Shown here: one piece after another, positions 1 to 64,000 of the stretch | Position numbering within the stretch: position 1 is the stretch's first letter | Layout: each line of letters starts with the position of its first letter | DNA from: an uncultured Lentisphaerota bacterium | Lineage (GTDB): Bacteria; Verrucomicrobiota; Kiritimatiellia; CAIQIC01 | Direction of reading: 5' to 3' | Assembly: GCA_903889245.1 (NCBI GenBank) | Contig: CAISWQ010000038.1 | Coordinates: forward strand, 68,763 to 132,762 | DNA: 64,000 bases | Notes under the pieces: generated by a model | What the model was told of the DNA's origin: nothing | The model's input: only the letters and a program-made list of their open reading frames with translations | The model's database searches: none | Program-made: the position numbers and the translations under genes

Positions 1-1
1 G

Positions 2-1420
2 ATCACCGATGATCTGGTCGCGCTGGCCGGGACGCTGCGGCAGGCCGTACACGAGGTGTCGCCGGAGACGCGGCTGGGGCACATGCATGCCGGCGCGGTG
101 ATTCACGATGTGGCCCGCGTGGCGCGGGCCTTGGCGGGCGACAAGCGTCCGTTTGTGCGGCCGCAAATCCAGCTCTACCGCGAAGAGATTCCGCTCACGG
201 ACTATCCGGGTCGCTTCTGGGAATTGGATGCGTGGCAGGCGCGCCTGCCGGCGGCCTTCGAGCTTTTCCCGGAATGCGAGAACTATCCCTACGATCCGGC
301 TCTCAAGTCGCCGGTGGCGGCCTTTGCCCATCATGCCTATATTTTATCCGTCGGTGAACCGCGGGTGGCCTTGAGTCTGAATGCCGCTTTCGGGGGAAAG
401 GTGCCCGCGTCCGAGTCGCGTGCGTTGGTCGACTACTTTGCGGAACGTCGTGGTCAGTTGCAGGCCGTCTCGAAATGGTTGCAAGGTGCCACGCAGCCGG
501 CGGGCGTAGCCGTCTGGCAGGATCACGAGCTGCTGAACCTGGGCCTCGTGCGCAGGACGCCCCTGAAGGCGCTGCAGGCACGCGGTGTGCCGCTGTGTTG
601 CGCCCGGACTCCTGATGCCGGCGCACTCCACTGGGGCGAGTCGCTGCAGTCTGTGAGCGAGGCCCACCTCGATGAAATTCTGAAACACGGCGCCTTCCTC
701 GACCTGCGCGCCTTGCAGGTGCTGCAAAGCCGCGGTCGGTTGGCGCAGCTCGGCCTGACGCTTGGGGAACGCTGTACGGCCACGGAGGTGATGCATCTGC
801 GCTACGAACGGCAGGACGGCGGGGTCGAGTTGTGGCCCTATTATTATTTCGTCGGCCGTTTGCCGGGCCGGGAGCATCTGCCGTGTCGGGTGCAGGCGCC
901 GGCGGGCAGGGCGCTCGCCACCTACCTTGATGCGCAACGGCACGCGAGCGCGCCGCATGTGTTCATCTGGACGAGCCCTGGGGGTGCACGCTTTGCGCTG
1001 CTGAATGCCTCGACCGATGCCGCGACGGGCGACTCGCTGTTGAGCCGCTGGAGTGCAGGGTGTCTGGCGCGCGCCCTTGAGTGGGTGGAGGGACGGCCTG
1101 TATTGGCGCGGGTGACGTCCGAGGGCGCCTTCCTGCTCAAGGCGTTATGGCTTGAGGCAGGCGCTGCCATCATGCTGACGCTTTGGAACTTGAGTACGGC
1201 TCCGGCTGCAGCGGCGACGCTTCGTCTGGCACCCCAGATTTCCGCGTGGCAGTGGGCGCGCATAGGAAGTGCTGGCCGTTTGCAACCGGTGACGATCCGT
1301 TCCGTGAATGGTGAACCTTGCCTCGTCTTGGAGCGGCCCATGGCTTCGCTGGAGTGCTGCTTCTTGGTGGCACGACGGGCCGCTGATCTGCCGGTAGATA
1401 AGGATCAAACTGTGCCATGA
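2..1420 (+). CDS. hypothetical protein; 5' end probably upstream of window
   Basis: The reading frame is open from position 2 and runs through ORF 56..1420. Codon usage is GC-rich. I recognise no signature motifs. Confidence 0.5.
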   Translation: MTDDLVALAGTLRQAVHEVSPETRLGHMHAGAVIHDVARVARALAGDKRPFVRPQIQLYREEIPLTDYPGRFWELDAWQARLPAAFELFPECENYPYDPALKSPVAAFAHHAYILSVGEPRVALSLNAAFGGKVPASESRALVDYFAERRGQLQAVSKWLQGATQPAGVAVWQDHELLNLGLVRRTPLKALQARGVPLCCARTPDAGALHWGESLQSVSEAHLDEILKHGAFLDLRALQVLQSRGRLAQLGLTLGERCTATEVMHLRYERQDGGVELWPYYYFVGRLPGREHLPCRVQAPAGRALATYLDAQRHASAPHVFIWTSPGGARFALLNASTDAATGDSLLSRWSAGCLARALEWVEGRPVLARVTSEGAFLLKALWLEAGAAIMLTLWNLSTAPAAAATLRLAPQISAWQWARIGSAGRLQPVTIRSVNGEPCLVLERPMASLECCFLVARRAADLPVDKDQTVP

Positions 1421-3189
1421 AACACCATCTCTATCATGCCGCCATTCTGCTGTCCGTGATGTTACGGGCGGCCGGTGCCGCCGGGACATCCTACGACCTC
1501 TATCAGCCGGCGGTGAAGCACGTCACGATCCACGAGGGCCAGCTCGCGCCGGGGCATTTCGCCTATAACCACATGGCGTCGGTGGAATGGTTCGACGGCC
1601 AGTTCCATTGCGTCTGGGGCGCGCACGCCGAAACGCATCTGGAAGGCAAGCCGGGCCAGCTCAACATCTGGGCGACGAGTCCGGATTTCGAGACGTGGAG
1701 CGCGCCGCAGCCGCTGGCGCATACGGGCGCGCATGCGCTGGCGCGCGATCCGCAGTGCGTGCAATGGCAGCCGAACCTGCTGAACTATCACGACCGCCAG
1801 CTCTGGTGCGTGTGGTCGTTCAACAGCAAGAACACCGAACTCGACGGGCTCTGGTTGAGCACGCTGGACAAAAGTTCCAAGGCTTGGAAACACCGGCGCA
1901 TCCAGCGGCGGCAGGAGGCCAACGGCGTGCCGTGTTCCATCTTCGCGAGCCAGAATCCCGTACTGCTCGCCTCCGGCCGCGTGCTCGCGCCGGTGACCCT
2001 GAACTACCGTGGCGGCAGCACCAACTCTGTCCGGCGCTGGAACGCCTGCTTCTATACCGATGATGGCGGCGCGACGTGGGCCTGCTCGAACCCGATCAGT
2101 TCCGTGGACGATGCCGAGGCGCAGTGGGAGCCGTTCTTCTATGAGCAGGCCGATGGGAAAATCCGCGCCTACATGCGCAACTTCACCAAGGGCGTCGCCT
2201 ATCCCACGCACTGGCGGCTGACGACCACCGGCACCGGCGCGGCCAAGGGCACGCCGGTCAGATTCCCGGACGACCCGGTTTATTCATTCATGGAGACGGT
2301 CAACTGCCGCCCGCAGATTTTCCGACTCGAAGGCGGCCGCTACTGCCTGCTGCAGCAGGATGCGTTCGTGAACCACCGCGACTACTCGACGCGGCTGAAT
2401 ATCGCGCTGAACTTCAGCCGCAGCGGCGCGGACGATTTCGTCGCCGGCCCGCCGGTCTCGCGGCCGGAGGTGATCAGTGCCTACCCGCAGGGCGTCGCGC
2501 ATGGCGGCAACCTCTACCTCGCCTACAGCGCCGGGCCTGGCAACGAGGCGCGCAGCATCGAGGGCGCGATCGTCACGCCCGCGCCGCGCGGCGCTGTCCA
2601 CTACGTCTGGCCGCGCTCGAAGGAACTGATCAAGATGCAGGAAGAGAAGGACGCGGCCGGCAAAAAGAAAGTCGTCCGCACCAATCCCGACGCGCGCACG
2701 GCGCTGCCGAAGATCAAGACGGTGGACCAGCGCAAGATGATCCAGTTCAGCGCGCGCGCCAGCGCCGGCGTTGACCTCGATCCGGTTGATTTCGCCGCCG
2801 GCCAGTCGCTGGCTTTTAAGTTTGAGACCAAGGTACTGCGGCTGCAGCCGGTCGGGCGGCTGGTCTTCTGCTCGCTTGGCGACCGCTTCCCGATCCGGCT
2901 GGGCATGATGGCCAACCGGCCCGACCAGCTCTATGTCTACACGCGCAACCAGTGGGAGCCGGTCTGCGCTTTCCCGATGCAGCAGTGGCACACGGTCCAG
3001 CTCACCGTGCGCGGCGCGGACTTCTCGGTGGCCGTGGATAGCCAGCCGGCAAAAACTTTTCCGAATCCGCTCGTCAACCCGACGCCGCGCCTCTATCTGG
3101 GCGACGGCTTCGAGGTGGACTATGTCTACAGCCTGTCCGGCTCCGAGTTCCTGGTGGACCTCGGCTCGCTGAGCAGCGAGGTGAAGTGA
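1417..3189 (+). CDS. secreted BNR/sialidase-like (six-bladed beta-propeller glycosidase-like) protein
   Basis: N-terminal signal peptide MKHHLYHAAILLSVMLRAAGAAG. There are repeated S/T-x-D-x-G-x-T/W-W Asp-box-like segments (TDDGGATWACS, FHCVWG, LWCVWS). The start overlaps the previous stop. Confidence 0.55.
   Translation: MKHHLYHAAILLSVMLRAAGAAGTSYDLYQPAVKHVTIHEGQLAPGHFAYNHMASVEWFDGQFHCVWGAHAETHLEGKPGQLNIWATSPDFETWSAPQPLAHTGAHALARDPQCVQWQPNLLNYHDRQLWCVWSFNSKNTELDGLWLSTLDKSSKAWKHRRIQRRQEANGVPCSIFASQNPVLLASGRVLAPVTLNYRGGSTNSVRRWNACFYTDDGGATWACSNPISSVDDAEAQWEPFFYEQADGKIRAYMRNFTKGVAYPTHWRLTTTGTGAAKGTPVRFPDDPVYSFMETVNCRPQIFRLEGGRYCLLQQDAFVNHRDYSTRLNIALNFSRSGADDFVAGPPVSRPEVISAYPQGVAHGGNLYLAYSAGPGNEARSIEGAIVTPAPRGAVHYVWPRSKELIKMQEEKDAAGKKKVVRTNPDARTALPKIKTVDQRKMIQFSARASAGVDLDPVDFAAGQSLAFKFETKVLRLQPVGRLVFCSLGDRFPIRLGMMANRPDQLYVYTRNQWEPVCAFPMQQWHTVQLTVRGADFSVAVDSQPAKTFPNPLVNPTPRLYLGDGFEVDYVYSLSGSEFLVDLGSLSSEVK
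1873..1891. repeat. single copy of palindrome AGTTCCAAGGCTTGGAAAC inside the CDS
   Basis: Exact 15-bp core TTCCAAGGCTTGGAA, translated KAWK in frame. Confidence 0.6.
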
Positions 3190-3199
3190 GGAGGCGATC

Positions 3200-4399
3200 A
3201 TGAAACGCGAACTGCAACGACGTGAAGTGCTGAAAGCGGCGCTCGCCGCCGGGCTCGGCAGCGTGGCCGCACTGCCCGCGCGCGCCGAAACTCCGGCGCG
3301 CGTGGCGACCGGCGGCGCGGTACCGGTGGTTCACGCGACCGACCTGTTCCATCCGCATGGCGACCCGGATGATCACTTTGATCTCGCCTGCGCCTATGCG
3401 CTCGCGCAGCGCGGGCGGTTCGATTTGCGCGGCTTGGTCATCGACTATCCGCCGGACTTCCGCGAGGGCGATCCGGCCGTGGTCGCCGTGGCGCAGATGA
3501 ACTGGCTGACCGTACGGTCCGTGCCCGTCTCCATCGGGACGCCGCGCCGGCTGGCGCATCGCAAGGACGCGCTCGCCGGCGCGCCGGCGCAGGAGTTGGC
3601 GGCGGTCGAGTTCATCCTTGGCCAGTTGCGCGCGGCTGACCGGCCCGTGGCGGTGGTGTGCGTGGGTTCCGCGGCGGATGTCATCGCCGCCGCGTTGCGC
3701 GAGCCGCGCCTGTTCAAGGAGAAATGCAGTGGCGTCTATCTGAACAGCGGCTCGGCGCACGATAATCCAAGCAAGCCCGCGCAACTGGAGTTCAACGTCC
3801 GCCTCGATCCCGCCGCCTACGCGGCGATGTTCGACCTGCCGTGTCCGCTCTACTGGTTCCCCTGCTGGCATACGACCGAGGTCCGGCAGAGCGGCGAGTC
3901 GGGCAGCTTCTACTGGCTGCCGCACCGCGAGACGCTCGCGAAGGCATCGCCGGGGCTCGCGCATTTTTTCACCCACATGTTCGAGAAATCCACGAACCCC
4001 AAGTGGCTGCGCGCGATGAAAACGCCGCCCAAGGCGGAGACTTGGCGGAAAATTCTGGAAGGCAAACGCGGCATGTGGTCCACCGCCAGTCAGTTCGTCG
4101 CGGCCGGCCTGACCGTCACACACGATGGCAACCTTGTCCCGGCAGCCGGGGCTGGCGACGCCGCCGTCTTCAAGATGCAGGCGGTGGAAGTCACCTGCGC
4201 CGATGATGGCCGCACGACGTGGCGACCGGCGGACAAGGACACCGGCCGCTGGATGCTGCGCGTCACCGACGTGGAAAAATATCCGGCCGCAATGACGCGG
4301 GCCGTGGCCGAGCTGTTCAGCACGCTCAACGGTGGGCCGGCGGATACACCTGGCCCGCGTCGGGAGAGGGGTGTGGGGCTTTCTTCTAAACGACTTTAG
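3200..4399 (+). CDS. Tat-signal secreted hypothetical protein (possibly a nucleoside-hydrolase-like fold)
   Basis: Twin-arginine motif RREVLKAALAAGLG. DPDDHFDLA resembles the DxDxxxDD motif of nucleoside hydrolases; this resemblance is weak. Confidence 0.55.
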   Translation: MKRELQRREVLKAALAAGLGSVAALPARAETPARVATGGAVPVVHATDLFHPHGDPDDHFDLACAYALAQRGRFDLRGLVIDYPPDFREGDPAVVAVAQMNWLTVRSVPVSIGTPRRLAHRKDALAGAPAQELAAVEFILGQLRAADRPVAVVCVGSAADVIAAALREPRLFKEKCSGVYLNSGSAHDNPSKPAQLEFNVRLDPAAYAAMFDLPCPLYWFPCWHTTEVRQSGESGSFYWLPHRETLAKASPGLAHFFTHMFEKSTNPKWLRAMKTPPKAETWRKILEGKRGMWSTASQFVAAGLTVTHDGNLVPAAGAGDAAVFKMQAVEVTCADDGRTTWRPADKDTGRWMLRVTDVEKYPAAMTRAVAELFSTLNGGPADTPGPRRERGVGLSSKRL

Positions 4400-4437
4400 G
4401 ATTGCGTTTGGTAGAACTAAATGCTGTCATATGGCCT

Positions 4438-5592
4438 ATGAAAACACGGCATTATTGGATGGAATTGATTGAGAAAACCTGGCGGGAGCGTTCCGTCATC
4501 TGGTTGGCTGGTGTGCGCCGGGTTGGCAAAACCTGCCTGTGCCGGTCGTTGTCCGATGTGGACTATTTCGACTGCGAGTTACCACGTGTGCGTCGGGAAC
4601 TGGCGGATCCGGAGGCCTTCCTGCGCGGGTCGCGGGGGAAACGGGTAGTACTCGACGAGATTCATCGGCTGGCCAATCCCGCGGAGTTGCTCAAGATCGC
4701 AGCGGATCATTTCCCTCAAATCCGCGTCTTGGCCACGGGTTCCTCGACGCTGGGTGCCTCGGCCAAATTCAAGGACACATTGACAGGGCGCAAGCGCGAT
4801 CTGCGTCTCACGCCCATGACGGTGAGCGATTTGGATGATTTCGGCCGGCCCGACCAGCGCCACCGGTTGTTGCGGGGTGGGCTGCCGCCGTTTTTTCTGG
4901 CCGACGAATTGCCGGAAAAAGATTTCCAGGAGTGGATGGATGCCTACTGGGCCAAGGATATTCAGGAGCTGTTCCGGCTGGAGCGGCGCAGTTCCTTTCA
5001 AAAATTCTTTGAGTTACTCATGGCCCAAAGCGGCGGCATTTTTGAGGCAACACGGTTCGCCACCCCGTGCGAGGTCAGCCGCCAGACCATCACCAACTAT
5101 CTCGCCGTGTTGGAGGCCACCTTTGTCGTGCATGTCCTGCGGCCCTTCAGCACCCGGCGGGCGACAGAAATAGTGGCCGCGCCCAAGGTCTATGGTTTCG
5201 ACAGCGGCTTTGTCTGTTATCACCGTGGCTGGCATAGCCTGCGCAGCGATGATCTGGGCCCGCTTTGGGAGCATTTTGTCCTCAACGAAATCCAGGCCCG
5301 GCTACCCGGCCAGCCGGTGCTCTACTGGCGCGACAAAAGCCTGCACGAGGTGGATTTTGTCCTGCAACGGCGCGGCGCAGCGCCTTTGGCCATCGAATGC
5401 AAATGGAGCGCAGACGGCTTTGACCCGACGAACCTGCTGGCTTTCCGCCATCAATATCCGCAGGGCCGAAATTTTGTCGTGTGCAACGATGTGGAACGGA
5501 TCAGTCGCCGGCAGCACCGTAACATCGAGGTGGAATTTGTGAATCTACCCCAGCTTGTTGACCGGCTGACAGAGGGAGCAAAACGACTATGA
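4438..5592 (+). CDS. AAA+ ATPase, AAA_14/DUF4143 family
   Basis: Walker A GVRRVGKT and Walker B VVLDEIH, plus a C-terminal DUF4143-like region (YLAVLEATFVVHVLRPF...GFDSGF). GC is visibly lower than in the neighbouring genes. The start could instead be 4402. Confidence 0.75.
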   Translation: MKTRHYWMELIEKTWRERSVIWLAGVRRVGKTCLCRSLSDVDYFDCELPRVRRELADPEAFLRGSRGKRVVLDEIHRLANPAELLKIAADHFPQIRVLATGSSTLGASAKFKDTLTGRKRDLRLTPMTVSDLDDFGRPDQRHRLLRGGLPPFFLADELPEKDFQEWMDAYWAKDIQELFRLERRSSFQKFFELLMAQSGGIFEATRFATPCEVSRQTITNYLAVLEATFVVHVLRPFSTRRATEIVAAPKVYGFDSGFVCYHRGWHSLRSDDLGPLWEHFVLNEIQARLPGQPVLYWRDKSLHEVDFVLQRRGAAPLAIECKWSADGFDPTNLLAFRHQYPQGRNFVVCNDVERISRRQHRNIEVEFVNLPQLVDRLTEGAKRL

Positions 5593-6350
5593 GCAAAACA
5601 AAATCCAAACTCAAACAGGGCCGGAGTGTGCTGGGCGGATGGACGCTGACGGGGCATCCGGCGGTCGCCGAGATCATGGCGGCCGAGGGCTTCGACTTCA
5701 TCGGCGTGGACATGGAGCACACCGCGACGGACGTCGAGGGCTTCTATCACAACGTGCTCGCGGCGAAGAGCACCGACTGCGACGTGCTCGCGCGCCTGCC
5801 CGCGTGCGATCCGGTGCTCGCGAAGCAGGTGCTCGATATGGGCGCGGCGGGCATCATCGTGCCCTCGGTGAATTCGCCGGAGGAGGCCGCGCTCTCCGTG
5901 GCGATGGCGAAGTTCCCGCCCGAGGGTATCCGCGGCGCCTCGCTCTGCCGCGCGACAGGCTTCGGCAAAAACTTCGCCGGCTACTTCGCGCAGCACAACC
6001 GCGAGGTGCTCGTCGTCGTGATGCTGGAGCACATCAAGGCCGTGGAGCAGGCCGACGCGATCCTCGCGACGCCGGGACTCGACGCCGCGTTCATCGGCCC
6101 CTATGATCTCTCGGCCTCGATGAACCTGGCCGGTCAGCTCGACCATCCCGCGGTACAGGAGGCGCAGCAGAAAATTCTCGCCGCGTGCCGCCGCCACGGC
6201 GTCGCGCCCGGCGTCCACGTGGTGCCGCTCGATGCGGGCGAGGTTCACCGCCGCCTCACCGAAGGCTTCCGGTTCATCGCCTGCGGGCTCGACACGGGTT
6301 TCATCCAGGCCGGCTGCCGGCAGATGCTCAAGGCACGGGAGGTCCAATGA
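5589..6350 (+). CDS. HpcH/HpaI-family aldolase (2-keto-3-deoxy-sugar-acid aldolase, plausibly 2-keto-3-deoxy-L-rhamnonate aldolase)
   Basis: Family-typical GWTLTGHPAVAEIMAAEGFDFIGVDMEH and a GIRGAS segment. The gene lies in a locus with GH78 rhamnosidases. Confidence 0.8.
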   Translation: MSKTKSKLKQGRSVLGGWTLTGHPAVAEIMAAEGFDFIGVDMEHTATDVEGFYHNVLAAKSTDCDVLARLPACDPVLAKQVLDMGAAGIIVPSVNSPEEAALSVAMAKFPPEGIRGASLCRATGFGKNFAGYFAQHNREVLVVVMLEHIKAVEQADAILATPGLDAAFIGPYDLSASMNLAGQLDHPAVQEAQQKILAACRRHGVAPGVHVVPLDAGEVHRRLTEGFRFIACGLDTGFIQAGCRQMLKAREVQ

Positions 6351-7327
6351 GCGCGCGCGAAATCATTTTGATTGATGAGGGTGTTTACACAAAAGGCGAG
6401 TCGGTCTTCCGCGCTGCCACCGATGTGGACTGCGTGCAGACGCCAGCCGCCGAGGCCGCGCTGGCCGCGGCGGTGCTGGAGCAGGGCACGCGCGCGGTGA
6501 TCGTGGGAACGAAGCCCTATACCGGTCCGCTCTACGAGGCGCTGGGGAAAAAAGCCAGCACGCTGATTGCGCGCTTCGGGGTGGGGCACGATAGCATCAA
6601 CAAAGACCTCGCGCGCCGCCATGGCATTCTCGTCACCAACACACCCGGCGTGCTCGATGTGAGTGTGGCGGAACACACGGTCGGCCTGTTGTGCAGCCTC
6701 GCGCGGCATATTGCGGCGACGCACGCGGACATGCGCGACGGGAAGTTCGCGCCCCAGACGGGGCTGGAACTGCACGGCAAGACGCTCGGCATCCTCGGCT
6801 TCGGCAACATCGGCCGGCGGGTCGCCGCCAGCGCGCACTTCGGGCTCGGTATGGAGGTGATCGCGTGCGACCAGGTCGCCGCGCCCGCCAACCTCGCGGC
6901 GCTCGGCGTTGCGCGCTACACGAACGACGCCGAGGAATGCTTCCGCCAGTCCGACGCCATCAGCATCCACCTGCCCGCGCTGGCCAGCACGCAGAAGTTC
7001 ATCAACGCCGCACGGCTCGCGTGGCTCAAACCCACGGCGCTGCTGATCAACACCGCGCGCGGTGCGGTGCTTGATGAAGTTGCGCTCTTCGAGGCGCTCG
7101 CCGCCGGCCGCCTCGCCGGCGCGGCGCTCGACGTGTTTGAGCGTGAGCCCTACGTGCCTGCGCAACCCGACAAAGATCTGCGTACGCTCGCCAACGTCGT
7201 GCTCACGCCGCACATCGGCTCGAACACGCGCGAGGCCAACGTCCGCATGGCGGAGGGCGCGCTGGAGAACGTCCGCCACTTCCTCGCCGGCCGCCTTGAC
7301 CTGCTCAACCGCGTAGCCGGCGGCTGA
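6347..7327 (+). CDS. D-isomer-specific 2-hydroxyacid dehydrogenase, NAD-binding
   Basis: GxGxxG motif LGILGFGNIGRRV, LINTARGAVLDE and a catalytic region PHIGSNTREA. There is an ATGA start/stop overlap with the upstream gene. Confidence 0.85.
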   Translation: MSAREIILIDEGVYTKGESVFRAATDVDCVQTPAAEAALAAAVLEQGTRAVIVGTKPYTGPLYEALGKKASTLIARFGVGHDSINKDLARRHGILVTNTPGVLDVSVAEHTVGLLCSLARHIAATHADMRDGKFAPQTGLELHGKTLGILGFGNIGRRVAASAHFGLGMEVIACDQVAAPANLAALGVARYTNDAEECFRQSDAISIHLPALASTQKFINAARLAWLKPTALLINTARGAVLDEVALFEALAAGRLAGAALDVFEREPYVPAQPDKDLRTLANVVLTPHIGSNTREANVRMAEGALENVRHFLAGRLDLLNRVAGG

Positions 7328-7329
7328 AG

Positions 7330-7473
7330 TTTTCCAGGGATTGGAAAACACAACGCCGGTTTTTCCAGGGATGGGAAGATTTCGCGCCCAGCTTTTCCAA
7401 GCCTTGGAAACTCTCGCTGAATTTTTCCCGAGGCCTGGAAAAAGCCGCCGTGAATTTTCCGGGCCTTGGAAAA
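7330..7473. repeat. array of 5 palindromic units (TTTTCCARGNNTGGAAAA-like) at 30-32 bp period
   Basis: The units start at about 7330, 7362, 7393, 7423 and 7455. Copies 3 and 5 are near-perfect; copies 2 and 4 are degenerate. Confidence 0.9.
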
Positions 7474-7507
7474 CCCAGTTGCACACCTCTTGAGGTGTGC
7501 AACTGGG
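7474..7507. promoter_or_regulatory. perfect inverted repeat CCCAGTTGCACACCTC-TT-GAGGTGTGCAACTGGG (15-16 bp stem)
   Basis: The two arms are exact reverse complements. The structure lies between the palindrome array and the kinase start. No T-tract follows. Confidence 0.6.
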
Positions 7508-7558
7508 CGGCGGCAGATGGCGGTTGCGCTTTGGGGCGGCAGCGGCTAGCGTGCGCGC

Positions 7559-10500
7559 GTGATGAAATCGTGGCGTCAAGTGAGGCTGGGGGCCGGCCTC
7601 GCGCTGCTGCTGGCCGGCGGCGTGGCCGGGGCCGCGCCGCAGGACCGGCTTGCCGATCGTTACTCGTGGCGGCTCTGGGGCCGCGAGCAGGATTTCCCCG
7701 ATACGCGGATCCGCGCGCTGGATTTCGATGAGCAGGGACGGCTGTGGTTGGCCACGCCACAGGGCATGGCGCGGTTCGATGGCGTGCGTTTCAATGTCGT
7801 CACCAACCTGCCGCCGGGCATTGCGCCGGTGCGCGGCTGGCTGCCGGACGCGGGCGGGACGCCGTGGGTCTTTGGCGTCGGCGGCGTAGCGCACCTGACG
7901 CGGACGGGCTGGCAGAAGGTGGGCGCCCAAGCGGTGGGGCCGGTGCATGTGCAGGCGGTATTCACGAATGCCACCGGTGGACTGTGGTTGGTTGGCGAGA
8001 AGACGCTGTGGTTTTATCAACACGGCAAACTGACGCGGGTGGAGTGGCCGCCCGGCATGGGTGAGGACGCCCGGATCACGAGCGCCGCCCTGGATGCCGG
8101 GCAGGTCGTCTGGCTGGTGGTGGAGGGCCGGCTGCTGGCGTTTCATGAAGACCACTGGCTGTCCGAGGAGGAGGCGCGCATAGGTCACTGGGAACATGTC
8201 GCGCTGGTGCGTGCGGAGGATCATGGCACGCTGGTGGTGGTGGAACGCGAGGGCCTGCATGTCCGGCGCGGGGGACGCTGGCGAAACCTACCGCTGCCGC
8301 CGCCGGCGGTGGCCGGCGATGCGGCTTTGCTGCGGCCGACGGCGGTGCTGGAGGAAGCCAACGGCAACAACATCTGGTTGGGAACGGCCCACGCGCTCTA
8401 TCGCTGGTCGCGTGGCACGTGGTTGAACCTGACGGATAACGACATCGGTGTGCCGCTGGCCGTGAATGTGCTCGAGCTGGATCGTTACGGCGATGTCTGG
8501 GCGGGGCTGGACAGCGGGTTGCTGTGTTTGCATCGCCGGGCGGTGACGATGCTGCGGACGGGTGAGGCCGCGCAGGACGAACCGATCACGTGTCTGTTTG
8601 CGCTGGCCGCGGGGCAGGTCTGGGCCGGCATCAAGGAGCGTGGCTTGTGGGTGGTCCGGCGCAACGGGTTGGAGCCGCTGGAACTGCCGCTGAAAAGCAA
8701 CCAGACCGTCACGGCGGTGGCGCCGGGCGAGGGTGGCTGGTGGGTGGGTACGCATGGCGATGGCCTGTTCTGGATGACGACCACGCAACTGGTGCCCGTC
8801 GCGTCCACCACCGCTCCCGGATCGCAGACGATCACCGCTTTGCAACGAACACGCGACGGGCGGCTCTGGGTGGGGACGTGGGCAGGATTGTATTGGTTGC
8901 CAGCAGCGGCGCCGGGCACCGGGCAACAGCCGGAGTTGCGGGGTGTCCCCGGTGGCCAGAAGTGGAATGTAACCGCGCTGGCCGTCGAGGGGACGGGCAC
9001 CTTGTGGGTGGCCACGGCGGGGCAGGGACCTTCGCGCCTGGAGCCAGATGGCACCCTGCATTATTTCGGCGAGCGCGATGGCGTCCCCCCCACGGCGCTA
9101 CTTTGCCTGCAGGCCGATCGCGATGGCCGGTTGTGGGCCGGTTGCGCCCGCGGGCTGATCCGGTGGGATGGCCAGCGCTGGCAGGCCTGTGATCTGCGCA
9201 AGGATTTCATCGTGCGCCATCTCTATCATGATGATAGAGGCCGGCTGTGGTGCGGCACGGCACAGGGGCTGCACTGTCTGCGGCCCGACGCGGTCAGGGA
9301 TGCCCTCGCGCAGCGCTCGGTTTCCGGTCGTTATTTTCGCATGGGCGCGGCGGATGGTCTGCCCGCCGCCGAGTGTGTCGCGCAGGTCAGCCAGGCGGTC
9401 ACGAGCGCCGGCAACGAACTCTTCCTGGCCACCCCCGATGGGGTGGCGCGGCTTTCGCTCAACATCGCGCAGACCGGCCGCCGGCCGCAGGCAATGGACA
9501 TCGAGACCGTGAGCGCCGTCGGCCGGCTGCTCTGGAACCGGCTCGGGTGCGTGCCGGGCGAGCCGCTGCCCGGCACGCCGCTCCTCAAGCTGCCGCCGGG
9601 CAGCGAGCCGGTCACCTTTGAGTACGCGATGCCGGAACTGTTCTGGCCGGACCGCATCCGCTATGACTACCAGTGGAAACTGGAGGGCTTGAACGAGGCC
9701 TGGTCGCCCGCCACCACGGAGCCGCGGGTGACCTTCGAGCAACTGCCCCCGGGCGACTACAGCTTCCGGGTGCGCGGCCGGCGCGAGGGCGACTGGTGCG
9801 AGGTGGCGCAGCCGGTGCGTTTGCGCGTGCTGCCGTTCTTCTGGCAGGCCTTGTGGTTCCGCGCGGTCGTCGCCGCGCTGGCGCTGGTCACGACGGTGCT
9901 GGTGGCGTGGCGGTTGCTGCGCGCCCGGTATCGCCGGCGCTTGCTGCGCGCCCAGCAGGCGCAGGCGTTGGCGCAGGAGCGCACGCGCATCGCGCAGGAT
10001 CTGCACGACGAGATGGGCGCGGGCCTCACAGAAATCAGCCTGCTGGGCGATCTGGCCACGACGGAAGCGCACGGCCCCACGCGCACCGAGAACATTTCGT
10101 TGCTGACCCAGCGCGCCCGCGCGCTGGTGACCAAGCTCGACGAGATCGTCTGGGCCGTCAACCCGCGCCACGACCGGCTCGAAGCGGTGAGTGATTTTTT
10201 TGGCAGCTATGCGCAGCAGTTCCTGCGGCCCGCCGGCATCGCGTGCGCGCTGGAGGTGGCCGAGGCCCTGCCGGAACTGCCGCTGGAGGCGCGGGTACGG
10301 CATCAACTCTTCCTGGCCTTCAAGGAGGCGCTGACCAACTTGGTCCGCCATTCCGGCGCGACGCAGGCGCGGTTGCGGATCGCGGTCGAGGCCGGCGGGC
10401 TGACGATCAGCGTGAGCGACAACGGGCGCGGCCTGAAGGCGGAGGGCGCGGCCGGCCTGCATGATGGGTTGCGCAGCATGTGCGCGCGCCTGGAAAAACT

Positions 10501-10588
10501 GGGTGGCGCCTGTGAGGTCGCGTCGCCGGCCGGCGGCGGCGTGACGGTGCTGCTGCGGTTGCCCTTGAAAACGGAGAAGCCAACATGA
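7559..10588 (+). CDS. sensor histidine kinase with periplasmic two-component-regulator propeller repeats and a Y_Y_Y domain, a TM helix, and HisKA_3 plus HATPase_c domains
   Basis: The N-terminus has repeated propeller segments (LATPQGMARFDG, LWVGTWAGLYW) typical of HTCS-like sensors. A TM helix follows (FRAVVAALALVTTVLVAW). The H-box is ERTRIAQDLHDEMGAGL and the ATPase region includes VSDNGRGL. Confidence 0.85.
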   Translation: MMKSWRQVRLGAGLALLLAGGVAGAAPQDRLADRYSWRLWGREQDFPDTRIRALDFDEQGRLWLATPQGMARFDGVRFNVVTNLPPGIAPVRGWLPDAGGTPWVFGVGGVAHLTRTGWQKVGAQAVGPVHVQAVFTNATGGLWLVGEKTLWFYQHGKLTRVEWPPGMGEDARITSAALDAGQVVWLVVEGRLLAFHEDHWLSEEEARIGHWEHVALVRAEDHGTLVVVEREGLHVRRGGRWRNLPLPPPAVAGDAALLRPTAVLEEANGNNIWLGTAHALYRWSRGTWLNLTDNDIGVPLAVNVLELDRYGDVWAGLDSGLLCLHRRAVTMLRTGEAAQDEPITCLFALAAGQVWAGIKERGLWVVRRNGLEPLELPLKSNQTVTAVAPGEGGWWVGTHGDGLFWMTTTQLVPVASTTAPGSQTITALQRTRDGRLWVGTWAGLYWLPAAAPGTGQQPELRGVPGGQKWNVTALAVEGTGTLWVATAGQGPSRLEPDGTLHYFGERDGVPPTALLCLQADRDGRLWAGCARGLIRWDGQRWQACDLRKDFIVRHLYHDDRGRLWCGTAQGLHCLRPDAVRDALAQRSVSGRYFRMGAADGLPAAECVAQVSQAVTSAGNELFLATPDGVARLSLNIAQTGRRPQAMDIETVSAVGRLLWNRLGCVPGEPLPGTPLLKLPPGSEPVTFEYAMPELFWPDRIRYDYQWKLEGLNEAWSPATTEPRVTFEQLPPGDYSFRVRGRREGDWCEVAQPVRLRVLPFFWQALWFRAVVAALALVTTVLVAWRLLRARYRRRLLRAQQAQALAQERTRIAQDLHDEMGAGLTEISLLGDLATTEAHGPTRTENISLLTQRARALVTKLDEIVWAVNPRHDRLEAVSDFFGSYAQQFLRPAGIACALEVAEALPELPLEARVRHQLFLAFKEALTNLVRHSGATQARLRIAVEAGGLTISVSDNGRGLKAEGAAGLHDGLRSMCARLEKLGGACEVASPAGGGVTVLLRLPLKTEKPT

Positions 10589-11223
10589 TCAAGGTGGCCC
10601 TGGTGGATGATCAGGAAAATGTACGGCGTACCTTGTGTCGCGTCCTGGCGGCCGATGGCGGGATGAAATGTGTCGCCGCCTGCGCCACTGGCGAGGAGGC
10701 CGTGCGGCAGCTCCCCGCCGCCGCGCCCGATGTGGTGCTGATGGATTTGGAGATGCCGGGCATGAAAGGCCACGAGGCCACAGCCCGGCTGCTGGAAAAA
10801 ATGCCCGACCTTGATGTGCTCGTGCTGACCGTGCACGACGACACGGAGCGGATTTTCCAGGCCTTGCGCGCCGGGGCCTGCGGCTACCTGCTCAAGCGCA
10901 CGCCGGCCGCCGGCATCCTCGCCGCCATCCGCGAGGCGCACCGCGGCGGCGCGCCGATGACCGGCGCGATTGCGCGCAAGATTTTGACCGCGTTCCACAA
11001 ACCTGCCCCCGCCGCCGCCAGCGCGCCGGCCGATGAGCACCTCTCGCAGCGCGAGCAGAGCATCCTCCACCTCCTCGCGCAGGGGCAGAGCAACAAGGAG
11101 ATCGCCGAGCACCTCAAGCTCGCGGTCGAGACCGTTTGCTGGAACCTCAAGCGCATCTACCGCAAGCTCCACGTCCAGAGCCGCACCCAGGCGATGCTCA
11201 AATACCGCCCGCCCGCCACCTGA
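10585..11223 (+). CDS. NarL/FixJ-family response regulator (REC domain plus LuxR-type HTH)
   Basis: REC residues VALVDDQ...VLMDLEMPGMKG. The C-terminal HTH is LSQREQSILHLLAQGQSNKEIAEHLKLAVETV. There is an ATGA overlap with the kinase gene. Confidence 0.9.
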   Translation: MIKVALVDDQENVRRTLCRVLAADGGMKCVAACATGEEAVRQLPAAAPDVVLMDLEMPGMKGHEATARLLEKMPDLDVLVLTVHDDTERIFQALRAGACGYLLKRTPAAGILAAIREAHRGGAPMTGAIARKILTAFHKPAPAAASAPADEHLSQREQSILHLLAQGQSNKEIAEHLKLAVETVCWNLKRIYRKLHVQSRTQAMLKYRPPAT

Positions 11224-11346
11224 CCCGCCGCCCGGCCTCCCCCCCATTTTTGGGGGATGGCGCGCCGGCCCGCCCGGCTGCTAAACACCCGCCGTCTTTT
11301 TGCACGTCAGGCGATGAGCGGCGAACGCGACATAGGGCCGGCCGGA

Positions 11347-11397
11347 TTTTTCCAAGGGTTGGAAAAATTTCCGGCGTTTTTTCCAAGGCTTGGAAAA
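11347..11397. repeat. palindrome doublet (2 units, 31 bp apart)
   Basis: TTTTTCCAAGGGTTGGAAAAA and TTTTTTCCAAGGCTTGGAAAA, about 45 bp upstream of the PEP-CTERM gene start. Confidence 0.9.
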
Positions 11398-11439
11398 GCC
11401 ACGGCGGTGAAGCTGGGTGCGCACATGAAGGAGTACACG

Positions 11440-13683
11440 ATGAAGAAACAGGAATGCGGCAGGGCGGGTCTGTGGATGCTGGTGTGGGCGGGGATGCTGG
11501 CGCTGGGCGCGCAGGCGGCGACGACGAACAACCTGGCCAATTACGGCGTCATCACCGGCAACTGGAACACGGTGGGCACCTGGGTCGGCGGGGTCATCCC
11601 GAACGGCGTGGATGTCTTCGCCAATCTGGCGGGCAGCTATGGCGCCGCCGCGGGACAGCGCACCAACATGCTCGATACCTCGGTCTCGCTGGGCGGCATC
11701 CTCATTGGCTGCACCTCAGGCAACGTCAAGTACAGGATCATTGAAGTCACCGGCGGCAACACCATCACGCTGACCAACAGCAGCGGGACGGCCTTCTTGG
11801 AGAAGGCCATCAATGTCAACTCGGGGGTGACCGGGACGGATGATATCCGCCCGCAGCTCATCCTGGCCTCCGATCTCACGATCAGCAACAATAGCGGCTA
11901 TGGCGGCCTGCAGATTTCCGGGAACATCACCGAGGTGGGTCCCGCGCGCTCGCTCTCCATCGGCACGATTTCCAACGCCAACAAGGGTGTGACCCTCGCG
12001 GGCACGAACAGCTACACCGGGACGACGACCATCAACAGCGGGAGCTTGACGATCGGTGGCGCCGGCTTGCTGGGCAGCGGCGGCCTGTATGCGGGCAACA
12101 TCATCAACAACGGCGCGCTCAACTACAACAGCACGGCGTCGCAAACCTTGTCGGGCGCTATCTCCGGCAGCGGTTCGGTGCGGAACGGCGGCAATGGCAC
12201 CCTGGTCCTCGCCGGCGACAACTCGTTCACGGGCGACTTCGGCTGGAGCGCCTCGGGCACCAGCAAGATTTACGTTTCGGCCGAGACCAACATGGGCGCT
12301 GGCGCCAACATCTATATCAAGCAGAACAATCAACTGCACACGACGGCGTCCTTCGCCACGTCCAAGAATGTCATCCTGAATGGCGCGAGTGCCCTCAACC
12401 AGGATTTTTATGTGGACGCCGGTACGTTCACCATCAACGGGCTGATCAGCGACCTCGCGGCGGCCACGGGAGCGCACGTGCGGAAACTGGGTGTGGGCAC
12501 GCTGGTGCTGGGCAATGACGTCAATACCTTCGGCGAAGTGGTGGTCGCCGGCAACGGGGTGTTGAGTGTCGGTACCATCGGGAACGCCGGGGCGAACAGT
12601 GCGCTCGGCACCAACGGCCTCATCAAAATCGGCCAGGGCGTCCTCTCGGGCAACCTCACCTACACGGGCGCGGGGGAAATCAGCGACAAGGTGGTGGATC
12701 TCTTTGGGAGCACGGGCAACGCGACGCTGGACCAGTCGGGCGCCGGCTTGCTCAAGTTCTCCAGCAACCTTTCGAGCTCCGGTTTAGGCGCAAAGACCCT
12801 GACGCTGCAAGGCTCCACGGCGGGCAGCGGCGAACTCGCCGGCGCCCTCACCAACAATGCCAGCGGCGCGCTGGCCCTGATCAAGGATGGGACGGGTTCC
12901 TGGACTCTTTCCGCGGTGAACACCTACAGCGGCGGCACGACGATCAATGCCGGACTCCTGGCGTTGACCGGGGCCGGCAGCCTGGGCAGCGGGCCGATCA
13001 GCATCGCTTCCGCCGGTACGCTGGCGCTAACCGGCTCCGACCTGACGCTGGCCAGCGGCCAGAGCCTGACCAACCGCGGGTTGGTGACGGGCGGCCTGAT
13101 TGTCAGCAGCGGCGCGTTCGCCACTGGCGGCGGCCGGTACCAGAACGTCACCAACGCGCTGGGCGGCACCCTGACGCCCGGCATCGGTGGCGACACGAAC
13201 TATTTCGCCGCCCTGACGCTGGCCGGCGGCTCGACCAACCTCTTCTGGATCGGCAGCGCCGCGACGCATGACATGACCGTCACCACCAACAGCCTCACCT
13301 ACAGCGGCGATGGCGTGGCCATGCCGCAACTGGCGCTGAACATGGGCAGCTATACCTGGCAGATGGGCGATCAACTCGTGCTTTTCAACAACACCTTCGC
13401 CGGCCTGAGCGCCTTTGATGGCACCAACCGCTGGTTCCAACTGCAGGACGCTTTTGGCGCCGTGACCAACCTCTATAACAATGTGCTCTTCAGCGCCGTC
13501 ACCGGCGGCAGCGCCACCAATCTCTTCAGCATCCGGTATGACTTCAACAACGATGGCACCGCCAATGACATTCTGATCACCGCGATTCCGGAGCCGGCCT
13601 CGCTCAACCTGCTGCTGATGTTGGGCGCGGCCTACTGGCTGCGACGGCGCTGGCATGGTCAGAAACGCCGCTGGAACGGATAA
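11440..13683 (+). CDS. PEP-CTERM sorting-domain protein with autotransporter-associated beta-strand (PATR-like) repeats
   Basis: Signal peptide MKKQECGRAGLWMLVWAGMLALGAQAA. The body is a long Gly/Thr/Asn-rich repeat region. The C-terminus IPEPASLNLLLMLGAAYWLRRR is a canonical PEP motif followed by a TM helix and an Arg cluster. The start is 11425 or 11440. Confidence 0.75.
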   Translation: MKKQECGRAGLWMLVWAGMLALGAQAATTNNLANYGVITGNWNTVGTWVGGVIPNGVDVFANLAGSYGAAAGQRTNMLDTSVSLGGILIGCTSGNVKYRIIEVTGGNTITLTNSSGTAFLEKAINVNSGVTGTDDIRPQLILASDLTISNNSGYGGLQISGNITEVGPARSLSIGTISNANKGVTLAGTNSYTGTTTINSGSLTIGGAGLLGSGGLYAGNIINNGALNYNSTASQTLSGAISGSGSVRNGGNGTLVLAGDNSFTGDFGWSASGTSKIYVSAETNMGAGANIYIKQNNQLHTTASFATSKNVILNGASALNQDFYVDAGTFTINGLISDLAAATGAHVRKLGVGTLVLGNDVNTFGEVVVAGNGVLSVGTIGNAGANSALGTNGLIKIGQGVLSGNLTYTGAGEISDKVVDLFGSTGNATLDQSGAGLLKFSSNLSSSGLGAKTLTLQGSTAGSGELAGALTNNASGALALIKDGTGSWTLSAVNTYSGGTTINAGLLALTGAGSLGSGPISIASAGTLALTGSDLTLASGQSLTNRGLVTGGLIVSSGAFATGGGRYQNVTNALGGTLTPGIGGDTNYFAALTLAGGSTNLFWIGSAATHDMTVTTNSLTYSGDGVAMPQLALNMGSYTWQMGDQLVLFNNTFAGLSAFDGTNRWFQLQDAFGAVTNLYNNVLFSAVTGGSATNLFSIRYDFNNDGTANDILITAIPEPASLNLLLMLGAAYWLRRRWHGQKRRWNG

Positions 13684-13734
13684 GAAATTGCTTCTAGGCA
13701 GGACACACACACGCCGGCCGGCCCCGGCCATCCC

Positions 13735-13761
13735 CTGACCGCGGGCCGGTCGGTTTCTTTT
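13735..13761 (+). terminator. weak intrinsic terminator candidate
   Basis: A 5-bp GC stem GACCG-CGGGC-CGGTC is followed by GGTTTCTTTT, downstream of the PEP-CTERM gene. Confidence 0.3.
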
Positions 13762-13837
13762 GGCAGGCGGTGGTTGCAGTGCATGCCACTGGATAGCCGG
13801 GGGAAACACTGGGTCGCGACGCGCAGGCATATTGCCC

Positions 13838-14497
13838 ATGATGATGAAACAAACGGACCGGCGGGCGTTCACGATGATCGAGTTGCTGGTGGTCATTGTC
13901 ATCATCGCCATTCTGGCCGGGCTCCTGTTGCCGGCGGTTATCGGTGGCCTCAAGAAAGCGGATATCACCCAGGCGCAGGCCGAGATTCGCATGATCGAGG
14001 CGGCCCTCCGGGCCTACCGCGTGGATTATGGCAAATATCCCAACGAGGGGCAGGGCAACGACGAACTTTATTGGGGCTATGACTCGCTCATAGACACGTT
14101 ATGCGGAAGCAATAAGACTGGCTCGGTGGCGGACCTGCTTTGCATCGGCGGGTGCAACTGGCGGAATCAGAATCCGCGCCAGCGGGTGTATCTGCAGGTT
14201 CACGGCAGGAGCATCCAGACCAATGCGCCCTCCGCCAGTACGATCTGGATCACGGTCGGCAAAAACGACCTCTATGTGGAAGCGCGGCGCGGCGAGTTCG
14301 CGGATCCGTGGGGGAACCGCTATGTCGTGTCCGTCTCCATGAATCACGACGGCAAAGTGGGCAACGCGCGCCCGGACTTTGGCGATGGCGAGGTGGTTCA
14401 AAACGAGGTGGCCGTCTGGTCGTGGGGGCCGACCAACCAGGCCAGCCAGTGCAAACCCAACAAGGATGACAAAACCCATATCCGCTCGTGGCGCTGA
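13838..14497 (+). CDS. prepilin-type N-terminal cleavage/methylation domain protein (pseudopilin-like)
   Basis: N-terminus RRAFTMIELLVVIVIIAILAGLLLPA, a classic type IV pilin-like leader and hydrophobic helix. Confidence 0.7.
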   Translation: MMMKQTDRRAFTMIELLVVIVIIAILAGLLLPAVIGGLKKADITQAQAEIRMIEAALRAYRVDYGKYPNEGQGNDELYWGYDSLIDTLCGSNKTGSVADLLCIGGCNWRNQNPRQRVYLQVHGRSIQTNAPSASTIWITVGKNDLYVEARRGEFADPWGNRYVVSVSMNHDGKVGNARPDFGDGEVVQNEVAVWSWGPTNQASQCKPNKDDKTHIRSWR

Positions 14498-14678
14498 CAA
14501 GCCCCGCACCCAACGGGCGCATACAAGTTTTTTCGCATCAGGGGGAATCCCCGCGCAATAGGAACCGGCCCGCTCCGTTATGAATGGATGGCATTGGCCC
14601 TGCGCTGGTGACCACAGGCGAGCAGATGAACTTCACCCGTTCGTTGTCGCCGTTGGTGCCGGGAAGCTGGCTGCTGGG

Positions 14679-14730
14679 TTTTCCAATGCTTGGAAAAAGC
14701 GCTGATGCCACTTTCCAATCCTTGGAAAAA
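14679..14730. repeat. palindrome doublet (2 units, 32 bp apart)
   Basis: TTTTCCAATGCTTGGAAAAA and CTTTCCAATCCTTGGAAAAA, 50-100 bp upstream of the GH78 start. The 57-bp unit including its spacer is about 85% identical to the unit inside sulfatase 17624-17676. Confidence 0.9.
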
Positions 14731-14779
14731 CTCGCCGGCGCGGTATGACCACGACCCCGTTACGTCCGGGAAAGGGACT

Positions 14780-17575
14780 ATGAAAACTGTCTGCCGGGTG
14801 CTGGTGTGCGTGGCCGCGCTGCTTTCATGCGCGGCGGCGGAGACGGAGTTGCGAGTGGTGGAGTTGACGTGCGAACACGCCCGTGATCCGCTGGGCATCG
14901 CGCTGCGCGCGCCCCGCTTGAGCTGGCAGTTGGTGTCTGCCGCGCGCGGGCAGAGCCAGACGGCGTACCGGATTCTGGCGGCGCGCAGCCGGGAGGCGCT
15001 CGCGGCGGGGCGTGGCGACGCGTGGGATTCCGGCAAGGTGGCCTCGGCGGGAAGTGTGCTGGTGCCATGCGGCGGGAAGCTGCCCAAGGCTGGCGAGCGC
15101 GTCTGGTGGCAGGTGCAAGTCTGGGATCGGGAGAACCGCGCTTCGCCGTGGTCGGAGCCGGCGTTCTTCGAGGTCGGCCTGCTCAACGCGGCAGACTGGG
15201 GTGGTGCGCAGTGGATCCGGCTTGCCGGCGATCCGCGCTCCTCGGAACTTGCCGAGCGCAAGCTACAGACGAAAAACATGAAGGCGCCCGTGACACGTCG
15301 CGCGTTTCCCGCGCCGCTGTTGCGGCGCGAATTTGCGGTGCGGCAGGGAGTGGCGCGCGCCCGCGCCTATGTCTGTGGCTTGGGCCTGCATGAGTTGTTC
15401 ATCAATGGCCAGCGGATGGGCCATGATGTTTTGCAGCCGGCGGTAACGACGTATGACGAGCGTGCGTTCGCCGTTGCCTATGATGTGACGGCGGCGCTCA
15501 CGCCGGGACGCAACGCGATGGGGCTGGCGCTGGGCAACGGCTTCTTCGGCCAGAATCTGGCGTTCACCGTGAATTTCCTGCACTGGGGCCCGCCGGTGGC
15601 ACTGGCCAAACTCGTCATTGAGTATGGCGATGGCACCAGCGAGACGATCATCAGCGATGCCGCTTGGCACGCGGGCACCGGGCCGGTGGTCTTCGACAAT
15701 CTCTATGCCGGCGAAAGCTTCGACGCGCGGCTCGCCGTGGACGGCTGGTCACGGGCCGGCTTTGATGACAAAACTTGGAAAACCGTCGAGGTGGTGCCTG
15801 CGCCGACGAAGCGCGTCGAGATGCAAATGCTCCAGCCGTGCCGACGGATCAGCGAACTCAAACCGGTGAGCGTCAAGCGGACACCGGATGGCCGCTGGTT
15901 GGTGGATCTGGGCCGCAACATCGCCGGCTGGGTCCGTTTGCGGGTGACGCAGCCGGCGGGTACGCGCCTCACGTTGCGTTTCGCCGAAATTTTGAGCCAC
16001 GACGGTACGCGGTTGGAGACGGGCTCCACGGGCCACTTCGCCACCGGCTGCGAGCAGGCCGACCTCTACGTCTGCCGCGGCGGCGGCGTGGAAACGTGGG
16101 AGCCGCGCTTCACCTATCACGGTTTCCGTCACGTGGAAATCGCCGGTTGCGCCACGGAGCCGGATGTGACCGGCGTCGTGGTCAATACGGCGTTGGAGGC
16201 GCAGGGTGCCTTCACCTGCCCGGACCCGCTGCTCAAGCGCATCTATGATGTTTCGCTCTGGACGATCGAGGGCAACCTCCACGGTACGACCGAGGACTGT
16301 CCGCACCGCGAGCGGTGCGCGTGGCTTGGCGATGCGCATGCACAGGCGGCGACCACGCTGCTGAACTACAAGGCAGCGCCGCTCTTCGCCAAGTTCATGG
16401 ACGATGTCGAGACCGTGCTCGGGCGCGGCGGCCAGACCTACGAGAAAAAGCCGGCCACGCCCGGTATTCCGTGCAACATCGCCGTCGGCCGGCGGCTGTG
16501 TCAGGAGGCGCGCCCCGACTGGGGCGTGGCGGTCGTCCTGCTGCCGTGGGAGGTCTATCGCTACACCGGCGACGACAGCGTGATCCGCACCCACTATCCG
16601 CTGATGACGCGGTGGGTGGACTATGTATCGGCAATGGCCGTCGAGGACATCGTCAACCAAGGTTATGGCGACTGGTGTCCGCCCGGCGGCAACGAGCACA
16701 TCGAATGCCCCGTGCCGCTCTCCTCGACGGCGTTGCATATCGCCGCGCTGCGGTTGATGGCCGACGCCGCGCGTCTGCTGGAGAAGCCGGCGGAGGCCGA
16801 ATGTTTTGCGGCTGCGGCCCAGCGCTTCCACGCGGCCTTCAACCGGCGCTTCTACGATGTCAAGGCGCACTCCTACGGCAGCCAGACGGCCAATGTGCTC
16901 GCGCTGCGCTTTGGTCTGGCGCCGGAGGGCGCGCGGCTGGCGGTCGGCGCCGCGCTGGCGCGCGAGGTGGGCGAGCGCCATCAGGGCCATCCGTTCATCG
17001 GCATCCATGGCGGCGTTGGACTCTTTACGCTGTTGGGCGATACCGGTCATGCCGATGTCGCGTGGCGCGCGCTGAACGTGGCCGGCTATCCGGGCTTCAA
17101 GTTTGTGCTCGGCCTGGGCCTGACCACGTGGCCGGAACGCTATGACGCCGACTTTGATCCGGCCACCGCCCGCTCGCTCAATCACCCGATGCAGTCGGGT
17201 TTCGCCACGTGGTTCCATGAAGCGGTCGGCGGCCTGCGCCCGCTCGCGCCCGGCTTCCGCCAGTTCGAACTGCGCCCGCAGATGATGCGTTGGCTCGACG
17301 CGGCGCGCGTCGAGCACCGCTCGCCCTACGGCGCGATCATCAGCGACTACCACCGCGCAGGCGGCAATATGCACTGGAGCGTCACCGTGCCCGTGGGCAC
17401 CGAAGCCTTCGTCACGCTACCGGCCGACAACGCCGACGCTGTGCGCGAGTCCGGCCAACCGCTCGCGCAAGCCCGCGGAATTTCCGCCGTCCGCGCCGCA
17501 AACCAAACGGTGGGTTTCACGCTCGCCTCTGGTAGTTTTGCTTTTGTGTTGCCGTTAGCCAGCGCAGGGAAATAA
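14780..17575 (+). CDS. alpha-L-rhamnosidase, glycoside hydrolase family 78
   Basis: Signal peptide MKTVCRVLVCVAALLSCAAA. The N-terminal RLSWQL...QTAYRI block, the DCPHRERCAWLGD block (GH78 DCPxRxER-GW-GD region) and a C-terminal beta-sandwich are clearly paralogous to the gene at 47282. Confidence 0.8.
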   Translation: MKTVCRVLVCVAALLSCAAAETELRVVELTCEHARDPLGIALRAPRLSWQLVSAARGQSQTAYRILAARSREALAAGRGDAWDSGKVASAGSVLVPCGGKLPKAGERVWWQVQVWDRENRASPWSEPAFFEVGLLNAADWGGAQWIRLAGDPRSSELAERKLQTKNMKAPVTRRAFPAPLLRREFAVRQGVARARAYVCGLGLHELFINGQRMGHDVLQPAVTTYDERAFAVAYDVTAALTPGRNAMGLALGNGFFGQNLAFTVNFLHWGPPVALAKLVIEYGDGTSETIISDAAWHAGTGPVVFDNLYAGESFDARLAVDGWSRAGFDDKTWKTVEVVPAPTKRVEMQMLQPCRRISELKPVSVKRTPDGRWLVDLGRNIAGWVRLRVTQPAGTRLTLRFAEILSHDGTRLETGSTGHFATGCEQADLYVCRGGGVETWEPRFTYHGFRHVEIAGCATEPDVTGVVVNTALEAQGAFTCPDPLLKRIYDVSLWTIEGNLHGTTEDCPHRERCAWLGDAHAQAATTLLNYKAAPLFAKFMDDVETVLGRGGQTYEKKPATPGIPCNIAVGRRLCQEARPDWGVAVVLLPWEVYRYTGDDSVIRTHYPLMTRWVDYVSAMAVEDIVNQGYGDWCPPGGNEHIECPVPLSSTALHIAALRLMADAARLLEKPAEAECFAAAAQRFHAAFNRRFYDVKAHSYGSQTANVLALRFGLAPEGARLAVGAALAREVGERHQGHPFIGIHGGVGLFTLLGDTGHADVAWRALNVAGYPGFKFVLGLGLTTWPERYDADFDPATARSLNHPMQSGFATWFHEAVGGLRPLAPGFRQFELRPQMMRWLDAARVEHRSPYGAIISDYHRAGGNMHWSVTVPVGTEAFVTLPADNADAVRESGQPLAQARGISAVRAANQTVGFTLASGSFAFVLPLASAGK

Positions 17576-17586
17576 TCAACCTCACC

Positions 17587-19026
17587 ATGAAAACATTGCC
17601 TGCCATTCTTACGGTGTTTTGCGTTTTTCCAATGCTTGGAAAAAGTGCCGACTCCACTTTCCAACCCTTGGAAAAACCGCCGCGCCCGAACATCGTCTAT
17701 ATCCTCGCCGATGATCTTGGCTTCGCCGACGTGGGTTTCCACGGGCCGGAGATCAAGACGCCGCACATCGACAAGCTCGCCGCCGCCGGCACGAAGCTGG
17801 AAGCGTTCTACGTCCTGCCGGTCTGCACGCCGACGCGCTCGGCGCTGATGACCGGCCGCTACCCGATCCGCTACGGCCGCCAGTACAACGTCATCCGCCC
17901 CGGCTCGCAGGTCGGGCTCGCGCTCGAAGAGCGCCTGCTGCCGCAGGCCCTGCGCGAGGCCGGCTACGCGACGGCGCTGTGCGGCAAGTGGCACCTTGGC
18001 GATTTCAAGGCGGAATATCTGCCGATGGCGCGCGGCTTCGAGCACCAGTTCGGCTTCTGCTCGCACGGCGAAAAATTCACGCACTTCCCGAAAGGCGACT
18101 GCGGCTTGATGCGCGACCAGAAGCCGATCACCGAAGAAGGCTACCTCGCGCACATGACCGCCAACGAGGCGATCCGCCAGATCGAACAGCGTGATGTGAA
18201 CAAGCCGCTCTTCCTCTACGTCGCGTTCAACGCGGTACACAATCCGCTGGAGTGTCCGCCAGAATATGCCAAACCCTATGCAGCGCTCGGCCCGACGCGC
18301 AGCCTCTACGCTGGCATGACCGCCGCGATGGATGAGGACATCGGGAAAATCCTCGAGGCTATCGGGCGCGCCGGCATGGCCAGCAACACGCTCATCATCT
18401 TCCACAGCGACAACGGCGGGCTGACCACCAAGGGCAAGATCGCCAGCAACGCGCCGCTGCGCGGCGGCAAGGGCTCGCTCTATGAGGGCGGCGTCCGTGC
18501 CTGCGCCTGCGCCACGTGGCCCGTCCATATCCCGGCCGGCGCGGCGCTCAAGGAGCCGCTGCACGTCGTGGACTGGTATCCCACGCTGCTCAAGCTCGCG
18601 GGCGCCGCGCTCGAGCAGAAGCAACCGCTCGATGGACGCGATATCTGGCCGGTGCTCACCCAGAACAAACCTTCGCCGCACGATGTGCTCCTGCTCAACA
18701 CCGTCGGCCGCACCGGCGCCGTGCGCATGGGCGACTGGAAGCTCGTCCGCAATGGCAAGTGGGACGACGACGAGGACAGCAGCGGCGCGAAGCCGACGCG
18801 CGAGGAGAAGCAGAAGCAGCGGCTGGCGCGGCGCGACGCGCCCGACACCTTCGAGCTGTTCAACCTCGCGCAGGACCTCGGCGAAAAAAATAATCTGGCC
18901 CAGCAGCAACCCGACAAGGTGAAGGAACTCACCGCGCGGCTGGACGCCTTCGCCAAGGAGGCGGTCCCGCCGGACCTGGGGCCGCGGCCCGCCGGCGCGA
19001 AGAAGGGCAAGACTTCCGAAAAATGA
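17587..19026 (+). CDS. sulfatase (arylsulfatase-like, formylglycine-dependent)
   Basis: IVYILADDLGFADVGFHG, the CTPTRSALMTGRYP C-x-P-x-R motif, and GKWHLG. Confidence 0.9.
   Translation: MKTLPAILTVFCVFPMLGKSADSTFQPLEKPPRPNIVYILADDLGFADVGFHGPEIKTPHIDKLAAAGTKLEAFYVLPVCTPTRSALMTGRYPIRYGRQYNVIRPGSQVGLALEERLLPQALREAGYATALCGKWHLGDFKAEYLPMARGFEHQFGFCSHGEKFTHFPKGDCGLMRDQKPITEEGYLAHMTANEAIRQIEQRDVNKPLFLYVAFNAVHNPLECPPEYAKPYAALGPTRSLYAGMTAAMDEDIGKILEAIGRAGMASNTLIIFHSDNGGLTTKGKIASNAPLRGGKGSLYEGGVRACACATWPVHIPAGAALKEPLHVVDWYPTLLKLAGAALEQKQPLDGRDIWPVLTQNKPSPHDVLLLNTVGRTGAVRMGDWKLVRNGKWDDDEDSSGAKPTREEKQKQRLARRDAPDTFELFNLAQDLGEKNNLAQQQPDKVKELTARLDAFAKEAVPPDLGPRPAGAKKGKTSEK
17624..17676. repeat. palindrome doublet embedded in the sulfatase 5' coding region (translated FPMLGKS....FQPLEK)
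   Basis: TTTTTCCAATGCTTGGAAAAA and CTTTCCAACCCTTGGAAAAA, 32 bp apart, lying between the signal peptide and the mature sulfatase domain. Confidence 0.9.
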
Positions 19027-19036
19027 AAGGCACACC

Positions 19037-20512
19037 ATGAATTCCCGTCGTGATTTTCTGAAACTCGCCGGCCTCGGCGCGGTCGGCGCCGCGCTTTTTC
19101 CAAGGGTTGGAAAAAGTGCGGCCCCGGTTTTCCAGGGCTTGGAAAAAGGCAAGCGCCCGAGCGTGTTGTTCCTCATCGTGGACGACATGACGACGACGCT
19201 CGGCTGCTACGGCGACCGTGACGCGCGTACGCCGCACATGGATGCGCTCGCCGCGCGCGGCGTCCGCTTCGACCGCGCCTACACGCAATTCTCGCTCTGC
19301 AATCCCTCGCGCTGCTCGTTCCTCACCGGCTGCTACCCGGAGCGCACGAAGGTGTTCGATCTCGTCACGAGTTTGCGCGTGGCGCTGCCGGACGAGGTGA
19401 CGCTGCCGCAGCACTTCAAGAACGCCGGCTACACCGCCGGCCGCATCGGCAAGGTCTTCCACGTGCCCGATCCGAAGACCAAGCCCGATGTCACGCTGGG
19501 GGTGGCACTGCACAAGGATCAGGCGATCCTCGACGAGGCCAAGCTCGCCGAGCGCAGCGAGGGCGACCTTTCCGATCCGCCGCACAAGTCGGGGCGGGAA
19601 GGCAATCAATACAACCGTTGCTATGCGCCGTCACCGCATCCCGACAAGGATTTCACCGACTACCAGATCGCCGAGGAGGCGCTCGCGACGCTGGAGCAGT
19701 TCAAGGACAAGCCGTTCTTCCTCGCGGTCGGTTTCATCCGTCCGCACACGCCCTACGTGGCGCCGCGCCGGTTCTTCGACGCCATTGATCCAACGAAGAT
19801 CGCCATGCCCGCCTTCTATCAGTCCGGCGGCGAGGATCGCGCGAAAATTCCGAACCCCGCGCTGCGGCCGAACAACAATGTCTTCAGGTTCGCCGCGCCG
19901 TCGCCCAAGGAAGCGCGCGAGGCGCGTCGCGCCTATCACGCTTCGACCGCGTGGGTGGATTCCCAGGTCGGCCGCGTGCTCGCCAAGCTCAAGGAGCTGA
20001 AACTCGACGAGAACACCTACGTGCTGCTCACCGGCGACCACGGCTACCAGCTTGGCGAGCACGGCCTGTGGGCGAAGCAGACGCTGTTCGAGGAGGGCAC
20101 GCACGTGCCGCTGCTCGTCGCCGGGCCCGGCATCAAGCCCGGCACCTGTACGGGCCTCGTCGAGCAGGTGGATATTTTCCCGACGCTCGCCGCGCTCGCG
20201 GGGCTAGACATCCCGAAGAGCGTGCAAGGCATGTCGTTGAAGGAGCAGATCGCTGACCCAACCAAGGCGGGCAAGCCGGCGGTCTTCAGCACGATGGTCT
20301 CGACGCACACCAAGCTGATGGGACGCAGCGTGCGCGACGAACGCTTCCGTTACATCGAGTGGGATGAGGGCCGCGCCGGCCGCCAGCTCTATGACCACGA
20401 GGGCGATCCTCACGAGTTGACCAACCTGGCCGATCTGCCGCAACATGCCGCGCGTGTCGGGCAGATGCACGCCCTGCTGGCGCAGCACCTTGAAAAAGTA
20501 AGGAGCAAGTGA
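19037..20512 (+). CDS. sulfatase (iduronate-2-sulfatase-like), Tat-secreted
   Basis: Tat motif SRRDFLKLAGLGA. VLFLIVDD and CNPSRCSFLTGCYP (C-x-P-x-R). Confidence 0.9.
   Translation: MNSRRDFLKLAGLGAVGAALFPRVGKSAAPVFQGLEKGKRPSVLFLIVDDMTTTLGCYGDRDARTPHMDALAARGVRFDRAYTQFSLCNPSRCSFLTGCYPERTKVFDLVTSLRVALPDEVTLPQHFKNAGYTAGRIGKVFHVPDPKTKPDVTLGVALHKDQAILDEAKLAERSEGDLSDPPHKSGREGNQYNRCYAPSPHPDKDFTDYQIAEEALATLEQFKDKPFFLAVGFIRPHTPYVAPRRFFDAIDPTKIAMPAFYQSGGEDRAKIPNPALRPNNNVFRFAAPSPKEAREARRAYHASTAWVDSQVGRVLAKLKELKLDENTYVLLTGDHGYQLGEHGLWAKQTLFEEGTHVPLLVAGPGIKPGTCTGLVEQVDIFPTLAALAGLDIPKSVQGMSLKEQIADPTKAGKPAVFSTMVSTHTKLMGRSVRDERFRYIEWDEGRAGRQLYDHEGDPHELTNLADLPQHAARVGQMHALLAQHLEKVRSK
19095..19147. repeat. palindrome doublet embedded in coding (translated FPRVGKS....FQGLEK)
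   Basis: TTTTTCCAAGGGTTGGAAAAA and GTTTTCCAGGGCTTGGAAAAA, 32 bp apart, immediately after the Tat signal. Confidence 0.9.
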
Positions 20513-20514
20513 CC

Positions 20515-22188
20515 ATGAAGAAGATCATCCTGTCGGTGTTCGTATTCAGTCTCGCCTGCGGCGCCGCGCCGCTGAAGGTCGTCAACGGCGACTTCAGCGA
20601 TCTCGCCGGGCTGACGCAGAAGAGCGATGGCTGGTATGCCGGCCTGCCGAAGGGCTGGACCGGTTCCGAGGGCAGCTATGCCCTCCACACCAAGCGCGGC
20701 GCGACCGCGCCGACGTGCAATCCCTCCACGCTGGGCTTCTTCCGCCAGCAGGTCGGCGTGCTCGAGGCGGCGTCGGACGTCACGCTGACGTTCGATGTTT
20801 CCGATCCTTGGAAACCGGACGTGCTGCTCAACGCCGCGATTCTCGACGGGGACTTGATGGAATTGGCCACCGGCGATTTCAAGGTCGGCACAAAGCAGCA
20901 GCTTGTGGCGCGCGGCGTCCCCGCCGGCACGACGATCATCATCGGTTATCAAGCCGCGAAGTCCACGCCGGGGCTCGACAACGTTTCCGTCGCGGTGCAG
21001 CCGGCGACGGCCGCGCCCGCCGGCGTGGCGGCGAAGGCGAACGCGAAGATCACCGTCGCGAGCTACTACTTCGGCAACTACCATCTGGGCGATCCGCGCA
21101 ACGTGAAAATGAAAGGCAGGGATTGGTGCGAGTGGGAGCTGGTCAAGGCCGCCAAGCCGCGCTTCCCCGGCCACCACCAGCCGAACGTGCCGCTCTGGGG
21201 CTACACCGATGAGTCGGACCCGAAGGCGATGGAGCAGAAGATCGCCGCCGCCGCCGACCACGGCATCGAGGCGTTTATCTTCGACTGGTATTACTACGAT
21301 GACGGCCCGTTCCTCGACCGGCCAATCGATATCGGTTTCCTCAAGGCCGCGAACAACAGCCGCCTCAAGTTCTCCTTCATGTGGGCAAATCACGACTGGA
21401 TCGAGCTGCATCCCTACACGAAGGGCGCACCGCGCAAGGTGCTGTTCCCCGGCAAGGTTTCGCCGGAGAGCTTCGAGAAAATCTGCGCGCACGTCATCAA
21501 CGACTACTTCAAGCATCCGTCCTACTGGAAGATCGAGGGCCAGCCCTACTTCTCGTTCTATGACCTGACCCGGCTGCTGGAGAATTTCGGCTCGGTGGAG
21601 GCGGCGCGCGCCGCGCTGGATAAATTCCGCGCGGCGGTCAAGGCCGCCGGCTTCCCCGGCTTGCACCTCAACGCCGTGGCGTGGGGCCAGCCGATTTTGC
21701 CCAACGAGAAAGTGCCGGTGGATTCCGCCAAGCTCGTGCGCGACCTCGGCTTCGATTCCGTCACCTCCTACGTCTGGATTCATCACGTGCCGCTGCCGCA
21801 GCAGGCGACCGACTACAACCTCGTCCGCGACGGATACTTCAAATATTGGAACAGTGCGGTGAAAAAATTCGGCCTGCCATTCTTCCCGAACGTGACGATG
21901 GGGTGGGATCCCAGCCCGCGCTGCGATCAGCGCGACAAGTTCGACGCGTCCGGCTACCCGTTTACCAACACCATCGGCGGCAACACGCCGGAGCGGTTCA
22001 AGGAAGCGCTCGCGATGACCAAGCGTCGCCTGCTCGCGCAACCGGAGTCCGCCGGCCCGCGCATCCTGAATATCAACTGCTGGAACGAATGGACCGAGGG
22101 TAGTTACCTTGAGCCCGACCAGCGCAACGGAATGAAATATCTTGAGGCCGTCCGCGACGTCTTCGGCGTCCACGCGGCGGCCCCGTGA
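20515..22188 (+). CDS. WbsX/GH99-like family protein (putative glycoside hydrolase), secreted
   Basis: Signal peptide MKKIILSVFVFSLACGAA. Conserved blocks FIFDWYYYDD, FMWANHDW and NINCWNEWTEGSYLEPD are shared with the next gene. The family assignment is from memory and not verified. Confidence 0.55.
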   Translation: MKKIILSVFVFSLACGAAPLKVVNGDFSDLAGLTQKSDGWYAGLPKGWTGSEGSYALHTKRGATAPTCNPSTLGFFRQQVGVLEAASDVTLTFDVSDPWKPDVLLNAAILDGDLMELATGDFKVGTKQQLVARGVPAGTTIIIGYQAAKSTPGLDNVSVAVQPATAAPAGVAAKANAKITVASYYFGNYHLGDPRNVKMKGRDWCEWELVKAAKPRFPGHHQPNVPLWGYTDESDPKAMEQKIAAAADHGIEAFIFDWYYYDDGPFLDRPIDIGFLKAANNSRLKFSFMWANHDWIELHPYTKGAPRKVLFPGKVSPESFEKICAHVINDYFKHPSYWKIEGQPYFSFYDLTRLLENFGSVEAARAALDKFRAAVKAAGFPGLHLNAVAWGQPILPNEKVPVDSAKLVRDLGFDSVTSYVWIHHVPLPQQATDYNLVRDGYFKYWNSAVKKFGLPFFPNVTMGWDPSPRCDQRDKFDASGYPFTNTIGGNTPERFKEALAMTKRRLLAQPESAGPRILNINCWNEWTEGSYLEPDQRNGMKYLEAVRDVFGVHAAAP

Positions 22189-22217
22189 AGACCCCTCATC
22201 ATCAGGAGAATCAAACC

Positions 22218-23429
22218 ATGAAATACATGACCGGAATCGTCGCCATGCTGTTGCTCGTCGCCGGCCCGCTGCGCGCGCAAACCGCCGCTGCGCCGCAAAA
22301 GATCTATGACATCGCCGCGTTCGTCTGGCCGTCCTATCACCCGGACGACCGCGCCAAGATTTTCTGGCCCGACGGCATCGGCGAGTGGCAGACGGTGCTC
22401 CACAACCAGCCCAAGTTCGAGGGCCATGACCAACCACGCTTCCCGCTCTGGGGGCCGGTCAACGAGGCCGACCGCTACGTCATGGAGATGCAGATCGCCG
22501 CCGCTGCCGACCACGGCGTCAACGTCTTCATCTACGACTGGTATTGGTATGACCGGATGCCGTTCCTCGAGGGCTGCCTCAACGACGGCTTCCTCAAGGC
22601 GGGCAACAACCACCGGATGAAGTTCTACCTCATGTGGGCCAACCACGACGTGGGCCTCAACTGGGACAAGCGCAACGCCGATGACGCCTTCACCAAAAAG
22701 AACAAGGCGCTGGTCTGGAAGGGCAGCCTCGACCGCGCCGAGTTCGAGAAGATCGCGCACCGCTGGATCGAGAAATATTTCTCCCAGCCCACCTACTACA
22801 AGATCAACGGCAAGCCCGTCTTCATGCTCTACGACCTCAACAAATTCATCGAAGGCCTCGGCGGCGTTGAGCAGGCGAAGGACGCCCTCGCCTGGTTCCG
22901 CGCCGAGGTGCAGAAGGCCGGCTTCCCCGGGCTGGAGTTGCAGCTCTCCATGCGCCGCGACAACAAGAAGAACCTCTCCGGCGTGGCCGGCGACAACATC
23001 GGCACGCAGAAGGACCTTGTGGAGAAGCTCGGCTTCGACTCGCTCACGCACTACCAGTTCTGCCATTGCGTGGATGTGAACCGCGACTACAACGCCATCA
23101 TGAAGGACGTGGTGCCGCTCTGGAACGAAATCGCCGCCGGCTACAAGGCCAGGTATTACGCGCACGTCTCCGTCGGCTGGGACAGCAGCCCGCGGTCCTA
23201 CCACGTCAAGGGCGCGATCGTGAAGAACAACACGCCCGACAACTTCGAGCAGGCGCTGCGCGCGGCCAAGGCCTATGTGGATGCGCACCCCGGCCAGGCG
23301 CCGCTCATCACCATCAATAGTTGGAACGAGTGGACCGAGACCAGCTACCTCGAGCCCGACACCAAGTATGGCTACGGCTATCTCGAGGCCGTGCGTAATG
23401 TCTTCGGCGGTGCACCCGCCACGAAGTGA
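22218..23429 (+). CDS. WbsX/GH99-like family protein, paralog of the preceding gene
   Basis: Signal peptide MKYMTGIVAMLLLVAGPLRA. It has the same blocks (FIYDWYWYD, LMWANHD, INSWNEWTETSYLEPD). Confidence 0.55.
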   Translation: MKYMTGIVAMLLLVAGPLRAQTAAAPQKIYDIAAFVWPSYHPDDRAKIFWPDGIGEWQTVLHNQPKFEGHDQPRFPLWGPVNEADRYVMEMQIAAAADHGVNVFIYDWYWYDRMPFLEGCLNDGFLKAGNNHRMKFYLMWANHDVGLNWDKRNADDAFTKKNKALVWKGSLDRAEFEKIAHRWIEKYFSQPTYYKINGKPVFMLYDLNKFIEGLGGVEQAKDALAWFRAEVQKAGFPGLELQLSMRRDNKKNLSGVAGDNIGTQKDLVEKLGFDSLTHYQFCHCVDVNRDYNAIMKDVVPLWNEIAAGYKARYYAHVSVGWDSSPRSYHVKGAIVKNNTPDNFEQALRAAKAYVDAHPGQAPLITINSWNEWTETSYLEPDTKYGYGYLEAVRNVFGGAPATK

Positions 23430-23442
23430 AACCGGACCGACC

Positions 23443-26292
23443 ATGAAAAAAATCCTGCTGCTGCTGGCGTGCCTCGGCACGCTCTCCGGGACGGCGCTGG
23501 CCGCCGCCCGCCCGGACATCCTGCTGATCGTTGCCGATGATCTCGGTTACGGCGACATGAGCGCCTACGGGTGCAAGGAGTTCGCGACGCCGCATCTCGA
23601 CCGCCTCGCCGCGCAGGGGCTGCGCTTCTCCAGTGGCTACGTGGCCGCGCCCGTGTGCGGGCCGTCGCGCGCGGGCCTGCTCACGGGCCGTCATCCGAGT
23701 CGCATTCCGTTCCATGGAAACCCCGCGCCTGGCTCGGAGTCCGGCCTGCCGCTGGAACACAAGACGATGGCGGATCATCTAAAGGCCGCAGGCTATCGCA
23801 CGGCAGCGCTCGGCAAATGGCACCTCGGTGAGACGCCGCAGCATCACCCGATGTCGCGCGGGTTCGACGAGTTCTTCGGCTTCCTCTCCGGGATGCACAG
23901 CTATTTCAAAGCCGAGGACGCCGCGTGGGGACCGGTGTTGCGCGGACGCGAAAAGGCGGAGCTGAAGCAGTACCTGACGTTCGCGCTGGCCGACGAGGCG
24001 TGCGCGTTCATTCGCCGGCAAAAGGCCGATCCGTTTTTCCTCTACCTTGCCTTCAACGCGCCGCACGTGCCACTGGAGGCGCCGGACAATTATCTCGCGA
24101 AGACGCAGCACCTCGCCGACCCGCGCCGGAAAATTTGCGCGGCGATGATCCTCGCGCTCGATGACGCCATCGGTCGCGTGCTCGCCGCACTGCGCGAGAG
24201 CGGGCGCGCGGAGAACACGCTCGTCGTTTTTCTTAGCGATAACGGCGCGGCGCTGATTCCCGGCTCCGCCGAGAACGGAGGCAGCAATGCGCCGCTGCGC
24301 GGCTCGAAGGCGCAGCTCTGGGAAGGCGGCGTGCGCGTGCCGTTCTGTATCCAGTGGCCCGGCCACATCAAGGCTGGCGGCGTCAGCGACACGCCGGTCA
24401 GCTCGCTCGACCTGCTGCCGACGTTCCTCGCCGCGGCCCAAAGTGGTCATCTCGCTCCGCGTGATGTGATCTTCGATGGCGTCAACCTGCTCCCCTGGCT
24501 CGAAGGCAAAGCCGAGCCGCCGGTGCGCGAGCATCTCTTCTGGAAATTCGGCGCGCGCCAGATGGCCATTCGCGGCGCCGAGGTGAAACTCGTACAGGTG
24601 GACGCGGACAAAGGTTTGTTCAATCTTCGTCAGGACATCGCCGAAACCAAGGATATCACGGCGAAACGGCCGGTGCTGGCGCGGCAACTGGAAGCTGCGT
24701 GGAAGAAATGGGACGCGGCCAATCTCGTCACCACGCGCACGCCGCGCGCGAAGCCGGCGGCGCCGCCGGTGACGTTCGTGCACAGCAATCTCCCGAACAT
24801 TGTTTTGGTTCTGGCCGATGACCTCGGCTATGGCGATGTGTCGTGTTACAACCCGCAGGCGAAATTCAAGACGCCCAACGTGGACCGGCTCGCTGCGCAG
24901 GGCACGCGCTTCACCGATGTACACACGCCCACGAGCGTCTGCACGCCGACGCGCTACGGCATTCTCACGGGCCGGCATTCGTGGCGCACGCGGCTCCAGC
25001 GCGGCGTGCTTAATGACTATGATCCGCCCCTGATTGCCCCGGATCGCCTCACGCTGCCCGCGCTGCTCGCGCAGCACGGCTACCGCACGGCCTGCGTGGG
25101 CAAGTGGCACCTCGGCTTCGACTGGAACATCGCGGAGCGCGATCTGCCGCTCTTCAAGTTCGGCTATCGCAAGGGTGCGCCGGGCGCAGCCACAGAGGCG
25201 CATCGCGCGGCGTGGCAGGCCGCGTTTTCGCAACTGCTCCGCGGCGGTCCGGTGGATCACGGCTTTCAATCCTATTTCGGCCCCGACGTGCCGAACATGC
25301 CGCCCTACGGTTTTATCCGCGACGACAAACTTATCACGGTGCCCACGGTGCTGAAACAGGCGGGCGATGTCTCCGACACCGGCAACAAGACCACCACCGG
25401 CCCGGCGGGGCCGATGGTCGCGGGCTATCAGTTCGATCAGATCATGCCATCGCTCGTGCGCGAGGCCGAGGCGGTGATCGCGCGCCACGCCGCCGCCAAG
25501 CAGCCGTTCTTCCTCTACTTCCCGCTGACCGCGCCGCATTTCCCGGTGGTGCCTTCGGCGGACTTCATGGGGAAGAGCGGGGTCTGTCCGCTCGCCGACT
25601 TTATCCTCGAGACCGATGCCGCACTTGGCAGCGTCATGGCCGCGCTGGAGAAGAATGGCGTGGCTGATAACACCCTGCTGATTTTCACCAGCGACAACGG
25701 GCCCGCCCACAACAGCCGTGCGCCACTCGAACAGGCTGGCCACAACGGCAGCGGCCCGTTGCGCGGCTCGAAGGCCTCGATCTATGAGGGTGGCCACCGC
25801 GTCCCGTTTGTCGCGCGCTGGCCCGGCCACACGCCCGTCGGGGCCGTCTCCGCTGAACTTATCTGCCAGACCACGTTCATGGCGACGTGCGCCGAATTGC
25901 TCGGCGCGAAGCTGCCGGACGCAGCCGCCGAGGACAGCTACAGCATCCTCCCGCTGTTGCGCGGCGCGCAGCCGGCACAACCGACGCATCCCGCCGTGAT
26001 TCATAATCCCGGCGCGCGTCTGTTCGCCATCCGGCAAGGTCCGCTGAAGCAGATCGTGATGCCGGATGGCAAGGATGAACTCTATGACCTCGCCAGCGAC
26101 CTCGGCGAAACGAAGAACGTGATCGCCGAGCATCGCGAGAAGGCCGCGGAACTCACCGCGCTGCTCAAGCGCTGGCTCGAATCCGGACGCAGCACGCCCG
26201 GAGCGCCGCAACAAAACGACGTGCCAGTGGCGCTGCGCGATCCCACCGCGCCGGTCAACGACCGCGCACAATCCCTCCGGTCCGCCCCATGA
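23443..26292 (+). CDS. tandem two-domain sulfatase (two complete sulfatase modules in one ORF)
   Basis: Signal peptide MKKILLLLACLGTLSG. Module 1 has ILLIVADDLGYGD and CGPSRAGLLTGRHP. Module 2 starts near residue 500 with IVLVLADDLGYGD and CTPTRYGILTGRHS. Both have GKWHLG. Confidence 0.85.
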   Translation: MKKILLLLACLGTLSGTALAAARPDILLIVADDLGYGDMSAYGCKEFATPHLDRLAAQGLRFSSGYVAAPVCGPSRAGLLTGRHPSRIPFHGNPAPGSESGLPLEHKTMADHLKAAGYRTAALGKWHLGETPQHHPMSRGFDEFFGFLSGMHSYFKAEDAAWGPVLRGREKAELKQYLTFALADEACAFIRRQKADPFFLYLAFNAPHVPLEAPDNYLAKTQHLADPRRKICAAMILALDDAIGRVLAALRESGRAENTLVVFLSDNGAALIPGSAENGGSNAPLRGSKAQLWEGGVRVPFCIQWPGHIKAGGVSDTPVSSLDLLPTFLAAAQSGHLAPRDVIFDGVNLLPWLEGKAEPPVREHLFWKFGARQMAIRGAEVKLVQVDADKGLFNLRQDIAETKDITAKRPVLARQLEAAWKKWDAANLVTTRTPRAKPAAPPVTFVHSNLPNIVLVLADDLGYGDVSCYNPQAKFKTPNVDRLAAQGTRFTDVHTPTSVCTPTRYGILTGRHSWRTRLQRGVLNDYDPPLIAPDRLTLPALLAQHGYRTACVGKWHLGFDWNIAERDLPLFKFGYRKGAPGAATEAHRAAWQAAFSQLLRGGPVDHGFQSYFGPDVPNMPPYGFIRDDKLITVPTVLKQAGDVSDTGNKTTTGPAGPMVAGYQFDQIMPSLVREAEAVIARHAAAKQPFFLYFPLTAPHFPVVPSADFMGKSGVCPLADFILETDAALGSVMAALEKNGVADNTLLIFTSDNGPAHNSRAPLEQAGHNGSGPLRGSKASIYEGGHRVPFVARWPGHTPVGAVSAELICQTTFMATCAELLGAKLPDAAAEDSYSILPLLRGAQPAQPTHPAVIHNPGARLFAIRQGPLKQIVMPDGKDELYDLASDLGETKNVIAEHREKAAELTALLKRWLESGRSTPGAPQQNDVPVALRDPTAPVNDRAQSLRSAP

Positions 26293-28565
26293 AACTGCAC
26301 GCGGCCATCGCCATCGCGTCGCTGCTCGCGCTCAGCGGTGCATCTGCGGATTTCTGCGTGCAAGACTTCGGTGCAAAAGGCGATGGCTTCACCGATGACG
26401 GCCCGGCGGTTCAAAGAACAGTTGCTGCCGCCGTGTCAGCGCGCAAGCCATCGCGGATCGTTTTCGCGCCGGGGAAAACGTACCGGCTGCTTACTCCTCG
26501 GTCGGTCAAAATGCACGACGCTAGACTGCTTGAGCTTCAGAACGTGAACGACCTCACCATTGATGGCGGCGGTAGCCTTTTTCTCCTCCATCCAGATGTG
26601 CAATTTCTACAGGCATCAAATTGTCAGCGGCTCGTTGTCTCGAATTTGGGAATTGATTTCTCACCGCTGCCGTTTGTGCCCGGCGTGATCACTGCGGTGG
26701 ACAAGTCCACGCACGCGGTTGATGTCGAGATACTGCCGGGTTTTGATTTGCCCGCCGCGGACGGCCGGAAGACGCAGCGACATCCTCCGTTCTTCGGCTG
26801 GTTGCATCCGTCGGAAATAAATTCGCCATCAGCCCGCTACCACTATTACGTAGAGAAGATCACCGAAACCGGCAGCCCGCTCCAGCGAAGGGTTCGGTTG
26901 TTTGCCCAAGAAGAGTCGTTCGGAAAATTCGAGGGTGCCGGCATCGCGGTGGGCACAAAAATATCTGTTCCGATTCCCGGTGCGGCGCATGCGGAACGGG
27001 GACTTGTGGGCATCACCGATTGCGCCGAAGTCACCCTCGCGAATTGGTCGGTGTGGGCGGCACCCTATTTCACCTTCTCGCTGGCCAGAAACAGCGGCAC
27101 CATCCTTGTGACAAATGTGACGCTCGCGCCGAAGCCGGGCACCGGGCGGATGATGTCGTCGGGTCGCGACGGCTTTCACTGCAAAGGGAATCGCGGCCAG
27201 ATGATCTTCGATGGTTGCACGGTGTGCGGACTCGGCGACGACAGTTTCAATATCTCGTCCATGACCGCGGGACTTCACCGTCAGGAATCCGCAAGCACCA
27301 TCGTCGCCCTTCGGCGATTCTGGCCGTCAGCGGGATATCCCGATTTCTCACCGGGCGACCTGCTCTCGTTCTTCGACCCGGCTGGGAAGAGTATCATCTT
27401 CTCTGCGCGCGCTACCGCTGTGGAGTTATTCGAGGAAAAGTCGCTGAAGCTCGTGCGGCTATCGTTCACGAATATGTTGCCTGCGCTGCCGGCCAATTGC
27501 CTGATCTACAACATGGCCATTGCAGCCCCCGGCACGATCATCCGCAATTCGCACATCACGGGAAGCTGCCGGATGCGCGCCCCGCTGCTCATCGAACATT
27601 CAATGTTCACCGGTTTCAACTGGTACTACGGCGACGACATCGAAGGGCCGTTCCCCCGGCGTGTGATGATCCGCCAGTCGCATTTTGTGAATGGCGACAC
27701 GCAGAACAATCGCGGTGATACGCTCCTCTTCGCTTCACCCCGGTTTTCCGCCACGACCAAGGCGACGGAATACGATGCCGATGACATCATCCTTGAAAAC
27801 AACATCTTCGACGGCGCGGTTGTTTTCGATCACTGCCGGAATCTCGCCGTGATCGGAAACCAGTTCAACTACACCAATCGGTTCATCGCGACCGGGCTCG
27901 AAAACGCGCTGTTTCGCGACAATGCCTTCGGCGGACGCGAAATGGCCGTTCTGCCAAACTCGAAGGCACACTCTGCGCAGCTTTCGGAAAAGAAGGTCAT
28001 GGTGACCGGCTCAACACGTAACGCGGCGACGCAGTCCTTGATGAAGCCCTTCACCTTTTTCATGGGGCGCTTGAGCGGCGGAGAGCCCAGCCGCCACATT
28101 TCCGCCGTGGGCAACGGCGCTTCCGGGAAGTACGTCGGCGCGGTTTCCATGTTTGGGAAAACGGTTGAGAGCTATGAACTGATTCCGCCGGGCCATGCAT
28201 CAACGGGTGCTGATGTTGCGATTGAGGAAGACATCGCCCCGCGCTTCTCCCGCCTCACGTTCCTTGCCGCGCCAGGTGATGACGCTGCTCGTTTCGCTGT
28301 CTATGCCGTGGATTCGACAAACACCGCGCGTCGCGAGATCGCCTCCGGCGCGCTTCCCGCCGGCCAGTGGACCGAAATCGCCGTTGATCTTTCATCGGCC
28401 GCACCCGGCCGCGATGGCTGCCGGCGGATCAACATTTCGTTACCCACCGCATCGGGCAAAACATCGCCCGTTTTCATCGGCGGTATCACCGTCATTGAAG
28501 ACGGCGCGACGGCGCCGCGGCGTGATCCCGCAGCATTGGTCAAGGAGCCTGTGAAACCAATATGA
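26289..28565 (+). CDS. right-handed parallel beta-helix (pectin-lyase-fold / Pectate_lyase_3-like) secreted protein
   Basis: Signal peptide. The N-terminal VQDFGAKGDGFTDDGPAVQ motif is typical of this fold. Confidence 0.6.
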   Translation: MKLHAAIAIASLLALSGASADFCVQDFGAKGDGFTDDGPAVQRTVAAAVSARKPSRIVFAPGKTYRLLTPRSVKMHDARLLELQNVNDLTIDGGGSLFLLHPDVQFLQASNCQRLVVSNLGIDFSPLPFVPGVITAVDKSTHAVDVEILPGFDLPAADGRKTQRHPPFFGWLHPSEINSPSARYHYYVEKITETGSPLQRRVRLFAQEESFGKFEGAGIAVGTKISVPIPGAAHAERGLVGITDCAEVTLANWSVWAAPYFTFSLARNSGTILVTNVTLAPKPGTGRMMSSGRDGFHCKGNRGQMIFDGCTVCGLGDDSFNISSMTAGLHRQESASTIVALRRFWPSAGYPDFSPGDLLSFFDPAGKSIIFSARATAVELFEEKSLKLVRLSFTNMLPALPANCLIYNMAIAAPGTIIRNSHITGSCRMRAPLLIEHSMFTGFNWYYGDDIEGPFPRRVMIRQSHFVNGDTQNNRGDTLLFASPRFSATTKATEYDADDIILENNIFDGAVVFDHCRNLAVIGNQFNYTNRFIATGLENALFRDNAFGGREMAVLPNSKAHSAQLSEKKVMVTGSTRNAATQSLMKPFTFFMGRLSGGEPSRHISAVGNGASGKYVGAVSMFGKTVESYELIPPGHASTGADVAIEEDIAPRFSRLTFLAAPGDDAARFAVYAVDSTNTARREIASGALPAGQWTEIAVDLSSAAPGRDGCRRINISLPTASGKTSPVFIGGITVIEDGATAPRRDPAALVKEPVKPI

Positions 28566-29929
28566 CATCCGACAACCAACATTTCTTGCTCACGCGGCCC
28601 CGTGCCGTCTTGTCACTGGTGGTAATGCTTGCATTCACTGGCAACATTGCCGGGAGAGCTGAACCCGCGCCGCCGTTCATCTCCGCGGTGCTCACCGACT
28701 ACGGCGCGGATGCGCGCGGCGAGCGCGATTCGTCCGAGGCCTTCGCCCGCGTGCTGACCGCCGCCGGGACCAACCGGCACATTCGCATCAGCATCCCTCC
28801 GGGCCGCTACCGCCTCGCCAGTCGCGTGCTGCTCACCGCCGCGGGCAACAGCAGCAATTACGGTCTGCACATCCAGGGCGCGGGCGAGAATGTCACCGAG
28901 CTGGTGGTGGATAACGCCGAGGGTGGCCTCGCGTTCGTCGGCAAGCATCTCACGCGCATGAGCGTGATCGTCTCCGATCTCTCGCTCGTCGCGGCGCGCA
29001 ACGGCGCGGGCACGGCGCTGGCGTTCGATACCGCCAACGCCGGCGTGCAGAACGACCGCCAGTTCACCGCACGCGACCTCACCATCCGCGGCGAGAAATT
29101 CGACCGCGGCCACTTCAACACCGCCGTCCATGTCCGCAACGCGTGGTTCACGCTGCTGCACAACATCAAGGTCACGCAACAATATCAGCCGGCGATCCGC
29201 GACCAGGCGTTCAACACCGAATACAATTTCCTGCTGGAGGATTGCTACAGCCCCAGCCTCACCGACTGCCGCGCGCTCGGCGGTCGTTACGGCCTCGTCC
29301 ATCGCGCCGTGAACATGAAACCGGATGCGCCCGAGGACGGCATCATCCGCGGCTGCTATTTCGTCGGGCAGGCCGAAGGCGTTGTCATCGACATGAAGAA
29401 GGGCGCGGGCGAATGGCCGGAGCCGGGGCTGCACATGGACAACTGCCACGTCGCCTATCGCGATCAAGGCCTCAACATCCGGGGGGTGCAGCAGGCGAAC
29501 ATCAGCCACTGCCTGTTCTATTGCCTCGACCGCACCGGTACGCCGTGGCATGTGCCCGATGTGATGCCCGTGCCGGGCGGCACGAAAGAGAAACGCCGCG
29601 ACTACGCGCCGTGCGACATCAACTTCGAGTTCGGCGCCAACATCGTCGTGGATGGCAACATCTTCACCGAGCCGGCGAATCCCAATCGTGTCGCCGTGCG
29701 CATTGGCCCGCGCTCCGGCCACATTTTGATTTCCGGCAATCAATTCAACGTGAGCGGCACCGCCATCAAAAACGAATCGCGCGAGCCGAGCTATGCCTCC
29801 GGCAACACCTTTGGCGGCAAACCCGACTGGTCCGCCGGCCTCACGCCCTATGCCGACGCGCCGCACACCTTGGCCACGCGCGATTTCCCGCCGCCGCCCC
29901 GCGCGCCATCAACCGGAGGCCGGCCGTGA
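28562..29929 (+). CDS. right-handed beta-helix (pectin-lyase-fold) secreted protein
   Basis: Signal peptide. Repetitive beta-helix-like segments with many Gly/Asn/Asp turns. The first ATG overlaps the previous stop. Confidence 0.55.
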   Translation: MTSDNQHFLLTRPRAVLSLVVMLAFTGNIAGRAEPAPPFISAVLTDYGADARGERDSSEAFARVLTAAGTNRHIRISIPPGRYRLASRVLLTAAGNSSNYGLHIQGAGENVTELVVDNAEGGLAFVGKHLTRMSVIVSDLSLVAARNGAGTALAFDTANAGVQNDRQFTARDLTIRGEKFDRGHFNTAVHVRNAWFTLLHNIKVTQQYQPAIRDQAFNTEYNFLLEDCYSPSLTDCRALGGRYGLVHRAVNMKPDAPEDGIIRGCYFVGQAEGVVIDMKKGAGEWPEPGLHMDNCHVAYRDQGLNIRGVQQANISHCLFYCLDRTGTPWHVPDVMPVPGGTKEKRRDYAPCDINFEFGANIVVDGNIFTEPANPNRVAVRIGPRSGHILISGNQFNVSGTAIKNESREPSYASGNTFGGKPDWSAGLTPYADAPHTLATRDFPPPPRAPSTGGRP

Positions 29930-29995
29930 TTTACCACCTTGTACCGTTGCGCTGGGTCGGTGACCCGGCCCGCAGTAAGCGAAAGCAAATCTGTT

Positions 29996-30022
29996 GTAGG
30001 CCGCGTGACCTCACGCGGCGTC
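29996..30022. repeat. REP-like element GTAGGCCGCGTGACCTCACGCGGCGTC (9-bp palindromic stem)
   Basis: GCCGCGTGA-CC-TCACGCGGC is a perfect inverted repeat with a 5' GTAG head. A second copy lies at 43222-43248. Confidence 0.7.
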
Positions 30023-30045
30023 TGACGCGACTGGGGGTGGCGGCG

Positions 30046-31443
30046 TCAATGTTTGGCGCCCTAAACGCCGCGGATTTCCAAGCCTTGGAAAAATCCGCGG
30101 AAAAAGTTCCAAGCCTTGGAAAAAATGAGCCGGAAATTTCCAAGGCCTGGAAAAACGGCGGAAATAATTTCCAATCCTTGGAAAACGTCGCCGGTGTGCA
30201 GGCCGTGCTTGCGCACATCCAGCAGGGTTTTCCGCAATCCATCAAGGTGGACACGAAGGGCGACGCCGATGTCGTCGGCCTGCCGCAGCCCTATACGGCG
30301 CCGTGCATCAAGGAGGGTTTCCAGCAGCAGTTTTACTGGGATACCTATTTCATCAACCAAGGGCTGCTGCGCATCGGCATGGCGGAGCAGGCGCGGCACA
30401 ACGTCAACAATCTACTGCTGCTGACCGACCAGTTCGGCATCGTGCCCTCGGCCAACCGGCGCTCGATGGCGAACCGGTCGCAGACGCCGTTTCTCTCGCA
30501 GATGGTGCGCGACTCCTACGAGCACCAGCCCGACGCCGCATGGTTGAAGGGCGCCGTTGCGGTGCTGAAGAAGGATTACCAGTTCTGGATGACGAAACGG
30601 CTCGCGCCGTGCGGGCTGAACCGCAGCGGCAACGACGCGACGGAGCAGTACCTGATGGCCTTTTATTATTACCTCGCGAAGGAGCGCTTCAAGGGGCTCG
30701 CGCTGGCGACGAAGGCGGAGCAACTCGCGTTCAGCAGCCAGGCGTTGAGCGAGGCGGAGACGTGGGACTTCACGCCGCGCTACGACCGCCGCGCCGAGGA
30801 ATTCTGTCCGCTCGACCTCAACAGCAATCTCTATATCTACGAGATGAACTTCGCGTGGTTCAGCAAGATTCTCGGCGCTGGCGAGGAAACGGCGTGGCTG
30901 GCGAAAGCGGAACAGCGCAAGGCGTTGATGCAGGAGTTGCTCTGGAACGAGAAGCTCGGCTGCTATGGCGACTATGACTGGAAGAACAGGAAGCAGGGCG
31001 ACCTCGTCAGTTGCGCCACGCTCTATCCGCTGGTCGCCGGTTTCGCCACGCCGCAGCAGGCGGAGCGGGTCGTCGCGAAGATGCGCGCGGTGCTCGAATG
31101 CGAGCACGGACTCGCGACGTGCGAGCAGCGCAAACATCCGTTCTCCTATCAGTGGGACTTCCCCAACGCGTGGCCGCCGCTACAACTGCTCGCGATCCAG
31201 GGGCTGGACCGCTACGGCTTCAAGGCCGATGCCCAGCGCATCGCCCGCAAGTACGTGGACACCGTCGTGCGGAATTTTGTGAAGACCGGCGACTTGTGGG
31301 AGAAGTACAACGCGGTCACGGGAACGATTGAGGTGAAGGACGAATACCAGATGCCGCGCATGATGGGCTGGACCGCCGGCGTGTTTGTCTGCGCGGCCGA
31401 CTATCTGCACCTGCGAAACAAAACCGGAGAACACAAACCATGA
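30046..31443 (+). CDS. trehalase-like glycoside hydrolase (GH37); start codon uncertain
   Basis: QQQFYWDTYFINQGLL matches trehalase signature 1. QWDFPNAWPPLQ matches signature 2 (QWD-x-PN-x-W-x-P). DLNSNLYIYE is also present. The first in-frame ATG at 30046 would place the palindrome array in coding; the alternative start is GTG near 30196. The N-terminal region is short compared with typical trehalases. Confidence 0.6.
   Translation, partial: SMFGALNAADFQALEKSAEKVPSLGKNEPEISKAWKNGGNNFQSLENVAGVQAVLAHIQQGFPQSIKVDTKGDADVVGLPQPYTAPCIKEGFQQQFYWDTYFINQGLLRIGMAEQARHNVNNLLLLTDQFGIVPSANRRSMANRSQTPFLSQMVRDSYEHQPDAAWLKGAVAVLKKDYQFWMTKRLAPCGLNRSGNDATEQYLMAFYYYLAKERFKGLALATKAEQLAFSSQALSEAETWDFTPRYDRRAEEFCPLDLNSNLYIYEMNFAWFSKILGAGEETAWLAKAEQRKALMQELLWNEKLGCYGDYDWKNRKQGDLVSCATLYPLVAGFATPQQAERVVAKMRAVLECEHGLATCEQRKHPFSYQWDFPNAWPPLQLLAIQGLDRYGFKADAQRIARKYVDTVVRNFVKTGDLWEKYNAVTGTIEVKDEYQMPRMMGWTAGVFVCAADYLHLRNKTGEHKP
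30074..30186. repeat. array of 4 palindromic units at 31 bp period
   Basis: ATTTCCAAGCCTTGGAAAAA, AGTTCCAAGCCTTGGAAAAAA, AATTTCCAAGGCCTGGAAAAA and AATTTCCAATCCTTGGAAAAC. Consecutive copies are read in different frames. Confidence 0.9.
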
Positions 31444-32321
31444 ACAAGAAACTGCTGCTGGCCGCGATGCTCCTTGGCGCCGGCCTGTCTGCGCTCGCCA
31501 TCGGGCCGGCGACGGAACCGGGCAAGAAGTTCGTCTATAAGCAATCGGCTGGCGCGCCGCAGGACATGGAGGTCTATTTCCCGCCGGACTGGAAGGCAGG
31601 CGGGCCGAAGGTGCCGGGCGTGCTGCTGTTCCACGGCGGCAGTTGGGTCGGCGGAACGCTGGACCAGTTCCGCAACGCGGCGCACTACTTCGCCAGCCGC
31701 GGGCTCGTGGCGGCGACGGCCAACTACCGGATGCTCAAGAAGGGCGCAGGCAAAAATTCCCATGGCGTGATTGAGTCCAAGCGCGTCTGCCTCACCGATG
31801 CCAAGAGCGCCCTCCGCTGGTTCAAGCAGCACGCCGACGAACTCGGCCTTGATCCGCAGCGCGTCATCATCGGCGGCGGCTCGGCGGGCGGCCACCTCGC
31901 CGTGCTCGCGACGCTGAATCCGGGCCTGAACGATCCCAACGACCCAAAGGATTTCGATACCAGCGTCGCGGCCTACGTCCTCTTCAACCCCGCGTTCTCG
32001 CCGCAGGACAGCGCCGATGCCGAGGTGGATGTGCTCAAGCAACTCAAGGTTCCGTTCGCGCCGGCGATCATGTTCTTTGGCACGCAGGATACGTGGAAGC
32101 CCGGCGCCGACGCCGCGCTCAAACGTCTCAAGGAGCTCGGCAACACGACCACCGAGCTGTGGTTGGCGGAGGGCGAGAAGCACAGCTTTTTCAATAAGCA
32201 GCCGTGGCAGGACGTGACGCTCGCTGCCGCCGATAAATTTCTCGTCGAGCGCGGCCTTCTGAAAGGCCAGTGTACGCTCACGCCGCCGGCGGGCGGCGAG
32301 AAGCTCATCAAGGCGCCGTGA
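31440..32321 (+). CDS. alpha/beta-hydrolase-fold esterase (fold-3 / carbohydrate-esterase-like)
   Basis: Signal peptide. The HGGSW oxyanion region and the GGGSAGGHLA nucleophile elbow are present. Confidence 0.75.
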   Translation: MNKKLLLAAMLLGAGLSALAIGPATEPGKKFVYKQSAGAPQDMEVYFPPDWKAGGPKVPGVLLFHGGSWVGGTLDQFRNAAHYFASRGLVAATANYRMLKKGAGKNSHGVIESKRVCLTDAKSALRWFKQHADELGLDPQRVIIGGGSAGGHLAVLATLNPGLNDPNDPKDFDTSVAAYVLFNPAFSPQDSADAEVDVLKQLKVPFAPAIMFFGTQDTWKPGADAALKRLKELGNTTTELWLAEGEKHSFFNKQPWQDVTLAAADKFLVERGLLKGQCTLTPPAGGEKLIKAP

Positions 32322-32334
32322 TCTTGGAGGAACT

Positions 32335-33750
32335 ATGAAAACACGAAAGCTCTTGCAAGCCGCGCTGGGTGTTGTGGCGGCGCTCTCTCTGGCCGCACAG
32401 GCGCAGGCGCCGGTGAAGCTGCTCTTCTCCACGGCGCAGGACCTCACCAACACCTGGGGCCAGCTCCAGTTTGGCGTCACGCCGCTCCACCTCGTCACCA
32501 ACTGCGCGAACCCCGGGTTCGAGTTGAGTTGCTGCCTGCCGCGCGCCGACGGCGCGTGGGATGTCTACGGCCAGGTCTTCAAGCAGGTCTCGCCGCACAA
32601 CGACCAAGTCAGGGAGACGAGCGTCTGGTCGGTGGTGCATGCGACGACGCGCGACGGTGTGAAGTTCGAGAACATCGAGACGGTGTTCACCGCCGAGCCC
32701 GGCCCGTGGACGTTCAACCACGCGCTGGCCTACAACTCCGACAAAAAGGAATTCCTGCTCCTGAAGTTGAAGATGGATAACTACGGTTTCCGCTACACCG
32801 CGTTCTTCAGCCCCGATGGCCGCAACTGGCAGGAGCATCCGAAGAGTCCGCTGTTCTACGATGGCGACGCGATCAGCCTGTTCTGGAGCACCGCGCTGCA
32901 CCGCTTCGTCCTCGTCTCGAAAAGCCTGCAACCCTACGCCAAGCGTTTCCGCGATCACGGCGGCGCGACGCCGAGCCTGAAGAACGAGAACCTGCGCGAC
33001 CGTCGCGTCCTCGCGTTCCGCACGAGCGCCGACGGCCGCGCGTGGGAACCCTCCGACTCGATGGCGGATGTCTGGAACCGCGGCGGACAAAAGAAGCCGC
33101 GGCCCGATGGCGTGCTGACCATGCCCGACGCCAGTGATCCGCCGGACCTGGAGTTCTACAGCGGCAACGGCTTCTGGTATCACGACCGCTGCTATCTGAT
33201 GGTGCTCAACTACGCCGCCAGCCCGCTCGCCATCCGCAAACACGGGCCGCAACTGGATACCGAGTGGTGGGTGGGGCACGACGGTCTGCGCTGGGAGCGG
33301 CCCGGCCGCGGCGTCAACGCGACCGGCGCGGAGGTCACGCGCCTGACGCACAACCCGCTGCTCATCGGCGACCAGTTGCTGCTCCACTACGGCAACCGCC
33401 TGCTCGGCATGCCGCGCGACCGCGTCAGCTTCGTCAGCGCGCGGGCCAACGCGGAATTTTCCACGCGCGCCTTCACGATGCCGCAGGCCGACCTTGTGCT
33501 CAACGCCGCGATCCCCGCGCCGGAGCGCGCGTTCGTGGCCGCGAGCGCCTACGTGATGGCCGACGTGCTCGACGAGCACGGCCAGATCATCCCCGGCTTC
33601 GAGGCGGAGAAGTGCGTGCTGCAAAAAGCCGACGCGATTGACCTGCCACTGCGCTGGGCCGGCAAGTCGGCGCGCGAACTCGCCGGCCGCACCATCAGCC
33701 TGCGCTTCCACCTGCGCAGTGCCAACCTCTACGCCGTCACATCGAAATGA
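32335..33750 (+). CDS. secreted hypothetical protein with Asp-box-like repeats (possible beta-propeller glycosidase)
   Basis: Signal peptide MKTRKLLQAALGVVAALSLAAQAQA. Repeated S-x-DG-x-x-W segments (SPDGRNWQE, SADGRAWEP, GHDGLRWER). Confidence 0.5.
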   Translation: MKTRKLLQAALGVVAALSLAAQAQAPVKLLFSTAQDLTNTWGQLQFGVTPLHLVTNCANPGFELSCCLPRADGAWDVYGQVFKQVSPHNDQVRETSVWSVVHATTRDGVKFENIETVFTAEPGPWTFNHALAYNSDKKEFLLLKLKMDNYGFRYTAFFSPDGRNWQEHPKSPLFYDGDAISLFWSTALHRFVLVSKSLQPYAKRFRDHGGATPSLKNENLRDRRVLAFRTSADGRAWEPSDSMADVWNRGGQKKPRPDGVLTMPDASDPPDLEFYSGNGFWYHDRCYLMVLNYAASPLAIRKHGPQLDTEWWVGHDGLRWERPGRGVNATGAEVTRLTHNPLLIGDQLLLHYGNRLLGMPRDRVSFVSARANAEFSTRAFTMPQADLVLNAAIPAPERAFVAASAYVMADVLDEHGQIIPGFEAEKCVLQKADAIDLPLRWAGKSARELAGRTISLRFHLRSANLYAVTSK

Positions 33751-33940
33751 AAAGGCGAACAGGTGGACAGAAAAACAAGAGACAAAAAAACGCCGCTGTT
33801 GGTAGCCCCGCCGCGAGGCGGGCGCGGCCGGTTTTCCAAGACGGGATGGAGCAGTCGTGGTTGTGACCAAGCAGGCCTAAATAGCGCCTTGCTGGAGTAA
33901 GTTGGTTTTGTTAAAAAGCACGCAGTTTTAGGAGGCGGAT

Positions 33941-35515
33941 ATGCCAAGCAGTAGGCAGCGGCGGGCGGAGGTTTTGGTGGTAGTCGGTCTGGCGGCGACT
34001 GCGGTCCTTGCGCAAGCCCCTTCGTGGTGGACCAGCCGCGCCGTCCTGCTCACCGGTCCCGGCGTCGTGACCAATGACTTCTCGCTGGTCAATCAGGGGC
34101 AGGTGAAGTGGATGGCCACGCAGGCCAAGGCGGAGTTCGACGAGAAGCTGCAACTGATCGGCGGCGCGGGTAGCAACGTCAACGCGCTCGTCGGTTCGTT
34201 TGTCAATGCCAACAATTACCGCCCGGTCAACGCCGGCATGCTCAAGAACACCGTCGCTCCCTTCTATGAACGGCTGCTGGCGCTGGGCCTGACCAACTGC
34301 TATCCGGCAGGCGCGGGTCGGCCCTATCCATGGAGCAATTCAACCAATCCACCGCGCGATTTCTCGATTGTCAATATTGGTCAGACGAAATACGTGTACA
34401 GCTTCAACACCGAGGTGGACAGCGACGGCGATGGCATTCCGGACATGTGGGAGCGCAGCCTTGGCTCCGATCCCTACCTGCACGACGCGCAGGCGGTGAA
34501 CACCAACGCATGGGCGCAGGGGCTGACGAACCTGGAGCTTTATCAGGGGATGAGCAGCCTCACGATCCCCAACGCCTGGGCCGTCTATACCAACACCAGC
34601 CAAGTCGCGGTGGTCGCGGACATCCGCTCGCGCAACCGCTACCTCACGGTGAAGGCGGCGGAATTCTTCCTCGACACCACCAACGGCGTCACCTTTGGCA
34701 CTGGTACGGCGATGAGCGCGATGGATGGCGCCTTCAACTCGACCAACGAAATGGCGCAGGCGATTTTCACGCCCACCTTCCCCGCCGGCGAGCGCCACGA
34801 AATTTTCATCCACGCCCAAGACAACGCCAACCACTGGTGTCCCTTCGTCAAAGTCATCGTCAACCCCAACATCAACGACATCCTCGACCGGATTCAGGCG
34901 AACTATTCAGCCATCCACGATTTGCAATTCAAGGTGGTGTTCACCGAGACCAAGGATGGCGTTATGACCCGCAGCGATATTGTCGCCGTCAAGATGAAAG
35001 GGCCATATAAGACTCGCAGTGAATATTCAACCGGGCTTTGCGTCATTCAAAATGAGAACACAGAATGGTGGTTTAAGCCATCGCTCGGTGGCCACGCCAT
35101 GCAGACGGCCTTGAACGATGACTTCGATCCCAACGCCAATCGCAATGCCGACATTTTTTGGGACATACCTCTTTGGCGGAGTCGGATGACCAGCAGTATC
35201 GCGGGTGCCCCCACGCCAGGGATATTTGACGTGGCCATGTCGCCGACAGGGGGATCCATTTGGCAACCACAAACCATGCGCGTGGATTTCTCGCGTGGAT
35301 TCGTCACGCAGTTGAACATAAATGACACAGATATTTCTGCCTCGATAAACTACTCGAACCCTCTGGAAGTTGCGCCTGGTGTCTGGTTGTTCACCAGCCA
35401 CCATCATGTCCTCCAGTTTAGCGGTGGTTTCCAGATGATTACCGATTTTATCCTGACCGATATCAAGGTGAATCAAGGTTTGAATGACTCGCTGTTCACC
35501 ATCCCGACGGAGTGA
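33941..35515 (+). CDS. secreted hypothetical protein with a DxDxDG calcium-binding-like motif and a LolA-like C-terminal region
   Basis: A strong RBS AGGAGG precedes the ATG. Signal peptide. DSDGDGIPDMWE is present. GC content is lower than in the upstream genes. Confidence 0.5.
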   Translation: MPSSRQRRAEVLVVVGLAATAVLAQAPSWWTSRAVLLTGPGVVTNDFSLVNQGQVKWMATQAKAEFDEKLQLIGGAGSNVNALVGSFVNANNYRPVNAGMLKNTVAPFYERLLALGLTNCYPAGAGRPYPWSNSTNPPRDFSIVNIGQTKYVYSFNTEVDSDGDGIPDMWERSLGSDPYLHDAQAVNTNAWAQGLTNLELYQGMSSLTIPNAWAVYTNTSQVAVVADIRSRNRYLTVKAAEFFLDTTNGVTFGTGTAMSAMDGAFNSTNEMAQAIFTPTFPAGERHEIFIHAQDNANHWCPFVKVIVNPNINDILDRIQANYSAIHDLQFKVVFTETKDGVMTRSDIVAVKMKGPYKTRSEYSTGLCVIQNENTEWWFKPSLGGHAMQTALNDDFDPNANRNADIFWDIPLWRSRMTSSIAGAPTPGIFDVAMSPTGGSIWQPQTMRVDFSRGFVTQLNINDTDISASINYSNPLEVAPGVWLFTSHHHVLQFSGGFQMITDFILTDIKVNQGLNDSLFTIPTE

Positions 35516-35576
35516 GAATGAAAAACAACGCAAAACAGATTCTTCCTTCGGTGAACCACGCAAAGGCATCTTTGAT

Positions 35577-35629
35577 CTTTTCCAAGCCCTGGGAAAGGCG
35601 GCCTTGTCTTTTTCCAAGGTTTGGAAGCT
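35577..35629. repeat. palindrome doublet (degenerate, 32 bp apart)
   Basis: CTTTTCCAAGCCCTGGGAAAG and TTTTTCCAAGGTTTGGAAGCT, 25-80 bp upstream of the TolB-like start. Confidence 0.8.
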
Positions 35630-35655
35630 TGGTGGCTGCGCTATGCTCGCGGCAC

Positions 35656-36738
35656 ATGGCTGTGGCATTCCTTCTGATAGCCGTGCAGTCCTTCTGCGGG
35701 AACGTATCGGCGCAGGACTTCAACAACCTCGAATACCTCTGCTGCGATTGGGGGCCAGCAATGACACTGCCGACCAAACCCAACGAGGCGGCGCAATTCA
35801 ACGATACCGAGGATGAAGTCTATTTTCTCAAGCAGGCGACTTCCTTCACCCGCAGGAAACGCTTGGGCAAGGATTTGTTCAGCGGGCGGGATTATGAGGA
35901 CATCGGCAAGGGTTTGAGCATTTACCTCTGCAAGATGAGGGCCGATGGTAGTGCCAAGACGGAGATCAAGGAACTCTGGAAGAATCCCGCGTACCCGATT
36001 GACACACAGGGACAATCCACCTGGATGGATGTGAACCGGAAGACGCACAAAATAGTATTTTCCATCACCTTCGCAGGTAGTGACATTACCGGACTTTGGA
36101 CCGTGGATTTGGATGGGCGTGGGTTGAAAAGGGTCATTACCCCAGACCGTAATGCTAAGTATCTCCAAGCCATCAACCATCCGAGTTGGACGCCCGATGG
36201 CGAGTGGATCTTTTATGAAGAGGAACTGCGCGGGATGAATCCCAACCGATTCAATATCGGGAAATGCGATGTAAGGGGATCAGGCTGTTCAAGAATATTT
36301 GAGGCGACAGAAAAGATTCAATACCAACATCCCTGTGTCTCACCTGATGGCAAGAAACTTGCCTTCCTACGGTTGCCTTATGGCTATCCGGGAGCTCCGT
36401 TTGTGTGGATTGCAAATTTAGGTGGAACTACCGCAGCACCAGTTGGTGGTAAAGAGACAATCCAGAATTGCGGTTCCGCCCCAGCTTGGAGTCCGGATGG
36501 GAAGCAGATTTTTTTGAGAGGGAGGGTGCTCGACGCACAGTGTGGGGATATACTACGTTCTGGGACTCCACTGCGTGATGGGAAGGCTCATTCAGAAGGG
36601 TGGGTTCATTGGGGTCGCTTTGGGTTTATTGGATTCAATCTCTCCGGCATTCTATTTACGGACAAGGAACTTAAGAATTCAAAATTGATTGGCGTCCCTC
36701 GTTTGGTTGAAAAAGGGGGCACCACATGCGCCTGGTGA
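35656..36738 (+). CDS. TolB-like / WD40-like (PD40) beta-propeller periplasmic protein
   Basis: Signal peptide MAVAFLLIAVQSFCGNVSA. Repeated PD40-like segments (PSWTPDGEWIFY, CVSPDGKKLAFL, PAWSPDGKQIFL). GC content is lower. Confidence 0.7.
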   Translation: MAVAFLLIAVQSFCGNVSAQDFNNLEYLCCDWGPAMTLPTKPNEAAQFNDTEDEVYFLKQATSFTRRKRLGKDLFSGRDYEDIGKGLSIYLCKMRADGSAKTEIKELWKNPAYPIDTQGQSTWMDVNRKTHKIVFSITFAGSDITGLWTVDLDGRGLKRVITPDRNAKYLQAINHPSWTPDGEWIFYEEELRGMNPNRFNIGKCDVRGSGCSRIFEATEKIQYQHPCVSPDGKKLAFLRLPYGYPGAPFVWIANLGGTTAAPVGGKETIQNCGSAPAWSPDGKQIFLRGRVLDAQCGDILRSGTPLRDGKAHSEGWVHWGRFGFIGFNLSGILFTDKELKNSKLIGVPRLVEKGGTTCAW

Positions 36739-39700
36739 TTCATCAAGTACTGCGTTTATTCGTAGTTGCTATCCTGCCTGGGTTAGGGTTTGCGCAACAA
36801 TCCAGAGTGTTGGCATGGAAACCAACGATAGATGATCCCAGCGAGACAATGCTGTATCGCCCAGAGCCAATTCTTTTCGTTCATGGAATAAATGACAATG
36901 ACTCCGGATGGGCTGCTGCCATTGAAGCACTTCAACCTTCGTTTTCCGGCTACTACATATCGCGTGATATTGACGACTTTTCGCGTGAACAGACGAATGG
37001 ACTCAATGCTGTGCAGCAACCTTATCTCCACACCTTTAACTATGGCAACTACGTGAGGGCAAATCTGCCGGACAACGCGCAGTCCTTTGACCACATCGAA
37101 TGGAACGCGTGGGAAGCAGACATGAAAAGCCGTGCGTTCACCAATGCCTTTCTGCGATCGGTCTCCACCAACATCACTGTTCGCAAGTGGCAATGGAATA
37201 ACGATGAAAATAAATGGGACTGGGTGTCTGAAACTGTAACGCTTCCGCCAGATCCAGAACATCTTCATCCGCCGATTAACGACAATCGCAAAACGCTACA
37301 GCAGAGAATCGATGACCTGCGTCAGGCATATCGCATCTTCACAAACGTCCCGAACAATGTCCTCGTCGCCCACTCGATGGGCGGCTTGCTCTCGCACTAT
37401 TATCTCTGCAAAAAGGAAGAAGCCGCCCAAGACTCCGGCGTGCGGCGGCTGGTGACGTTGGCGACCCCGCATTGCGGATCGCCGGTGGCCAATGACCAGT
37501 TTAAGAGCTTGGTCATAAATCCAGTGGATCGCATTGCCCACGGCGCAAACATGACGATTTGGTACAAATTTGCCCGGACGATCACGTTTGGCAGGAAGGA
37601 TCCCGTGGGTTACACACGCTATTCGGCAGGCGGCGCCTTGGAGGACTTGACGGTTTCGATTTCCGGTGGCGGATATCTCGCCTATGCCAACGATCTGCAA
37701 ACCTTTTTTGAGACTCACAGCGTGCCGACCCTTGAATATGTCTTCAATGGTTACACGATGCCGACCTTCACGCTGTACAAGACCTACAGATTATTTGGTG
37801 GAAATGCGGCGGCGTGGAGCGATGTAAAGATTGGTGATGGCGTCGTCTCCTTGAAAAGCGCCGCGGGCAAAAGCTCTAATGACGCTTCTTCCATCTGGAC
37901 AGGGCAAGATCCGGTTGTCTTTCAACCTTGGACTGGTCAGGACCACAGCGATGCTAACAAACACATCCCGTCACTTTTCGCCTCCCTCTTCGGCGTTCCC
38001 AATCAATGGCCTGGCCCGCCGGCACGACCGCCGGTATACGAGAATGTGATCCCGTCCTATGCGAGAACCTATGGCGAGAACCAAAGCTTTGGCAAATATC
38101 TCCCATGGTGGTGGGGATGGTGGAATGAGAACGAAGCTTACTGGGCCTCTGATGAACCGGGAATTGGCGATGTGACGCTGTTGTGCGAGCGGCCACAAGG
38201 CAACGCCCTTGTTATCTCGGCGCTTAATACATGGGGCCTGACGAACGACAATGTCACCGGCTTTAATTTGCCGAAAAAGCTGCACACGGCTCATTCAAAT
38301 CTCGTCGCTCATCAAATCCTCGGCGACCCACAGGCGCAACTCCGTGTGCTGGCGCTGGCAGGAGCGAAGAATCACGCACGCATCCCTTTTGGCATGGACG
38401 GAACCAATTTCTGGGCAGTAGATGGCAATGAGTATCTGCCCGCCAGTTTGCAAGTGAGGTATGCCGCCAGTACCGCCCCGATAGACACAATCACCAATCC
38501 CTTTCAGTCCGGTTGCATTGCATCAACTGTGACGTTGCTCGACACCAACGATGCGCCACAATTTCAGTATGGCTTGTTTGATCGCGCCTTCAATTCCACC
38601 GCCTATCGCCCGCAAGCGCCCAACACCGTTTACTTCGCTATGGAAGCCACCAATCTGGCCGGTTTCTTCACACCCCAGGCCGAGCGCGGGTTCGATGTAC
38701 CGGTGAATTCGGCGACGGTGGTGAATCTGCTCTGCGGCATCAACGAGCGCGAGGCGGCGGCGGGTGTCGGCCAAACGCACTGGATGACCTGGGTTACTGA
38801 ATGGATTGATTTATCCCCCACGAATACTACGATCACGCTGAATTTCTTCCCCAAAGATGACCCGAATACCTGGGGCTTTTGGTTGGAAGATGCATTCACC
38901 GACACACTTTACGAAGACTGGACCGCCTACGATAACGTCAGCAAAAAGTTCACCATTCCGCCACCGGATGCGCAGCGCTGCCTGAAGGTCACATATGAGG
39001 CCTATCTCGGCGGCCTGGCCAGTTTCACCAACCTCTACGAGGGCAGCACCAATTTTTGCGTCGTCCCGCCCCTGACCAACGCCTCCGCGCTGGCGGGTAT
39101 CCCGGCAACACCCGAATTCGTCCAGCAGATGAAAGACGCGTTGTATCGTCTGTTCCCGCGATATGTTGATCACACCTTGGCTGCGGAAGGTAATTTCAAC
39201 AATTGGCTGGCCACCCACCCAACAGCCGCGGACTTGCCCATGCTGGCGGCCACGAATCTTGCGGGTGTGACTCCCAACTACTGTTGGGACTGCACGACCA
39301 ACATGCTCTCCGGTCAAGACTTTGTTGAATTGCACACCGCGTCAACCAATTTGCAATGGATCCGCTTCAAGGGCGATTGGAACTCATTGGGGATGACCAA
39401 TACAGCGTTTGGGGTTGGATGGACGAATAGTTTCCAGGCGAATGCGTGGTGCGCTTCAAAAACGCTGGCGGAGTCAGATTTCCAAACCAATCGGTGGGAA
39501 GGTGGAGATCCCAACTGGATTGCCGCGCCACATGCGGGCAGCTATGGCGAGGTCGCTGATGGCGGCTGGGGTGGCCTCTGGAGTGTTTATTCTTCGCACC
39601 TCACGCGCTCCTATTGTTCCTTTGGCGGGAACAATCTCCCCTTGGCGACGAACGTTTCGGCGCAGTTGTATTTCCCGGTGTTTACGTATGCCTCGCCGTG

Positions 39701-39962
39701 GGGCCTCACCAACGCTGTTTTTCATGATAATGGCGACAACGTGCTGCTCGCCACTAATGCCGCCGGAGTCATGCAAAGGTCTTTTACGTATGATGGGAGT
39801 GGCACCAACTGGACCAGCATAGGCAATGCCTCGCTGCCTGTCCCCACCTGGTGCGACGAACCGCCCGGTTCGCCCACCTACGGTACGACAGCCAAAGGTT
39901 ATCAAGCCGGAAGCCGCGCCATCTTGCTCCTCAAGGTCAGTGAGAGTTTCAACTTCAAATGA
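36726..39962 (+). CDS. large secreted protein with an N-terminal alpha/beta-hydrolase (lipase/PGAP1-like) domain
   Basis: Signal peptide. ILFVHGINDNDSGW and the nucleophile elbow VAHSMGGLLSHYY (G-H-S-M-G) are present. A long C-terminal region follows with no recognised motifs. This has the lowest GC in the window. Confidence 0.65.
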   Translation: MRLVIHQVLRLFVVAILPGLGFAQQSRVLAWKPTIDDPSETMLYRPEPILFVHGINDNDSGWAAAIEALQPSFSGYYISRDIDDFSREQTNGLNAVQQPYLHTFNYGNYVRANLPDNAQSFDHIEWNAWEADMKSRAFTNAFLRSVSTNITVRKWQWNNDENKWDWVSETVTLPPDPEHLHPPINDNRKTLQQRIDDLRQAYRIFTNVPNNVLVAHSMGGLLSHYYLCKKEEAAQDSGVRRLVTLATPHCGSPVANDQFKSLVINPVDRIAHGANMTIWYKFARTITFGRKDPVGYTRYSAGGALEDLTVSISGGGYLAYANDLQTFFETHSVPTLEYVFNGYTMPTFTLYKTYRLFGGNAAAWSDVKIGDGVVSLKSAAGKSSNDASSIWTGQDPVVFQPWTGQDHSDANKHIPSLFASLFGVPNQWPGPPARPPVYENVIPSYARTYGENQSFGKYLPWWWGWWNENEAYWASDEPGIGDVTLLCERPQGNALVISALNTWGLTNDNVTGFNLPKKLHTAHSNLVAHQILGDPQAQLRVLALAGAKNHARIPFGMDGTNFWAVDGNEYLPASLQVRYAASTAPIDTITNPFQSGCIASTVTLLDTNDAPQFQYGLFDRAFNSTAYRPQAPNTVYFAMEATNLAGFFTPQAERGFDVPVNSATVVNLLCGINEREAAAGVGQTHWMTWVTEWIDLSPTNTTITLNFFPKDDPNTWGFWLEDAFTDTLYEDWTAYDNVSKKFTIPPPDAQRCLKVTYEAYLGGLASFTNLYEGSTNFCVVPPLTNASALAGIPATPEFVQQMKDALYRLFPRYVDHTLAAEGNFNNWLATHPTAADLPMLAATNLAGVTPNYCWDCTTNMLSGQDFVELHTASTNLQWIRFKGDWNSLGMTNTAFGVGWTNSFQANAWCASKTLAESDFQTNRWEGGDPNWIAAPHAGSYGEVADGGWGGLWSVYSSHLTRSYCSFGGNNLPLATNVSAQLYFPVFTYASPWGLTNAVFHDNGDNVLLATNAAGVMQRSFTYDGSGTNWTSIGNASLPVPTWCDEPPGSPTYGTTAKGYQAGSRAILLLKVSESFNFK

Positions 39963-40057
39963 GCCCATCTTGCTTGGCCCGGCATGCCTTTGGAAAACGA
40001 GAAGTTCGGGCTTCCAATCCCGCTGCTGCGGGACAAGTCCTTGGAAGAGGTGAAAAC

Positions 40058-41680
40058 ATGAAAGCTCTGGCGATGATGTTGCTGGCGGGGGTTCAGGCGT
40101 CGGCGGCCAACGAGGTGGCGACCGATGCGGCGCTGCGCGCGCGCGCGGCGCGGGAGAGCGCCGTGCCGGTGCGGCCGGGCGTGCCGGGCGCGCAGCCGTT
40201 CTGGAACGAGAAGGCGGTACAGTTCCTCTACGCGCCGGCGTTCGACTTCAAAGAAGTCGCGGGCGCGCAGAAGTACCGCTTCGTCGTCACGCCGGACAAA
40301 GGCAAGGAACTTTCCTTCGAGGCGGAGAAGCCCTTTGCGCCGCTCACGCCGATCTGGGCGAAGCTGAACGCGGGCGAGGCGAAGCTGGTGGTGACTGCGC
40401 TCGACGCGCAGGGTGGGGCGGTCGGGCAGCCGCAGTCGCGCGCGTTCCACCGCGCGATGGTGCTCGGCAGGGAATATCCCGCGCCGTCGCTTCCGTGGCG
40501 CGAGAGCGCACGCCAGGCGTTGGCGGCGCTCGTGCACTCGCCCGACCTGCGCTGCTGGTTCACCAACGGCGTGCCGGCGGAGCCGTTCCATCTCTATCGT
40601 TATCCCTCGAAGATCGTCGGTGCGGCCGCGTCGGCGCTCGCCACCTATGCGGCGCAGACGCCGCCGCCCGCCGACGCGGTCGGGGCGCTCGCGGCGGCGC
40701 GGCGCGCAGCGGACTATCTGCTCGCGATGAGCGAGCCGGCGGAGTCGGTGTGGGCGTTCCATCCGCCGACCTATCACCCGACGCTCTTCGGCAACCGGCT
40801 GCGCGGCCACATGCAGCCGGGCCGCTACATGACGCTCTGCGGTGGGGAGACCGGTCAGTATTACCTCGACGTTTTCGCCGCGACCAAGGATACGAAATAT
40901 CGCGACGCCGCCGTGCGCATCGCCGAGACCTACGCGAAGCGACAGTTGCCGGAGGGGAGCTGGCTGCAGTTTGTCATCGCGCGCGATGGCCAGCCGGTGA
41001 CGGACAACGTGCTCGTGCCGACCGTGGTCGTCAGCTTCCTCGACCGGCTCGCGCAGGTGACCGGCGAGACGCGGTTCGACGCGATGCGTGCCAAGGCCGT
41101 CGCGTGGATCGGGCAGCACCCGGTGCGGACGTGGAACTGGCAGGGCCAGTTCGAGGACGTACAGCCGCTGCCGCCGTACCAGAATTTGACCAAGCACGAT
41201 GCGTGCGACTTCGCGATCCATCTGTTCCAGACGGCGGCCAAGGACCCGGCGCAGCAGGCGCTCGCGCTCGACCTGCTGCGCTTCTCCGAGGACCAGTTCG
41301 TCATCTGGGGTCAGCCGCCGACGGCCTCGCCGACGAAGCAGAACCCCGATGGCAAGGCCGGCGCGCGGGTGAACAGGTGGATGTTGCCGTGCGTACTCGA
41401 GCAGTACCGCTGCTACGCGCCGGTGTGCGCGAGTTCGGCCAAGCTCATCCGCACCTATCTCGCCGCCTTTGCCGCGACGCAGGACCGCCTGCACTTGGAG
41501 AAGGCGAAGGCGCTCGCCGGCACGCTGACGCACACGCAGGGGAGCAAGGCCGCGCCGGGCCGCTATCTCACGTGGCTGATGCAGCCGAGCGGTCCGATGT
41601 GGTTCAACTGCGAACTCTCCGCCCTCCGCGCGATGGAGGAGCTCGCACAGGCGGATCAACCCGAGGGAGCCAGCCGATGA
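40058..41680 (+). CDS. secreted hypothetical protein
   Basis: Signal peptide MKALAMMLLAGVQASAA. GC-rich codon usage. No recognised motif. Confidence 0.55.
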   Translation: MKALAMMLLAGVQASAANEVATDAALRARAARESAVPVRPGVPGAQPFWNEKAVQFLYAPAFDFKEVAGAQKYRFVVTPDKGKELSFEAEKPFAPLTPIWAKLNAGEAKLVVTALDAQGGAVGQPQSRAFHRAMVLGREYPAPSLPWRESARQALAALVHSPDLRCWFTNGVPAEPFHLYRYPSKIVGAAASALATYAAQTPPPADAVGALAAARRAADYLLAMSEPAESVWAFHPPTYHPTLFGNRLRGHMQPGRYMTLCGGETGQYYLDVFAATKDTKYRDAAVRIAETYAKRQLPEGSWLQFVIARDGQPVTDNVLVPTVVVSFLDRLAQVTGETRFDAMRAKAVAWIGQHPVRTWNWQGQFEDVQPLPPYQNLTKHDACDFAIHLFQTAAKDPAQQALALDLLRFSEDQFVIWGQPPTASPTKQNPDGKAGARVNRWMLPCVLEQYRCYAPVCASSAKLIRTYLAAFAATQDRLHLEKAKALAGTLTHTQGSKAAPGRYLTWLMQPSGPMWFNCELSALRAMEELAQADQPEGASR

Positions 41681-43116
41681 AATTGATCTCACCAGTTCTG
41701 GGGTTGCTGTTCGCGGCGGTGGTTGCGCGCGCGGGCTTCGTCTCGGTGGAGCAGGAGGCGGGCGTGTGGTGGTTCAAGTCGCCGGAGGGGAAGCCGTTCG
41801 TTTCCATCGGCGCTAATCACGTGGAGCCGGTCTACTGGCAGTCGCCGAACAACAAGACGTTCATCGCGGAGACGTACGGGCCGGAACTCTTCGCGGCGGA
41901 TGGTGGCTTGCGCGAGGGTTCGCCGGCGGCGGCGAAGTGGGGCCGGCGCGTGGCGCAGAATTTCGACGCGTGGGGTTTCAACACGCTGGGCTTCCACAAT
42001 CCGCTGTCGAAAAGTCTCCAGTCGGCGGGCGCCGCCTATTACGTCATCGAGCTGGACCTGCACGTGCCGTGGGGCTGGAACTCGCCGCGCTCGGCGCTGG
42101 TGCGCGCCTTCCGCCGGAATCCGCTCGATGTCTTCGGCGACGAGTTCGTGGCCGCGGTCAACGCCAACGCCGCCGCCGTGGTGCAGCCCTACGCCGATGA
42201 CCCGCGCGTGCTGGGCTATGCCTACACCGATGGCCCGCCGTGGACGGTGGACGACGACACCGGCGACGCCGCGTTCCAGAAACTTTCCGTCGCCGGGAAG
42301 AAAATACATCCGTGGTCGCTCGCGCTGATGTCGTTGCCCGCGACGGCCAAGGGCAAGCAAGCGTGGCTGGCGCTGATGAAGGAGCGCTATCCCGCGCCCG
42401 ACAAAGCCGGCGCGACCTACGCGCTGACGATCACGAGTTGGGACGAACTCGCTGCGCACACGACGTGGACGAAGCTCGGCGACGCCGCCCGCGCCGCGGA
42501 GGATGGCCAGGCGTTCCTGCTGAAGATCATGCAGCAGTGGTACGCGGTGCGAAAAGCGGGCATCCGCAAGTACGATGCGAACCACCTCATCCTCGGCGAC
42601 AAGCTGAACATGAATCGCGACTCGCGACATCCCGCCGAGCTGACGCAGAGCCTGCGCGTGATGAAGCCGCATGTGGACGTGATCAACATCCAGTACTACG
42701 GCTACTTCGAGAAGCAGCGCGAGGCGCTCGCGTTGCTCCACCGCGAGACGCAACTGCCGATCCTCAACGGCGACACGACCTTCACGCCCTACTGGAAAGA
42801 CCCCGGTGCGGACGCGGCGGACTATTACCGTCAGCTCGGCGAAGCCTACGCGGGCGAGCTGACCAAGCTGTTCACGCTGCCCTATTTCATCGGCTGGCAC
42901 CACTGCGGCTATGTGCGCGGGCTGCGGCCACCCTATGCGGCGGCGCTCAAGCGTGGCGATCAAAAGGCCGCCGAGGAATTCGTGAAGGGCCGGCACACGC
43001 TGCGCGAGGGGTTCATCACCGAGACCGAGGAGCCCATCGCGCCGCTGCTCACGCCGCTGGTCGCCGCGTGGAAGAAATGCGCAGCGGTGCACCGCGCCGG
43101 GGGAGCGACGAAATGA
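41677..43116 (+). CDS. secreted hypothetical protein (possible TIM-barrel glycosidase-like)
   Basis: ATGA overlap with the previous gene. Signal peptide MKLISPVLGLLFAAVVARA. The track's longer ORF starting at 40495 is an upstream extension overlapping the previous gene and is not used. Confidence 0.55.
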   Translation: MKLISPVLGLLFAAVVARAGFVSVEQEAGVWWFKSPEGKPFVSIGANHVEPVYWQSPNNKTFIAETYGPELFAADGGLREGSPAAAKWGRRVAQNFDAWGFNTLGFHNPLSKSLQSAGAAYYVIELDLHVPWGWNSPRSALVRAFRRNPLDVFGDEFVAAVNANAAAVVQPYADDPRVLGYAYTDGPPWTVDDDTGDAAFQKLSVAGKKIHPWSLALMSLPATAKGKQAWLALMKERYPAPDKAGATYALTITSWDELAAHTTWTKLGDAARAAEDGQAFLLKIMQQWYAVRKAGIRKYDANHLILGDKLNMNRDSRHPAELTQSLRVMKPHVDVINIQYYGYFEKQREALALLHRETQLPILNGDTTFTPYWKDPGADAADYYRQLGEAYAGELTKLFTLPYFIGWHHCGYVRGLRPPYAAALKRGDQKAAEEFVKGRHTLREGFITETEEPIAPLLTPLVAAWKKCAAVHRAGGATK

Positions 43117-43221
43117 AAAACCGATTTCGATGGCAGGCTTCGCCGGGATTCCCCGAAAATCATTTCCGCCGGGTCGGTGCCCCGGCCTACAGTCCGGACG
43201 CCGCTGTTCCGGTGGCGTGCT

Positions 43222-43248
43222 GTAGGCCGCGTGACCTTACGCGGCGTC
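43222..43248. repeat. REP-like element GTAGGCCGCGTGACCTTACGCGGCGTC (second copy)
   Basis: Identical to the element at 29996-30022 except for one C-to-T change that preserves pairing as a G-U wobble. A second small hairpin CCTCACGC-TCC-GCGTGAGG follows at about 43274-43292. Confidence 0.7.
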
Positions 43249-43317
43249 CGCTGCGGCTGGCGGCGCAACGAAGTCCTCACGCTCCGCGTGAGGTCCTGTC
43301 GCGGCATAGCCGCGTCA

Positions 43318-43454
43318 GTTTTCCAAGGCTTGGAAAATTTTCCGCGCGTTTTTCCAAGGCTTGGAAAAGTGGCGCCGGGTTGTTGCTGGCGGCGGGCCTG
43401 CTTTTTCCAATGCCTGGAAAAACGGCTGCCGCGACTTTCCAATCCTTGGAAAAC
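43318..43454. repeat. 4 palindromic units arranged as two doublets
   Basis: Units at about 43318, 43349, 43402 and 43435. The first two are noncoding; the last two are read as FPMPGKT....FQSLEN at the sulfatase N-terminus. Confidence 0.9.
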
Positions 43455-44858
43455 AAGACGCCGCCCAACGTGCTGTTCATCGCGATTGACGACCTGAACG
43501 ACTGGGTGGGTTGCCTCGGCGGTCACCCGCAAGCGCATACGCCCCACCTCGATGCGCTCGCGGCGCGCGGCACGCTGTTTGGCAACGCGCATTGCCAGTC
43601 GCCGCTGTGCAACCCATCGCGCACCAGCCTGCTGACGGGGCTGCGCCCCTCGGCGACGGGCATCTACGGCCTGCTGCCGGGCCTGCGCGATGTCGCCGCG
43701 ACGCGGGACTGCGTCACGCTGCCGCAGTACTTCGCGGCGCACGGCTATTTCACGGCCACTTTCGGCAAGGTGTATCACGATGGCTCGATTCCGCCGGCGC
43801 TGCGCACGAATGAGTGCAGTGTGTGGGGTAGCGCGCCGGGCATGCCGCTGCCGCCGAAAAAATTCGTGGCGACGCCTGACCCGATGCGGGTGATGGACTG
43901 GGGCGTCTTCCCCGCCGACGACCGCGAGCAGGCGGATTGGAAAATCGCCGACGCCACGATCGCGCAGCTCAAGGCGCGCCCGGCGGGCCGGCCGTTTTTC
44001 ATCGCGTGCGGGTTCCGGCTGCCGCATGTGCCGTGCTTCGCGTCGCAAAAGTGGTTCGACCTGCTGCCGCCGGAAAACGAGATCGTGCTGCCGCCGGTCA
44101 AGGAGCGCGAGCGCGAGGGCACGCCGGAGTTTGCGTGGTACCTGCACTGGAAGCTGCCGGAGCCGCGGCTCACGTGGCTGAAAAAAGCCGGCCAGTGGCG
44201 GCCGCTCGTCCGCGCCTACCTCGCCAGCACGGCGTTCATGGATAGCCAGCTCGGGCGCGTGCTGGCGGCGCTCCAGGCGGAGGGCGTCGCGGAGCGGACC
44301 ATCGTGGTGCTGTGGTCGGACAACGCGTGGCATCTGGGCGAGAAAGGGATCACCGGCAAGACGACGCTGTGGGAGCGGTCAACGCATGTGCCGCTGATCT
44401 TTGCGGGGCCGGGCGTGACGCGCGGCGCGAAGTGCGGACAGCCGGCGGAGTTGCTCGATATCTATCCCACGCTCCTCGAACTCTGCGGCCTGCCGGCGAA
44501 GGGCGGGCTGGCCGGGCACAGCCTGATGCCGCAGTTGCGTAACGCGGCCGCGCCGCGGCCGTGGCCCGCGCTGACGACGCACAATCCGGGGAATCACGGC
44601 GTGCGTTCCGAGCACTGGCGCTACATCCGGTACGCCGATGGCTCGGAGGAACTGTATGACCTGCGCGCCGACCCGCACGAGTGGAACAACCTCGCCAGGG
44701 AGCCGCGCTATGCCGACGTGGTCCGCGACCACGCGCGCTGGCTGCCCAGGGAAAATGCGCCGCTCGCGCCCGGCAGCGCCGCGCGGATTCTGGAGCAGAG
44801 GAACGGCGTCTGGTTTTGGGAAGGCCAGCCGATTGACCCGGCGCAAAAAGAGGAATGA
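43380..44858 (+). CDS. sulfatase (iduronate-2-sulfatase-like); start uncertain (TTG 43380 or ATG 43410)
   Basis: VLFIAIDD and CNPSRTSLLTGLRP (C-x-P-x-R). The reading frame is open far upstream, so the true start is ambiguous. A short hydrophobic segment LLLAAGLLF precedes the motif doublet. Confidence 0.8.
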   Translation: MLLAAGLLFPMPGKTAAATFQSLENKTPPNVLFIAIDDLNDWVGCLGGHPQAHTPHLDALAARGTLFGNAHCQSPLCNPSRTSLLTGLRPSATGIYGLLPGLRDVAATRDCVTLPQYFAAHGYFTATFGKVYHDGSIPPALRTNECSVWGSAPGMPLPPKKFVATPDPMRVMDWGVFPADDREQADWKIADATIAQLKARPAGRPFFIACGFRLPHVPCFASQKWFDLLPPENEIVLPPVKEREREGTPEFAWYLHWKLPEPRLTWLKKAGQWRPLVRAYLASTAFMDSQLGRVLAALQAEGVAERTIVVLWSDNAWHLGEKGITGKTTLWERSTHVPLIFAGPGVTRGAKCGQPAELLDIYPTLLELCGLPAKGGLAGHSLMPQLRNAAAPRPWPALTTHNPGNHGVRSEHWRYIRYADGSEELYDLRADPHEWNNLAREPRYADVVRDHARWLPRENAPLAPGSAARILEQRNGVWFWEGQPIDPAQKEE

Positions 44859-44894
44859 TCAGGCATTGACCATGAATCAACGGAGCGCATCCAC

Positions 44895-47285
44895 ATGAAA
44901 AAGATACGACGGAACGTCATGCTTGCATGTTTCGGACTGCTGGTCAGCGTGCCGGCCGCGTTCGCGGGGCCGGTCTATCAGTTCCTGCGGGTCGGCGAGG
45001 TGCAGCCGCGCGGCTGGCTGCAGGAACAGATCTGCATGGATGTGACCAATGGCTACGGGCCGCACCTGGACAAGCTGACGACGCGCATCGCCACCAAGAA
45101 TTTCGACAGCCGCCACAAGAGCGAGCTGGTCAAGCCGAAGATCGGCGCGGACTGGTGGGATGGCGAGACGACCGGCAACTGGTTCGATGGGTTCGTCCGC
45201 TCCGCCTATCTCTCCGGCGATGCGGCGGCGAAAAAGCGTGCGGATGCCTACGTGGCCGAGTTCCTCGCGATGCAGGACGACGACGGCTATCTCGGCATCT
45301 ATCCGCGGGCGCAGCGCTTCGCCTCGCCGATCGGGGTGCAGAACGGCGAGTTCTGGACGCAGGCGTGCCTGTTCCGCGGGCTGCTGGCCTACTATGAAAT
45401 GACCGGGCGCGCCGACGTGCTCGCCGCCGTGCAGCGCGCGACGAAGCTGATGCTGTCGAAGTATGGCGCGGACCGGCCGTACTGGCGCGAGACCATCGGC
45501 GGCGGCGGGCCGGGCCACAACATCATGTTCGTGGATATCTGCGAGTGGCTGCACCGCCTCACGGGCGAGGCCGACTACGTGAAGTTCGCGAAGTTCCTCT
45601 ACGATGGCTACTGCCAGCCCACCGAGGTGCGCGACGCCGATGTGCAGTTGCGGAATCTGTGCGACCTGAACAAGCCGTTCCAGGGCCACGGTGCGCACGT
45701 GATGGAGCACCTCCGCGTGCCGCTGTTCCTCGCGGCGGCCACAGGCGAGGCGCAGTACCGCATGGCCGCCGACAACTTCTTCCCGAAGACCGCGCGCCAC
45801 CTGACCGCCGGCGGCGCGTGCATCAGCGACGAGAACGTGCGCGGCCGGCCCGGCAGCCCGGTCATCGGCTGCGAATACTGCACGATGCTGGAACTGCTCC
45901 ACGCGCTGCAGTCGGCGGTGGAGAAATCCGGGCGCGCGCCGCTGGCCGACGCCATCGAGGTGCTCGCGTTCAACGCCGCCGAGGGCGCGCGGCAGCGCGA
46001 CGGCCGGGCGATCCAGTATTGCTCCTCCGACAACCAGCTCGAGATCAACGGCAAGGCGTTTGGCCGGCGGATGAAGCTCTCTCCCACGCACGAGGACGTC
46101 GCCGTCTGCTGCCCGGTGACGGCGCTGAAATTTTTCCCCTACTTTGTCAACGAGCTGTGGATGAAGACCGCGGCGGGCGATGGCCTCGTGGCGGTGAACT
46201 ACGCGCCGAACGAACTCACGACGAAAATCAACGGCGTGGGCGTGCGCATCACGAGCGACACCGCCTATCCCTTCGAGGACGAGGTGCGCCTGACCATCAC
46301 GCCGGAAAAACCGCTGACGTGCCCGCTCAAGCTGCGCGTGCCGGGGTGGGCGGGGACGATGAGCGTGGCCGCGCCCGGCGCGCGCGTGAGCGAGAGCGCG
46401 GGTTGGCGCGAGGTCACCAAGGAATGGCGCGCGGGCGACCGCCTCGTCATCACGTTCCAACCGGAGGTCCAGCGCAAGGCGCTGGCCGGCGGCGAAATCT
46501 TCTGGCAGCGCGGCCCGCTGGTCTATGCGCTGCCGTTGCCCTCCGAATGCAAACAGATCAAAAGCTACCCCGTCGCCGGCTTCGGCGACTTTGAACTCAC
46601 GCCGGGCGCCGGTGCGCATTGGAATTACGCGATGGAGGAGCAGGGTGGGGCGTTCCAGTTTGCGCGCGCCGTCACGCAGGGCAATCCGTGGATCAACCCG
46701 CCGGTACGGTTGAACGGGAAGCTCGTCAACGCCAAGTCAGGCCAAAGTGAGCCGGTGGAGTTGGTGCCGATGGGCGCGAGCCTGCTGCGGCGCGTCACGT
46801 TCCCGGATGCCCAAGCGCTGCGCGCCGTCGCTGCGCTGGCCGAGGCGTTGAAAGGCGGGCAGAATCTCGCGCGCCAGTCGCGCGTGACCGCGTCCACCTC
46901 GGCGAAGGGCTATGCGCCGCAGGCCGTCGCGGATGGCGTCGTGGAAGGCTTCCCCGATAATCTTGCCGCCGAGTGGGCGAGCAATCGCGAAACGGTCAGC
47001 GCGAAGGTGAAGCTGACGTGGGAGAAACCTGTGACGGTTGGCAGCGTGTGGCTCTTCGACCGGCCGAATCCCGCCGACCATGTGGTCGCCGCCAAAATTA
47101 ATTTCAGCGATGGCACCAGCGAGACGGTCGGCGAGTTGCCCAACGATGGTGCGACGCCGCTGAAGCTGAACTTCGCCGCGAAGCGCATCACGTGGATGGA
47201 AATCGTTGTCGCCAAGGTTGGAGACAAAACCAAAAATGTCGGCTTCGCGGAGATCGCCGTATTCGAGAAGGAGCCCAAACCATGA
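44895..47285 (+). CDS. putative glycoside hydrolase (six-hairpin/GH127-like) with a C-terminal F5/8-type-C (discoidin/CBM32-like) domain
   Basis: Signal peptide MKKIRRNVMLACFGLLVSVPAAFA. The C-terminal ~130 aa resemble an F5/8-type-C (discoidin) domain. The GH family assignment is tentative. Confidence 0.5.
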   Translation: MKKIRRNVMLACFGLLVSVPAAFAGPVYQFLRVGEVQPRGWLQEQICMDVTNGYGPHLDKLTTRIATKNFDSRHKSELVKPKIGADWWDGETTGNWFDGFVRSAYLSGDAAAKKRADAYVAEFLAMQDDDGYLGIYPRAQRFASPIGVQNGEFWTQACLFRGLLAYYEMTGRADVLAAVQRATKLMLSKYGADRPYWRETIGGGGPGHNIMFVDICEWLHRLTGEADYVKFAKFLYDGYCQPTEVRDADVQLRNLCDLNKPFQGHGAHVMEHLRVPLFLAAATGEAQYRMAADNFFPKTARHLTAGGACISDENVRGRPGSPVIGCEYCTMLELLHALQSAVEKSGRAPLADAIEVLAFNAAEGARQRDGRAIQYCSSDNQLEINGKAFGRRMKLSPTHEDVAVCCPVTALKFFPYFVNELWMKTAAGDGLVAVNYAPNELTTKINGVGVRITSDTAYPFEDEVRLTITPEKPLTCPLKLRVPGWAGTMSVAAPGARVSESAGWREVTKEWRAGDRLVITFQPEVQRKALAGGEIFWQRGPLVYALPLPSECKQIKSYPVAGFGDFELTPGAGAHWNYAMEEQGGAFQFARAVTQGNPWINPPVRLNGKLVNAKSGQSEPVELVPMGASLLRRVTFPDAQALRAVAALAEALKGGQNLARQSRVTASTSAKGYAPQAVADGVVEGFPDNLAAEWASNRETVSAKVKLTWEKPVTVGSVWLFDRPNPADHVVAAKINFSDGTSETVGELPNDGATPLKLNFAAKRITWMEIVVAKVGDKTKNVGFAEIAVFEKEPKP

Positions 47286-50200
47286 GCCTGAAAAAAAACC
47301 TGTGTGGTATCGCGTGCCTGTCGCTGGTGTGTTCGGCGGCGGAGGTGCAACTGGAAAAGCTGCGCTGCGAATATCTGGAGAATCCGGCCGCCATCGCGGA
47401 ACCGCAGCCGCGCTTGAGCTGGTTGCTCAATGCGGACCAACGCGGCCAGCGTCAGACCGCGTGGCAGGTGCTGGTTGCCAGCAGCACGGAGTTGTTGCAA
47501 AAGGATACCGGCGATCTCTGGGACACGGGGCGCGTCGCGTCCGACCAGTCCATTCACGTGCGCTACGCCGGCAAGCCGCTGGCGTCGCGACAGCAGTGTT
47601 TCTGGAAGGTGCGCGTCTGGGATAAAGACAACAAGGCTTCGGACTGGAGCCAGCCGGCGGCGTGGGGCATGGGTCTGCTGCAACCCGGCGACTGGACCGG
47701 CAAGTGGATCGGCAAGTACGAGCCGGAGAGCGAAACACTGCTCGTGGGGCCGCAGTGGATTTGGTTCCCCGAACCCGGCCCGCCGCCGGGCAAGCGCTAT
47801 TTCCGGCGCGTCTTTGATCTGCCGGAGGGCCGCGCGGTCAAGTCGGCGCGCCTGCTGGTCGCGGCCGACAATCTTTCCACGATCCATCTCAACGAACTGC
47901 AGCTCGGCCAGGCCAATCACGCGACTGTGGCCGGCGCGTTCGATGTCGCGGAGCACCTCAAGCCCGGCCGCAATGTGCTGGCGGTGCTGGTGGATAACCT
48001 GGGCACCGGTCCCAATCCGGCGGGCCTGCTGGTGAAGCTGCAGGTGGAGTTTGCCAGCGGCGAGCCGCTGACGTTGCTGACCGACGGCACATGGAAAGCG
48101 GCGCAGCCCGAAACGGAAGGCTGGACGAAAGCGGATTTCAACGACAGCACGTGGACGGCCGCGAAGGTCCTCGGTCCGGCGGGTGGCCTGATCTGGGGCA
48201 AGGTGCGCGAGCCGGAAAACCGCCGCCTGCCCGCGCGCTGGCTGCGGAAGGAATTTCAGGTGATCCATCCGGTCCGTCGCGCGGTGGTTTCGTTCGCCGG
48301 CCTCGGCCTCTCGGAGCTGCATCTCAACGGCGGCAAGATCGGCGACGCGGTGCTCTCGCCGGGGCTGACGGAATATCCCAAGCGCGTCTTCTATGTGACG
48401 CACGATGTGACGGCACAGGTGCGGCAGGGCACGAACGCCATCGGCGTCGTGCTCGGCAACGGCCGCTATTTCGCGCCGCGCCTGTTCTCGCCGATGAAGA
48501 CGGCGACCTACGGCTGCCCGAAGCTGCTGCTCCAGATGCGCATCGAGTACGCGGATGGTGCCGCCGCCACCGAGCTGGTCAGCGATGAAACCTGGCGGCT
48601 GACGACGAGCGGGCCGATCCTCGCGAACAACGAATACGACGGCGAGGACTACGACGCGCGCTTGGAACTCGCCGGCTGGTCGCAGCCGGGCTTCGATGCG
48701 TCGGGCTGGTCGCCGCCGATGATCGCCGCCGCGCCGGGGGGCGTGCTGGCGCCGGAGCCGATTGCGCCGATTCGCGTCATCGAAACGCTCACGCCCCGCG
48801 CCGTGACGGAGCCGAAACCGGGCGTCTTCATCTTCGACATGGGCCAGAACATGGTCGGCTGGTGCCGCCTGCGCGTCCGCGGCCCGGCGGGGACGGAAAT
48901 CTCGCTGCGCCACTCGGAGACGCTGAAGCCCGATGGCACGCTCTATCTGGACAACATCCGCGACGCGAAGGTGACCGACCGGTACACGCTCAAGGGCGGC
49001 GGCGAGGAGACCTGGGAGCCGCGGTTCACCTATCACGGCTTCCGGTTCGTCGAGGTGCGCGGCTGGCCGGGCCGGCCGGCCGCCGCAGCGCTCGAGGGCC
49101 GCGTGGTACACGACGACCTGCCGCGCGCCGGCGGGTGGAGTTGCTCGCATCCGCTGCTGAATCGCATCTACTCAAATGTCCTGTGGGGTACGCGCGGCAA
49201 CTACCGCAGCATCCCCACCGATTGCCCGCAGCGCGACGAACGGCAGGGCTGGCTCGGCGACCGCTCCGCCGAGGCGCGCGGCGAGAGCTTCCTGTTCGAC
49301 ACGGCCGCATTCTACGCGAAGTGGCTGCAGGACATCGCCGACGCGCAGCGCGCCGATGGCGCGGTGCCGAATGTCGCGCCGCCCTACTGGCCGCTCTTCG
49401 AGGCGAACGTCACGTGGCCCAGCAGTTTCGTCATCATCCCCGGCCATCTGCTCGACCAGTACGGCGACACGGCCACCCTCGCGCGCCAGTGGCCGGCGCT
49501 GACGAAGTGGATGGCCTTCATCGGCGCCTCGATGACCAACGACCTCGTGATGCTGGACCGCTACGGCGACTGGTGCGTGCCGCCGGAGGATCTGCACGCG
49601 ATCCATTCGCTCGATCCCGCGCGTAAGACCGCGCCCGCGATTCTCGGCACGGCCTACTATTTCCACTGCTGCCGCCTGATGGAGCGCTACGCGACGGCGC
49701 TCGGCAAACCCGACGAGGCGCGCCAATACCGCGCGCGCGCCGACAAACTGAAGGCCGCCCTCAACCGCGACTTTTTCAAGCGCGACGCCGGCTATTACGA
49801 CAACGGCTCGCAGACCGCGTGTGTGCTGCCGCTGGCGCTGGACCTTGCGCCCGCCGACCAGCGCGCGCGCGTGATGGCGCGGCTGGTCGCGAAGATCGCC
49901 GACGAAAGCAGGAACCACGTCGGCACCGGGCTGATCGGCGGGCAGTGGCTGATGCGGACGCTGACGCGCAACGGCCGCGGCGACCTCGCCTACACGCTCG
50001 CCACGCAGGAAACCTATCCGAGTTGGGGCTATATGCTCGGCCGCGGCGCGACCACGATCTGGGAACTGTGGAACGGCGACACCGCGAACCCCGCGATGAA
50101 CTCCGGCAACCACGTCATGCTTATCGGCGACCTCGTCACGTGGTTCCACGAAGACCTCGCCGGCATCAAGTCCGACGAAGCGCAGCCCGGCTTCAAGCAC

Positions 50201-50512
50201 ATCCTGATGCGCCCGCAGCCGGTCGGCGCCCTGACGTGGGTGAGCGCCACGCACCGCTCGCCCTACGGCCTCATCGCCAGCGCGTGGCGGATCGAGGGCG
50301 GCCAGTTCCGCTGGCACATCACCGTGCCCGCGAACTCCGGCGCCACCGTGTGGCTGCCGGCCGCCGACGCCGCGGCCATCCGCGAAGGCAGCCAGCCGCT
50401 GGCGAAAGCCGTTGGGCTGAAGGTGCTCCGCACCGAGCCCGGCGCGGTCGTCTGCGAGGTGGCCTCCGGCAGCTATGACTTTGAACTTCCGTGGCAGGCG
50501 GTGGCGCGGTGA
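47282..50512 (+). CDS. alpha-L-rhamnosidase, glycoside hydrolase family 78
   Basis: Signal peptide. RLSWLL...QTAWQVLVA N-terminal block. DCPQRDERQGWLGD matches the GH78 signature block. ATGA overlap with the upstream gene. Confidence 0.85.
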   Translation: MSLKKNLCGIACLSLVCSAAEVQLEKLRCEYLENPAAIAEPQPRLSWLLNADQRGQRQTAWQVLVASSTELLQKDTGDLWDTGRVASDQSIHVRYAGKPLASRQQCFWKVRVWDKDNKASDWSQPAAWGMGLLQPGDWTGKWIGKYEPESETLLVGPQWIWFPEPGPPPGKRYFRRVFDLPEGRAVKSARLLVAADNLSTIHLNELQLGQANHATVAGAFDVAEHLKPGRNVLAVLVDNLGTGPNPAGLLVKLQVEFASGEPLTLLTDGTWKAAQPETEGWTKADFNDSTWTAAKVLGPAGGLIWGKVREPENRRLPARWLRKEFQVIHPVRRAVVSFAGLGLSELHLNGGKIGDAVLSPGLTEYPKRVFYVTHDVTAQVRQGTNAIGVVLGNGRYFAPRLFSPMKTATYGCPKLLLQMRIEYADGAAATELVSDETWRLTTSGPILANNEYDGEDYDARLELAGWSQPGFDASGWSPPMIAAAPGGVLAPEPIAPIRVIETLTPRAVTEPKPGVFIFDMGQNMVGWCRLRVRGPAGTEISLRHSETLKPDGTLYLDNIRDAKVTDRYTLKGGGEETWEPRFTYHGFRFVEVRGWPGRPAAAALEGRVVHDDLPRAGGWSCSHPLLNRIYSNVLWGTRGNYRSIPTDCPQRDERQGWLGDRSAEARGESFLFDTAAFYAKWLQDIADAQRADGAVPNVAPPYWPLFEANVTWPSSFVIIPGHLLDQYGDTATLARQWPALTKWMAFIGASMTNDLVMLDRYGDWCVPPEDLHAIHSLDPARKTAPAILGTAYYFHCCRLMERYATALGKPDEARQYRARADKLKAALNRDFFKRDAGYYDNGSQTACVLPLALDLAPADQRARVMARLVAKIADESRNHVGTGLIGGQWLMRTLTRNGRGDLAYTLATQETYPSWGYMLGRGATTIWELWNGDTANPAMNSGNHVMLIGDLVTWFHEDLAGIKSDEAQPGFKHILMRPQPVGALTWVSATHRSPYGLIASAWRIEGGQFRWHITVPANSGATVWLPAADAAAIREGSQPLAKAVGLKVLRTEPGAVVCEVASGSYDFELPWQAVAR

Positions 50513-50517
50513 TTGGA

Positions 50518-50568
50518 TTTTTCCAAGGGTTGGAAAACGAAACACGAATTTTTCCAAGCCTTGGAAAC
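50518..50568. repeat. palindrome doublet (31 bp apart)
   Basis: TTTTTCCAAGGGTTGGAAAAC and TTTTTCCAAGCCTTGGAAAC, beginning 6 bp after the GH78 stop and 25-75 bp upstream of the URO-D-family start. Confidence 0.9.
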
Positions 50569-50592
50569 GGAGAGCAAGGGAAGGTGGCGAAC

Positions 50593-51726
50593 ATGAACAG
50601 TCGGGAACGGGTCTTGAGCGCGTTCGAGCGGCGCGGCTATGACCGCCTGCCGGTGAAGCACGAGGGCACGCCGGAGATCAACCGGATGCTGATGGAGCAC
50701 TTCGGCCTCGTCAATCAGGAGCAGCTGCTGCTGATGCTCGGCGATGATTTCCGCTACGTGGAGCCGCCCTACATCGGTCCGGAGCTGCGCACGTTCCCCG
50801 ATGGCAGCGTCGAGGGCTACTGGGGCGAGCACTACCGCTACGCCGAGTTCGCGGGCGGGCGCTACCTCGAGTCCTGCCATCAGCCGTTCGCCGGCGTCGA
50901 GCGGCTGGAGGACCTCGACCGCTCGCATTTCCCCTCGGCCGACTGGTTCGACTACTCGACGGTCCGCGCGCAGTGCGCCGCGCTGCGGCAGCGCGGCTTC
51001 GCCGTCTGCTTCGGCACGGCGGGCGACATGGATTTCATCAACAGCATCGCCCGCGCGCGCGGCACCGAACAGGTGCTGATCGATCTGGTCACCGATGATC
51101 CCGTCTATCTGGAGATCATGGAGGCGCGCTTCCGTTTCTATTTCGAGATGCACCGGCGCGTGCTGGAGGCGGCGGGCGGGCTGGTGGATTTCACGCACAT
51201 CGGCGAGGACCTTGGCACGCAGACGGCGCAGGTCATCAGCCACGAGGTTTTCGAGAAGCATTTCGCGCCGAAGTTCGGCGCCTACTTCGCGATGGTCCAC
51301 GCTCACGGCGCGCGCACGATGATGCACATGTGCGGCTGCTCGGCGGCCTTCCTGCCGCGGCTGATCGAGCTCGGGCTGGATGTCTATGACGTGGTCCAGC
51401 CCACCACGCCACAGACGGACATCGCCGTGCTGCAGCAGAAATTCGGCGACCGGCTGACCTTCTGCGGTAGCGTCTGCGTGCAGACGACGCTGGCGTTCGG
51501 CACGCCCGCGCAGGCCGCGGCCGAGGTCCGGCGGCGCCAGCACCTGTTCCCCAAGGGCGGCCTGTTCCTCGGCCCGACGCACGCGATCCAGGTCGGCTCG
51601 CCGCTGGAGAACATCCTGGCTCTCTATCGCACGGCGGGCAGCCTGCGGGAGACGGTGGATGAGGCCGTCCGCGCCGCCGGCGGCGCGGCGGCGGAAACCA
51701 AGGTCAACATGTCGAAGCTGTTTTAG
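50593..51726 (+). CDS. uroporphyrinogen-decarboxylase (URO-D) family protein
   Basis: N-terminus MNSRERVLSAFERRGYDRLPV. The whole protein resembles URO-D-like TIM-barrel enzymes. Confidence 0.7.
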   Translation: MNSRERVLSAFERRGYDRLPVKHEGTPEINRMLMEHFGLVNQEQLLLMLGDDFRYVEPPYIGPELRTFPDGSVEGYWGEHYRYAEFAGGRYLESCHQPFAGVERLEDLDRSHFPSADWFDYSTVRAQCAALRQRGFAVCFGTAGDMDFINSIARARGTEQVLIDLVTDDPVYLEIMEARFRFYFEMHRRVLEAAGGLVDFTHIGEDLGTQTAQVISHEVFEKHFAPKFGAYFAMVHAHGARTMMHMCGCSAAFLPRLIELGLDVYDVVQPTTPQTDIAVLQQKFGDRLTFCGSVCVQTTLAFGTPAQAAAEVRRRQHLFPKGGLFLGPTHAIQVGSPLENILALYRTAGSLRETVDEAVRAAGGAAAETKVNMSKLF

Positions 51727-51743
51727 AAAAACTGGAGCGCACC

Positions 51744-53387
51744 ATGATGGCAACCTCGCGACGCGACTTCCTGAAATTGGCCGGCCTCGGCGCGCTGGCT
51801 TTTCCAAGCCTTGGAAAAACTGCCCCCGCCGGTTTCCAACCCTTGGAAAAGTCGCGCCCCAACTTTCTCATCATCCTCGCCGACGACATGGGGTTCTCGG
51901 ACGCGGGCTGCTACGGCAGTGACATCCGCACGCCGCACCTCGACCAACTCGCCGCGCGCGGGTTGCGGTTCACGCAGTTCTATAACACCGGCCGCTGCTG
52001 GCCGACGCGCAGCGCGCTGATCACCGGCTACTACCCGCAGCAGATTCACATGGACCCGCCGCGCGGCCGGCTGCCGCCGTGGACGCGTACGCTGGCACAT
52101 CGCCTCAAGCCGCTCGGCTACCGCAGCTATCACTCCGGCAAGTGGCACGTGAACGGCGCGCCGCGCCCCGTGGCCGAGGGCGGGTTCGAACACTCCTACG
52201 ACCTGGAAGACCACGACCGGAATTTCAATCCGCAGAAAATTTTGCAGGACGACCAGCCGCTGCCGCCGGTGGCGAAGGGCAGCGGTTATTACACGACCAC
52301 GGCGTTCTGTGACCACGCGATCAAATGCCTGAAGGAGCACGCGGAAAAATATTCTGCGCAGCCGTTCTTCTCTTATCTCGCGTTCACGGTGCCGCATTTC
52401 CCGTTGCAGGCGCCGCCGGAAGACATCGCGCGCTACCGTGACCGTTACCTCATGGGCTGGGACAAGGTGCGCGAGGAGCGCTGGCAGAAATTGCGGGAGC
52501 TGAAGATCGTCGCTTGCGGCCTCGCGCCGCTGGAGCCGGGTTTTGCGCCGCGCTACTTCAAGCCGGATGTGCTCGCCAAGCTGGGACCCGGCGAGTCGAA
52601 GCACGCGGTGCCATGGGTGCAGCTGACGGACGAGCAGAAGCAGTATCAGGCGACGAAGATGGCGATCCACGCCGCGATGATCGACCGCATGGATGCCGAG
52701 ATCGGCCGCGTGCTTGCGCAGGTGCGCGCGATGGGCGCCTGGGAGAACACGGTCATCTTCTTCCTTTCCGATAACGGCACCGATGCGACGCTGCTCGTGC
52801 GCGGCGATGGCCACGACCGCGCGGCGGCGCCCGGCTCGGCGGGCTCGTTCCTCTGCCTCGGCCCCGGCTGGTCGAGCGCGGGCAATGCGCCGTTCCGCCG
52901 CCACAAGGTTTGGACGCACGAGGGCGGCATCTCGACGCCGCTGATCGTACACTGGCCCAAGGGCATTGCCGCGCAGGGCGAGCTGCGGCGCGACGTGGGG
53001 CACGTCACTGATTTCGTACCGACGCTGCTCGAGCTTGCTGGCGATACGGCCGCGCCGGCGGCGGGCGCGCCACCGCTGCCGGGCCGGAGTCTCGTCCCGG
53101 CGTTTGGCAGGGACGGCAGCGTGACGCGCGACGAGGTCTTCTTCCATCACGAGGGCAATCGCGCGCTCCGGCAGGGCAACTTCAAGCTTGTCTCGGCGTG
53201 CGAAGACCACAATGAATGGGAACTATTCGATCTGGCGGGCGACCGGTGCGAGCAGCGCAATCTCGCCGCTGCGCAGCCGGAGCGGGTCCGCGCCATGGCC
53301 GCGCGCTGGCAGCAGCTGCAGGAGCAGTTCACGCGCGACGCCGGTCCGGATCTGCCGTTTGCGAAGAAGACCAGAAACGATGATTGA
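51744..53387 (+). CDS. sulfatase (arylsulfatase-like), Tat-secreted
   Basis: Tat motif SRRDFLKLAGLGALA. FLIILADDMGFSDAGCYG and CWPTRSALITGYYP (C-x-P-x-R). Confidence 0.9.
   Translation: MMATSRRDFLKLAGLGALAFPSLGKTAPAGFQPLEKSRPNFLIILADDMGFSDAGCYGSDIRTPHLDQLAARGLRFTQFYNTGRCWPTRSALITGYYPQQIHMDPPRGRLPPWTRTLAHRLKPLGYRSYHSGKWHVNGAPRPVAEGGFEHSYDLEDHDRNFNPQKILQDDQPLPPVAKGSGYYTTTAFCDHAIKCLKEHAEKYSAQPFFSYLAFTVPHFPLQAPPEDIARYRDRYLMGWDKVREERWQKLRELKIVACGLAPLEPGFAPRYFKPDVLAKLGPGESKHAVPWVQLTDEQKQYQATKMAIHAAMIDRMDAEIGRVLAQVRAMGAWENTVIFFLSDNGTDATLLVRGDGHDRAAAPGSAGSFLCLGPGWSSAGNAPFRRHKVWTHEGGISTPLIVHWPKGIAAQGELRRDVGHVTDFVPTLLELAGDTAAPAAGAPPLPGRSLVPAFGRDGSVTRDEVFFHHEGNRALRQGNFKLVSACEDHNEWELFDLAGDRCEQRNLAAAQPERVRAMAARWQQLQEQFTRDAGPDLPFAKKTRNDD
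51800..51850. repeat. palindrome doublet embedded in coding (translated FPSLGKT....FQPLEK)
   Basis: CTTTTCCAAGCCTTGGAAAAA and GGTTTCCAACCCTTGGAAAAG, 32 bp apart, directly after the Tat signal. Confidence 0.9.
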
Positions 53388-53400
53388 GAGGAGCAGGCGC

Positions 53401-53705
53401 ATGAAAAAAACAATCTGGCTTGCGGGTCTGATGACGCTGGCGGCGGCGGCGCGACTTGGGCGAAAGCCGAGTATCAATCCATCCACGGAGTCATCAAATG
53501 CGACTGGAAGATCGAGGCGGGCAGATTCACGCTCCGCGCCACCGTGCCGCCGAACACCACCGCGACCATTCGCGTGCCCACGACCGCTGCGGCGAAAATC
53601 ACTGAAGGCGGCAAGCCTGTGTCGCCCGCAAGCACCACGTCTGACTGCGCGGTGTTCGAGGTCGGCTCGGGCAGCTTTGAATTCGTCTCGCCATTCAGCC
53701 GGTGA
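53401..53705 (+). pseudogene. gene remnant: a signal-peptide start fused out of frame to the last ~80 codons of a GH78 rhamnosidase
   Basis: ATG...MKKTIWLAGLMTLAAAA is followed, in a different frame, by AEYQSIHGVIKCDWKIEAGRFTLRATVPPNTTATIRVP...GSGSFEFV. That second part aligns with the C-termini of the GH78 genes at 14780 and 47282. Confidence 0.6.
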
Positions 53706-53746
53706 AAAAATCGCCGACCATGACATGGATATCAAAAGATAGAACG

Positions 53747-56700
53747 ATGAAAAGTTATTGCACGGCTGCACTCACCTTCCTTCTGCTCGGCTTCCAACTC
53801 ATTGCAGCCGTCAATCCTCGCGGCGGTTCTTGTGCTCCTTTCGATCTGACCACCGAGATGCAGGCGACTCCGCTGGGCATTGACCTCGACCAGGTCCGGG
53901 CGTCCTGGAAGATGCCGGTGCGGCTGGATGCCAAAGGGGCGGTTACACGCGACCAGCGGCAAACGGCCTATCAAATCCGCGTCGCCGCTTCGGCGCAGGC
54001 GCTGGAGAAAAGTCCGGCGGAACTGCTGTGGGACTCGGGCCGCATCGAGTCGAACGCCAGCCAGCTGGTGGCGCTGCCCGTGAAGCTTGATTCATTCCGG
54101 CGCTATTTTTGGACTGTCCGCGTTTGGGATGAGAACCAGCGCCCCGGCGATTATGCGCCGGCGACCTGGTTTGAAACCGGCGCGATCCGTCCCGCCGACT
54201 GGCAGCTTGGCGCTGCCTGCAAATGGATTCAGTCGCCGCTGACGCCGGTGGAAGACGAGAAGTTCCGCACATGGGCGAAGTTCGCCATCTTTCCGCTCCA
54301 GCCGCAGCTCGACAGATCGTGGACGATGTCGCCCGAAGACCTCGCCAAAGCGGACAAGGAATATTACGAACTGTTCCGCGACACGGCCTGGCCGGCGTCC
54401 CTGTTCCGGCGCGAGTTCGCGATCAGGAGTCCGCTGGTCCGGGCCAGACTCTACATTTCGGGGCTGGGCTATTACCGCGCGTTCTTGAACGGCCAAAAGC
54501 TGGGCGAGCGGGATTTAGCTCCCAGCGATTCGCATTTCGGGGTCAAGGTGAACTACCAGGTTTTCGATCTCACCTCGCAGTTGAACAGCGGCACGAACTG
54601 TCTGGGCGTGGAGGCGGTGACGGGTCGGCTGCGGGCCTGGCTGGGGCACACGCCGGAGCAATACCACGACCGCCCGGTGTTGCTGGCGCGGCTGGCGCTG
54701 GAGTATGCCGACGGATCGCAGGAAATCATTTCGTCCGACGAGTCGTGGCAATGTGGCGGCGGCGGGATTGAGCGGCAGAAGTTCTGGTGCGGCGAACTCT
54801 TCGACGCCAACACCGAACCGGTGGGTTGGAAACTGTCCGGCTTTGACGCGCGTGGCTGGGTCGCCGCCGAGGCAGCGAAACCCACACAGCCGCTGGGAGA
54901 ATTGCGATGGGATGCCATGCCGCCCGAGAAAATCGTCGAGCAAGGTCATCCGCTGAAGCGGACGAATCCTATGCCGGGAGTCTGGGTTTACGATTTCGGC
55001 AAACAATTGGCTGGCCGCGTGCGGCTGCACTTCAAGAATCTGCAAAAAGGCCAGACAGTGATTGTGCGTTATGCCGAGGCGATTGGCGGACAGGCCGAAG
55101 GGGTGCAACACAGCCTGGCCTACTACGATGGTTTTGGGAACACCGCACAGAAGCCGGGTACGCTCAAGTTCAAGCGCCGCGGCAGCGATGGCGCGTTCCG
55201 TTGGGCGGACGTCACCTTGCCCGGTGGAATAAAGCAAAGAGTGAATCAATGTTTCGGCGGACTGGCTTACACGGATATGTTTGTCTCCGCCGGCAAACCA
55301 GAGGAAGTTTGGTCGCCGTCGTTCACCTACACCGGCTTTCGTTATATCGAGGTGCTGGGGCTGCAAACGCCGCTGGAACTCGAAGCGGTGGACGGGTTCA
55401 ACCTGATCACCGTCTCGCCGCGCGTCGGCGACCTGACCACGGATAACACCAAGCTGAACCGCGTGCTGAAGGCGGTTCAGGACACGCTGGAGCTGAATTA
55501 CCATTCCCAGTTGCAGGACAACAACGGCGCTGAGCGCGGGCCGAACAGCGAGATGCCTGCGTTGAACAATCTCAACGTTGCCTACTGGCTGGGTCATCAC
55601 GCCCTCTTGAGCAAGCTGCTGGATGACAACATCAGGATGAGCGAGAAAACCCGCTGGCCGATCACTTTCGGTTGCGGCGCGCGGGCCACCACCGCCAACG
55701 CGCAGAATCACCACATTCTGCTTATAGACATGGATCATTACGGCCAGACGCCATCGGACTTGATGGCGTTCTATGGCGACCAGCGTTTGCTCGAACCGTT
55801 CATTCCGTGGATGAAAACTTTCATCCGGGAGGTGACCGAATACACCATCTGGAACCGGGTCACCCATTACGGCGATCACATCGCGTTGAGCGCGCAGGTG
55901 GATGTGCCGGAGCTGCGCGGCGAATACAAGACCCTTCCGGAAATGTTCGCGCAATGCGACGTGGCGATGCGCATCGGCCACCGGATGACGGACTTGCTGC
56001 AAGCGGTCGGGCGGCAATCGGAAGCCAAGGAAATCCAAGGCATCATGGATCGTTTCCAGCAGGATTGCTCCAGCCGTTTCTTCGATGCCCAGACTGGCGC
56101 GTGGTTGCCGATGCTTTACACCCGCCAGCAGTTGAACGCGGCCTTGGACGACGGCGGTTTCGAGCCACGTCCGTCGCGTGAGACGATGGCGAAAGAGATT
56201 GTGGAAGAATTCAAAACCAAGACCAAAGGCCACCTGATCACCGGCTCGCGGTTGAGCGATCCCATGCTGCACCTGCTCAGTCAGGGCGGCCAGGCCGACA
56301 CCGCCTGCGACATCCTGCTCCGCGAAGAATTTCCGAGCATCCTGAACATGATCAGCGGAACGGGCAACACAATCCGCGAAAGCTGGGGCGAAAACGACGC
56401 CTTCTCCCAGATCGAAGGCGTCACCGCGATGGGCAACTGGTTCTATCGTGACCTGGTGGGAATCGCCCCCGACCTCCGCCAGCCGGCGTTTGCGCACTTT
56501 GTGCTGCGGCCCATCCTGCCGCGTCAGTTGAACTCGGTGAAGTTCAGCTACGAAAGTCCGCGCGGTTTGATCCAGAGCCGGATGCTCCGCCAGAAAAAAC
56601 GTTTGCAGTGGGACGTGACCGTGCCGCCCAACACCACCGCCACCGTCTCGTTTCCCGCCGCCGCGCTCAACCAGATCACGGAGTCTGGCAAGCCGGTGCT

Positions 56701-56794
56701 GAAGGTCAGCGGGGTCGCTGCCGCCGCAGACACCAATGGGCAGCCGTCGGTGCAGCTCGGATCGGGAACTTACCACTTTGAAATGCCGCAATGA
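53747..56794 (+). CDS. GH78-family alpha-L-rhamnosidase-like protein (third paralog)
   Basis: Signal peptide MKSYCTAALTFLLLGFQLIAA. An RASWKM...QTAYQIRVA N-terminal block is homologous to the other two GH78 genes and the length is similar (about 1015 aa). The track ORF starts at 53702. Confidence 0.75.
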   Translation: MKSYCTAALTFLLLGFQLIAAVNPRGGSCAPFDLTTEMQATPLGIDLDQVRASWKMPVRLDAKGAVTRDQRQTAYQIRVAASAQALEKSPAELLWDSGRIESNASQLVALPVKLDSFRRYFWTVRVWDENQRPGDYAPATWFETGAIRPADWQLGAACKWIQSPLTPVEDEKFRTWAKFAIFPLQPQLDRSWTMSPEDLAKADKEYYELFRDTAWPASLFRREFAIRSPLVRARLYISGLGYYRAFLNGQKLGERDLAPSDSHFGVKVNYQVFDLTSQLNSGTNCLGVEAVTGRLRAWLGHTPEQYHDRPVLLARLALEYADGSQEIISSDESWQCGGGGIERQKFWCGELFDANTEPVGWKLSGFDARGWVAAEAAKPTQPLGELRWDAMPPEKIVEQGHPLKRTNPMPGVWVYDFGKQLAGRVRLHFKNLQKGQTVIVRYAEAIGGQAEGVQHSLAYYDGFGNTAQKPGTLKFKRRGSDGAFRWADVTLPGGIKQRVNQCFGGLAYTDMFVSAGKPEEVWSPSFTYTGFRYIEVLGLQTPLELEAVDGFNLITVSPRVGDLTTDNTKLNRVLKAVQDTLELNYHSQLQDNNGAERGPNSEMPALNNLNVAYWLGHHALLSKLLDDNIRMSEKTRWPITFGCGARATTANAQNHHILLIDMDHYGQTPSDLMAFYGDQRLLEPFIPWMKTFIREVTEYTIWNRVTHYGDHIALSAQVDVPELRGEYKTLPEMFAQCDVAMRIGHRMTDLLQAVGRQSEAKEIQGIMDRFQQDCSSRFFDAQTGAWLPMLYTRQQLNAALDDGGFEPRPSRETMAKEIVEEFKTKTKGHLITGSRLSDPMLHLLSQGGQADTACDILLREEFPSILNMISGTGNTIRESWGENDAFSQIEGVTAMGNWFYRDLVGIAPDLRQPAFAHFVLRPILPRQLNSVKFSYESPRGLIQSRMLRQKKRLQWDVTVPPNTTATVSFPAAALNQITESGKPVLKVSGVAAAADTNGQPSVQLGSGTYHFEMPQ

Positions 56795-56949
56795 ATCCAA
56801 CTATCCAACGCCTTTCAGCCGCCGTTCCCCGGGGCAGAGTTCTGTCTTCGCCGGCGCAACTGGCCGGCTGCGACACCGACGGGCTCGGCTACAAAAGCTT
56901 TCGGCCCGACGAGGTGGTGATTCCGGCGGACGCGGAAAAGTTAATTGCA

Positions 56950-57131
56950 GCTGTGGGCGCGGCGCGCATGGCTACATCCCCACGGCGAAGGCCTTCGCCG
57001 GCGGCAGCTACGAAACGTGGTTCGGCGAGCACTCCTACCTCATCACGCGCGCCGGCGAGATCACCGAGAGGGAAGCGTTGGACATCCTGGAGCGTTTGAA
57101 AGGCGCGGCGCAAAACAAAACCCGACGATGA
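56950..57131 (+). pseudogene. 3' fragment of a neutral-ceramidase-like gene (C-terminal ~55 codons only)
   Basis: The fragment encodes GAHGYIPTAKAFAGGSYETWFGEHSYLITRAGEITEREALDILERLK. It is about 85-90% identical at nucleotide level to 59390-59530, the C-terminus of the gene at 58195-59547. No upstream part of the gene is present. Confidence 0.6.
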
Positions 57132-58198
57132 ACACTACGCAACCAGTCCGCATGAAGACACGCTGCTGCATAGTGGCACTGCTGGCCGTAGGGTGCAGTT
57201 TGGCCCGGGGCGCAGAACTGCTGGACCGGCCCAAGAGCCTGTTCATCTCGCCATCCGCGCTGTGGAACATACCGGACGCGAAAATCCGCGAATGGTTCGA
57301 GCACATCTCCGCGCACCACCGGACGCCGGGCAGTCCGCAACGGATTGATGCGCTCGTGTTGTCGGACATCGCCGATGTTGATCCCGGCGACCCTTCGGGT
57401 TCCAGCGCGCGCCTGCTCGCGACGCCGGCAGCGGGCATGCCCACCAACTGGTGCCATCCGCTCAATCACAAGCTCGATGTCATCGCGCCACACTTCAAGA
57501 ACTTCGACGCCGTCTATGTGGGGACGGCCCACATCGCTTGGAAGGGCGCGGGCAACGCCTATGACACGGGAATTCTCGACGCAGGTTTCCGGCAGAAGAA
57601 TCTGCGGATCGCCACCAACGCGCTGGACCGCTTCATTGCGCGCTACCCGGACTTGAACTTCAAGTGGTATATCTCCTATGAGGCCAACCTGAACTGCTTC
57701 ACCGACCCCAAGATCAAGGATGCCTATGTCGCCTATCTCGCGGAACTGTGCCGGCAGATGAGGGCGCGCCGCGAGGCCCCCATCCTCTGGTCGCCGAACT
57801 GCTGGTCGAAATTCGATTCGCTGTCGGAAACGAATCGCGCCGCGCTCGTCGTCAGCCTAAAGGATTTCTTCGCGCGCGTCCCCATCACCGACCTGCACTA
57901 TCAGGATTTCATGGGCGGCAGTTCCGCGTCCGGCCCGTATCGCTTCACGCCACAGGATGTCAAAGGCTACTACGACCTGCTCGCCGGCCTGGGCGGCCCG
58001 CGCGTCCGTGTCAACGTGGAGATGTTCGTCGTCACCGACCTGAAAAGCTTCTCGCTCGCGCCGATGAGCCACGCCGACTATGTGCAGCGCATGCGGGACT
58101 ACGACAAGCTGCAACTGCCGCTCGGTGCCTCGTGGGAAATCCGCTACTGGTATCCGGCGCATCAGGGCGCTGCGCCCTGCAGAGGAACAAAACCATGA
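57128..58198 (+). CDS. secreted hypothetical protein
   Basis: ATGA overlap with the fragment ORF. Signal peptide MKTRCCIVALLAVGCSLARGA. No recognised motif. Confidence 0.55.
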   Translation: MNTTQPVRMKTRCCIVALLAVGCSLARGAELLDRPKSLFISPSALWNIPDAKIREWFEHISAHHRTPGSPQRIDALVLSDIADVDPGDPSGSSARLLATPAAGMPTNWCHPLNHKLDVIAPHFKNFDAVYVGTAHIAWKGAGNAYDTGILDAGFRQKNLRIATNALDRFIARYPDLNFKWYISYEANLNCFTDPKIKDAYVAYLAELCRQMRARREAPILWSPNCWSKFDSLSETNRAALVVSLKDFFARVPITDLHYQDFMGGSSASGPYRFTPQDVKGYYDLLAGLGGPRVRVNVEMFVVTDLKSFSLAPMSHADYVQRMRDYDKLQLPLGASWEIRYWYPAHQGAAPCRGTKP

Positions 58199-59547
58199 CA
58201 ACCCGGCAACGTTTCCAAGGATGGGAAATTGAAAGCAGTGGTTTTTCCACGCCTTGGAAACTGCTGCCGCTCGCGCTGCTGGCGGTGTGGCCGGCGCTGG
58301 CCAGTGACACGATCAAGGCGGGCGTGGGCATGGTGGACATCACACCGGCCGAGCCGGTCGTGCTGGCGGGTTCGCCGACCAGGCTGAAGTCCACGGCGGT
58401 CGGCACGCATCTCTATGCGAAAGCGCTGGTGCTGGCCGGCAATGGGTAGCGGGTGGCGATCGTCACCTTGGACACGTTGAAATATCCCGTGGACTGCGTC
58501 GTGCGGGCGCGCCAGGCCGTCGAGCAGGCCACCGGCATCGCAGCGAGCAACGTCATCATCTGTGCCTCGCACACGCACCGCGGTCCGCTGTGGCCCTCTT
58601 ACAAGGATCAACTCGTGACGCCCATCGCCGACGCGGTGGCGCAGGCGGCGCGCGACCTCGCGCCGTGTACGCTCGGTGTGGCGCAGGGCAGGGTCGAGGG
58701 CGTGAGCAAATGCCGCCGCGTGATCAAGGAAGGGCACGCTTGGAACCGCTGGCAGTTGCCGGCGGCGGAGCAGGAAAAATATCCGGCGGAGAGCGCGCTC
58801 GATCCCGCAGTGGGGGTACTGGCGGTGACCGGCCAGGACGGAAAGTATAAGGCAGTCGTGTTCAACTTTGCGTGTCACGCCGCCAACACGCGCGCCCTCG
58901 CGGTCTCGGCGGATTTTCCGGGCGATGCGCAGCAGGTGGTGCAAAAGAAATTGGGCTATGCCGTGCCCACGCTGTTTCTCACCGGCGCCTGTGGCGATGT
59001 GAATCCCATCTACAGCGCGAAACGCGAATTGTTCGGCGAGAAGCTCGGTGGCGAAATCATGCGCTGCCTGGGCCGGCTTGAACCGATCCAGAAGCCGACG
59101 CTGGCGCTGGAATGCCGCGAGTTGCACATGCCGGGCCGCGAGCAGCCGGAATTCAAGGAGGCGGAGGTGATCCGCAACTGGCCCGGCCAGCTTGAGCACT
59201 ACAGAAAATCGTTCAGCGACATGAAGCAGCGGGCCAAGCCGGCCTATCCATTTTTCATCACCAGCCTGCGTCTGGGCGAGGACTTCACCATCGTGACCAA
59301 TCCCGACGAGCTGTTCTGCGAAATCGGTTTGAGCATCAAGCAGCAGTCGCCCTTCAAGCACACGCTGGTCGTCGAGCAGGTCAACGGCGCGCACGGCTAC
59401 ATCCCCACGGCGAAGGCGTTCGCCGGCGGCAGCTACGAGACGTGGTTCGGCGAGCACTCCTATCTCACCACGCGCGCCGGCGACATCATCGAAAAGGAAT
59501 CGCTGGACATCCTGAATCGCTTGAAGCACGCTGAACACAAGCCCTAG
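58195..59547 (+). pseudogene. neutral/alkaline ceramidase-like gene interrupted by an in-frame TAG at 58447-58449 (pseudogene, sequencing error or stop-codon readthrough)
   Basis: The two track ORFs 57748..58449 and 58453..59547 are in the same frame. Read together they align across the TAG with the intact paralog at 60948: ...AKALVLAGNG*RVAIVTLD versus ...AQAVIIASGGKRLAIVGVD. The downstream segment ICASHTHRGP matches the ceramidase catalytic region. Confidence 0.55.
58211..58261. repeat. palindrome doublet (degenerate, 32 bp apart) at the 5' end of the ceramidase-like gene
   Basis: GTTTCCAAGGATGGGAAAT and GTTTTTCCACGCCTTGGAAAC. If the ATG at 58195 is the start, they are read as RFQGWEI....FSTPWK before the hydrophobic signal segment. 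Confidence 0.75.
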
Positions 59548-59636
59548 CAGCTCTCCGCGCTGCCTGTTGCCGGGCCACCGGCGCGGGCGCGCGTTGGCGG
59601 CGGAAAAATTACTGAAGAAAGTTTCTGGAACAACAC

Positions 59637-60941
59637 ATGAACAACAAGCACAGCCAGACGAGCCGGCGGACTTTTTTGAAAAAAATCACCGCGGCTACCG
59701 GCGCGGTGATGTGCCCAGCTTTCATCCCCGCGCCGGTCTTGGGACGCGGCGGTGCGGTGGCGCCGAGCGAAAAAATCGGGCTGGGCGTGATCGGGATGGG
59801 CTCACGCTGCGCGGTGGTGCTGGATTCGATGCTGGGCGAACCGGATGTGCGTTGCCTCGCGGTGTGCGATGTGCAGGCTGGCCGCCGTACGAGCGCGAAG
59901 GCGATGGTGGACTCCCGCAATGGCGCCAAGGATTGCGCCACCTACGGCGATTTTCGCGAGCTGCTGGCGCGGCCGGACATCGATGCCGTGCTCATCGCCA
60001 CCGGCGATCGCTGGCACGCGCTGGCCTCGATCCTGGCGGCGCGCGCCGGCAAGGATATTTACAGCGAGAAACCGTGCGGGATCAACAGCGCCGAGTGCGC
60101 GCTGATCGAGACGACGATGCGCCAGTGCGGGCGGGTCTATCAGGGCGGCACGCAGCGCCGCAGCGTGGCTAATTTCCAGAAGGCGGTCCAACTGGCCCAC
60201 AGCGGCAAGCTCGGCCGGCTGCGCACGCTCCATGCGTCCGTCTATGAACCCTTCATCAATCTCGCCTGTCTGCCGGCCGAGCCGGAGCCGCCGCGCGCGG
60301 AGCTGGATTGGGACATGTGGCTCGGCCCCGCGCCGTGGCGGCCCTACAACCACCGCTACGTCGCCGGCCGCGGCTGGCAAGGCTACGAGGATTTCACCGC
60401 GGGCGCCAACCTGATGGATTGGGGCGCGCACACGGTGGATATCTGCCAGTGGGCCAACCGCGCCGACGCCAGCGGCCCCGTCGAGTTCGAACTGGCTCCC
60501 GACAAAATCCTGGCGCGCTATGCCAACGGCGTCGTGCTCGAACTCAACTACGAGCGGCGCGTGCCGCAGCAGAGCCAGTTGAACCTGGGCACGTGCCCGG
60601 TGCGGTTCGTCGGCGACGAGGGCTGGGTGGAAACCGGCGATACCGGCGAGATCGCCGTCTATCCCGCTTCGCTGGAGAGTGCCCTGCACCGCGGACAGAA
60701 AGTCACGGGCCTCGACGCGGGCGGCCACGCGCGGAATTTCTTCGACTGCGTCCGCTCCCGCGCAGCGCCGGTCGTCAATCCCACCGTGATGAAGCACAGC
60801 CACAACGCCTGTCTCGCCGCCGCCACCGCGTGGCAGCTCAACCGCAAAATGACATTCGATCCGGTGAAGGCCGAGTTCATCAACGACGACGAAGCCAACC
60901 GGCTGCGTTCCCGCGCCATGCGCGAGCCGTGGATCATCTGA
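59637..60941 (+). CDS. Gfo/Idh/MocA-family NAD-dependent oxidoreductase with Tat signal (GH109-like architecture)
   Basis: Tat motif SRRTFLKKITAATGAV. Rossmann region GLGVIGMGSRCA and DAVLIATGDRWHA. Confidence 0.8.
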   Translation: MNNKHSQTSRRTFLKKITAATGAVMCPAFIPAPVLGRGGAVAPSEKIGLGVIGMGSRCAVVLDSMLGEPDVRCLAVCDVQAGRRTSAKAMVDSRNGAKDCATYGDFRELLARPDIDAVLIATGDRWHALASILAARAGKDIYSEKPCGINSAECALIETTMRQCGRVYQGGTQRRSVANFQKAVQLAHSGKLGRLRTLHASVYEPFINLACLPAEPEPPRAELDWDMWLGPAPWRPYNHRYVAGRGWQGYEDFTAGANLMDWGAHTVDICQWANRADASGPVEFELAPDKILARYANGVVLELNYERRVPQQSQLNLGTCPVRFVGDEGWVETGDTGEIAVYPASLESALHRGQKVTGLDAGGHARNFFDCVRSRAAPVVNPTVMKHSHNACLAAATAWQLNRKMTFDPVKAEFINDDEANRLRSRAMREPWII

Positions 60942-60947
60942 GCACAC

Positions 60948-62297
60948 ATGAAACACGTCCTCACCATCCTCGCCGCCTGGCTGCTTTGGCCGCTGGCGGC
61001 GGCTTCATCCGAAAGCAGTCTTGAGGTCGGCTTTGGTCAAGTGGATATCACGCCGCCGGTCGGGGGCATCATCACGGGGCCGGCCTCGCCGGTGAGCACG
61101 GGCACGGATGATCCGCTCAAGGCGCAGGCGGTGATCATCGCGAGCGGCGGGAAAAGGCTGGCCATCGTGGGCGTGGACCTGGTGAAGATCCGCCACGATC
61201 TGGCCGAGGCCGCCATCACGCAGGCCGCGCAGCGGGCGGGGCTCGCGCGCGAAGCGGTGCTGATCTGCCCGAGCCACAACCATAGCTCGCCGCTGATCCC
61301 GGCGCACGGCGACAAGAACACCATCAACCGCGACTATATCGCCACGCTGCCGAAGGCGATTGCCGACAGCATCGAGCAGGCGAACAAAAACCTGCAGCCC
61401 GCGCGCCTCTCCATCGGCCGCTCGCTGGTCTACGAGGGCCACATCAACCGCCGCGTGCTTTCCAAGGCGGACGGGCTCGCGCTGAACGTGTGGCTGAAAA
61501 AAGTGAACGACCTCAAGCAGGTGCCGCAGGTGCTGGGGACGGAAGGCCCGATCGATCCCGAGCTGTGGGTGGTCCGGTTCGATGCGCCCGATGGAAAAAT
61601 GCTCGGGGCGCTGGTGAACTTCACCTGTCATCCGTGCCTGCATGACCGCATCCAAACGCACAACTGGTCGGCGGACTACCCCGGCGTCATCGCGGCGCAG
61701 CTCGCGCAGGCGTTCGGGCCGCAGGCGAAGTGCATCTTCATGCAGGGCAGCGCCGGCAACATCCAGCCGGCGGTCACGTTCACGCCCGACTGGCTGGAGC
61801 GCGCGTCGGTGTTCGCGCGCGCCGCGGTCGAGGCCGCCAGTAACGCCGTCGCCGTCGCGGGGCCCATCGCCGTTGACTATGCGCGGCGCGACGTGGCGGT
61901 GCCGCGCTGCAATCCCGCGGCCCAGCGCGAGGGCGCCATCGAGCGCCTCGGCTGGCGGCCGGAAGCCTTCGAGGGCACCAAGCGCACTGCCGCCGCGCTG
62001 CCCGCCATGCTGACGGTCCCCGTGAGCGCCGCGCGCCTCGGCCCGTTCGCGCTCGCGACCAATCCCGGCGAGCTCTTCGTCGAGTGGGGACTGGACATCA
62101 AGAAACGCTCGCCGTTCCCGCACACCATCGTGAGCGAACTGACCAACGAGTCGATCGGCTACGAGCCCACCGCACTGGCCTTCCAGCACGAAGGCTATGA
62201 AACGCTCTCCGGCGTCAACTACGTCGCGCTCGCAGGCATCCAGCAACTGGTGGATACAGCGGTGGAGCTGTTGCAGCAGTTATGGGCGCAGAAATGA
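60948..62297 (+). CDS. neutral/alkaline ceramidase-like hydrolase (intact paralog)
   Basis: Signal peptide MKHVLTILAAWLLWPLAAA. GFGQVDITPP, LICPSHNHSSP and a C-terminal ESIGYEPTALAFQHEGYET. Collinear with the gene at 58195-59547. Confidence 0.75.
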   Translation: MKHVLTILAAWLLWPLAAASSESSLEVGFGQVDITPPVGGIITGPASPVSTGTDDPLKAQAVIIASGGKRLAIVGVDLVKIRHDLAEAAITQAAQRAGLAREAVLICPSHNHSSPLIPAHGDKNTINRDYIATLPKAIADSIEQANKNLQPARLSIGRSLVYEGHINRRVLSKADGLALNVWLKKVNDLKQVPQVLGTEGPIDPELWVVRFDAPDGKMLGALVNFTCHPCLHDRIQTHNWSADYPGVIAAQLAQAFGPQAKCIFMQGSAGNIQPAVTFTPDWLERASVFARAAVEAASNAVAVAGPIAVDYARRDVAVPRCNPAAQREGAIERLGWRPEAFEGTKRTAAALPAMLTVPVSAARLGPFALATNPGELFVEWGLDIKKRSPFPHTIVSELTNESIGYEPTALAFQHEGYETLSGVNYVALAGIQQLVDTAVELLQQLWAQK

Positions 62298-62315
62298 CCC
62301 AGAACTGGCAGAAAC

Positions 62316-62433
62316 TTTTCCAAGGATTGGTCCCGACCTCGCAGCGCGTCGGGATTCCAAGCCTTGGGAAATCCCCGGCGCTTTTTTCCAAGCCTTGGAA
62401 AAAACGGCCGAAAATTTTCCAAGCCTTGGAAAG
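62316..62433. repeat. array of 4 palindromic units lying between convergent gene ends
   Basis: Units at about 62316 (degenerate), 62352, 62383 and 62414. The last two are near-perfect (TTTTTTCCAAGCCTTGGAAAAAA and ATTTTCCAAGCCTTGGAAAG). Confidence 0.9.
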
Positions 62434-62476
62434 CGCCGACGGATATTTGTTTTACCGCGGGTGAACCGCGCCGGTT

Positions 62477-63105
62477 TCAGTCGAGATGGATGATGCCCTG
62501 CCGGATGGCTTCGATGGCCGCCTGGGTACGGCTCGTGACGCCGAGCTTCATGAACAGGTCGCGCAGGTGCGTCTTGACACTTTCATCGCCGATGGCCAGC
62601 GCGGTGGCGATTTCCTTGTTGCTCAGGCCGTTGACCAGATGCTGTAACACTTCGAGTTCGCGCGGCGAGAGGTCCTTGCGCCGGCTGCGTTCGCGCTGGC
62701 GCGCGGCGGCGTCGGGCGGCATGACGCGCCCGCCACGATGGATGGTGCGCACGGCGGTGACCAGTTCGGCGCTGGTGAGATCCTTGAGGACATAGCCGCT
62801 CGCGCCGGCCTGCAGGGCGCGATAGATATCCTCATCGCCGTCATAGACCGTGACGATCAACACGTGCGTGGCGGGCCAGCGCTTGCGGATGGCGAGTGTG
62901 GCCTCGACGCCGCCGCCACCGGGCAACCGCAAATCCATCAGCACGACATCGGGCTGGTGGCGCGCACACTGCGCCAGCGCCTCGGGTACGTCGCCGGCTT
63001 CGGCCACCACGCGCATGTCGGGTTGGCCGCTAAGAATGGTGCCGAGTCCGACGCGCAGCGCCGGATGATCATCCACGATCAGGATGGAGATGGTGTCAGG
63101 CATGT
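62477..63105 (-). CDS. NarL/FixJ-family response regulator (REC plus LuxR-type HTH)
   Basis: MPDTISILIVDDHPALRVGL...VLMDLRLPGGGG. HTH LSPRELEVLQHLVNGLSNKEIATALAIGDESVKTHL. The internal ATG at 63103 is preferred over the track's longer ORF. Confidence 0.85.
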
Positions 63106-64000
63106 GGCACGGTGAGTTCGATGGTGGTGCCCGCGTTGGGCGCGCTGCGGATGTGCAAGTTGGCGTGGAGCGCGCTGGCGCGGGCGCGCATGCCGGGCAG
63201 GCCGAAGCCGCCGTGGTCGGAAGCCGGCGGGGTGGCGTCCAGTCCGCGGCCATCGTCGCTGACCGCCAGGCGCACGGCGGCTTCCTGATAGTCCAACGTC
63301 AGCGTGATTTTTTTGGCCTGCGCGTGGCGCACCGCATTCGTCAGGGCTTCCTGTCCGATGCGCAGGAGGTCGTTCTCCATCTGGGCCGGCAGCGGGCGTG
63401 GCGTGCCGCCCGGGCGGAACTCGAACGCGACAGCGCTGCCTTCGGTGAGCTGGCGGCCGAGCCGTTCGAGGGCTGCGCCGAGCGAGCCTTCTTCGAGCGC
63501 CTGCGCGCGCAGCGCCCAGACGGTGTGCCGTGCCTCGGCGAGGCTCTGGCGTACCAGTTGGCGCGCGAGGTCGAGATGGCGGCGCGCGGCGTCGGGGATT
63601 TCTCCCAGCCGGTCACCGAGCGCTTCGAGTTGGATGCTGATGCCGGCGAAGCCCTGGGCTAGGGTGTCGTGAATTTCGCGCGCCATGCGGTTGCGCTCGG
63701 CGAAGACCGCCGTGAACTGCGCCCGCGCCGCGGCCCGCGCCTGCCGTTCCTCGCGTAAGCGCCGCCACGCGCGCAACCAGAGCGCGCCGAGTGCGACGGC
63801 GAGGATGGCGGCGACGGCAGCGGCGATCCGCAGAGGTGTCCACCACGATGGCGCGGCCAGCAAGGTCACGTCGGCGAAGCCGCGCGCGAGCAGGATGAAG
63901 CCCTGCGGTTTGCGGTGCGTGACGAACGCCTCCCAACTCCCGACCTCGGCCTCGCAGACGCCGCGCACGGCCAGTTCGCTGCCGATACGCCACGGCAGTT
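63096..64000 (-). CDS. sensor histidine kinase (HisKA_3 plus HATPase_c), C-terminal part; N-terminus beyond the window end
   Basis: TM helix LRIAAAVAAILAVALGALWL. H-box ERNRMAREIHDTLAQGF. The ATPase region includes VSDDGRGL. The frame is open to the window edge. The gene overlaps the regulator start by about 10 nt. Confidence 0.8.
   Translation of the reverse strand, partial: LPWRIGSELAVRGVCEAEVGSWEAFVTHRKPQGFILLARGFADVTLLAAPSWWTPLRIAAAVAAILAVALGALWLRAWRRLREERQARAAARAQFTAVFAERNRMAREIHDTLAQGFAGISIQLEALGDRLGEIPDAARRHLDLARQLVRQSLAEARHTVWALRAQALEEGSLGAALERLGRQLTEGSAVAFEFRPGGTPRPLPAQMENDLLRIGQEALTNAVRHAQAKKITLTLDYQEAAVRLAVSDDGRGLDATPPASDHGGFGLPGMRARASALHANLHIRSAPNAGTTIELTVPHA

Follow-up and report, generated by a model that had tools for sequence, protein, structure and literature searches.

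The motif and its setting

The window, by which we mean the whole stretch of 64 kb that was analysed, contains a glycan-degradation cluster with three GH78 genes, five sulfatase genes and a GH127 gene. A 15-base palindrome, TTCCAA-NNN-TTGGAA, occurs 30 times in these 64 kb, whereas 0.05 copies are expected from 100 shuffles, the richest of which held two. The scan relied on the pattern TTCCAANNNTTGGAA and allowed up to one mismatch. The palindrome can be laid out as 6-3-6 or 7-1-7, and its wider consensus across genomes is TTTTCCAAT-S-ATTGGAAAA. In the window, the palindromes are grouped in arrays of 2-5 copies that are spaced by 31 or 32 bp, and distances of 31/32, 53 and 63 bp are found between neighbours (Table 1). 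The density is about 0.5 per kb in three stretches that had not been selected for the motif. About one copy is present every 2 kb, and the copies form pairs and arrays with helical phasing that lie inside genes as well as between them.

Table 1 Palindrome doublets, arrays and associated sulfatase genes in the window
Feature	Position	Strand	Remarks
Single perfect palindrome	1875..1889	.	Inside BNR-repeat protein gene 1417-3189
Intergenic array, ~5 copies (two degenerate)	7332..7471	.	Upstream of histidine kinase gene
Intergenic 31-bp doublet	11350..11395	.	Ends 27 bp before likely ATG 11422
Noncoding 32-bp doublet (copies 14681/14713)	14681..14727	.	53 bp upstream of GH78 start 14780
S1 sulfatase, CTPTRS	17587..19026	+	479 aa; independent gene calls share start
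32-bp doublet (TTCCAATGCTTGGAA / TTCCAACCCTTGGAA), FPMLGK-SADST-FQPLEK	17627..17673	.	Inside sulfatase 17587-19026
S1 sulfatase, CNPSR	19037..20512	+	Tat signal MNSRRDFLKLAGLGAVGAAL upstream of doublet
32-bp doublet, FPRVGK-SAAPV-FQGLEK	19098..19144	.	Inside sulfatase 19037-20512; second copy one mismatch
Single palindrome, one mismatch	20799-20813	.	Inside WbsX-like gene
Intergenic array, four copies, 31-bp period	30076..30183	.	Upstream of trehalase-like glycoside hydrolase gene
Intergenic 32-bp doublet, first copy with two mismatches	35580..35626	.	Ends 27 bp before ATG 35653
31-bp doublet	43321..43366	.	Directly upstream of TTG 43380; 53 bp (five helical turns) from in-ORF doublet
32-bp doublet, FPMPGK-TAAAT-FQSLEN	43405..43451	.	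Inside sulfatase 43380-44858; first copy one mismatch
Intergenic 31-bp doublet (copies 50521/50552)	50521..50566	.	Between stop 50512 and ATG 50593
32-bp doublet, FPSLGK-TAPAG-FQPLEK	51802..51848	.	Inside sulfatase 51744-53387 (CWPTRS; Tat signal MMATSRRDFLKLAGLGALA)
32-bp doublet (copies 58213/58245), fifth in-ORF case	58213..58259	.	Sec-signal n-region, ORF start 58195, non-sulfatase
Array, three good and one degenerate copy	62318..62431	.	Between convergent genes' 3' ends

Several of these copies are clearly noncoding. An earlier reading of the window, made from the sequence only, had named two such doublets, one upstream of a GH78 gene and one after a stop codon, and both were found where it had described them. 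The GH78 gene concerned encodes 931 aa according to independent gene calls. The convergent genes that flank the array at 62318..62431 lie at 60948-62297 (+) and, on the other side, encode a LuxR-type response regulator that ends at about 62477 (-). Kinase and response-regulator genes adjoin palindrome arrays in the window. A pseudopilin gene is also present in the window.

Doublets inside the sulfatase genes

In four sulfatase ORFs, a 32-bp doublet is translated as FPxLGK..FQxLE[KN]; it separates the signal peptide from the mature domain. The palindromes in the sulfatase gene at 17587 occupy 17627-17641 and 17659-17673, as reported by the sequence-only reading, whose four linker translations could also be reproduced (FPMLGKSADSTFQPLEK, FPRVGKSAAPVFQGLEK, FPMPGKTAAATFQSLEN, FPSLGKTAPAGFQPLEK). 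Moreover, the doublet is read in two frames, as had been proposed, because the spacing is 32 bp in all four genes; the first copy is read as T|TT CCA Nnn nTT GGA AAA and the second as TTC CAA NNN TTG GAA. Two of the eight sulfatase palindromes, at 19130 and 43405, deviate by one mismatch. The assignment of the enzymes to two subfamilies holds as well, with CTPTRS (17587) and CWPTRS (51744) on one side and CNPSR (19037 and 43380) on the other. All four carry a C-x-P-x-R active-site motif (CTPTRS, CNPSRC, CNPSRT and CWPTRS) and are matched by the Pfam Sulfatase family (PF00884, E 2.7e-47, 7.8e-40 and 4.8e-50 for three of them and a precomputed match for 17587). The identities of 28-43% between the four genes and non-orthologous cassette-bearing sulfatases of other contigs give the scale of divergence between subfamilies.

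The sequence-only reading also assumed that translation starts upstream of the doublet. This can be maintained for the genes at 19037 and 51744, because a twin-arginine motif (S/T-R-R-x-F-L-K, followed by a hydrophobic stretch) precedes the doublet, and the same motif is present in the relatives L113 and L114. The enzyme encoded at 17587 lacks it and has a short, Sec-like signal, MKTLPAILTVFCV, upstream of the doublet. Two in-frame start codons are located inside this doublet (ATG 17632 and TTG 17668), and neither would leave a signal peptide. However, the start of the sulfatase gene at 43380 is uncertain: only a TTG is available, the signal has no charged n-region, the frame is open upstream and two palindromes lie just upstream. 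For three of the four sulfatase genes, the gap to the preceding gene is only 11-18 bp, and there the doublet is found at the junction of signal and mature enzyme. The list of in-ORF doublets given by the sequence-only reading was correct for the four sulfatases but missed a fifth, non-sulfatase case (58213/58245). The ORF that starts at 58195 reads the doublet in other frames, as MTTRQR-FQGWE-IESSG-FSTPWK-LLPLALLAVWPALA.

Constraint on the DNA or on the peptide

The sequence-only reading placed the constraint on the DNA and regarded the encoded peptide as tolerated, and several lines of evidence agree with the view that the peptide is largely a by-product. For instance, the codons used in the arms are rare; for the given peptide, such a choice has a probability of roughly 1e-7 in each gene. 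The arms have remained perfect in the orthologues L113 and L114 despite nearly saturated synonymous sites: third-position identity at four-fold degenerate sites is 0.57-0.60, compared with a baseline of 0.40-0.57 for non-orthologous sulfatases. Furthermore, the variable residues are limited to those compatible with the palindrome. In the FPxLGK segment of mnmE, 101 of 120 orthologues have N, T, M or S as x, residues whose codons are able to start with A, and D was seen only once. Sulfatase orthologues with 81-83% identity that are encoded on motif-free contigs have plain Sec signals and no linker. To judge from these comparisons, the linker tracks the genome and not the enzyme. Gene conversion among the copies, instead of selection, could in principle also keep the arms perfect.

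Alternatively, selection might act on the peptide. The Tat signals of the sulfatases would then have FPxLGK-[ST]A..FQxLEK as their lineage-specific c-region and linker, and the palindrome would be incidental. The K-[ST]-A pattern of the spacer in the sulfatase cassettes does resemble the outcome of peptide-level selection and fits a cleavage site. Moreover, all sulfatase cassettes seen agree in frame and in their 32-bp spacing, and all matches of the cassette profile that continue into a recognisable mature domain have a sulfatase-type N-terminus. The exhaustive profile search was more informative here than a word-indexed protein search with the N-terminal cassette, which returned mostly short fragments and spurious ORFs. 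L116, L117 and L118 come from relatives without the motif. In L116, the peptide has been kept as FPLLGN / LPLVGK although the codons have drifted and the palindrome is absent, an outcome that the sequence-only reading had named as a refutation of its view and that was seen this once; a linker that is integrated into a signal peptide can therefore persist by itself. However, the codon choice described above is hard to reconcile with selection on the peptide, and the variable residues are exactly those that the palindrome permits. In addition, the same DNA also occurs as noncoding sequence and in all three frames, the orthologues on motif-free contigs do without the peptide, and the decayed cassettes P0127 and P0254 have lost the peptide and the DNA motif together. 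We consider it highly improbable that the peptide is the primary target of selection.

Distribution, phasing and genomic placement

A scan for doublets uncovered at least 109 loci, chosen by the exact doublet pattern, in genomes of 49-73% GC with record titles that name PVC bacteria or no taxon. The motif recurs in many genomes labelled as Kiritimatiellia or other PVC bacteria. After one seeding 31/32 pair per locus had been removed, 89 of 119 distances among the matches listed for other genomes were 31/32 bp, and the remaining 30 clustered with a period of 10.5 bp (Rayleigh test: R 0.67, p ~1e-6; mean phase of 1 degree). The less frequent centre-to-centre spacing is 21-22 bp, which corresponds to two helical turns. 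Only the palindrome and runs of T/A are conserved in the consensus of 212 array units among the matches listed. Adjacent spacers within arrays are 37% identical and random pairs 29%, and an origin of the arrays by tandem duplication was rejected on the basis of these values (0.37 vs 0.29). CRISPR-like arrays were rejected on size, with repeats of about 19 bp and spacers of about 12 bp, and attC-like sites of integrons were dismissed because the arrays also occur in convergent gaps and inside genes and have no attC core.

The arrays are distributed evenly over the types of intergenic gap. Among the matches listed and with crude gene calls, they were found in 39/98 (0.40) and 38/86 (0.44) of the tandem, 19/50 (0.38) of the divergent and 18/46 (0.39) of the convergent gaps, and one array in a convergent gap was confirmed by hand. 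The distance from array to start codon shows no peak across 138 arrays among the matches listed, and the idea of a fixed distance of 27 nt between array and ATG, suggested by three genes of the window, was dropped for this reason. The possibility that the centre of the palindrome serves as a start codon (TTCCA-ATG-) was abandoned too, as a plausible signal peptide follows in only about 3 of 84 arrays with ATG at the centre of their last copy, among the matches listed. In a cursory look for a candidate binder, no recurrent neighbour gene was found beside the longest arrays.

These data also bear on the question of whether the doublet acts in the mRNA, where a rare-codon hairpin directly behind the signal-peptide codons might slow or stabilise the translation of exported enzymes and intergenic copies might protect or process polycistronic transcripts. 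The predicted folds greatly exceed those of shuffled sequences in stability (z -3.1 to -6.3), although any palindrome will inevitably fold into a hairpin. The rare codons of the arms would suit such a function, as would the location of many arrays of the window 27-53 nt upstream of start codons. However, this location lacks a counterpart in the distances across genomes, and convergent gaps contain arrays as often as divergent ones. Moreover, no bias with respect to the direction of transcription was detected (centre TGA 47 vs TCA 45; arm changes A>G 7 vs T>C 7, among the matches listed), G-U-compatible changes are not in excess, and it is the sequence and not the pairing that is conserved. Rfam 15 yielded no match in the window at the gathering score, and permissive thresholds gave look-alikes of miRNA precursors on the four-copy array only. 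A role in the mRNA therefore seems very unlikely to us. Intrinsic terminators, in which a T run follows a G+C-rich hairpin, were rejected as well: the palindrome is AT-rich and has an A run behind it on either strand, and the number of terminator-like sites (10 vs 9.7 expected at 7000-20000) is unremarkable.

Sites in housekeeping genes

Doublets are also found deep inside mnmE, aroB, trpF and tsaE of related genomes. Alignment to solved homologues revealed no added residues in any of these genes, with length differences of at most 1-2 residues. The same test is not decisive for the N-termini of the sulfatases because the signal region is of variable length in any case. In mnmE, the doublets are found again in about 120 orthologues and are present at the DNA level in the isolate Tichowtungia aerotolerans, and the loci L119 and L121 have sites in common in both rsmE and mnmE. 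Two regions of 21 kb that were picked through mnmE harbour 11 copies each, 21 of the 22 inside genes. The coding overlays are located at poorly conserved positions, mostly in the FQxLE frame.

These observations speak against a selfish mobile palindrome of the REP/REPIN or MITE type that was inserted in frame into the sulfatase genes, a version of the spreading palindromic element considered by the sequence-only reading. Certainly, the motif is abundant in intergenic DNA, the doublets can be folded into one long REPIN-like hairpin (-22 to -28 kcal/mol) and the linker is missing from close orthologues. Intragenic REP dimers have been documented (PMC3733652); they encode about 20-30 residues, many of them near N-termini, and are numerous in the verrucomicrobium Opitutus terrae. 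Like these dimers and the palindromic elements of Rickettsia, the motif is a largely intergenic palindromic repeat that also occurs inside ORFs. However, spreading by insertion is contradicted by all four deep intragenic doublets tested, which add no residues, and by the positions in mnmE, which are kept across an order; unlike in REP and RPE elements, sites occupy conserved positions in different genera and their sequence does not vary over genomes of 49-73% GC. One end of a REP palindrome carries an unpaired tetranucleotide, GTAG or CGTC (PMC3733652), and no such tag is visible in the consensus of the 212 array units among the matches listed. While REPs mainly occupy the gaps of unidirectional or convergent ORF pairs and show a depletion in divergent gaps, the motif is equally frequent in all gap types. 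Furthermore, the spacers within arrays are unrelated. REPs are associated with a tyrosine transposase, RAYT, that is flanked by the repeat, and no transposase domain was found in the 30 ORFs of the window that were scanned (Pfam, E <= 1e-5). Insertion of a mobile element is thus quite unlikely.

The sequence-only reading had also viewed the doublet as a special feature of secreted enzymes, with regulation inside the 5' coding region or recombination between promoter and signal-peptide cassettes as possible functions. The first view cannot be upheld, because the same motif is present in all types of intergenic gap and in housekeeping genes of relatives, and the same facts argue against a sulfatase-specific form of regulation within the 5' coding region. 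The doublets could still be operators of a local regulon for sulfated polysaccharides, acting as a roadblock in the 5' coding region, and the glycan-degradation genes of the window with kinase and response-regulator genes beside the arrays would match this idea. However, the motif is equally dense in and around the housekeeping genes mnmE, rsmE, aroB, tsaE and trpF of relatives, and it also lies between convergent genes. As to recombination sites that shuffle cassettes among sulfatases, the orphan mini-ORF 14626-14748, which encloses the doublet at 14681..14727, reads as a decayed signal with linker, and the spacer of this doublet matches that of the 17627 doublet in sulfatase 17587 at 13/17 bases. 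Moreover, the N-termini of close orthologues differ, being Sec or Tat and with or without linker. The mini-ORF is nevertheless an isolated anecdote, and if dispersed repeats recombine, this would be a by-product and not a function. Both the regulon and the shuffling of cassettes have a low probability in our view. In summary of this comparison, the DNA-level constraint put forward by the sequence-only reading stands, the enzyme-specific role is not supported and the insertion of a spreading element is contradicted where tested: the sulfatase doublets are a local instance of a genome-wide palindrome that is held by selection on the DNA.

A proposed phased protein-binding site

Each palindrome is most likely the binding site of a dimeric, sequence-specific DNA-binding protein. 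The preferred explanation starts from the abundance, phasing and wide distribution of the motif, the constraint on the DNA, the insertion-free overlay and the conserved positions. It states that phased sites for such a protein are spread over the genome, kept by purifying selection on the DNA and tolerated at permissive coding positions, and we assign it a probability of about 0.5. The helical phasing makes a protein-binding pair of palindromes, as envisaged by the sequence-only reading, plausible. Spacings of 31-32 bp (three turns) and, less often, 21-22 bp (two turns) would align two to six dimers on one face of the helix, as is the case for cooperative or DNA-wrapping binders such as Lrp-type proteins. 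Where tested, the sites are written into existing coding sequence by substitution, at places where one of the three stop-free readings of the motif (FPxLGK, FQxLE or SxxWK) is tolerated. The AT-rich motif needs rare codons in a genome of 65% GC, and the tolerated places would therefore be the intergenic spacers and the least constrained coding stretch, probably the junction of signal peptide and mature enzyme. There, FPxLGK-[ST]A would act as a c-region that breaks the helix and would probably contain the cleavage site, which is predicted within the K-[ST]-A-x-x spacer, and the first residues of the mature protein would come from FQxLEK. Binding by a protein, this reason for the placement and the cut position of the signal peptidase are inferred.

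A more specific form of the binding-site explanation is tentative. A lineage-specific protein might occupy about 2,000 phased sites per genome, a number obtained by applying 0.5 per kb to a genome of 3.9 Mb, and act in nucleoid organisation or global transcription, with its sites being kept in housekeeping genes such as mnmE throughout the sampled Kiritimatiellales and shaping the signals of the sulfatases.

Comparison with known systems

Uptake sequences are asymmetric and are not known to occur in phased arrays. Phased doublets and arrays of up to six copies are, to our knowledge, not a reported feature of either uptake sequences or HIP1, and we know of no competence or uptake bias in Kiritimatiellia. 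Nevertheless, the motif could have accumulated by molecular drive, as an uptake signal for a competence or pilus receptor or as a site favoured in repair or recombination, in the manner of USS/DUS or of HIP1 in cyanobacteria. In that case, mutation would create copies in place, and the drive would fix them wherever the protein tolerates them. A density of about 0.5 per kb with conserved intragenic sites is as compatible with drive as with a binding site, and this density is on the order of that reported for uptake sequences. The motif is like USS of Pasteurellaceae and DUS of Neisseriaceae, which are present in hundreds to thousands of copies, many of them coding, with preferred frames and at poorly conserved residues. 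For uptake sequences, 765-1,892 copies per genome have been described, 34-65% of which are located in ORFs, and the tripeptides that they encode in preferred reading frames and at poorly conserved residues are more frequent (PMC2817400). The overlay on coding sequence without change in length, at poorly conserved positions and mostly in the FQxLE frame, also accords with drive, as do the character of the motif as a lineage-wide 'dialect' and the pseudopilin gene in the window. However, the perfect dyad symmetry sets the motif apart from USS/DUS, arrays with conserved phasing are hard to derive from drive on single sites, and the motif contains no recognisable methyltransferase site. Drive is for these reasons a rather unlikely explanation, and a binding site is preferred.

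Among known repeats, the closest kind is that of highly iterated palindromes: the motif is over-represented genome-wide, lies in and between ORFs and has orthologous sites in mnmE and rsmE. Like HIP1, it is a short perfect palindrome that is hyper-abundant throughout a lineage, both inside ORFs and in the gaps between them, and different genomes have conserved sites. For HIP1, selection has been argued, evidence for a peptide or RNA role was not found and a role in chromosome or nucleoid structure has been suggested (PMC5861425). In contrast to HIP1 (8 bp), the motif is 15-19 bp and thus twice as long, has no obvious methyltransferase site and belongs to PVC hosts. Moreover, it forms doublets and arrays at a strict spacing of two or three turns, while the periodicity reported for HIP1 is 10-90 kb. 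Neither the motif, nor palindromes of Kiritimatiellia, nor the sulfatase signal peptides of this group were described in the literature searched, and the motif is best read as a variant of the highly iterated palindrome kind that was previously undescribed in that literature.

The centre of Lrp sites is A/T-rich. The motif, with G/C or NNN at this position, fits such a centre poorly, and the likeness to Lrp/AsnC operator clusters lies in the geometry of the sites. Lrp sites are dyad-symmetric, 13-15 bp long and bound by dimers; within a cluster, they share one side of the helix at centre-to-centre distances of two or three turns, and the protein forms oligomers around which the DNA is wrapped (PMC2995911). 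The same geometry is found here, with dyad-symmetric 6-3-6 or 7-1-7 sites, spacings of 31/32 and 21/22 bp and other spacings on multiples of 10.5 bp. Unlike natural Lrp sites, which are described as degenerate and confined to control regions, the motif has near-invariant arms and many intragenic copies.

Implications

If a protein binds the palindromes, Kiritimatiellia would possess an unusually sequence-specific, array-forming DNA-binding system that covers the genome. The case would also be a clear natural example of selection at the DNA level dictating protein sequence, in which signal-peptide c-regions and surface segments of housekeeping enzymes are spelled by a DNA motif. As a cultured isolate, T. 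aerotolerans (complete genome CP047593.1), carries the sites, the question is open to experiment. The motif has to be considered in the prediction of start codons and signal peptides for the sulfatases of these polysaccharide degraders. Moreover, gene callers convert intergenic arrays into spurious small ORFs, and such 'proteins' are already present in protein databases.

Phasing and distribution of the palindrome

The stretch 17620-17680 of the sulfatase gene 17587 (sulfatase genes are named by their start coordinates) reads TTTTCCAATGCTTGGAAAAA-GTGCCGACTCCAC-TTTCCAACCCTTGGAAAAA. The palindrome TTCCAANNNTTGGAA occurs 30 times in the window at up to one mismatch, compared with 0.05 copies expected from 100 dinucleotide-preserving shuffles. 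Its arrays consist of two to five copies that start 31 or 32 bp apart, and neighbour distances of 53 and 63 bp were also observed. When species-representative genomes were scanned for exact matches to the doublet, at least 109 stretches were identified. Among the matches listed, the titles name Kiritimatiellia, 'Lentisphaerae', Verrucomicrobiota and, for one MAG, Spartobacteria, the remainder being 'uncultured bacterium'; the GC content ranges from 49 to 73%, and the wider consensus is TTTTCCAAT-[G/C]-ATTGGAAAA. For the analysis of distances in these genomes, one 31/32 pair per locus was left out because this pair had seeded the search. Among the matches listed, 89 of the 119 remaining distances are 31 or 32 bp, and the other 30 (21, 22, 30, 33, 43, 52, 62-64, 95 bp and others) fall on multiples of 10.5 bp (Rayleigh R 0.67, p ~1e-6, mean phase 1 degree). 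The spacers are not conserved, neighbours in one array being 37% identical vs 29% for random pairs. Such a pattern, with conserved palindromes a whole number of helical turns apart and spacers free to vary, is the hallmark of dimers of a putative binder on one DNA face. The motif is most likely a genome-wide set of phased palindromes that are putative protein-binding sites; the main rival is a drive-type motif.

Arrays are equally common in tandem, divergent and convergent gaps according to crude gene calls among the matches listed, and inspection by hand placed the window array 62318-62431 between two convergent 3' ends. Among the same matches, the central base is unbiased relative to the direction of transcription (TGA 47 vs TCA 45), and G-U-compatible arm changes are not in excess (A>G 7 vs T>C 7). 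Moreover, terminator-like sites are not enriched in the window stretch 7000-20000, and an A run comes after the palindrome on either strand. Thus, gap type, orientation and the terminator analysis speak against the motif being an RNA element, an operator close to promoters or a terminator.

In the loci L025 (7580-7730), L064 (5852-6002), L110 (5495-5592) and L111 (818-915), all from high-GC MAGs (64-70% GC), the end copies of the arrays are 22 bp apart. The arrays of L025 and L064, which derive from sheep-rumen Kiritimatiellae, are fully symmetric (22 - 30/31 - 31 - 31/30 - 22 bp), the copies being spaced by two turns at either end and by three turns in the interior. Furthermore, many short 'hypothetical proteins' in public collections are translated intergenic arrays with the repeats FQGLEK, FPSLGK or SKPWK (P0129, P0130, P0133, P0134, P0143, P0193, P0238 and P0249-P0268). 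Since the palindrome is stop-free, these 'proteins' are annotation artefacts.

Constraint on the DNA in sulfatase linkers

The translations of the doublet in the four sulfatase ORFs 17587, 19037, 43380 and 51744 were identical to those of the sequence-only reading. For 19037 and 51744, the objection that the true start lies downstream fails because canonical twin-arginine motifs (SRRDFLKLAGLG...) precede the doublet. In 17587 the signal is short and Sec-like, and independent gene calls on public copies of the contig place the start at the same position. The start of 43380 is uncertain because TTG is the only start, the n-region lacks charge and two more palindromes are located just upstream. 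No canonical start in 43212-43410 gives this sulfatase a normal signal peptide; its frame is open from 42201, and translation from GTG 43212, the sole in-frame start further upstream, would cross a second doublet (FPRLGK..SKAWK). A fifth in-ORF doublet, absent from the earlier reading, is located at 58213; it encodes part of the n-region of a Sec signal, in frames other than those of the four sulfatases. The corresponding ORF (58195-59547) has a good Sec signal and resembles the adjacent gene 60948-62297 (GVGMVDITP vs GFGQVDITP). It is broken by one in-frame TAG at 58447-58449 (..LAGNG*RVAIVTL..), which could reflect a pseudogene, a sequencing error or recoding; its downstream half has no Pfam match.

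The codons determined by the arms are rare among the 16,650 window codons used as reference (TTT 0.19, CCA 0.06, CTT 0.06, GGA 0.06, CAA 0.22, TTG 0.12), and, for the given peptide, the synonymous codons observed have a joint probability of 5e-8 to 4e-7 in each sulfatase gene. A comparison with loci from other contigs is given in the table.

Palindromes in the window and signal regions of genes related to sulfatase gene 17587
Feature	Window position	Identity to 17587	Observation
Arrays (starts)	7332, 11350, 14681, 17627, 19098, 30076, 35580, 43321, 43405, 50521, 51802, 58213, 62318/62355
Isolated single palindromes	1875, 20799
L113		78% (orthologue)	Doublet, arms perfect
L114		59% (orthologue)	Doublet, arms perfect
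L115		64% (orthologue)	Single perfect palindrome
L116 (P0023)		64%	Peptide retained as FPLLGN + LPLVGK, codons drifted (TTC CCG CTG CTG GGG AAT); palindrome not found in 5.6 kb
L117 (P0002)		83%	Plain Sec signal without linker; palindrome not found on the 2.9-kb contig, even allowing two mismatches
L118 (P0005)		81%	Plain Sec signal without linker; palindrome not found in the 7.4-kb locus

Between 17587 and the orthologues in L113-L115, the identity at four-fold degenerate third positions is 0.54-0.60, against a baseline of 0.40-0.57 for non-orthologous sulfatases. Thus, synonymous sites are near saturation, and the arms are still intact. Both this observation and the rare arm codons support the proposal that the constraint acts on the DNA. 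In the sulfatase homologues, FPxLGK has M, R, S or T at x, all of them residues with codons that can have A as the first base, and L, V or F (NTT) at the fourth position; the palindrome allows exactly these choices. Together with the orthologue comparison, this indicates that the linker follows the genome and not the enzyme. One homologue, L116, keeps the peptide without the palindrome, the pattern named in the earlier reading as evidence for selection on the peptide instead of the DNA. We read the L116 peptide as having become a functional part of the signal that outlived the DNA constraint.

Placement in sulfatase signal regions

Published Kiritimatiellales genomes contain 480-521 sulfatase genes (~8% of genes), most of which encode signal peptides (PMC6388578). 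An exhaustive search of 1.84 billion representative proteins with a profile of the 'signal plus linker' cassette yielded only 36 matches. All of those continuing into a recognisable mature domain have a sulfatase-type N-terminus, and the others are mostly short spurious ORFs across intergenic arrays. Three of the four cassette-bearing window genes begin 11-18 bp after the preceding gene. In L113 and L114, sulfatase genes lie side by side in groups of two and four, and the signal region of every one of them has one palindrome or more. An AT-rich motif would be costly inside conserved coding sequence of a 65% GC genome; it would therefore be placed in spacers and, where there are none, in the most permissive coding stretch. 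The Pro/Gly break after the hydrophobic core could come from FPxLGK and the small residues needed for cleavage from the spacer K-[ST]-A-x-x, and FQxLEK would form the first part of the mature protein. Frame and 32-bp spacing are uniform in all sulfatase cassettes, which may reflect the fit to the signal or common descent with recombination between paralogues.

An orphan 40-codon mini-ORF (14626-14748) located 5' of GH78 resembles a signal peptide with linker that has decayed (MNFTRSLSPLVPGSWLLGFPMLGKSADATFQSLEKLAGAV*), and its doublet spacer shares 13 of 17 bases with that of 17587. It may be a remnant of a rearrangement at a doublet and hints that such rearrangements occur.

Overlay on housekeeping genes

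Doublets also lie deep within housekeeping genes of other genomes, and the suggestion of a special feature of secreted enzymes is thus not supported. Alignment to solved homologues of MnmE (two doublets), AroB, TrpF and TsaE revealed no added residues in the doublet region of any of the four proteins; for instance, SG-SNVWK-IADEI-FQTLE-K of MnmE aligns to SG-PDSWK-IVQKH-LRTRS-K of the Thermotoga enzyme. The motif has therefore been written into existing codons by substitution, which speaks against the spreading insertion element considered previously. In an RlmN-like ORF (L101, 3990-5117), a low-complexity stretch of ~45 residues (LKATTHPGLRPPLPGRGSLEIPSVGGVPERRGGFSDSSRNDNSTRKS) directly follows an intragenic doublet. 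In contrast to the clean overlay in the four proteins above, this stretch resembles an insertion or points to a problem with the frame.

Both doublet footprints occupy the same positions across 120 MnmE orthologues (69-100% identity), which carry the labels Kiritimatiellales, Pontiellaceae, Kiritimatiellaceae and Tichowtungia. The x of FPxLGK is N 46, T 37, M 12, S 6, G 10, A 5, V 2 and D 1; chemically unlike residues that can have A-starting codons predominate, and the conservative exchange of N for D is nearly absent. The mnmE palindromes are present in the DNA of the isolate T. aerotolerans (CP047593.1) and partly in L121. Two 21-kb regions chosen via mnmE, independently of the motif, contain 11 palindromes each, which corresponds to the window density of ~0.5 per kb. 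Genes harbour 21 of the 22 copies, and most of these translate as FQxLEK; orthologous sites in rsmE and mnmE are common to both regions. A third mnmE region (L120, 46% GC) has only two copies in 14.7 kb and an mnmE without footprints; thus, the density varies between lineages. The epimerase genes of L119 (13479) and L121 (13837) share a one-mismatch match, TTCCAAGGCTCGGAA, encoding VSKARK within the segment ADVSKARKKLGY, which is identical in both proteins. This near-match (SKARK) is probably a conserved peptide look-alike rather than the motif, and illustrates that single near-matches can be false positives.

Comparison with known systems

No description of the motif was found in the literature searched. 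Like the motif, cyanobacterial HIP1 is a lineage-wide hyper-abundant palindrome, occurs within and between ORFs and is conserved between genomes; an RNA or peptide role was not found, and a nucleoid role has been proposed (PMC5861425). Uptake sequences share the density and the overlay on coding sequence (PMC2817400). However, HIP1 has only 8 bp, whereas the motif is longer and organised in phased arrays, and it differs from uptake sequences by its symmetry and arrays. To our knowledge, HIP1 is not arranged in phased arrays, and uptake sequences have neither symmetry nor arrays. REP and RPE elements are also abundant between genes and occur within them (PMC3733652), but the motif has no tag, is not depleted in divergent gaps and adds no residues. 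The latter property sets it apart from RPEs, intragenic REPs and MITEs, which do add residues (PMC3733652). A similar layout is described for Lrp-type regulators, whose dyad-symmetric sites are grouped on a single helix face at centre-to-centre distances of two or three turns, with wrapping of the DNA (PMC2995911). Their operator clusters differ in copy number, intragenic location and site centre; the apparent resemblance is one of arrangement only.

Other observations in the window

A four-copy array lies directly 5' of a trehalase-like glycoside hydrolase gene (30184-31443), whose match to the Pfam Trehalase model does not begin until profile position 113. Because the frame is open through this array, the N-terminus and start of the gene are unclear. 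The glycan-degradation cluster also contains an AAA_14/DUF4143 ATPase gene (4402-5592) that has no relation to the genes around it. The region 34000-40000, encoding a PD40-repeat protein and a 1,078-aa PGAP1-like alpha/beta hydrolase, has a GC content of 0.51-0.56 vs ~0.65 in the rest of the window and may have been horizontally acquired.

Follow-up and report, generated by a model that had tools for sequence, protein, structure and literature searches.

Two hairpins with REP architecture

The window analysed here, a stretch of 64,000 nucleotides of DNA, contains two almost identical short hairpins, each shortly ahead of TTCCAA-N3-TTGGAA palindromes. Their GTAG head and palindromic stem raise the question of whether they are REP elements of the type handled by RAYT transposases, and whether hairpins and palindromes travel together as one module.

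A first reading, made from the sequence alone, had placed near-identical 27-mers at 29996-30022 (site A) and 43222-43248 (site B). Both are present: GTAGGCCGCGTGACCT[C/T]ACGCGGCG starts at 29996 and at 43222 and has no further site in the window, and the two 27-mers are one base apart (C30012 versus T43238). When up to three mismatches are allowed, the 20-mer GCCGCGTGACCTYACGCGGC matches only sites A and B in the window, each of them on both strands because it is palindromic. The expectation by chance is 0.13 matches, and four matches were reached in none of 100 shuffles. The forward strand of the window has the heptamer GTAGGCC at 29996, at 43222 and nowhere else. When the window is searched with a profile derived from 162 foreign copies, it yields site A (E = 1.8e-8), site B (E = 1.4e-5) and no further match.

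At site A, the REP hairpin occupies positions 29996-30020 of the forward strand and consists of a GTAG head, an 8-bp stem (GCCGCGTG/CACGCGGC), the loop ACCT and a 3' G. The site B hairpin (43222-43246, forward strand) is built in the same way, except that the loop-closing C is replaced by T. Both are predicted to fold into a stem of 8 bp with a 4-nt loop (ACCT), as is the whole family described below. The palindrome proposed in the sequence-only reading is real, but its stem of 9 bp would leave a loop of 2 nt, and a stem of 8 bp is realistic. That reading had also interpreted the single difference as a G-U wobble. Pairing is indeed kept, since the change from C to T turns the loop-closing G-C into G-U/G-T, but it does not reflect covariation: the T occurs in only 1 of the 127 metagenome copies listed and is hence a rare mutation. 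With a stem-loop palindrome at both sites (8-bp stem, 4-nt loop) and an unpaired GTAG tag in both forward-strand copies, the window hairpins possess true REP architecture.

Each hairpin is half of an inverted pair

The alignment of sites A and B returned a second conserved block upstream, GGGTCGGTG[A/C]CCCGGCC[CG/TA]CAGT, and an inverted related hairpin, overlooked in the first reading, lies 22-31 nt upstream of each copy. The partner at site A spans positions 29951-29973 of the reverse strand (GCGGGCCGGGTCACCGACCCAGC) and shows a degenerate head, GCGG for GTAG, a stem of 7-8 bp and a 3-nt loop. Its type is also found as GTAGGCCGGGTCACCGACCCGGC in locus L014, and in L129, L157, L158, L172, L212, L220 and L237. 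The partner at site B (43168-43190, reverse strand; GTAGGCCGGGGCACCGACCCGGC) retains an intact GTAG head and has one stem mismatch. Each site is therefore a GTAG-inward ('tail-to-tail', TT) REP heterodimer, in the nomenclature of Di Nocera et al. 2013 (PMC3733652). The two hairpins of site A are predicted to fold separately, and the entire dimer of site B is predicted to form one long hairpin, with a minimum free energy of -62.1 kcal/mol and a z-score of -2.4.

The spacer of the site A dimer (29974-29995) is 22 nt long and shows no conservation with that of site B (43191-43221), which is 31 nt long and contains a small hairpin of its own. Because of this difference in spacers, the window dimers are not recent copies of one dimer, and with spacers unlike in both length and sequence they do not qualify as REPINs. 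Like heterodimers elsewhere, among the metagenome copies listed, have spacers of 16-36 nt with unrelated sequences.

These comparisons also bear on a local segmental duplication, in which sites A and B would be paralogous copies of one upstream region. In its favour, the window shows only two copies of the hairpin, sites A and B can be aligned over three short blocks, and the 5' ends of the window sulfatases are paralogous (families D3 and D6). However, the likeness is limited to the REP units and the palindromes, while spacers, flanks and neighbouring genes are unrelated, and other genomes contain the identical hairpin in hundreds of unrelated settings. As only the repeat units align, we reject the duplication, which we regard as very improbable.

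The hairpins belong to a large covarying family

Across genomes, the family follows the pattern (T)GTAG-GCC-N5-[A/C]CC[C/T]-N5'-GGC-G. We scanned species-representative genomes with GTAGGCCGCGTG-N5-ACGCGGC and retrieved at least 119 loci from at least 61 assemblies, which retain one and the same stem of 8 bp together with the GTAG tag. The assemblies listed are mostly labelled Verrucomicrobiota (Limisphaerales, Verrucomicrobiales and others); among the matches listed, a few are labelled Kiritimatiellota or Lentisphaerae and some carry other labels, all taken as given. Several genomes contain multiple loci, for example at least five in each of OZ260084.1 and JAKLFY01, and the DNA of the window itself holds four REP units (two dimers) in 64 kb.

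In metagenomes, we searched for the hairpin pattern without requiring the GTAG head and obtained at least 127 copies on at least 120 contigs. GTAG nevertheless precedes 102 of the 127 metagenome copies listed (80%), and most of the others carry one-base variants of it. An inverted partner ending in ...GGCCTAC lies within 80 nt upstream of 41 of these 127 copies, and head-to-head (HH) dimers are numerous among them. Outside the window, the copies are thus arranged singly, in inverted pairs of both polarities (TT and HH) or in tandem.

Perfect 8-bp hairpins with loops of 3 or 4 nt are formed at 172 of the 352 GTAGGCC sites of the fetched DNA that the search patterns had not forced, and they display many different stems. 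We measured covariation on 76 distinct sequences (74 fetched and 2 from the window), selected solely by their GTAGGCC head and GGCG tail. Paired cells amount to 96.7%, compared to 77.2% in shuffled alignments, and double-change cells to 96, compared to 32 (none of 500 shuffles as high). Compensatory changes are detectable at all five variable stem pairs, and the signal collapses in slid controls. The window hairpins belong to a large, GTAG-headed and stem-covarying repeat family. A literature search with the exact hairpin and palindrome sequences returned no relevant match.

Several copies have peculiar arrangements. On a complete Limisphaerales chromosome, three copies of the hairpin form a tandem array with 39-bp spacing (L074, 1514-1615), and a longer tandem repeat on a metagenome contig contains seven hairpins at intervals of about 127 or 255 bp (L187, 12576-13613). 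In L245, two head-to-head REP dimers lie in frame within a uvrA-like gene, one of them directly after the ABC signature ...LSGGEAQRIKLVTELAKT; in parallel to this, REP insertions are reported for uvrA genes of Opitutus terrae (PMC3733652).

In several groups of copies from different genomes the flanks are conserved beyond the REP, for example GCAAACTCGATTCCCACCGACAACCTCCAGATGCAC, ...TTTC.ATCGGAGTGTGAAATATGCGGG and CCTAGAAACGGCAGTTGGGCAGTCT-REP-GATGGCGATGCCGCATGCCCGGTGCGCC. One group is composed of L005, L049, L055, L057, L058, L066, L077, L078 and L080, another of L022, L034, L036, L040, L065, L081, L086, L103, L106 and L115, and a third of L012, L016, L028, L047, L070, L079, L083, L090 and L092. 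This conservation suggests larger composite repeats or conserved neighbouring elements.

RAYT-type genes in related genomes are bracketed by the hairpins

By using the E. coli TnpA-REP sequence as a query, after checking it against PDB 4ER8, we identified Y1-like open reading frames in three hairpin loci. The one in L100 encodes 193 aa with the HUH motif PDHLHLI and the tyrosine motif YVCLNPV. This RAYT-like protein, the one scored against NCBIfam NF047646 (REP_Tyr_transpos), reaches 79.4 bits for a cutoff of 80 (E = 2.4e-22; positions 11-145 of 146), and its match to Pfam PF01797 (Y1_Tnp) is weak (19.3 versus a cutoff of 23). It has more than 330 homologs, many of which were named 'REP element-mobilizing transposase RayT' by JGI. 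The HUH and catalytic-tyrosine motifs of the verrucomicrobial proteins align with those of 4ER8.

The L100 gene is bracketed by GTAGGCCGGCTGCCCTCAGCCGGC on the forward strand and GTAGGCCGCGTGCCCCCACGCGGC on the reverse strand. The GCCGCGTG/CACGCGGC stem of the window copies also flanks the RAYT genes of L100, where it forms the second hairpin, and of L120. In six further contexts (L120, L121, L124, L246, L247 and L248) a minus-strand REP invariably overlaps the 3' end of the RAYT gene, and in five of them (L120, L121, L246, L247 and L248) plus-strand GTAG-type hairpins lie just upstream of it. The upstream copies of L124 are degenerate and visible only as REP-encoded peptides in the called open reading frame. 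These six contexts are the classic REP-RAYT arrangement. Together with L100, seven independent genes of related genomes are therefore bracketed by REPs; in L096, upstream REPs are present and the 3' end of the gene runs off the contig.

We searched by tblastn, with E. coli TnpA-REP and a verrucomicrobial RAYT as queries, and found no RAYT gene in the 64-kb window and none in the 120 metagenome loci (588 kb) that carry the ACCT-loop subtype. The proposal that a GTAG-headed palindrome marks a REP/RAYT-type element is thus borne out at the level of the family, through covariation and through the RAYT-like genes that these hairpins bracket in relatives.

The RAYT genes have further peculiarities. 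In all six long contexts obtained from the homolog search, the RAYT gene directly follows a type I restriction hsdR gene (L120, 1203-4995; L247, 1224-5067; also L121, L124, L246 and L248). Those of L100 and L096, which come from hairpin loci, are located elsewhere and not after hsdR. In L120 and L247, the last approximately 40 codons of hsdR are duplicated immediately after the RAYT gene (...DDFDYAPFSxRGGLGKAHQLFGEQLPKLLDELNEVLAA). It looks as if a RAYT unit had been inserted into the 3' end of hsdR, bringing or leaving a replacement end.

Moreover, in most RAYT open reading frames a REP doublet lies in frame, between the HUH and tyrosine motifs, and encodes the peptides AASGDAAYN and VGRVPSHG (L120, 4486-4528; L121, 4315-4360; L124, 4454-4570; L096, 4049-4087); that of L100 is without it. 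The REP in the 3' flank supplies the codons for the C-terminus, TPREGTRPTT.

Most likely reading and comparison with known REP systems

We are fairly confident that the window sites are inverted, GTAG-inward REP pairs of a family found in many, mostly Verrucomicrobiota-labelled genomes. By analogy with E. coli TnpA-REP, a RAYT-type HUH/tyrosine transposase, encoded once per genome, would recognise the single-stranded hairpin together with its GTAG tag, and single-stranded GTAGGCCGCGTGMCCYCACGCGGCG is a candidate substrate. Such an enzyme could cut and join the hairpin and in this way seed copies, single or dimeric, mostly in tolerant intergenic places. Going by the general biology of REPs, the upstream mRNA probably carries the hairpins at its 3' end, where they may stabilise it or dampen read-through.

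GTAG REPs are known from eight phyla, among them that of the verrucomicrobium O. terrae (PMC3733652); they form HH and TT dimers, can lie within genes and are associated with RAYT genes. O. terrae is reported there as 'highly enriched in GTAG repeats'. GTAG REPs in Verrucomicrobia were therefore already described in 2013, and the window family adds to them. With the GTAG superfamily as presented there (including GTAG-17/18/19 of O. terrae), our family shares the unpaired 5' GTAG tag and a GC-rich stem of 8 bp, inside the reported range of 5-13 bp, with a loop of 3-4 nt. Common to both are also TT and HH dimers with variable TT spacers, a mostly intergenic location with frequent in-frame intragenic copies, and the association with a tyrosine transposase gene (PMC3733652). 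Judged by the published REP-encoded peptides, the families differ in sequence: these peptides are VGPALAAG, GTGVPPV and VAGV... in O. terrae and VGRV[PT]SRG here. Unlike in the O. terrae families, one stem sequence recurs here in at least 61 assemblies.

The REPIN-RAYT systems of Pseudomonas and Enterobacteria also rely on inverted REP doublets, and their RAYT gene, typically single-copy, is bracketed by REPs as it is here (PMC3116915, PMC2817692). The frame GTAGGCC...GGC is common to our family and to the REPs of Citrobacter, Klebsiella and Salmonella (PMC2817692). Unlike REPINs, the doublets described here are GTAG-inward heterodimers with non-conserved spacers, and replication as a fixed REPIN unit is therefore not evident. 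A further difference from REPIN-RAYT systems is that most of the RAYT genes that we fetched carry an in-frame REP doublet and that six of them come directly after hsdR.

The structure of E. coli TnpA-REP (RayT/YafM) bound to a REP hairpin is available as PDB 4ER8 (PMC3479197). The verrucomicrobial RAYT shares about 30% identity with this protein, in the region of the tyrosine motif only, and possesses the same HUH motif and catalytic-tyrosine motif Y-x-x-x-N-P-V. The type of substrate, a hairpin with GTAG, also matches, with recognition here inferred from genomic bracketing alone.

The window hairpins might belong to a single ancient REP-RAYT system spread across much of Verrucomicrobiota and possibly reaching Kiritimatiellota and Lentisphaerota, a scenario that we put forward only tentatively and hold to be rather doubtful. 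In its favour are the stem and tag common to at least 61 assemblies, the position directly behind hsdR of six of the eight RAYT genes fetched with context, the duplicated hsdR end at two of these loci and the REP doublet that the RAYT gene usually contains. Vertical inheritance would make this an association between REPs and RAYT of unusual depth and sequence stability, with a puzzling link to restriction-modification loci. The current picture of what REPs are is unchanged by these results. The family provides a large non-proteobacterial data set for REP/RAYT research, in which many assemblies share one hairpin sequence, in-frame copies within genes are frequent and a RAYT gene is tied to type I restriction loci.

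Genomic context of the dimers

Both dimers lie in gaps between co-directional genes, all on the forward strand. The site A dimer follows a pectate-lyase-like gene (28562-29929, forward strand), whose stop codon is 22 nt ahead of the dimer, and precedes a trehalase/GH63-like gene (30181-31443, forward strand; these coordinates cover the domain part only, and the true start is uncertain). The dimer of site B begins about 48-52 nt past the stop codon of an upstream gene with no assigned function and is followed by a sulfatase gene (43410-44858, forward strand), the first ATG of which lies within the third palindrome.

In the source annotation, the trehalase-like gene is given a GTG start (29926) that overlaps with the stop codon of the gene before it, and the resulting open reading frame (29926-31443) encodes 505 aa. 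With this start, the product would span the REP dimer and the four palindromes. We rejected this protein-coding reading of the site A REP region on codon-position GC, which is 0.84-0.88 at the third position (GC3) and 0.40-0.51 at the second (GC2) in the flanking genes, and 0.64-0.69 and 0.56-0.63, respectively, in the REP regions. The REP regions are without a coding signature, which indicates that the N-terminal extension of the trehalase is not coding. Both window dimers are non-coding and extragenic. For the window, the consequence is mainly one of annotation: the hairpins are non-coding repeats outside the trehalase-like open reading frame.

The location just past a stop codon (about 22-52 nt) and between co-directional genes is also what would be expected of a host regulatory hairpin that is kept for its own function and is now immobile, be it a terminator lacking the U-tract, a stabiliser of mRNA 3' ends or a site for protein binding. 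The stable GC-rich stems and the strong structural covariation fit such an element as well, and in E. coli an influence of REPs on the stability of mRNA and on termination is known. Scans for sigma-70 promoters and terminators, however, returned nothing at either hairpin, and instead of the U-tract of an intrinsic terminator the GC-rich stems are followed by GTCTGAC and GTCCGCT. No Rfam family matched anywhere in the window at gathering thresholds, and a search around both sites with E up to 1 retrieved nothing but hairpin look-alikes below the threshold, for example miRNA models from eukaryotes. A role in termination would, in addition, leave the conserved unpaired GTAG tag unexplained. Since copies lie within coding regions (the uvrA-like gene of L245 and the RAYT genes), form tandem arrays and bracket RAYT genes, a mobile repeat fits better than a dedicated terminator. 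We consider the regulatory alternative unlikely, although it is compatible with a secondary exaptation of REPs. The window hairpins should not be taken as a specific regulator of CAZyme and sulfatase genes.

Between positions 34001 and 40000 of the window (genes at 33941-39962), the G+C content is 0.51-0.56, compared to about 0.65 elsewhere, and this stretch may be foreign DNA.

Hairpins and palindromes are neighbours rather than a module

The window contains 30 TTCCAA-N3-TTGGAA palindromes in about 14 arrays, which take up almost all intergenic gaps of more than about 70 nt. At site A, four palindromes with 31-bp spacing occupy positions 30074-30187, and at site B two pairs occupy positions 43319-43455, the second of them in the 5' coding region of the sulfatase. 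In both cases the palindromes are neighbours of the REP and not part of it. The hairpins had been placed 55-70 bp upstream of four-unit arrays; the number of units is correct at both sites, and the measured gaps are 53 and 72 nt.

From this proximity arose the idea of a composite mobile module, in which the hairpin, or the dimer, and four TTCCAAG palindromes would move together. Besides the two window dimers, 53-72 nt ahead of 4-unit arrays, it can draw on six loci in which REPs lie 6-110 nt from palindromes (L014, L191, L212, L217, L220 and L237), and on five of six dimers, in which it is the GCGTG unit that lies closest to the palindromes. The module nonetheless breaks down in the window itself, where only 2 of the approximately 14 arrays have hairpins; the remaining 12 or so, among them arrays of five units (at 7332) and of three units (at 62355), are without them.

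Nor are the hairpins tied to the palindromes elsewhere. We checked whether they are always paired with arrays, and more than 95% of the copies outside the window have no palindrome nearby. The hairpin-bearing DNA holds 8 palindromes in 797 kb of genomes and 13 in 588 kb of metagenomes, and a palindrome lies within 250 bp of only 5 of the 127 metagenome copies listed.

Where the two do occur together, the coupling is loose: the gap can be as short as 6 nt or reach about 110 nt, the sequence within it is unrelated, the number of palindrome units ranges from 1 to 4, and in L026 hairpin and palindrome are 1.9 kb apart. In L014 the doublet is flipped and faces the opposite way relative to the palindromes and the gene. 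Since arrays are present in almost all intergenic gaps of the window, chance alone would bring the two together, and hairpins and arrays are adjacent because both occupy the same short intergenic spaces. Their adjacency reflects neither functional nor mobile coupling, and there is hardly any likelihood that they move as one module.

Pairs of palindromes, 31-32 bp apart, are also found inside the 5' coding region of sulfatase genes, at 14681-14727, 17627-17673, 19098-19144, 43405-43451 and 51802-51848, directly following Sec or twin-arginine signal peptides. Examples of the resulting N-termini are MNSRRDFLKLAGLGAVGAAL-FPRVGK-SAAPV-FQGLEK-GKRPSVLF and MMATSRRDFLKLAGLGALA-FPSLGK-TAPAG-FQPLEK-SRPNFLIILADD, where translation of one and the same palindrome in two frames yields FPxLGK and FQxLEK; it is stop-free in every frame. 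In the relatives L014 and L212, the palindrome pairs are located in the 5' UTR rather than in coding sequence. With their period of 31 bp and perfect symmetry of the DNA, the pairs look like an element acting at the DNA or RNA level that the sulfatase coding sequence tolerates.

Follow-up and report, generated by a model that had tools for sequence, protein, structure and literature searches.

We examined a locus at which a ceramidase-like gene is interrupted by an in-frame stop codon, lying in a 64-kb stretch of DNA that we refer to throughout as the window. The interrupted gene (gene A) and its intact partner (gene B) belong to a Verrucomicrobia-type genome, where they lie within a large cluster for polysaccharide degradation, and the features of the locus, with the evidence used to delimit them, are the following:

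56960..57131, + strand: isolated relic, the 3' end of an A-type gene ('A0'), with about 49 codons that can be aligned and a divergent tail (blastn, tblastn)
57128..58198, + strand: gene X, rare and lipoprotein-like, situated between relic and gene A (sequence, weak DUF4434 similarity)
58195..59547, + strand: gene A, a ceramidase-like secreted hydrolase of 450 codons, read here as a young pseudogene (translation, Pfam, orthologues)
58195..58446, + strand: upstream part of gene A, 84 codons, with signal peptide, first two core β-strands and GVGxVDITP motif
58213..58259, no strand assigned: dispersed palindromic repeat (TTCCAAGGNNTGGAA), two units within the first 22 codons of gene A (sequence)
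58453..59547, + strand: downstream ORF of gene A, 364 aa from a GTG, as annotation pipelines call it (exact match to P0001)
59637..60941, + strand: Gfo/Idh/MocA oxidoreductase gene between A and B (Pfam PF01408, PF19051)
60948..62297, + strand: gene B, an intact ceramidase-like gene and conserved partner of A (BLASTP, Pfam)

Translation of 58195-59547 yields a single internal stop, the TAG at 58447-58449 (codon 85, GNG*RVAIVTLD; the next base is C), with no second stop and no frameshift. Both sides share one frame and look coding, with a GC3 of 0.88 5' of the TAG and 0.87 3' of it, which bears out the in-frame TAG reported in the initial annotation; in the 64-kb window it is the sole stop flanked on either side by a GC pattern typical of coding sequence. 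Full-length orthologues of gene A, at 65-77% identity, are collinear with it, and the stop falls inside the gene that they encode in one piece. The part before the TAG, annotated separately as an 84-aa protein (P0121), aligns with the beginning of the catalytic domain of neutral ceramidase, including GVGxVDITP, and holds two strands (residues 40-48 and 74-81) with a block pLDDT of 86-92 in the AF2 model; the downstream ORF carries SHTHRGP, FACH and the C-terminal GYIPT and GSYE motifs. The palindromic repeat feature near the start is also present in the orthologue of the closest relative, L060.

Genes A and B are predicted to encode secreted, zinc-hydrolase-like proteins with a neutral ceramidase fold. 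Against the PF04734 profile (N-terminal domain, cutoff 32.1 bits) they score 39.8 and 41.9 bits, respectively, covering positions 3-229 and 2-233 of 509. This is the sole Pfam match of either protein, so that no separate C-terminal ceramidase-domain family is matched, and the C-terminal domain of bona fide neutral ceramidases was not found by Pfam in A or B. In the profile search, too, the family matches solely these neutral ceramidase structures (PDB 4wgk, E 2.7e-5), and the predicted structure of gene A, with a mean pLDDT of 61 and values below 50 over the C-terminal 80 residues, matches neutral ceramidases only in Foldseek (4wgk, E 3.9e-15; 2zws, E 1.1e-14; TMq 0.49-0.52; next match, E 1e-3). 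The zinc and catalytic residues given in the 2ZWS and 4WGK papers are reportedly a His-x-His, a second His, a Glu and two Tyr. HTH (126-128) and H228 of gene A align in a significant alignment to HTHSGP and FAIH of 4wgk; the Tyr of GYIPT and that of GSYE align with 2zws in a non-significant stretch only, and the Glu is unaligned. Compared with the neutral ceramidases of human (4WGK) and Pseudomonas aeruginosa (2ZWS/2ZXC), the GVGxxDxT start, HTHxGP and the histidine of FAxH align, at only 14-17% identity, whereas the A and B proteins are shorter (449-450 aa against chains of 646-688 aa) and, unlike neutral ceramidases, are encoded as a pair inside glycan-degradation clusters. A literature search on neutral ceramidase in Verrucomicrobia returned nothing relevant. 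'Ceramidase' is used here as a fold label only, and the genomic context of the two genes is glycan degradation.

As the initial annotation held, gene A is collinear with gene B (BLASTP, 428 columns, E 4e-46) and its TAG stands opposite the Lys of GGKRLAIV, at an identity of only 30%. Each of the two genes has its own orthologues at about 60-75% identity (60-74% for the B type), and A-type and B-type orthologues adjoin in about 20 of 52 related loci, and also in L060, in which B begins 3 nt past A. Neighbouring A and B genes recur in many Verrucomicrobia and Planctomycetes genomes, in clusters for glycan degradation that also carry GH78, GH127, GH32 and sulfatase genes. Because they are 30% identical and their orthologues lie side by side in many genomes, A and B are an ancient pair; the recent duplication once proposed for them does not agree with this identity or with two separate, adjoining sets of orthologues.

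No related locus had a Gfo match between A and B, and the oxidoreductase gene lies there in this lineage only. Either A or B can be lost in single lineages, and one related locus, L002, has a B-type 3' relic before a large ORF.

The column of codon 85 differs between orthologues (Q, T, R, K, L, E or V), with Q in 21 of 42, CAG in 15 of the 42 and a stop in none. All three of the closest relatives of gene A (L002, L003 and L005) have CAG, so TAG is one C-to-T transition away, and the ancestral codon was most likely CAG (Gln).

Beyond the stop itself, we looked for signs of decay. The initial annotation had taken relaxed constraint downstream of the TAG as the mark of a decaying gene, and none is seen: dN/dS 3' of the TAG is 0.17-0.24 against orthologues, where intact pairs give 0.15-0.23, in a test with little power at a dS of 0.6-1.0. 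At invariant columns gene A has a single private change; of the 196 columns conserved to 90% or more it deviates at 14, compared with 10-16 for sequences at a similar distance from their nearest relative. Neither private substitutions, conserved-column deviations nor dN/dS on both sides of the TAG revealed an excess of decay. This lack of relaxation fits a very young lesion. Gene A apart from its stop resembles a working orthologue, and I read it as a young pseudogene. The unrelaxed state is equally compatible with a gene still working through readthrough.

Upstream, the sequence described initially as a 3' fragment of the family is indeed one, at 90% identity, but it starts at 56960 rather than 56950, has about 49 alignable codons and is read in the frame of the ORF at 56736-57131, not in the frame that opens at 56950. 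In blastn, 56960-57100 matches gene A at 59385-59525 with 90.1% identity over 141 nt (E 2e-50), and in tblastn 56961-57107 matches residues 398-446 with 85.7% amino-acid identity. Besides A, B and this fragment, the window contains no further copies of the family. In the 162 nt 5' of the fragment there is no coding signature in the same frame, and a tblastx search of the spacer at 56781-56965 for remnants of other genes gave noise only.

The fragment differs from gene A at 17 of 144 positions (dS 0.29), by codon position 4, 4 and 9, whereas gene A differs from its L002 orthologue, in another MAG, at 13 of 144 (dS 0.23). The fragment is thus no closer to gene A than that orthologue is, which speaks against a recent duplication; of the 'recent duplication and decay' suggested at first, decay stands, in the form of a real nonsense codon and a dead relic, and recent duplication does not. 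At conserved sites the fragment has 8 private changes and gene A has 0; the fragment is an older relic that evolves under relaxed constraint, and not a recent one. The differences from gene A are spread unevenly, with 4 of 81 nt in codons 398-424, all synonymous, and 11 of 60 nt in codons 425-444; gene conversion between the two is conceivable, short of demonstrated. A four-point distance analysis of the position of the fragment ended in a tie. Its history is read from 144 nt, and its sister relation to gene A solely from four rare states that the two have in common.

The TGA of the fragment (57129-57131) overlaps the ATG of gene X (57128), which has ATGA overlaps at both ends. Gene X carries an LLAVGC lipobox, recognized by eye, and a Pfam DUF4434 match with an E value of 0.0073, below the cutoff. 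Its homologues form 10 protein clusters among 5.8 billion, none of which adjoins an A-type gene, and the A0-X arrangement was not found in other genomes. A 750-aa gene A homologue (P0010) was considered as a possible fusion with X and rejected, its N-terminal extension being unrelated. Around the locus, a search for sigma-70-like promoters and terminators gave no informative signal.

Taken together, we think it likely that gene A, a member of this old pair, was killed by a young CAG-to-TAG change and that the fragment derives from a separate, older event. In this population, a single C-to-T transition would have turned codon 85 from CAG (Gln) into TAG. Ribosomes that begin at the normal start would then make no more than the signal peptide and two core strands and hence no complete gene A enzyme, and the undecayed state of the rest of the gene suggests that the lesion is young. 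Sequence 56960-57131 would be the 3' end of A0, another A-type copy and sister to A that lost its first ~1.2 kb, and this relic probably formed in an event separate from and much older than the TAG. Its place beside gene X, whose start it overlaps, may be why it survived; with A0-X unseen in other genomes, that the relic was kept for the start signals of X is something we infer. The loss of function of gene A, the order of events and their timing are likewise deduced from comparing sequences.

The alternative that fares best is that the stop is leaky: a near-cognate tRNA, with tRNA-Gln the most plausible, would occasionally read UAG-C, and gene A would be a functional, selected gene of low output. 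We hold this unlikely. Two published effects count in its favour: at the +4 position, which is C here, U lowers read-through in Escherichia coli and C raises it at all three stops in yeast (PMC5289835), and near-cognate insertion of Q, Y, K, W and E at UAG is documented in E. coli (PMC4333366). Such decoding would bring back the ancestral residue or insert another tolerated one into a variable turn, at a column that varies among orthologues, and gene A shows no further decay and an unchanged dN/dS. However, the undecayed state is expected anyway for a young lesion, and the natural terminator of gene A is likewise TAG followed by C, so that termination in such a context is evidently efficient enough. 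Readthrough at background level is usually small. The programmed readthrough raised in the initial annotation is unsupported on several counts: no stop occurs at the site in any of the 42 orthologues, TAG serves as an ordinary terminator in this window, and no stimulatory RNA structure was found near it (fold of 58440-58560, which spans the TAG; z 0.23). The stronger form, in which tRNA-Gln reads the codon at a useful rate and recreates the ancestral protein, leaving gene A down-tuned or conditionally expressed and explaining the absent decay, seems less likely still. Were the stop to prove leaky, gene A would exemplify natural near-cognate amber suppression by which a gene stays in use.

Re-initiation, in which ribosomes would restart at the GTG at 58453 and make a 364-aa cytoplasmic protein without signal peptide and with its metal-binding motifs kept, is in our view very unlikely. 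That GTG lies 3 nt past the TAG and in frame, and the candidate zinc and catalytic motifs (HTH, FACH, GYIPT and GSYE) are all 3' of the stop; the product, however, would lack not only the signal peptide but also the two confidently predicted core strands and GVGxVDITP, no obvious ribosome-binding sequence was seen by eye 5' of the GTG, and the tblastn alignments of all 42 orthologues begin at residue 46 or before and cover the gene on either side of the stop.

The initial annotation also raised a sequencing error. A true CAG lies one base away, at the orthologue consensus, and a MAG consensus can hold errors, although substitution errors in short-read consensus sequences are rare. Against this, a Logan contig (L001, run ERR4194106), the product of a second assembler, agrees with the window at 100% identity across 4174 bp that include the TAG. 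Each half, of 84 aa (P0121) and of 364 aa (P0001), is recorded on nine contigs (NCBI, ENA and Logan), and the TAG is implied on the nine, of differing length, that have both half-ORFs; these may all share a single near-clonal lake population or study as their source, and they speak to the reproducibility of the base call and not to fixation across the species. A search of 5.8 billion clusters shows no near-identical gene A protein of full length, the best matches of that length being 75-77% identical, and a scan of GTDB species representatives gave nothing closer than 75% amino-acid identity. JGI metagenome contigs held no intact allele or close relative when the TAG site was queried with N as its first base, nor any match to a degenerate back-translation of GNGxRVAIVTLDT. 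The stop codon in gene A is reproducible and not an assembly artefact; an error is effectively excluded.

Recoding of the TAG as an amino acid, by reassignment, pyrrolysine or a resident suppressor tRNA, deserves next to no credence even though the TAG lies opposite Gln, the amino acid that certain recoded phages and eukaryotes assign to this codon: the genetic code is standard here, with TAG ending at least three credible genes in the window (at 4399, at 51726 and, for gene A, at 59547), no other in-frame stop inside a coding frame and no tRNA gene in the 64 kb, no Rfam match around the locus and no orthologue with TAG at the position.

A young nonsense mutation in an old gene is ordinary gene decay, of a known kind, and matters little beyond annotation. 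Gene A is better annotated as one pseudogene at 58195-59547 than as proteins of 84 aa and 364 aa, and 56960-57131 as a gene remnant. Of modest further value is the conserved A/B pair, seen repeatedly in glycan-degradation clusters of both Verrucomicrobia and Planctomycetes.

Gene A resembles ordinary bacterial nonsense pseudogenes in its probable one-step mutation, in the split of the gene into two ORFs, and in the standard code and the lack of recoding signals; it differs from them in showing no relaxed constraint yet, as expected for a very recent event. The upstream relic is comparable to gene remnants preserved beside a downstream gene, being an A-type 3' piece that ends in an ATGA overlap with X. 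With systems of programmed UAG decoding, such as pyrrolysine, amber suppression and phages that read TAG as Gln, the locus shares an in-frame TAG where relatives have Gln, but unlike in those systems the TAG is not conserved, occurs once in 64 kb where TAG otherwise terminates, and is accompanied by no tRNA or RNA element in the window.

The in-frame TAG of gene A most likely has an ordinary explanation: with good confidence we read gene A, which belongs to an old gene pair, as a pseudogene made recently by a CAG-to-TAG nonsense mutation, with an older remnant of a further copy nearby. The features concerned are as follows.

56960-57131, + strand: relic A0, the 3' end of a further A-type copy
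57128-58198, + strand: gene X, a rare lipoprotein-like gene
58195-59547, + strand: gene A, a ceramidase-like gene with TAG at 58447-58449
59637-60941, + strand: Gfo/Idh/MocA gene
60948-62297, + strand: gene B, the intact relative of gene A

As the initial annotation had described, gene A runs through 450 codons in a single frame with this TAG as its one internal stop (GNG*RVAIVTLD in translation). Codon-position GC is 0.70, 0.53 and 0.88 upstream of the TAG and 0.62, 0.48 and 0.87 downstream, a coding-typical pattern on both sides for a window of 64% GC, and no second stop flanked in this manner occurs elsewhere in the window. The reported collinearity with gene B also holds (428 columns, E 4e-46), the TAG column being Lys in gene B. 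Across 42 gene A orthologues, drawn from species-representative genome loci and aligned by codon, the same column holds Gln in 21 (CAG 15, CAA 6) and T, R, K, L, E or V in the remainder, and the nearest relatives (L002, L003 and L005) all have CAG, so the TAG is likely a single C-to-T transition away from an ancestral CAG.

The stop aside, gene A does not appear to be decaying. It carries one private substitution at otherwise invariant columns and 14 deviations at the 196 columns with conservation of 90% or more, compared with 10-16 in sequences similarly distant from their nearest relative. Relaxed constraint downstream of the TAG, which had been raised as a sign of decay, is not seen: pairwise dN/dS past the TAG is 0.17-0.24 for gene A versus 0.15-0.23 between intact orthologues, and ahead of it 0.17-0.40 versus 0.20-0.25 over a stretch that takes in the variable signal peptide. 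Since dS to the nearest relatives is 0.6-1.0, the decay tests are blind to a short period of relaxation. The lack of any second lesion across 1.35 kb speaks for a recent nonsense mutation. Other A-type orthologues also seem disrupted: that of Chthoniobacter flavus Ellin428 (L041, 8001-9244) is frameshifted at residue 142/143, those in L049 and L051 contain internal deletions, only fragments are left in L050, and L047 has two frame changes, which may be errors, as its record name suggests a long-read MAG.

Genes A and B both match the neutral/alkaline ceramidase N-terminal domain (PF04734) just over threshold. In the PDB, the A-family profile finds only the human and Pseudomonas neutral ceramidases (E 2.7e-5 and 7e-4), aligning the GVGxVDITP start, the HTHxGP motif and the FACH histidine, and the gene A AlphaFold model, although mediocre (mean pLDDT 61, pTM 0.68), matches only these human and Pseudomonas structures (E about 1e-14, TMq about 0.5). 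Because both proteins are about 450 aa long with a partial PF04734 as their sole Pfam match, 'ceramidase-like' is a label of fold, not of function. The 84 codons ahead of the TAG encode a signal peptide plus core strands 40-48 and 74-81, both modelled with confidence, and the TAG sits in a turn ahead of strand 87-92. A product ending at codon 85 would be useless.

The sole rival with some life is a leaky stop. The +4 base, which bears on readthrough (PMC5289835), is C, near-cognate insertion of Gln at UAG has been recorded for E. coli (PMC4333366), many residues are tolerated at the column, and gene A is without decay; however, its natural terminator is likewise TAG followed by C, and nothing points to readthrough above background. 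Re-initiation at GTG 58453 would yield a truncated cytoplasmic protein, but one without conserved core elements, predicted to miss both the export signal and part of the core.

A sequencing error, as initially suggested, is contradicted by the data. The 364-aa ORF protein past the TAG (P0001) and the 84-aa one ahead of it (P0121) are exact database proteins, each on 9 contigs of varied lengths from NCBI and ENA, the former also in Logan, and a Logan contig assembled from run ERR4194106 agrees with the window at every one of 4174 bp, the TAG among them. Near-identical full-length gene A proteins are absent among 5.8 billion clusters (best full-length matches 75-77% identical), and JGI metagenome contigs scanned for the TAG site held no related population; an assembly error is thus very unlikely. 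Recoding is contradicted as well, and TAG reassignment and the programmed readthrough proposed earlier are unsupported, since TAG terminates the credible genes ending at 4399 and 51726 as well as gene A itself, the window has no tRNA gene and no Rfam match, the 121 nt across the TAG (58440-58560) are no more stably folded than shuffled sequence (z 0.23), and all 42 orthologues have a sense codon at this column.

Genes A and B are an ancient pair rather than the product of the recent duplication first envisaged: they are only 30% identical, each has its own orthologues (A-type 60-77% identical to gene A, B-type 60-74% identical to gene B), and the two types adjoin, with either one first, in about 20 of 52 related Verrucomicrobia and Planctomycetes loci and also in L060. 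The adjoining pairs lie in L003, L004, L005, L011, L014, L015, L019, L021-L026, L029, L034, L038, L039, L044, L045, L048 and L060. In MAGs such pairs are often set among glycan-degradation genes, with GH32 in L002 and L060. L060 is the closest relative, at 80% nucleotide identity; there B begins 3 nt past A, with a GH32 gene upstream. The Gfo/Idh/MocA gene that separates A from B is peculiar to the window's lineage, and so is gene X ahead of A. Gene X carries a lipoprotein-type signal (LLAVGC), and its similarity to DUF4434 stays below threshold; its family is very rare (10 clusters among 5.8 billion proteins) and has other neighbours elsewhere, namely AXE1 esterase, URO-D-like, SSF transporter and AraC genes.

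The upstream 3' fragment exists as annotated (56960-57100 versus 59385-59525, 90.1% over 141 nt, E 2e-50), with its frame corrected to that of ORF 56736-57131. The 49 residues encoded by 56961-57107 are 85.7% identical to gene A residues 398-446. Conservation at the 3' end of this family is unusually high, even in DNA. Across one 144-nt stretch, 13 sites separate gene A from its L002 orthologue (dS 0.23) and 17 separate it from the fragment (dS 0.29), so that 90% identity is no sign of the recent duplication once proposed. Four states rare among orthologues, including Val-to-Ile in GYIPT, are common to both, which places the fragment as a likely sister of gene A. The asymmetry in private changes at conserved sites, 8 in the fragment (6 at first or second codon positions) versus 0 in gene A, indicates that the fragment has been under relaxed constraint, and an omega of about 0.4 on its branch, from a rough polarisation of substitutions, suggests that the lost copy, A0, was functional part of the time. 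Differences from gene A are uneven (4/81 nt in codons 398-424, all synonymous; 11/60 nt in codons 425-444); partial gene conversion from gene A could have occurred, in a piece too short to show it. The sequence ahead of 56960 shows neither similarity nor a coding signal in the fragment's frame. The TGA of the fragment's ORF overlaps the ATG of gene X, whose TGA overlaps the ATG of gene A (ATGA at 57128-57131 and 58195-58198), which indicates tight operon packing and possibly translational coupling. We infer that A0, X, A and B were once packed tightly in that order and that most of A0 was later deleted.

The genes around A and B point to glycan breakdown (among them two GH78 rhamnosidases, GH127, sulfatases, esterases and a rhamnogalacturonase-like protein), and credible called genes in 1-62297, nearly all on the + strand, form a large polysaccharide-degradation cluster. 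A two-component pair directly past gene B possibly regulates it.

Members of the cluster and the adjoining regulators
1-62297, + strand: GH127 with DUF7402, two sulfatase genes, esterase, rhamnogalacturonase-like protein, URO-D-like protein
32263-33750, 33932-35515 and 39944-41680: among several long ORFs without Pfam match
47102-50512, + strand: GH78 rhamnosidase (Pfam)
53702-56794, + strand: GH78 rhamnosidase (Pfam)
62477-63968, - strand: LuxR/GerE-type response regulator and HisKA_3 histidine kinase (gene calls, Pfam labels)

The window also holds a dispersed near-palindromic repeat, TTCCAAGGNNTGGAA, with 65 strand-matches at up to 2 mismatches versus 0.7 expected from shuffling. It forms short arrays of 2-5 units spaced about 31-32 bp, mostly right past the stop codons of + strand genes, and two units lie within the first 22 codons both in gene A and in its L060 orthologue. 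The exact core is nearly absent from the other fetched loci and has no Rfam match; the repeat could be a REP-like element or an operator array.

Examples of the repeat
7332-7471
11350-11395
14681-14727
17627-17673
19098-19144
30076-30183
35580-35626
43321-43451
50521-50566
51802-51848
58213-58259
62318-62431

Nonsense pseudogenes of the kind seen in gene A are already known. The fragment, too, has a parallel: L002 (11429-11675) mirrors the window in keeping an intact A-type gene and, of the B-type, only a frameshifted 3' relic, which lies downstream of an inserted 667-aa gene without Pfam match and ahead of a 1246-aa GH32/LamG ORF, its first part in frame with the 5' end of that ORF.

Follow-up and report, generated by a model that had tools for sequence, protein, structure and literature searches.

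A helically phased palindrome array between two convergent genes of an uncultured Kiritimatiellia bacterium probably belongs to a lineage-wide family of dispersed repeats

Clusters of REP/BIME elements in E. coli have been proposed to serve as boundaries or to act as 3' hairpins, and REP families are usually species-specific in sequence. REPIN doublets, described by Bertels and Rainey in 2011, are said to be mobilised by RAYT transposases. Rickettsia palindromic elements (RPEs), which are 100–150 bp long and CGTC-tagged, occur as in-frame insertions in protein genes. Arrays of repeated sites are also known from plasmid iterons and from the pap operon, where Lrp sites lie about three helical turns apart, and the DNA uptake sequences of Neisseria (DUS) and Haemophilus (USS) are non-palindromic 9–12-mers with no tandem phasing. 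REPs are palindromes of 20–40 bp carrying a GTAG or CGTC tag; they are found mostly between co-directional and convergent ORFs, sometimes within genes, and frequently have a RAYT transposase associated with them (Di Nocera et al. 2013, PMC3733652).

The palindrome array investigated here is located in a stretch of 64,000 nucleotides from an uncultured bacterium (hereafter the window), which has a GC content of 64% and encodes sulfatases, GH78 and GH127 enzymes, a PATR protein and Y_Y_Y histidine kinases. Among named homologues, those nearest to the window genes are encoded by Kiritimatiellaeota and Verrucomicrobia MAGs, so that the window most likely derives from this lineage. The array occupies nearly all of a 179-nt gap bounded by two stop codons, one of a ceramidase-like gene (+ strand, 62297) and one of a response regulator gene (- strand, 62477), with margins of 20 nt and 45 nt. 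An original prediction had put the array after both gene ends, and the stop positions and Pfam domains of the flanking genes agree with that placement. According to public gene calls the response regulator comprises 208 aa; a histidine kinase gene is found upstream of it on the same strand, and an ATGA stop/start overlap is present at 62294–62297.

Four copies had been predicted in the gap. Three of these (62355, 62386 and 62417) are good copies of the 15-bp palindrome TTCCAAGSCTTGGAA, with start-to-start distances of 31 and 31 bp as determined with a repeat finder, whereas the fourth (62318) is a decayed remnant with three mismatches that is off phase (Table 1). The three strong copies form an inverted repeat with arms of 38 nt (62355–62392 and 62394–62431, 82% complementary), centred on copy 3 because the two spacers are roughly reverse complementary to each other. 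An independent Logan assembly of the same sequence (L071:4063–4174) ends within this array, 132 nt past the ceramidase-like stop, which suggests that short-read assemblies are broken by the repeats.

Table 1 Palindrome copies, arrays and flanking genes in the window, and further convergent cases at loci of related genomes. Distances given for arrays are from copy to copy.
Feature	Position	Strand	Details
Lone perfect copy	1875–1889		TTCCAAGGCTTGGAA; inside ORF 1402–3189, in BNR_2 (bacterial neuraminidase repeat) match
Five copies, 31/32/31/31 bp	7332–7471		4 nt past stop codon, upstream of Y_Y_Y histidine kinase gene
Two copies, 31 bp	11350–11395		From response regulator stop to start of PATR (passenger-associated transport repeat) autotransporter-like gene
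Two copies, 32 bp	14681–14727		Non-coding; 52 nt ahead of GH78 (alpha-L-rhamnosidase family) start codon
Pair in sulfatase CDS	17627–17673		Between signal peptide and sulfatase domain
Pair in sulfatase CDS	19098–19144		Directly after TAT (twin-arginine translocation) signal; FPRVGK...FQGLEK
Four copies, 31 bp	30076–30183		Precedes trehalase-like gene
Two copies, 32 bp (35580/35612)	35580–35626		In low-GC stretch
31-bp pair, then 32-bp pair	43321–43451		Second pair within sulfatase N-terminal codons
Pair in sulfatase CDS	43405–43451		32 bp; second pair of the preceding row; between signal peptide and sulfatase domain
Two copies, 31 bp	50521–50566		8 nt past a stop, 26 nt short of next start codon
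Pair in sulfatase CDS	51802–51848		After TAT signal
Family member	58213–58259		Within first codons of second ceramidase-like gene
Ceramidase-like gene, left flank	60948–62297	+	Ceramidase_alk, PF04734; stop 20 nt 5' of copy 1
Copy 1, decayed	62318–62332		TTCCAAGGATTGGTC, 3 mismatches; 37 bp before copy 2, off phase
Copy 2	62355–62369		TTCCAAGCCTTGGGA, 1 mismatch
Spacer, 16 nt	62370–62385		AATCCCCGGCGCTTTT; GC-rich core amid A/T runs
Copy 3	62386–62400		Perfect TTCCAAGCCTTGGAA; centre of 38-nt-arm inverted repeat
Spacer, 16 nt	62401–62416		AAAACGGCCGAAAATT; approximately the reverse complement of the 62370–62385 spacer
Copy 4	62417–62431		Perfect TTCCAAGCCTTGGAA
NarL/LuxR-type response regulator gene, right flank	62477–63103	-	Response_reg + GerE; stop 45 nt past copy 4
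Convergent case, Radical-SAM/BATS vs metA-type HTS gene			Margins 6 and 5 nt; Pfam
Convergent case, AP_endonuc_2 vs SIS+CBS protein			Pfam
Convergent case, unassigned ORF vs recA			Four-copy array; Pfam
Convergent case, SLT-domain protein vs dihydroorotase-like amidohydrolase			Pfam
Convergent case, two ORFs	L054, 5307–6047 and 6133–7911		No Pfam match on either side; GC3-based calls alone

The unit of the array is a perfect 15-bp palindrome, TTCCAAG-S-CTTGGAA, usually with a T run and an A run on its sides. When the window was searched with TTCCAAGNCTTGGAA, allowing up to two mismatches, 32 matches were found compared to 0.09 expected, a number equalled by none of 100 shuffles, and the matches fall in 14 places, mostly as runs of 2–5 copies. 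Over 585 kb, comprising the window and the related loci, the distance between neighbouring copies was 31 bp in 39 cases and 32 bp in 87, all other distances occurring at most twice each; this spacing equals three turns of the DNA helix. Across 293 copies, the six outermost positions of either half (TTCCAA and TTGGAA) were ~97% invariant, positions 7 and 9 were G and C in 80–84% of the copies, and the central base was G or C in 287.

Substitutions in the 293 copies were one-sided, with no excess of compensatory pairs. Neither self-complementarity of the spacers and outer flanks above the control, nor correlation between the centre bases of adjacent copies, nor array polarity (orientation EM) was detected. 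The spacers were scarcely more similar to each other than shuffled ones, though their length is fixed, and spacer similarity was 2–3.6 times higher within a genome than between genomes. The lack of compensatory changes and self-complementarity, together with the uncorrelated centres, argues that a long hairpin between copies is not maintained by selection. Copies that could be oriented, being located between co-directional genes, carried 16 G-U-compatible transitions on the sense strand vs 8 of the opposite kind (p = 0.15), which is a weak hint of tolerance at the level of transcription and nothing beyond that.

Several of the places listed in Table 1 have features of their own. The copy at 1875–1889 sits deep in a coding region and not at a gene end. 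Immediately after the five-copy array, and ~55 nt ahead of the Y_Y_Y histidine kinase start codon, a perfect inverted repeat with a 16-bp stem is found (7474–7507; CCCAGTTGCACACCTC tt GAGGTGTGCAACTGGG) that is unrelated to the motif. The four-copy array at 30076–30183 is open in frame with the trehalase-like gene (30184–31443), for which the Pfam match begins at profile position 113 of 512. The region 34000–40000, encoding TSP3-repeat, PD40 and PGAP1-like lipase proteins, has a GC content of 51–56% vs ~65% and may have been horizontally acquired; it nonetheless carries the motif pair 35580/35612.

According to the original prediction, the convergent position of the target array is an exception to a rule by which the arrays lie upstream of genes. 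The genomic context was surveyed in 74 source sequences (the window and 73 loci from related genomes) using a simple GC3-based gene caller. By the calls of this crude tool, 56 arrays were located between two nearby genes, 35 of them co-directional, 11 convergent and 10 divergent, compared to 173 co-directional, 32 convergent (13%) and 41 divergent among 246 background gaps; the arrays are thus distributed close to the background mix, in proportion to the gaps available. A Pfam check, confined to the ten ORFs flanking five other convergent cases, gave domain matches for eight. At one locus, L021, a two-copy array occupies a 58-nt gap between two stop codons. The apparent upstream rule stems from the window itself, where almost all genes are encoded on the + strand. 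With 11 of 56 arrays in convergent gaps vs 32 of 246 background gaps, the convergent context is regular for the family, so that the target is no exception and a promoter-operator model for the family as a whole falls. The accompanying statement that the array is no simple promoter operator for either flanking gene was borne out, as it lies past both stop codons and no promoter-like site was detected. The target array is, with little doubt, a member of the family that is neither an operator nor exceptional in its position.

At three loci, all on the - strand, the last motif copy ends 0–3 nt ahead of an ATG (...TTGGAAAAC ATG; L035:~3060, L048:~6225 and L036:~4046), the genes behind these start codons being leuS-like, glgA-like and one other. 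At these genes, the ribosome-binding site may thus include part of the motif's 3' half.

The gap was also examined for coding and RNA features. Public gene calls for the identical contig contain no gene in the 179 nt, and no coding remnant was found there. Small ORFs crossing the gap have a GC3 of 0.49–0.62 vs 0.82–0.88 in the flanking genes, and their "proteins" are the repeat read in three frames. The window gave no match at the gathering score of Rfam 15, and when the gap was searched with E values up to 1 only sub-threshold look-alikes of miRNA hairpins were returned. The check for small ORFs and sRNAs that the original prediction had proposed yielded neither, the GC3 of the ORFs being far below that of real genes and no Rfam family being matched. 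No sigma-70-like promoter was detected across 50000–64000, and the promoter and terminator scan gave no excess compared to shuffles: 12 terminator-like matches were found vs 11.8 expected in the scanned region, with one weak match (62364–62378) in the gap. An intrinsic (Rho-independent) terminator was rejected, as there is no U tract or GC-rich stem and the stem of the motif is A/T-rich and followed by A, not T. The terminator proposed as one alternative thus lacks its canonical features, the single weak match being at chance frequency. Folded as RNA, either strand of the gap forms two long hairpins through pairing of neighbouring copies (-81.1 kcal/mol), with z-scores of -6.1 and -5.0 for the two strands; such strong folding is expected of any run of palindromes.

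Four sulfatases encoded in the window contain an in-frame pair of copies with 32-bp spacing at the junction of signal peptide and sulfatase domain. Copy 1 is translated as F-P-x-[L/V/P]-G-K and copy 2 as F-Q-x-L-E-K/N, three of the four spacers encode an AxA-like cleavage site (A-P-A, A-A-A and S-A-A), and the Pfam sulfatase domain starts 10–13 nt past copy 2. The TAT signal model TIGR01409 scored above cut-off for two of the enzymes; in the sulfatase at 19038 the match (residues 3–29) runs through copy 1, and in that at 51745 it ends at residue 20, the first residue of copy 1. No other NCBIfam model, and no sorting-signal family, matched the array-encoded peptides. The four proteins share 23–35% sequence identity and their 47-nt modules 74–83%, and the modules are just as similar to the non-coding pair at 14681. 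The codons used in the copies are rare here (CCA 4%, GGA 4%, CTT 5%, TTG 10% and CAA 16% of synonymous usage). No larger 5' module shared among the sulfatases was found, as the genes resemble each other only in the TAT codons and the array, and the upstream non-coding DNA is unshared. The same in-frame layout recurs in another genome (L064, and L024). The pair in these genes is a DNA- or RNA-level element that is tolerated or kept in coding sequence and not a protein motif. A gene conserved between two genomes (L008:1737–1751 and L031:~2653) ends in codons supplied by one motif copy (…DEV[F/L]QALEKS stop), and the second copy of the pair is present in one genome only.

The exact phased pair, with copies 31–32 bp apart, was found at at least 70 loci in at least nine species-representative MAGs labelled Kiritimatiellae, Kiritimatiellales, Lentisphaerae or Verrucomicrobia, and among the matches listed it occurs on dozens of contigs per MAG. 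The identical 15-mer is found in genomes with GC contents of 57–74%, whose shared genes have roughly 75–80% nucleotide identity. In 20 metagenome loci encoding ceramidase-like homologues with 63–78% identity the motif is absent and the neighbouring genes differ too, and no phased pair was found in viral contigs. The family is confined to one lineage. The motif string was not found in the literature, nor was any paper connecting Kiritimatiellota to palindromic repeats or promoters; judged by its sequence features, the family would be an apparently undescribed variant of REP/BIME-like repeats in this phylum.

Individual arrays vary between related genomes. A pair is present in L050 between two genes that overlap (ATGA) in L033, and another in L049, 13 nt past the pgk stop, is missing from L032. 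Of the second ceramidase-like gene, the window version carries two copies within its first codons, the L072 version a single copy ~70 nt upstream, and the L077 version none. The genes downstream of the motif-bearing ceramidase-like homologues in L072, L076 and L077 differ from those of the target. A pair of perfect 15-mers at exact spacing is unlikely to result from point mutation, and new arrays would seem, more tentatively, to arise by a copying process, in line with the greater spacer similarity within genomes; the unconserved spacers argue against copy-and-paste of whole doublets. A search for RAYT genes by regular expression in the ~0.65 Mb sampled returned one Y1-like ORF, encoding a Y1 (IS200-like/RAYT-like) transposase of 361 aa (L036:30–1115). 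It is flanked by its own inverted repeats, GGGGTCGCATCTATAAATA (within L036:1–1160), which are unrelated to the TTCCAAG motif, an arrangement resembling the 'TIRYT' class (PMC3733652).

Compared to the systems described above, the family is most similar to REP/BIME elements: the palindromes are short (19–21 bp when the T/A runs are included), numerous (32 copies in 64 kb), clustered in gaps that include convergent ones, located in some cases in coding regions, and variable between related genomes. Unlike REPs, they lack a conserved GTAG/CGTC tag, only T/A runs being found beside the core in the 293 copies, and they do not avoid divergent gaps (10 of 56 arrays vs 41 of 246 background gaps). They further differ from REPs in being perfect palindromes with strict 31/32-bp phasing that are conserved across several genera-level genomes, and no association with RAYT genes was found in the ~0.65 Mb sampled. 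As in REPINs, the fixed-distance pair is the most common arrangement; a REPIN was nevertheless rejected, as the copies are not selected to pair, their centre bases are uncorrelated, the flanks are non-complementary and the spacer is near random. No flanked RAYT was found in the ~0.65 Mb sampled.

The sulfatase pairs are reminiscent of RPEs in that translation continues in frame through a palindromic repeat and an otherwise normal protein gains a peptide, but differ in consisting of two 15-bp cores at one defined site, the signal peptide/mature protein junction, in unrelated sulfatases. Runs of 2–6 copies at whole helical turns with free spacers are also found in phased operator arrays such as the Lrp sites of pap and iterons. 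Those arrays are restricted to few promoters and degenerate, whereas the present motif hardly varies and is found in most gene gaps. Uptake sequences share a density of about one per 1–2 kb, conservation above the species level, inter- and intragenic location and frequent pairing at gene ends; they were set aside since the palindromic, tandem-phased anatomy differs. A CRISPR array, with repeats of 23–47 bp, unique spacers of similar or larger size and few loci, was likewise rejected, given cores of 15–19 bp, spacers of 12–17 bp, 2–5 units per array and 14 loci in the window alone, and an integron attC site was set aside on anatomy.

On balance, we regard the target array as probably a member of a dispersed repeat family found throughout this lineage and not a regulatory site of either flanking gene. 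Among the three alternatives of the original prediction, that of a REP/BIME-like element fits best, while a terminator and a lost gene found no support. The family could be purely selfish, a REP/REPIN- or MITE-like miniature mobile element moved by a putative transposase, with the copy in the gap as neutral filler. This would be in line with its high density, its occurrence in every gap class, its overlap with gene ends and its presence/absence differences between related genomes, as well as with spacers that are more alike within than between genomes and with the break of the independent assembly L071 in the array, as at high-copy repeats. We nevertheless consider it rather unlikely, considering that the same 15-mer persists over such a range of GC content and nucleotide identity, that spacers are near random yet fixed in length, that neither a GTAG/CGTC tag nor, in the ~0.65 Mb sampled, a RAYT link was found, and that four anciently diverged sulfatases carry the pair at the same position and frame, which is hard to obtain by random insertion. 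An action at the RNA level, in which the converging transcripts end in hairpins of neighbouring copies that terminate transcription or block exonucleases, is unlikely. Divergent gaps, which contain no 3' end, are equally array-rich, some copies lie just past start codons, and there are no compensatory changes, the pairing of adjacent copies not being under selection; a U tract and a GC-rich stem are lacking as well, with one weak terminator-like match at chance frequency. The strong folding of both strands, the two-copy array filling the stop-to-stop gap in L021 and the weak sense-strand excess of G-U-compatible changes (16 vs 8) are the points in favour of an RNA role, and REPs have been reported to be transcribed and to lie mostly downstream of coding regions (PMC3733652).

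Two further explanations concern the target gap more specifically. The array could be what remains of the 5' region of a + strand gene that was located downstream of the ceramidase-like gene until it was deleted or the response regulator/kinase pair took its place. In L072, a 78% homologue of the ceramidase-like gene is followed by an ATGA overlap, a motif copy and a truncated signal-peptide-like ORF fragment, and the same ATGA overlap is found in the window at 62294–62297. However, the 5' end of the other ceramidase-like gene (58195) is a better match for this fragment than the target is, the gap is without a coding remnant, and with ten further convergent arrays such a history is unneeded, making a lost gene very unlikely. 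Least plausible is a function as operator for the adjacent NarL/LuxR-type response regulator or as promoter of an antisense or small RNA. Two NarL/LuxR-type regulators are encoded in the window, and TTTCCAA-n-TTGGAAA may resemble the sites, inverted heptads, that are bound by BvgA and other NarL/FixJ-family regulators, but the motif is not specific to a regulon, adjoining leuS-like, glgA-like, pgk, recA and metA genes, the array is found at the 3' end of the regulator gene, and the region 50000–64000 gave no sigma-70-like promoter and the window no Rfam match.

Returning to a dispersed repeat family, the invariant half-sites, the free spacers of fixed length and the lack of compensatory stem changes point to a motif that would be read as double-stranded DNA by a putative symmetric, dimeric, sequence-specific protein. 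Several dimers could then occupy neighbouring sites on the same face of the helix, every three turns. The half-sites are ~11 bp apart centre to centre, with a G:C pair at the dyad axis and a spacing of 31–32 bp, and the properties of a phased protein-binding array, i.e. whole helical turns, conserved half-sites and free spacers, were all found. We give a protein array with a putative binder an even chance. As the array makes up nearly the whole spacer of two converging operons, any action there would most likely be that of a boundary, either as a protein-bound barrier or as a 3' pair of long hairpins on either transcript, along the lines proposed for E. coli REP/BIME clusters; from this analysis, a real boundary function in the target gap is conceivable but doubtful.

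The result for the target itself is deflationary, in that a convergent position is normal for the family. For sequence analysis, the arrays break assemblies, create short spurious ORFs encoding peptides such as FQGLEK, FPSLGK and FSKAWK, and can mislead start-codon calls at secreted enzymes. Kiritimatiellota are major degraders of sulfated polysaccharides, and we know of no work on how these bacteria organise or control their very large complement of sulfatase and glycosidase genes. Speculatively, the palindromes may be docking sites of a putative global DNA-binding protein specific to the Kiritimatiellota lineage that would act as an insulator or nucleoid organiser, its dimers being aligned at transcription-unit borders at intervals of three helical turns; selection would then hold the sites, against codon bias, in signal-peptide codons where intergenic space runs out. 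A near-invariant, helically phased palindrome at most gene borders of this island is useful for mapping the borders of transcription units, and it offers a handle to fish out the protein that may read it.
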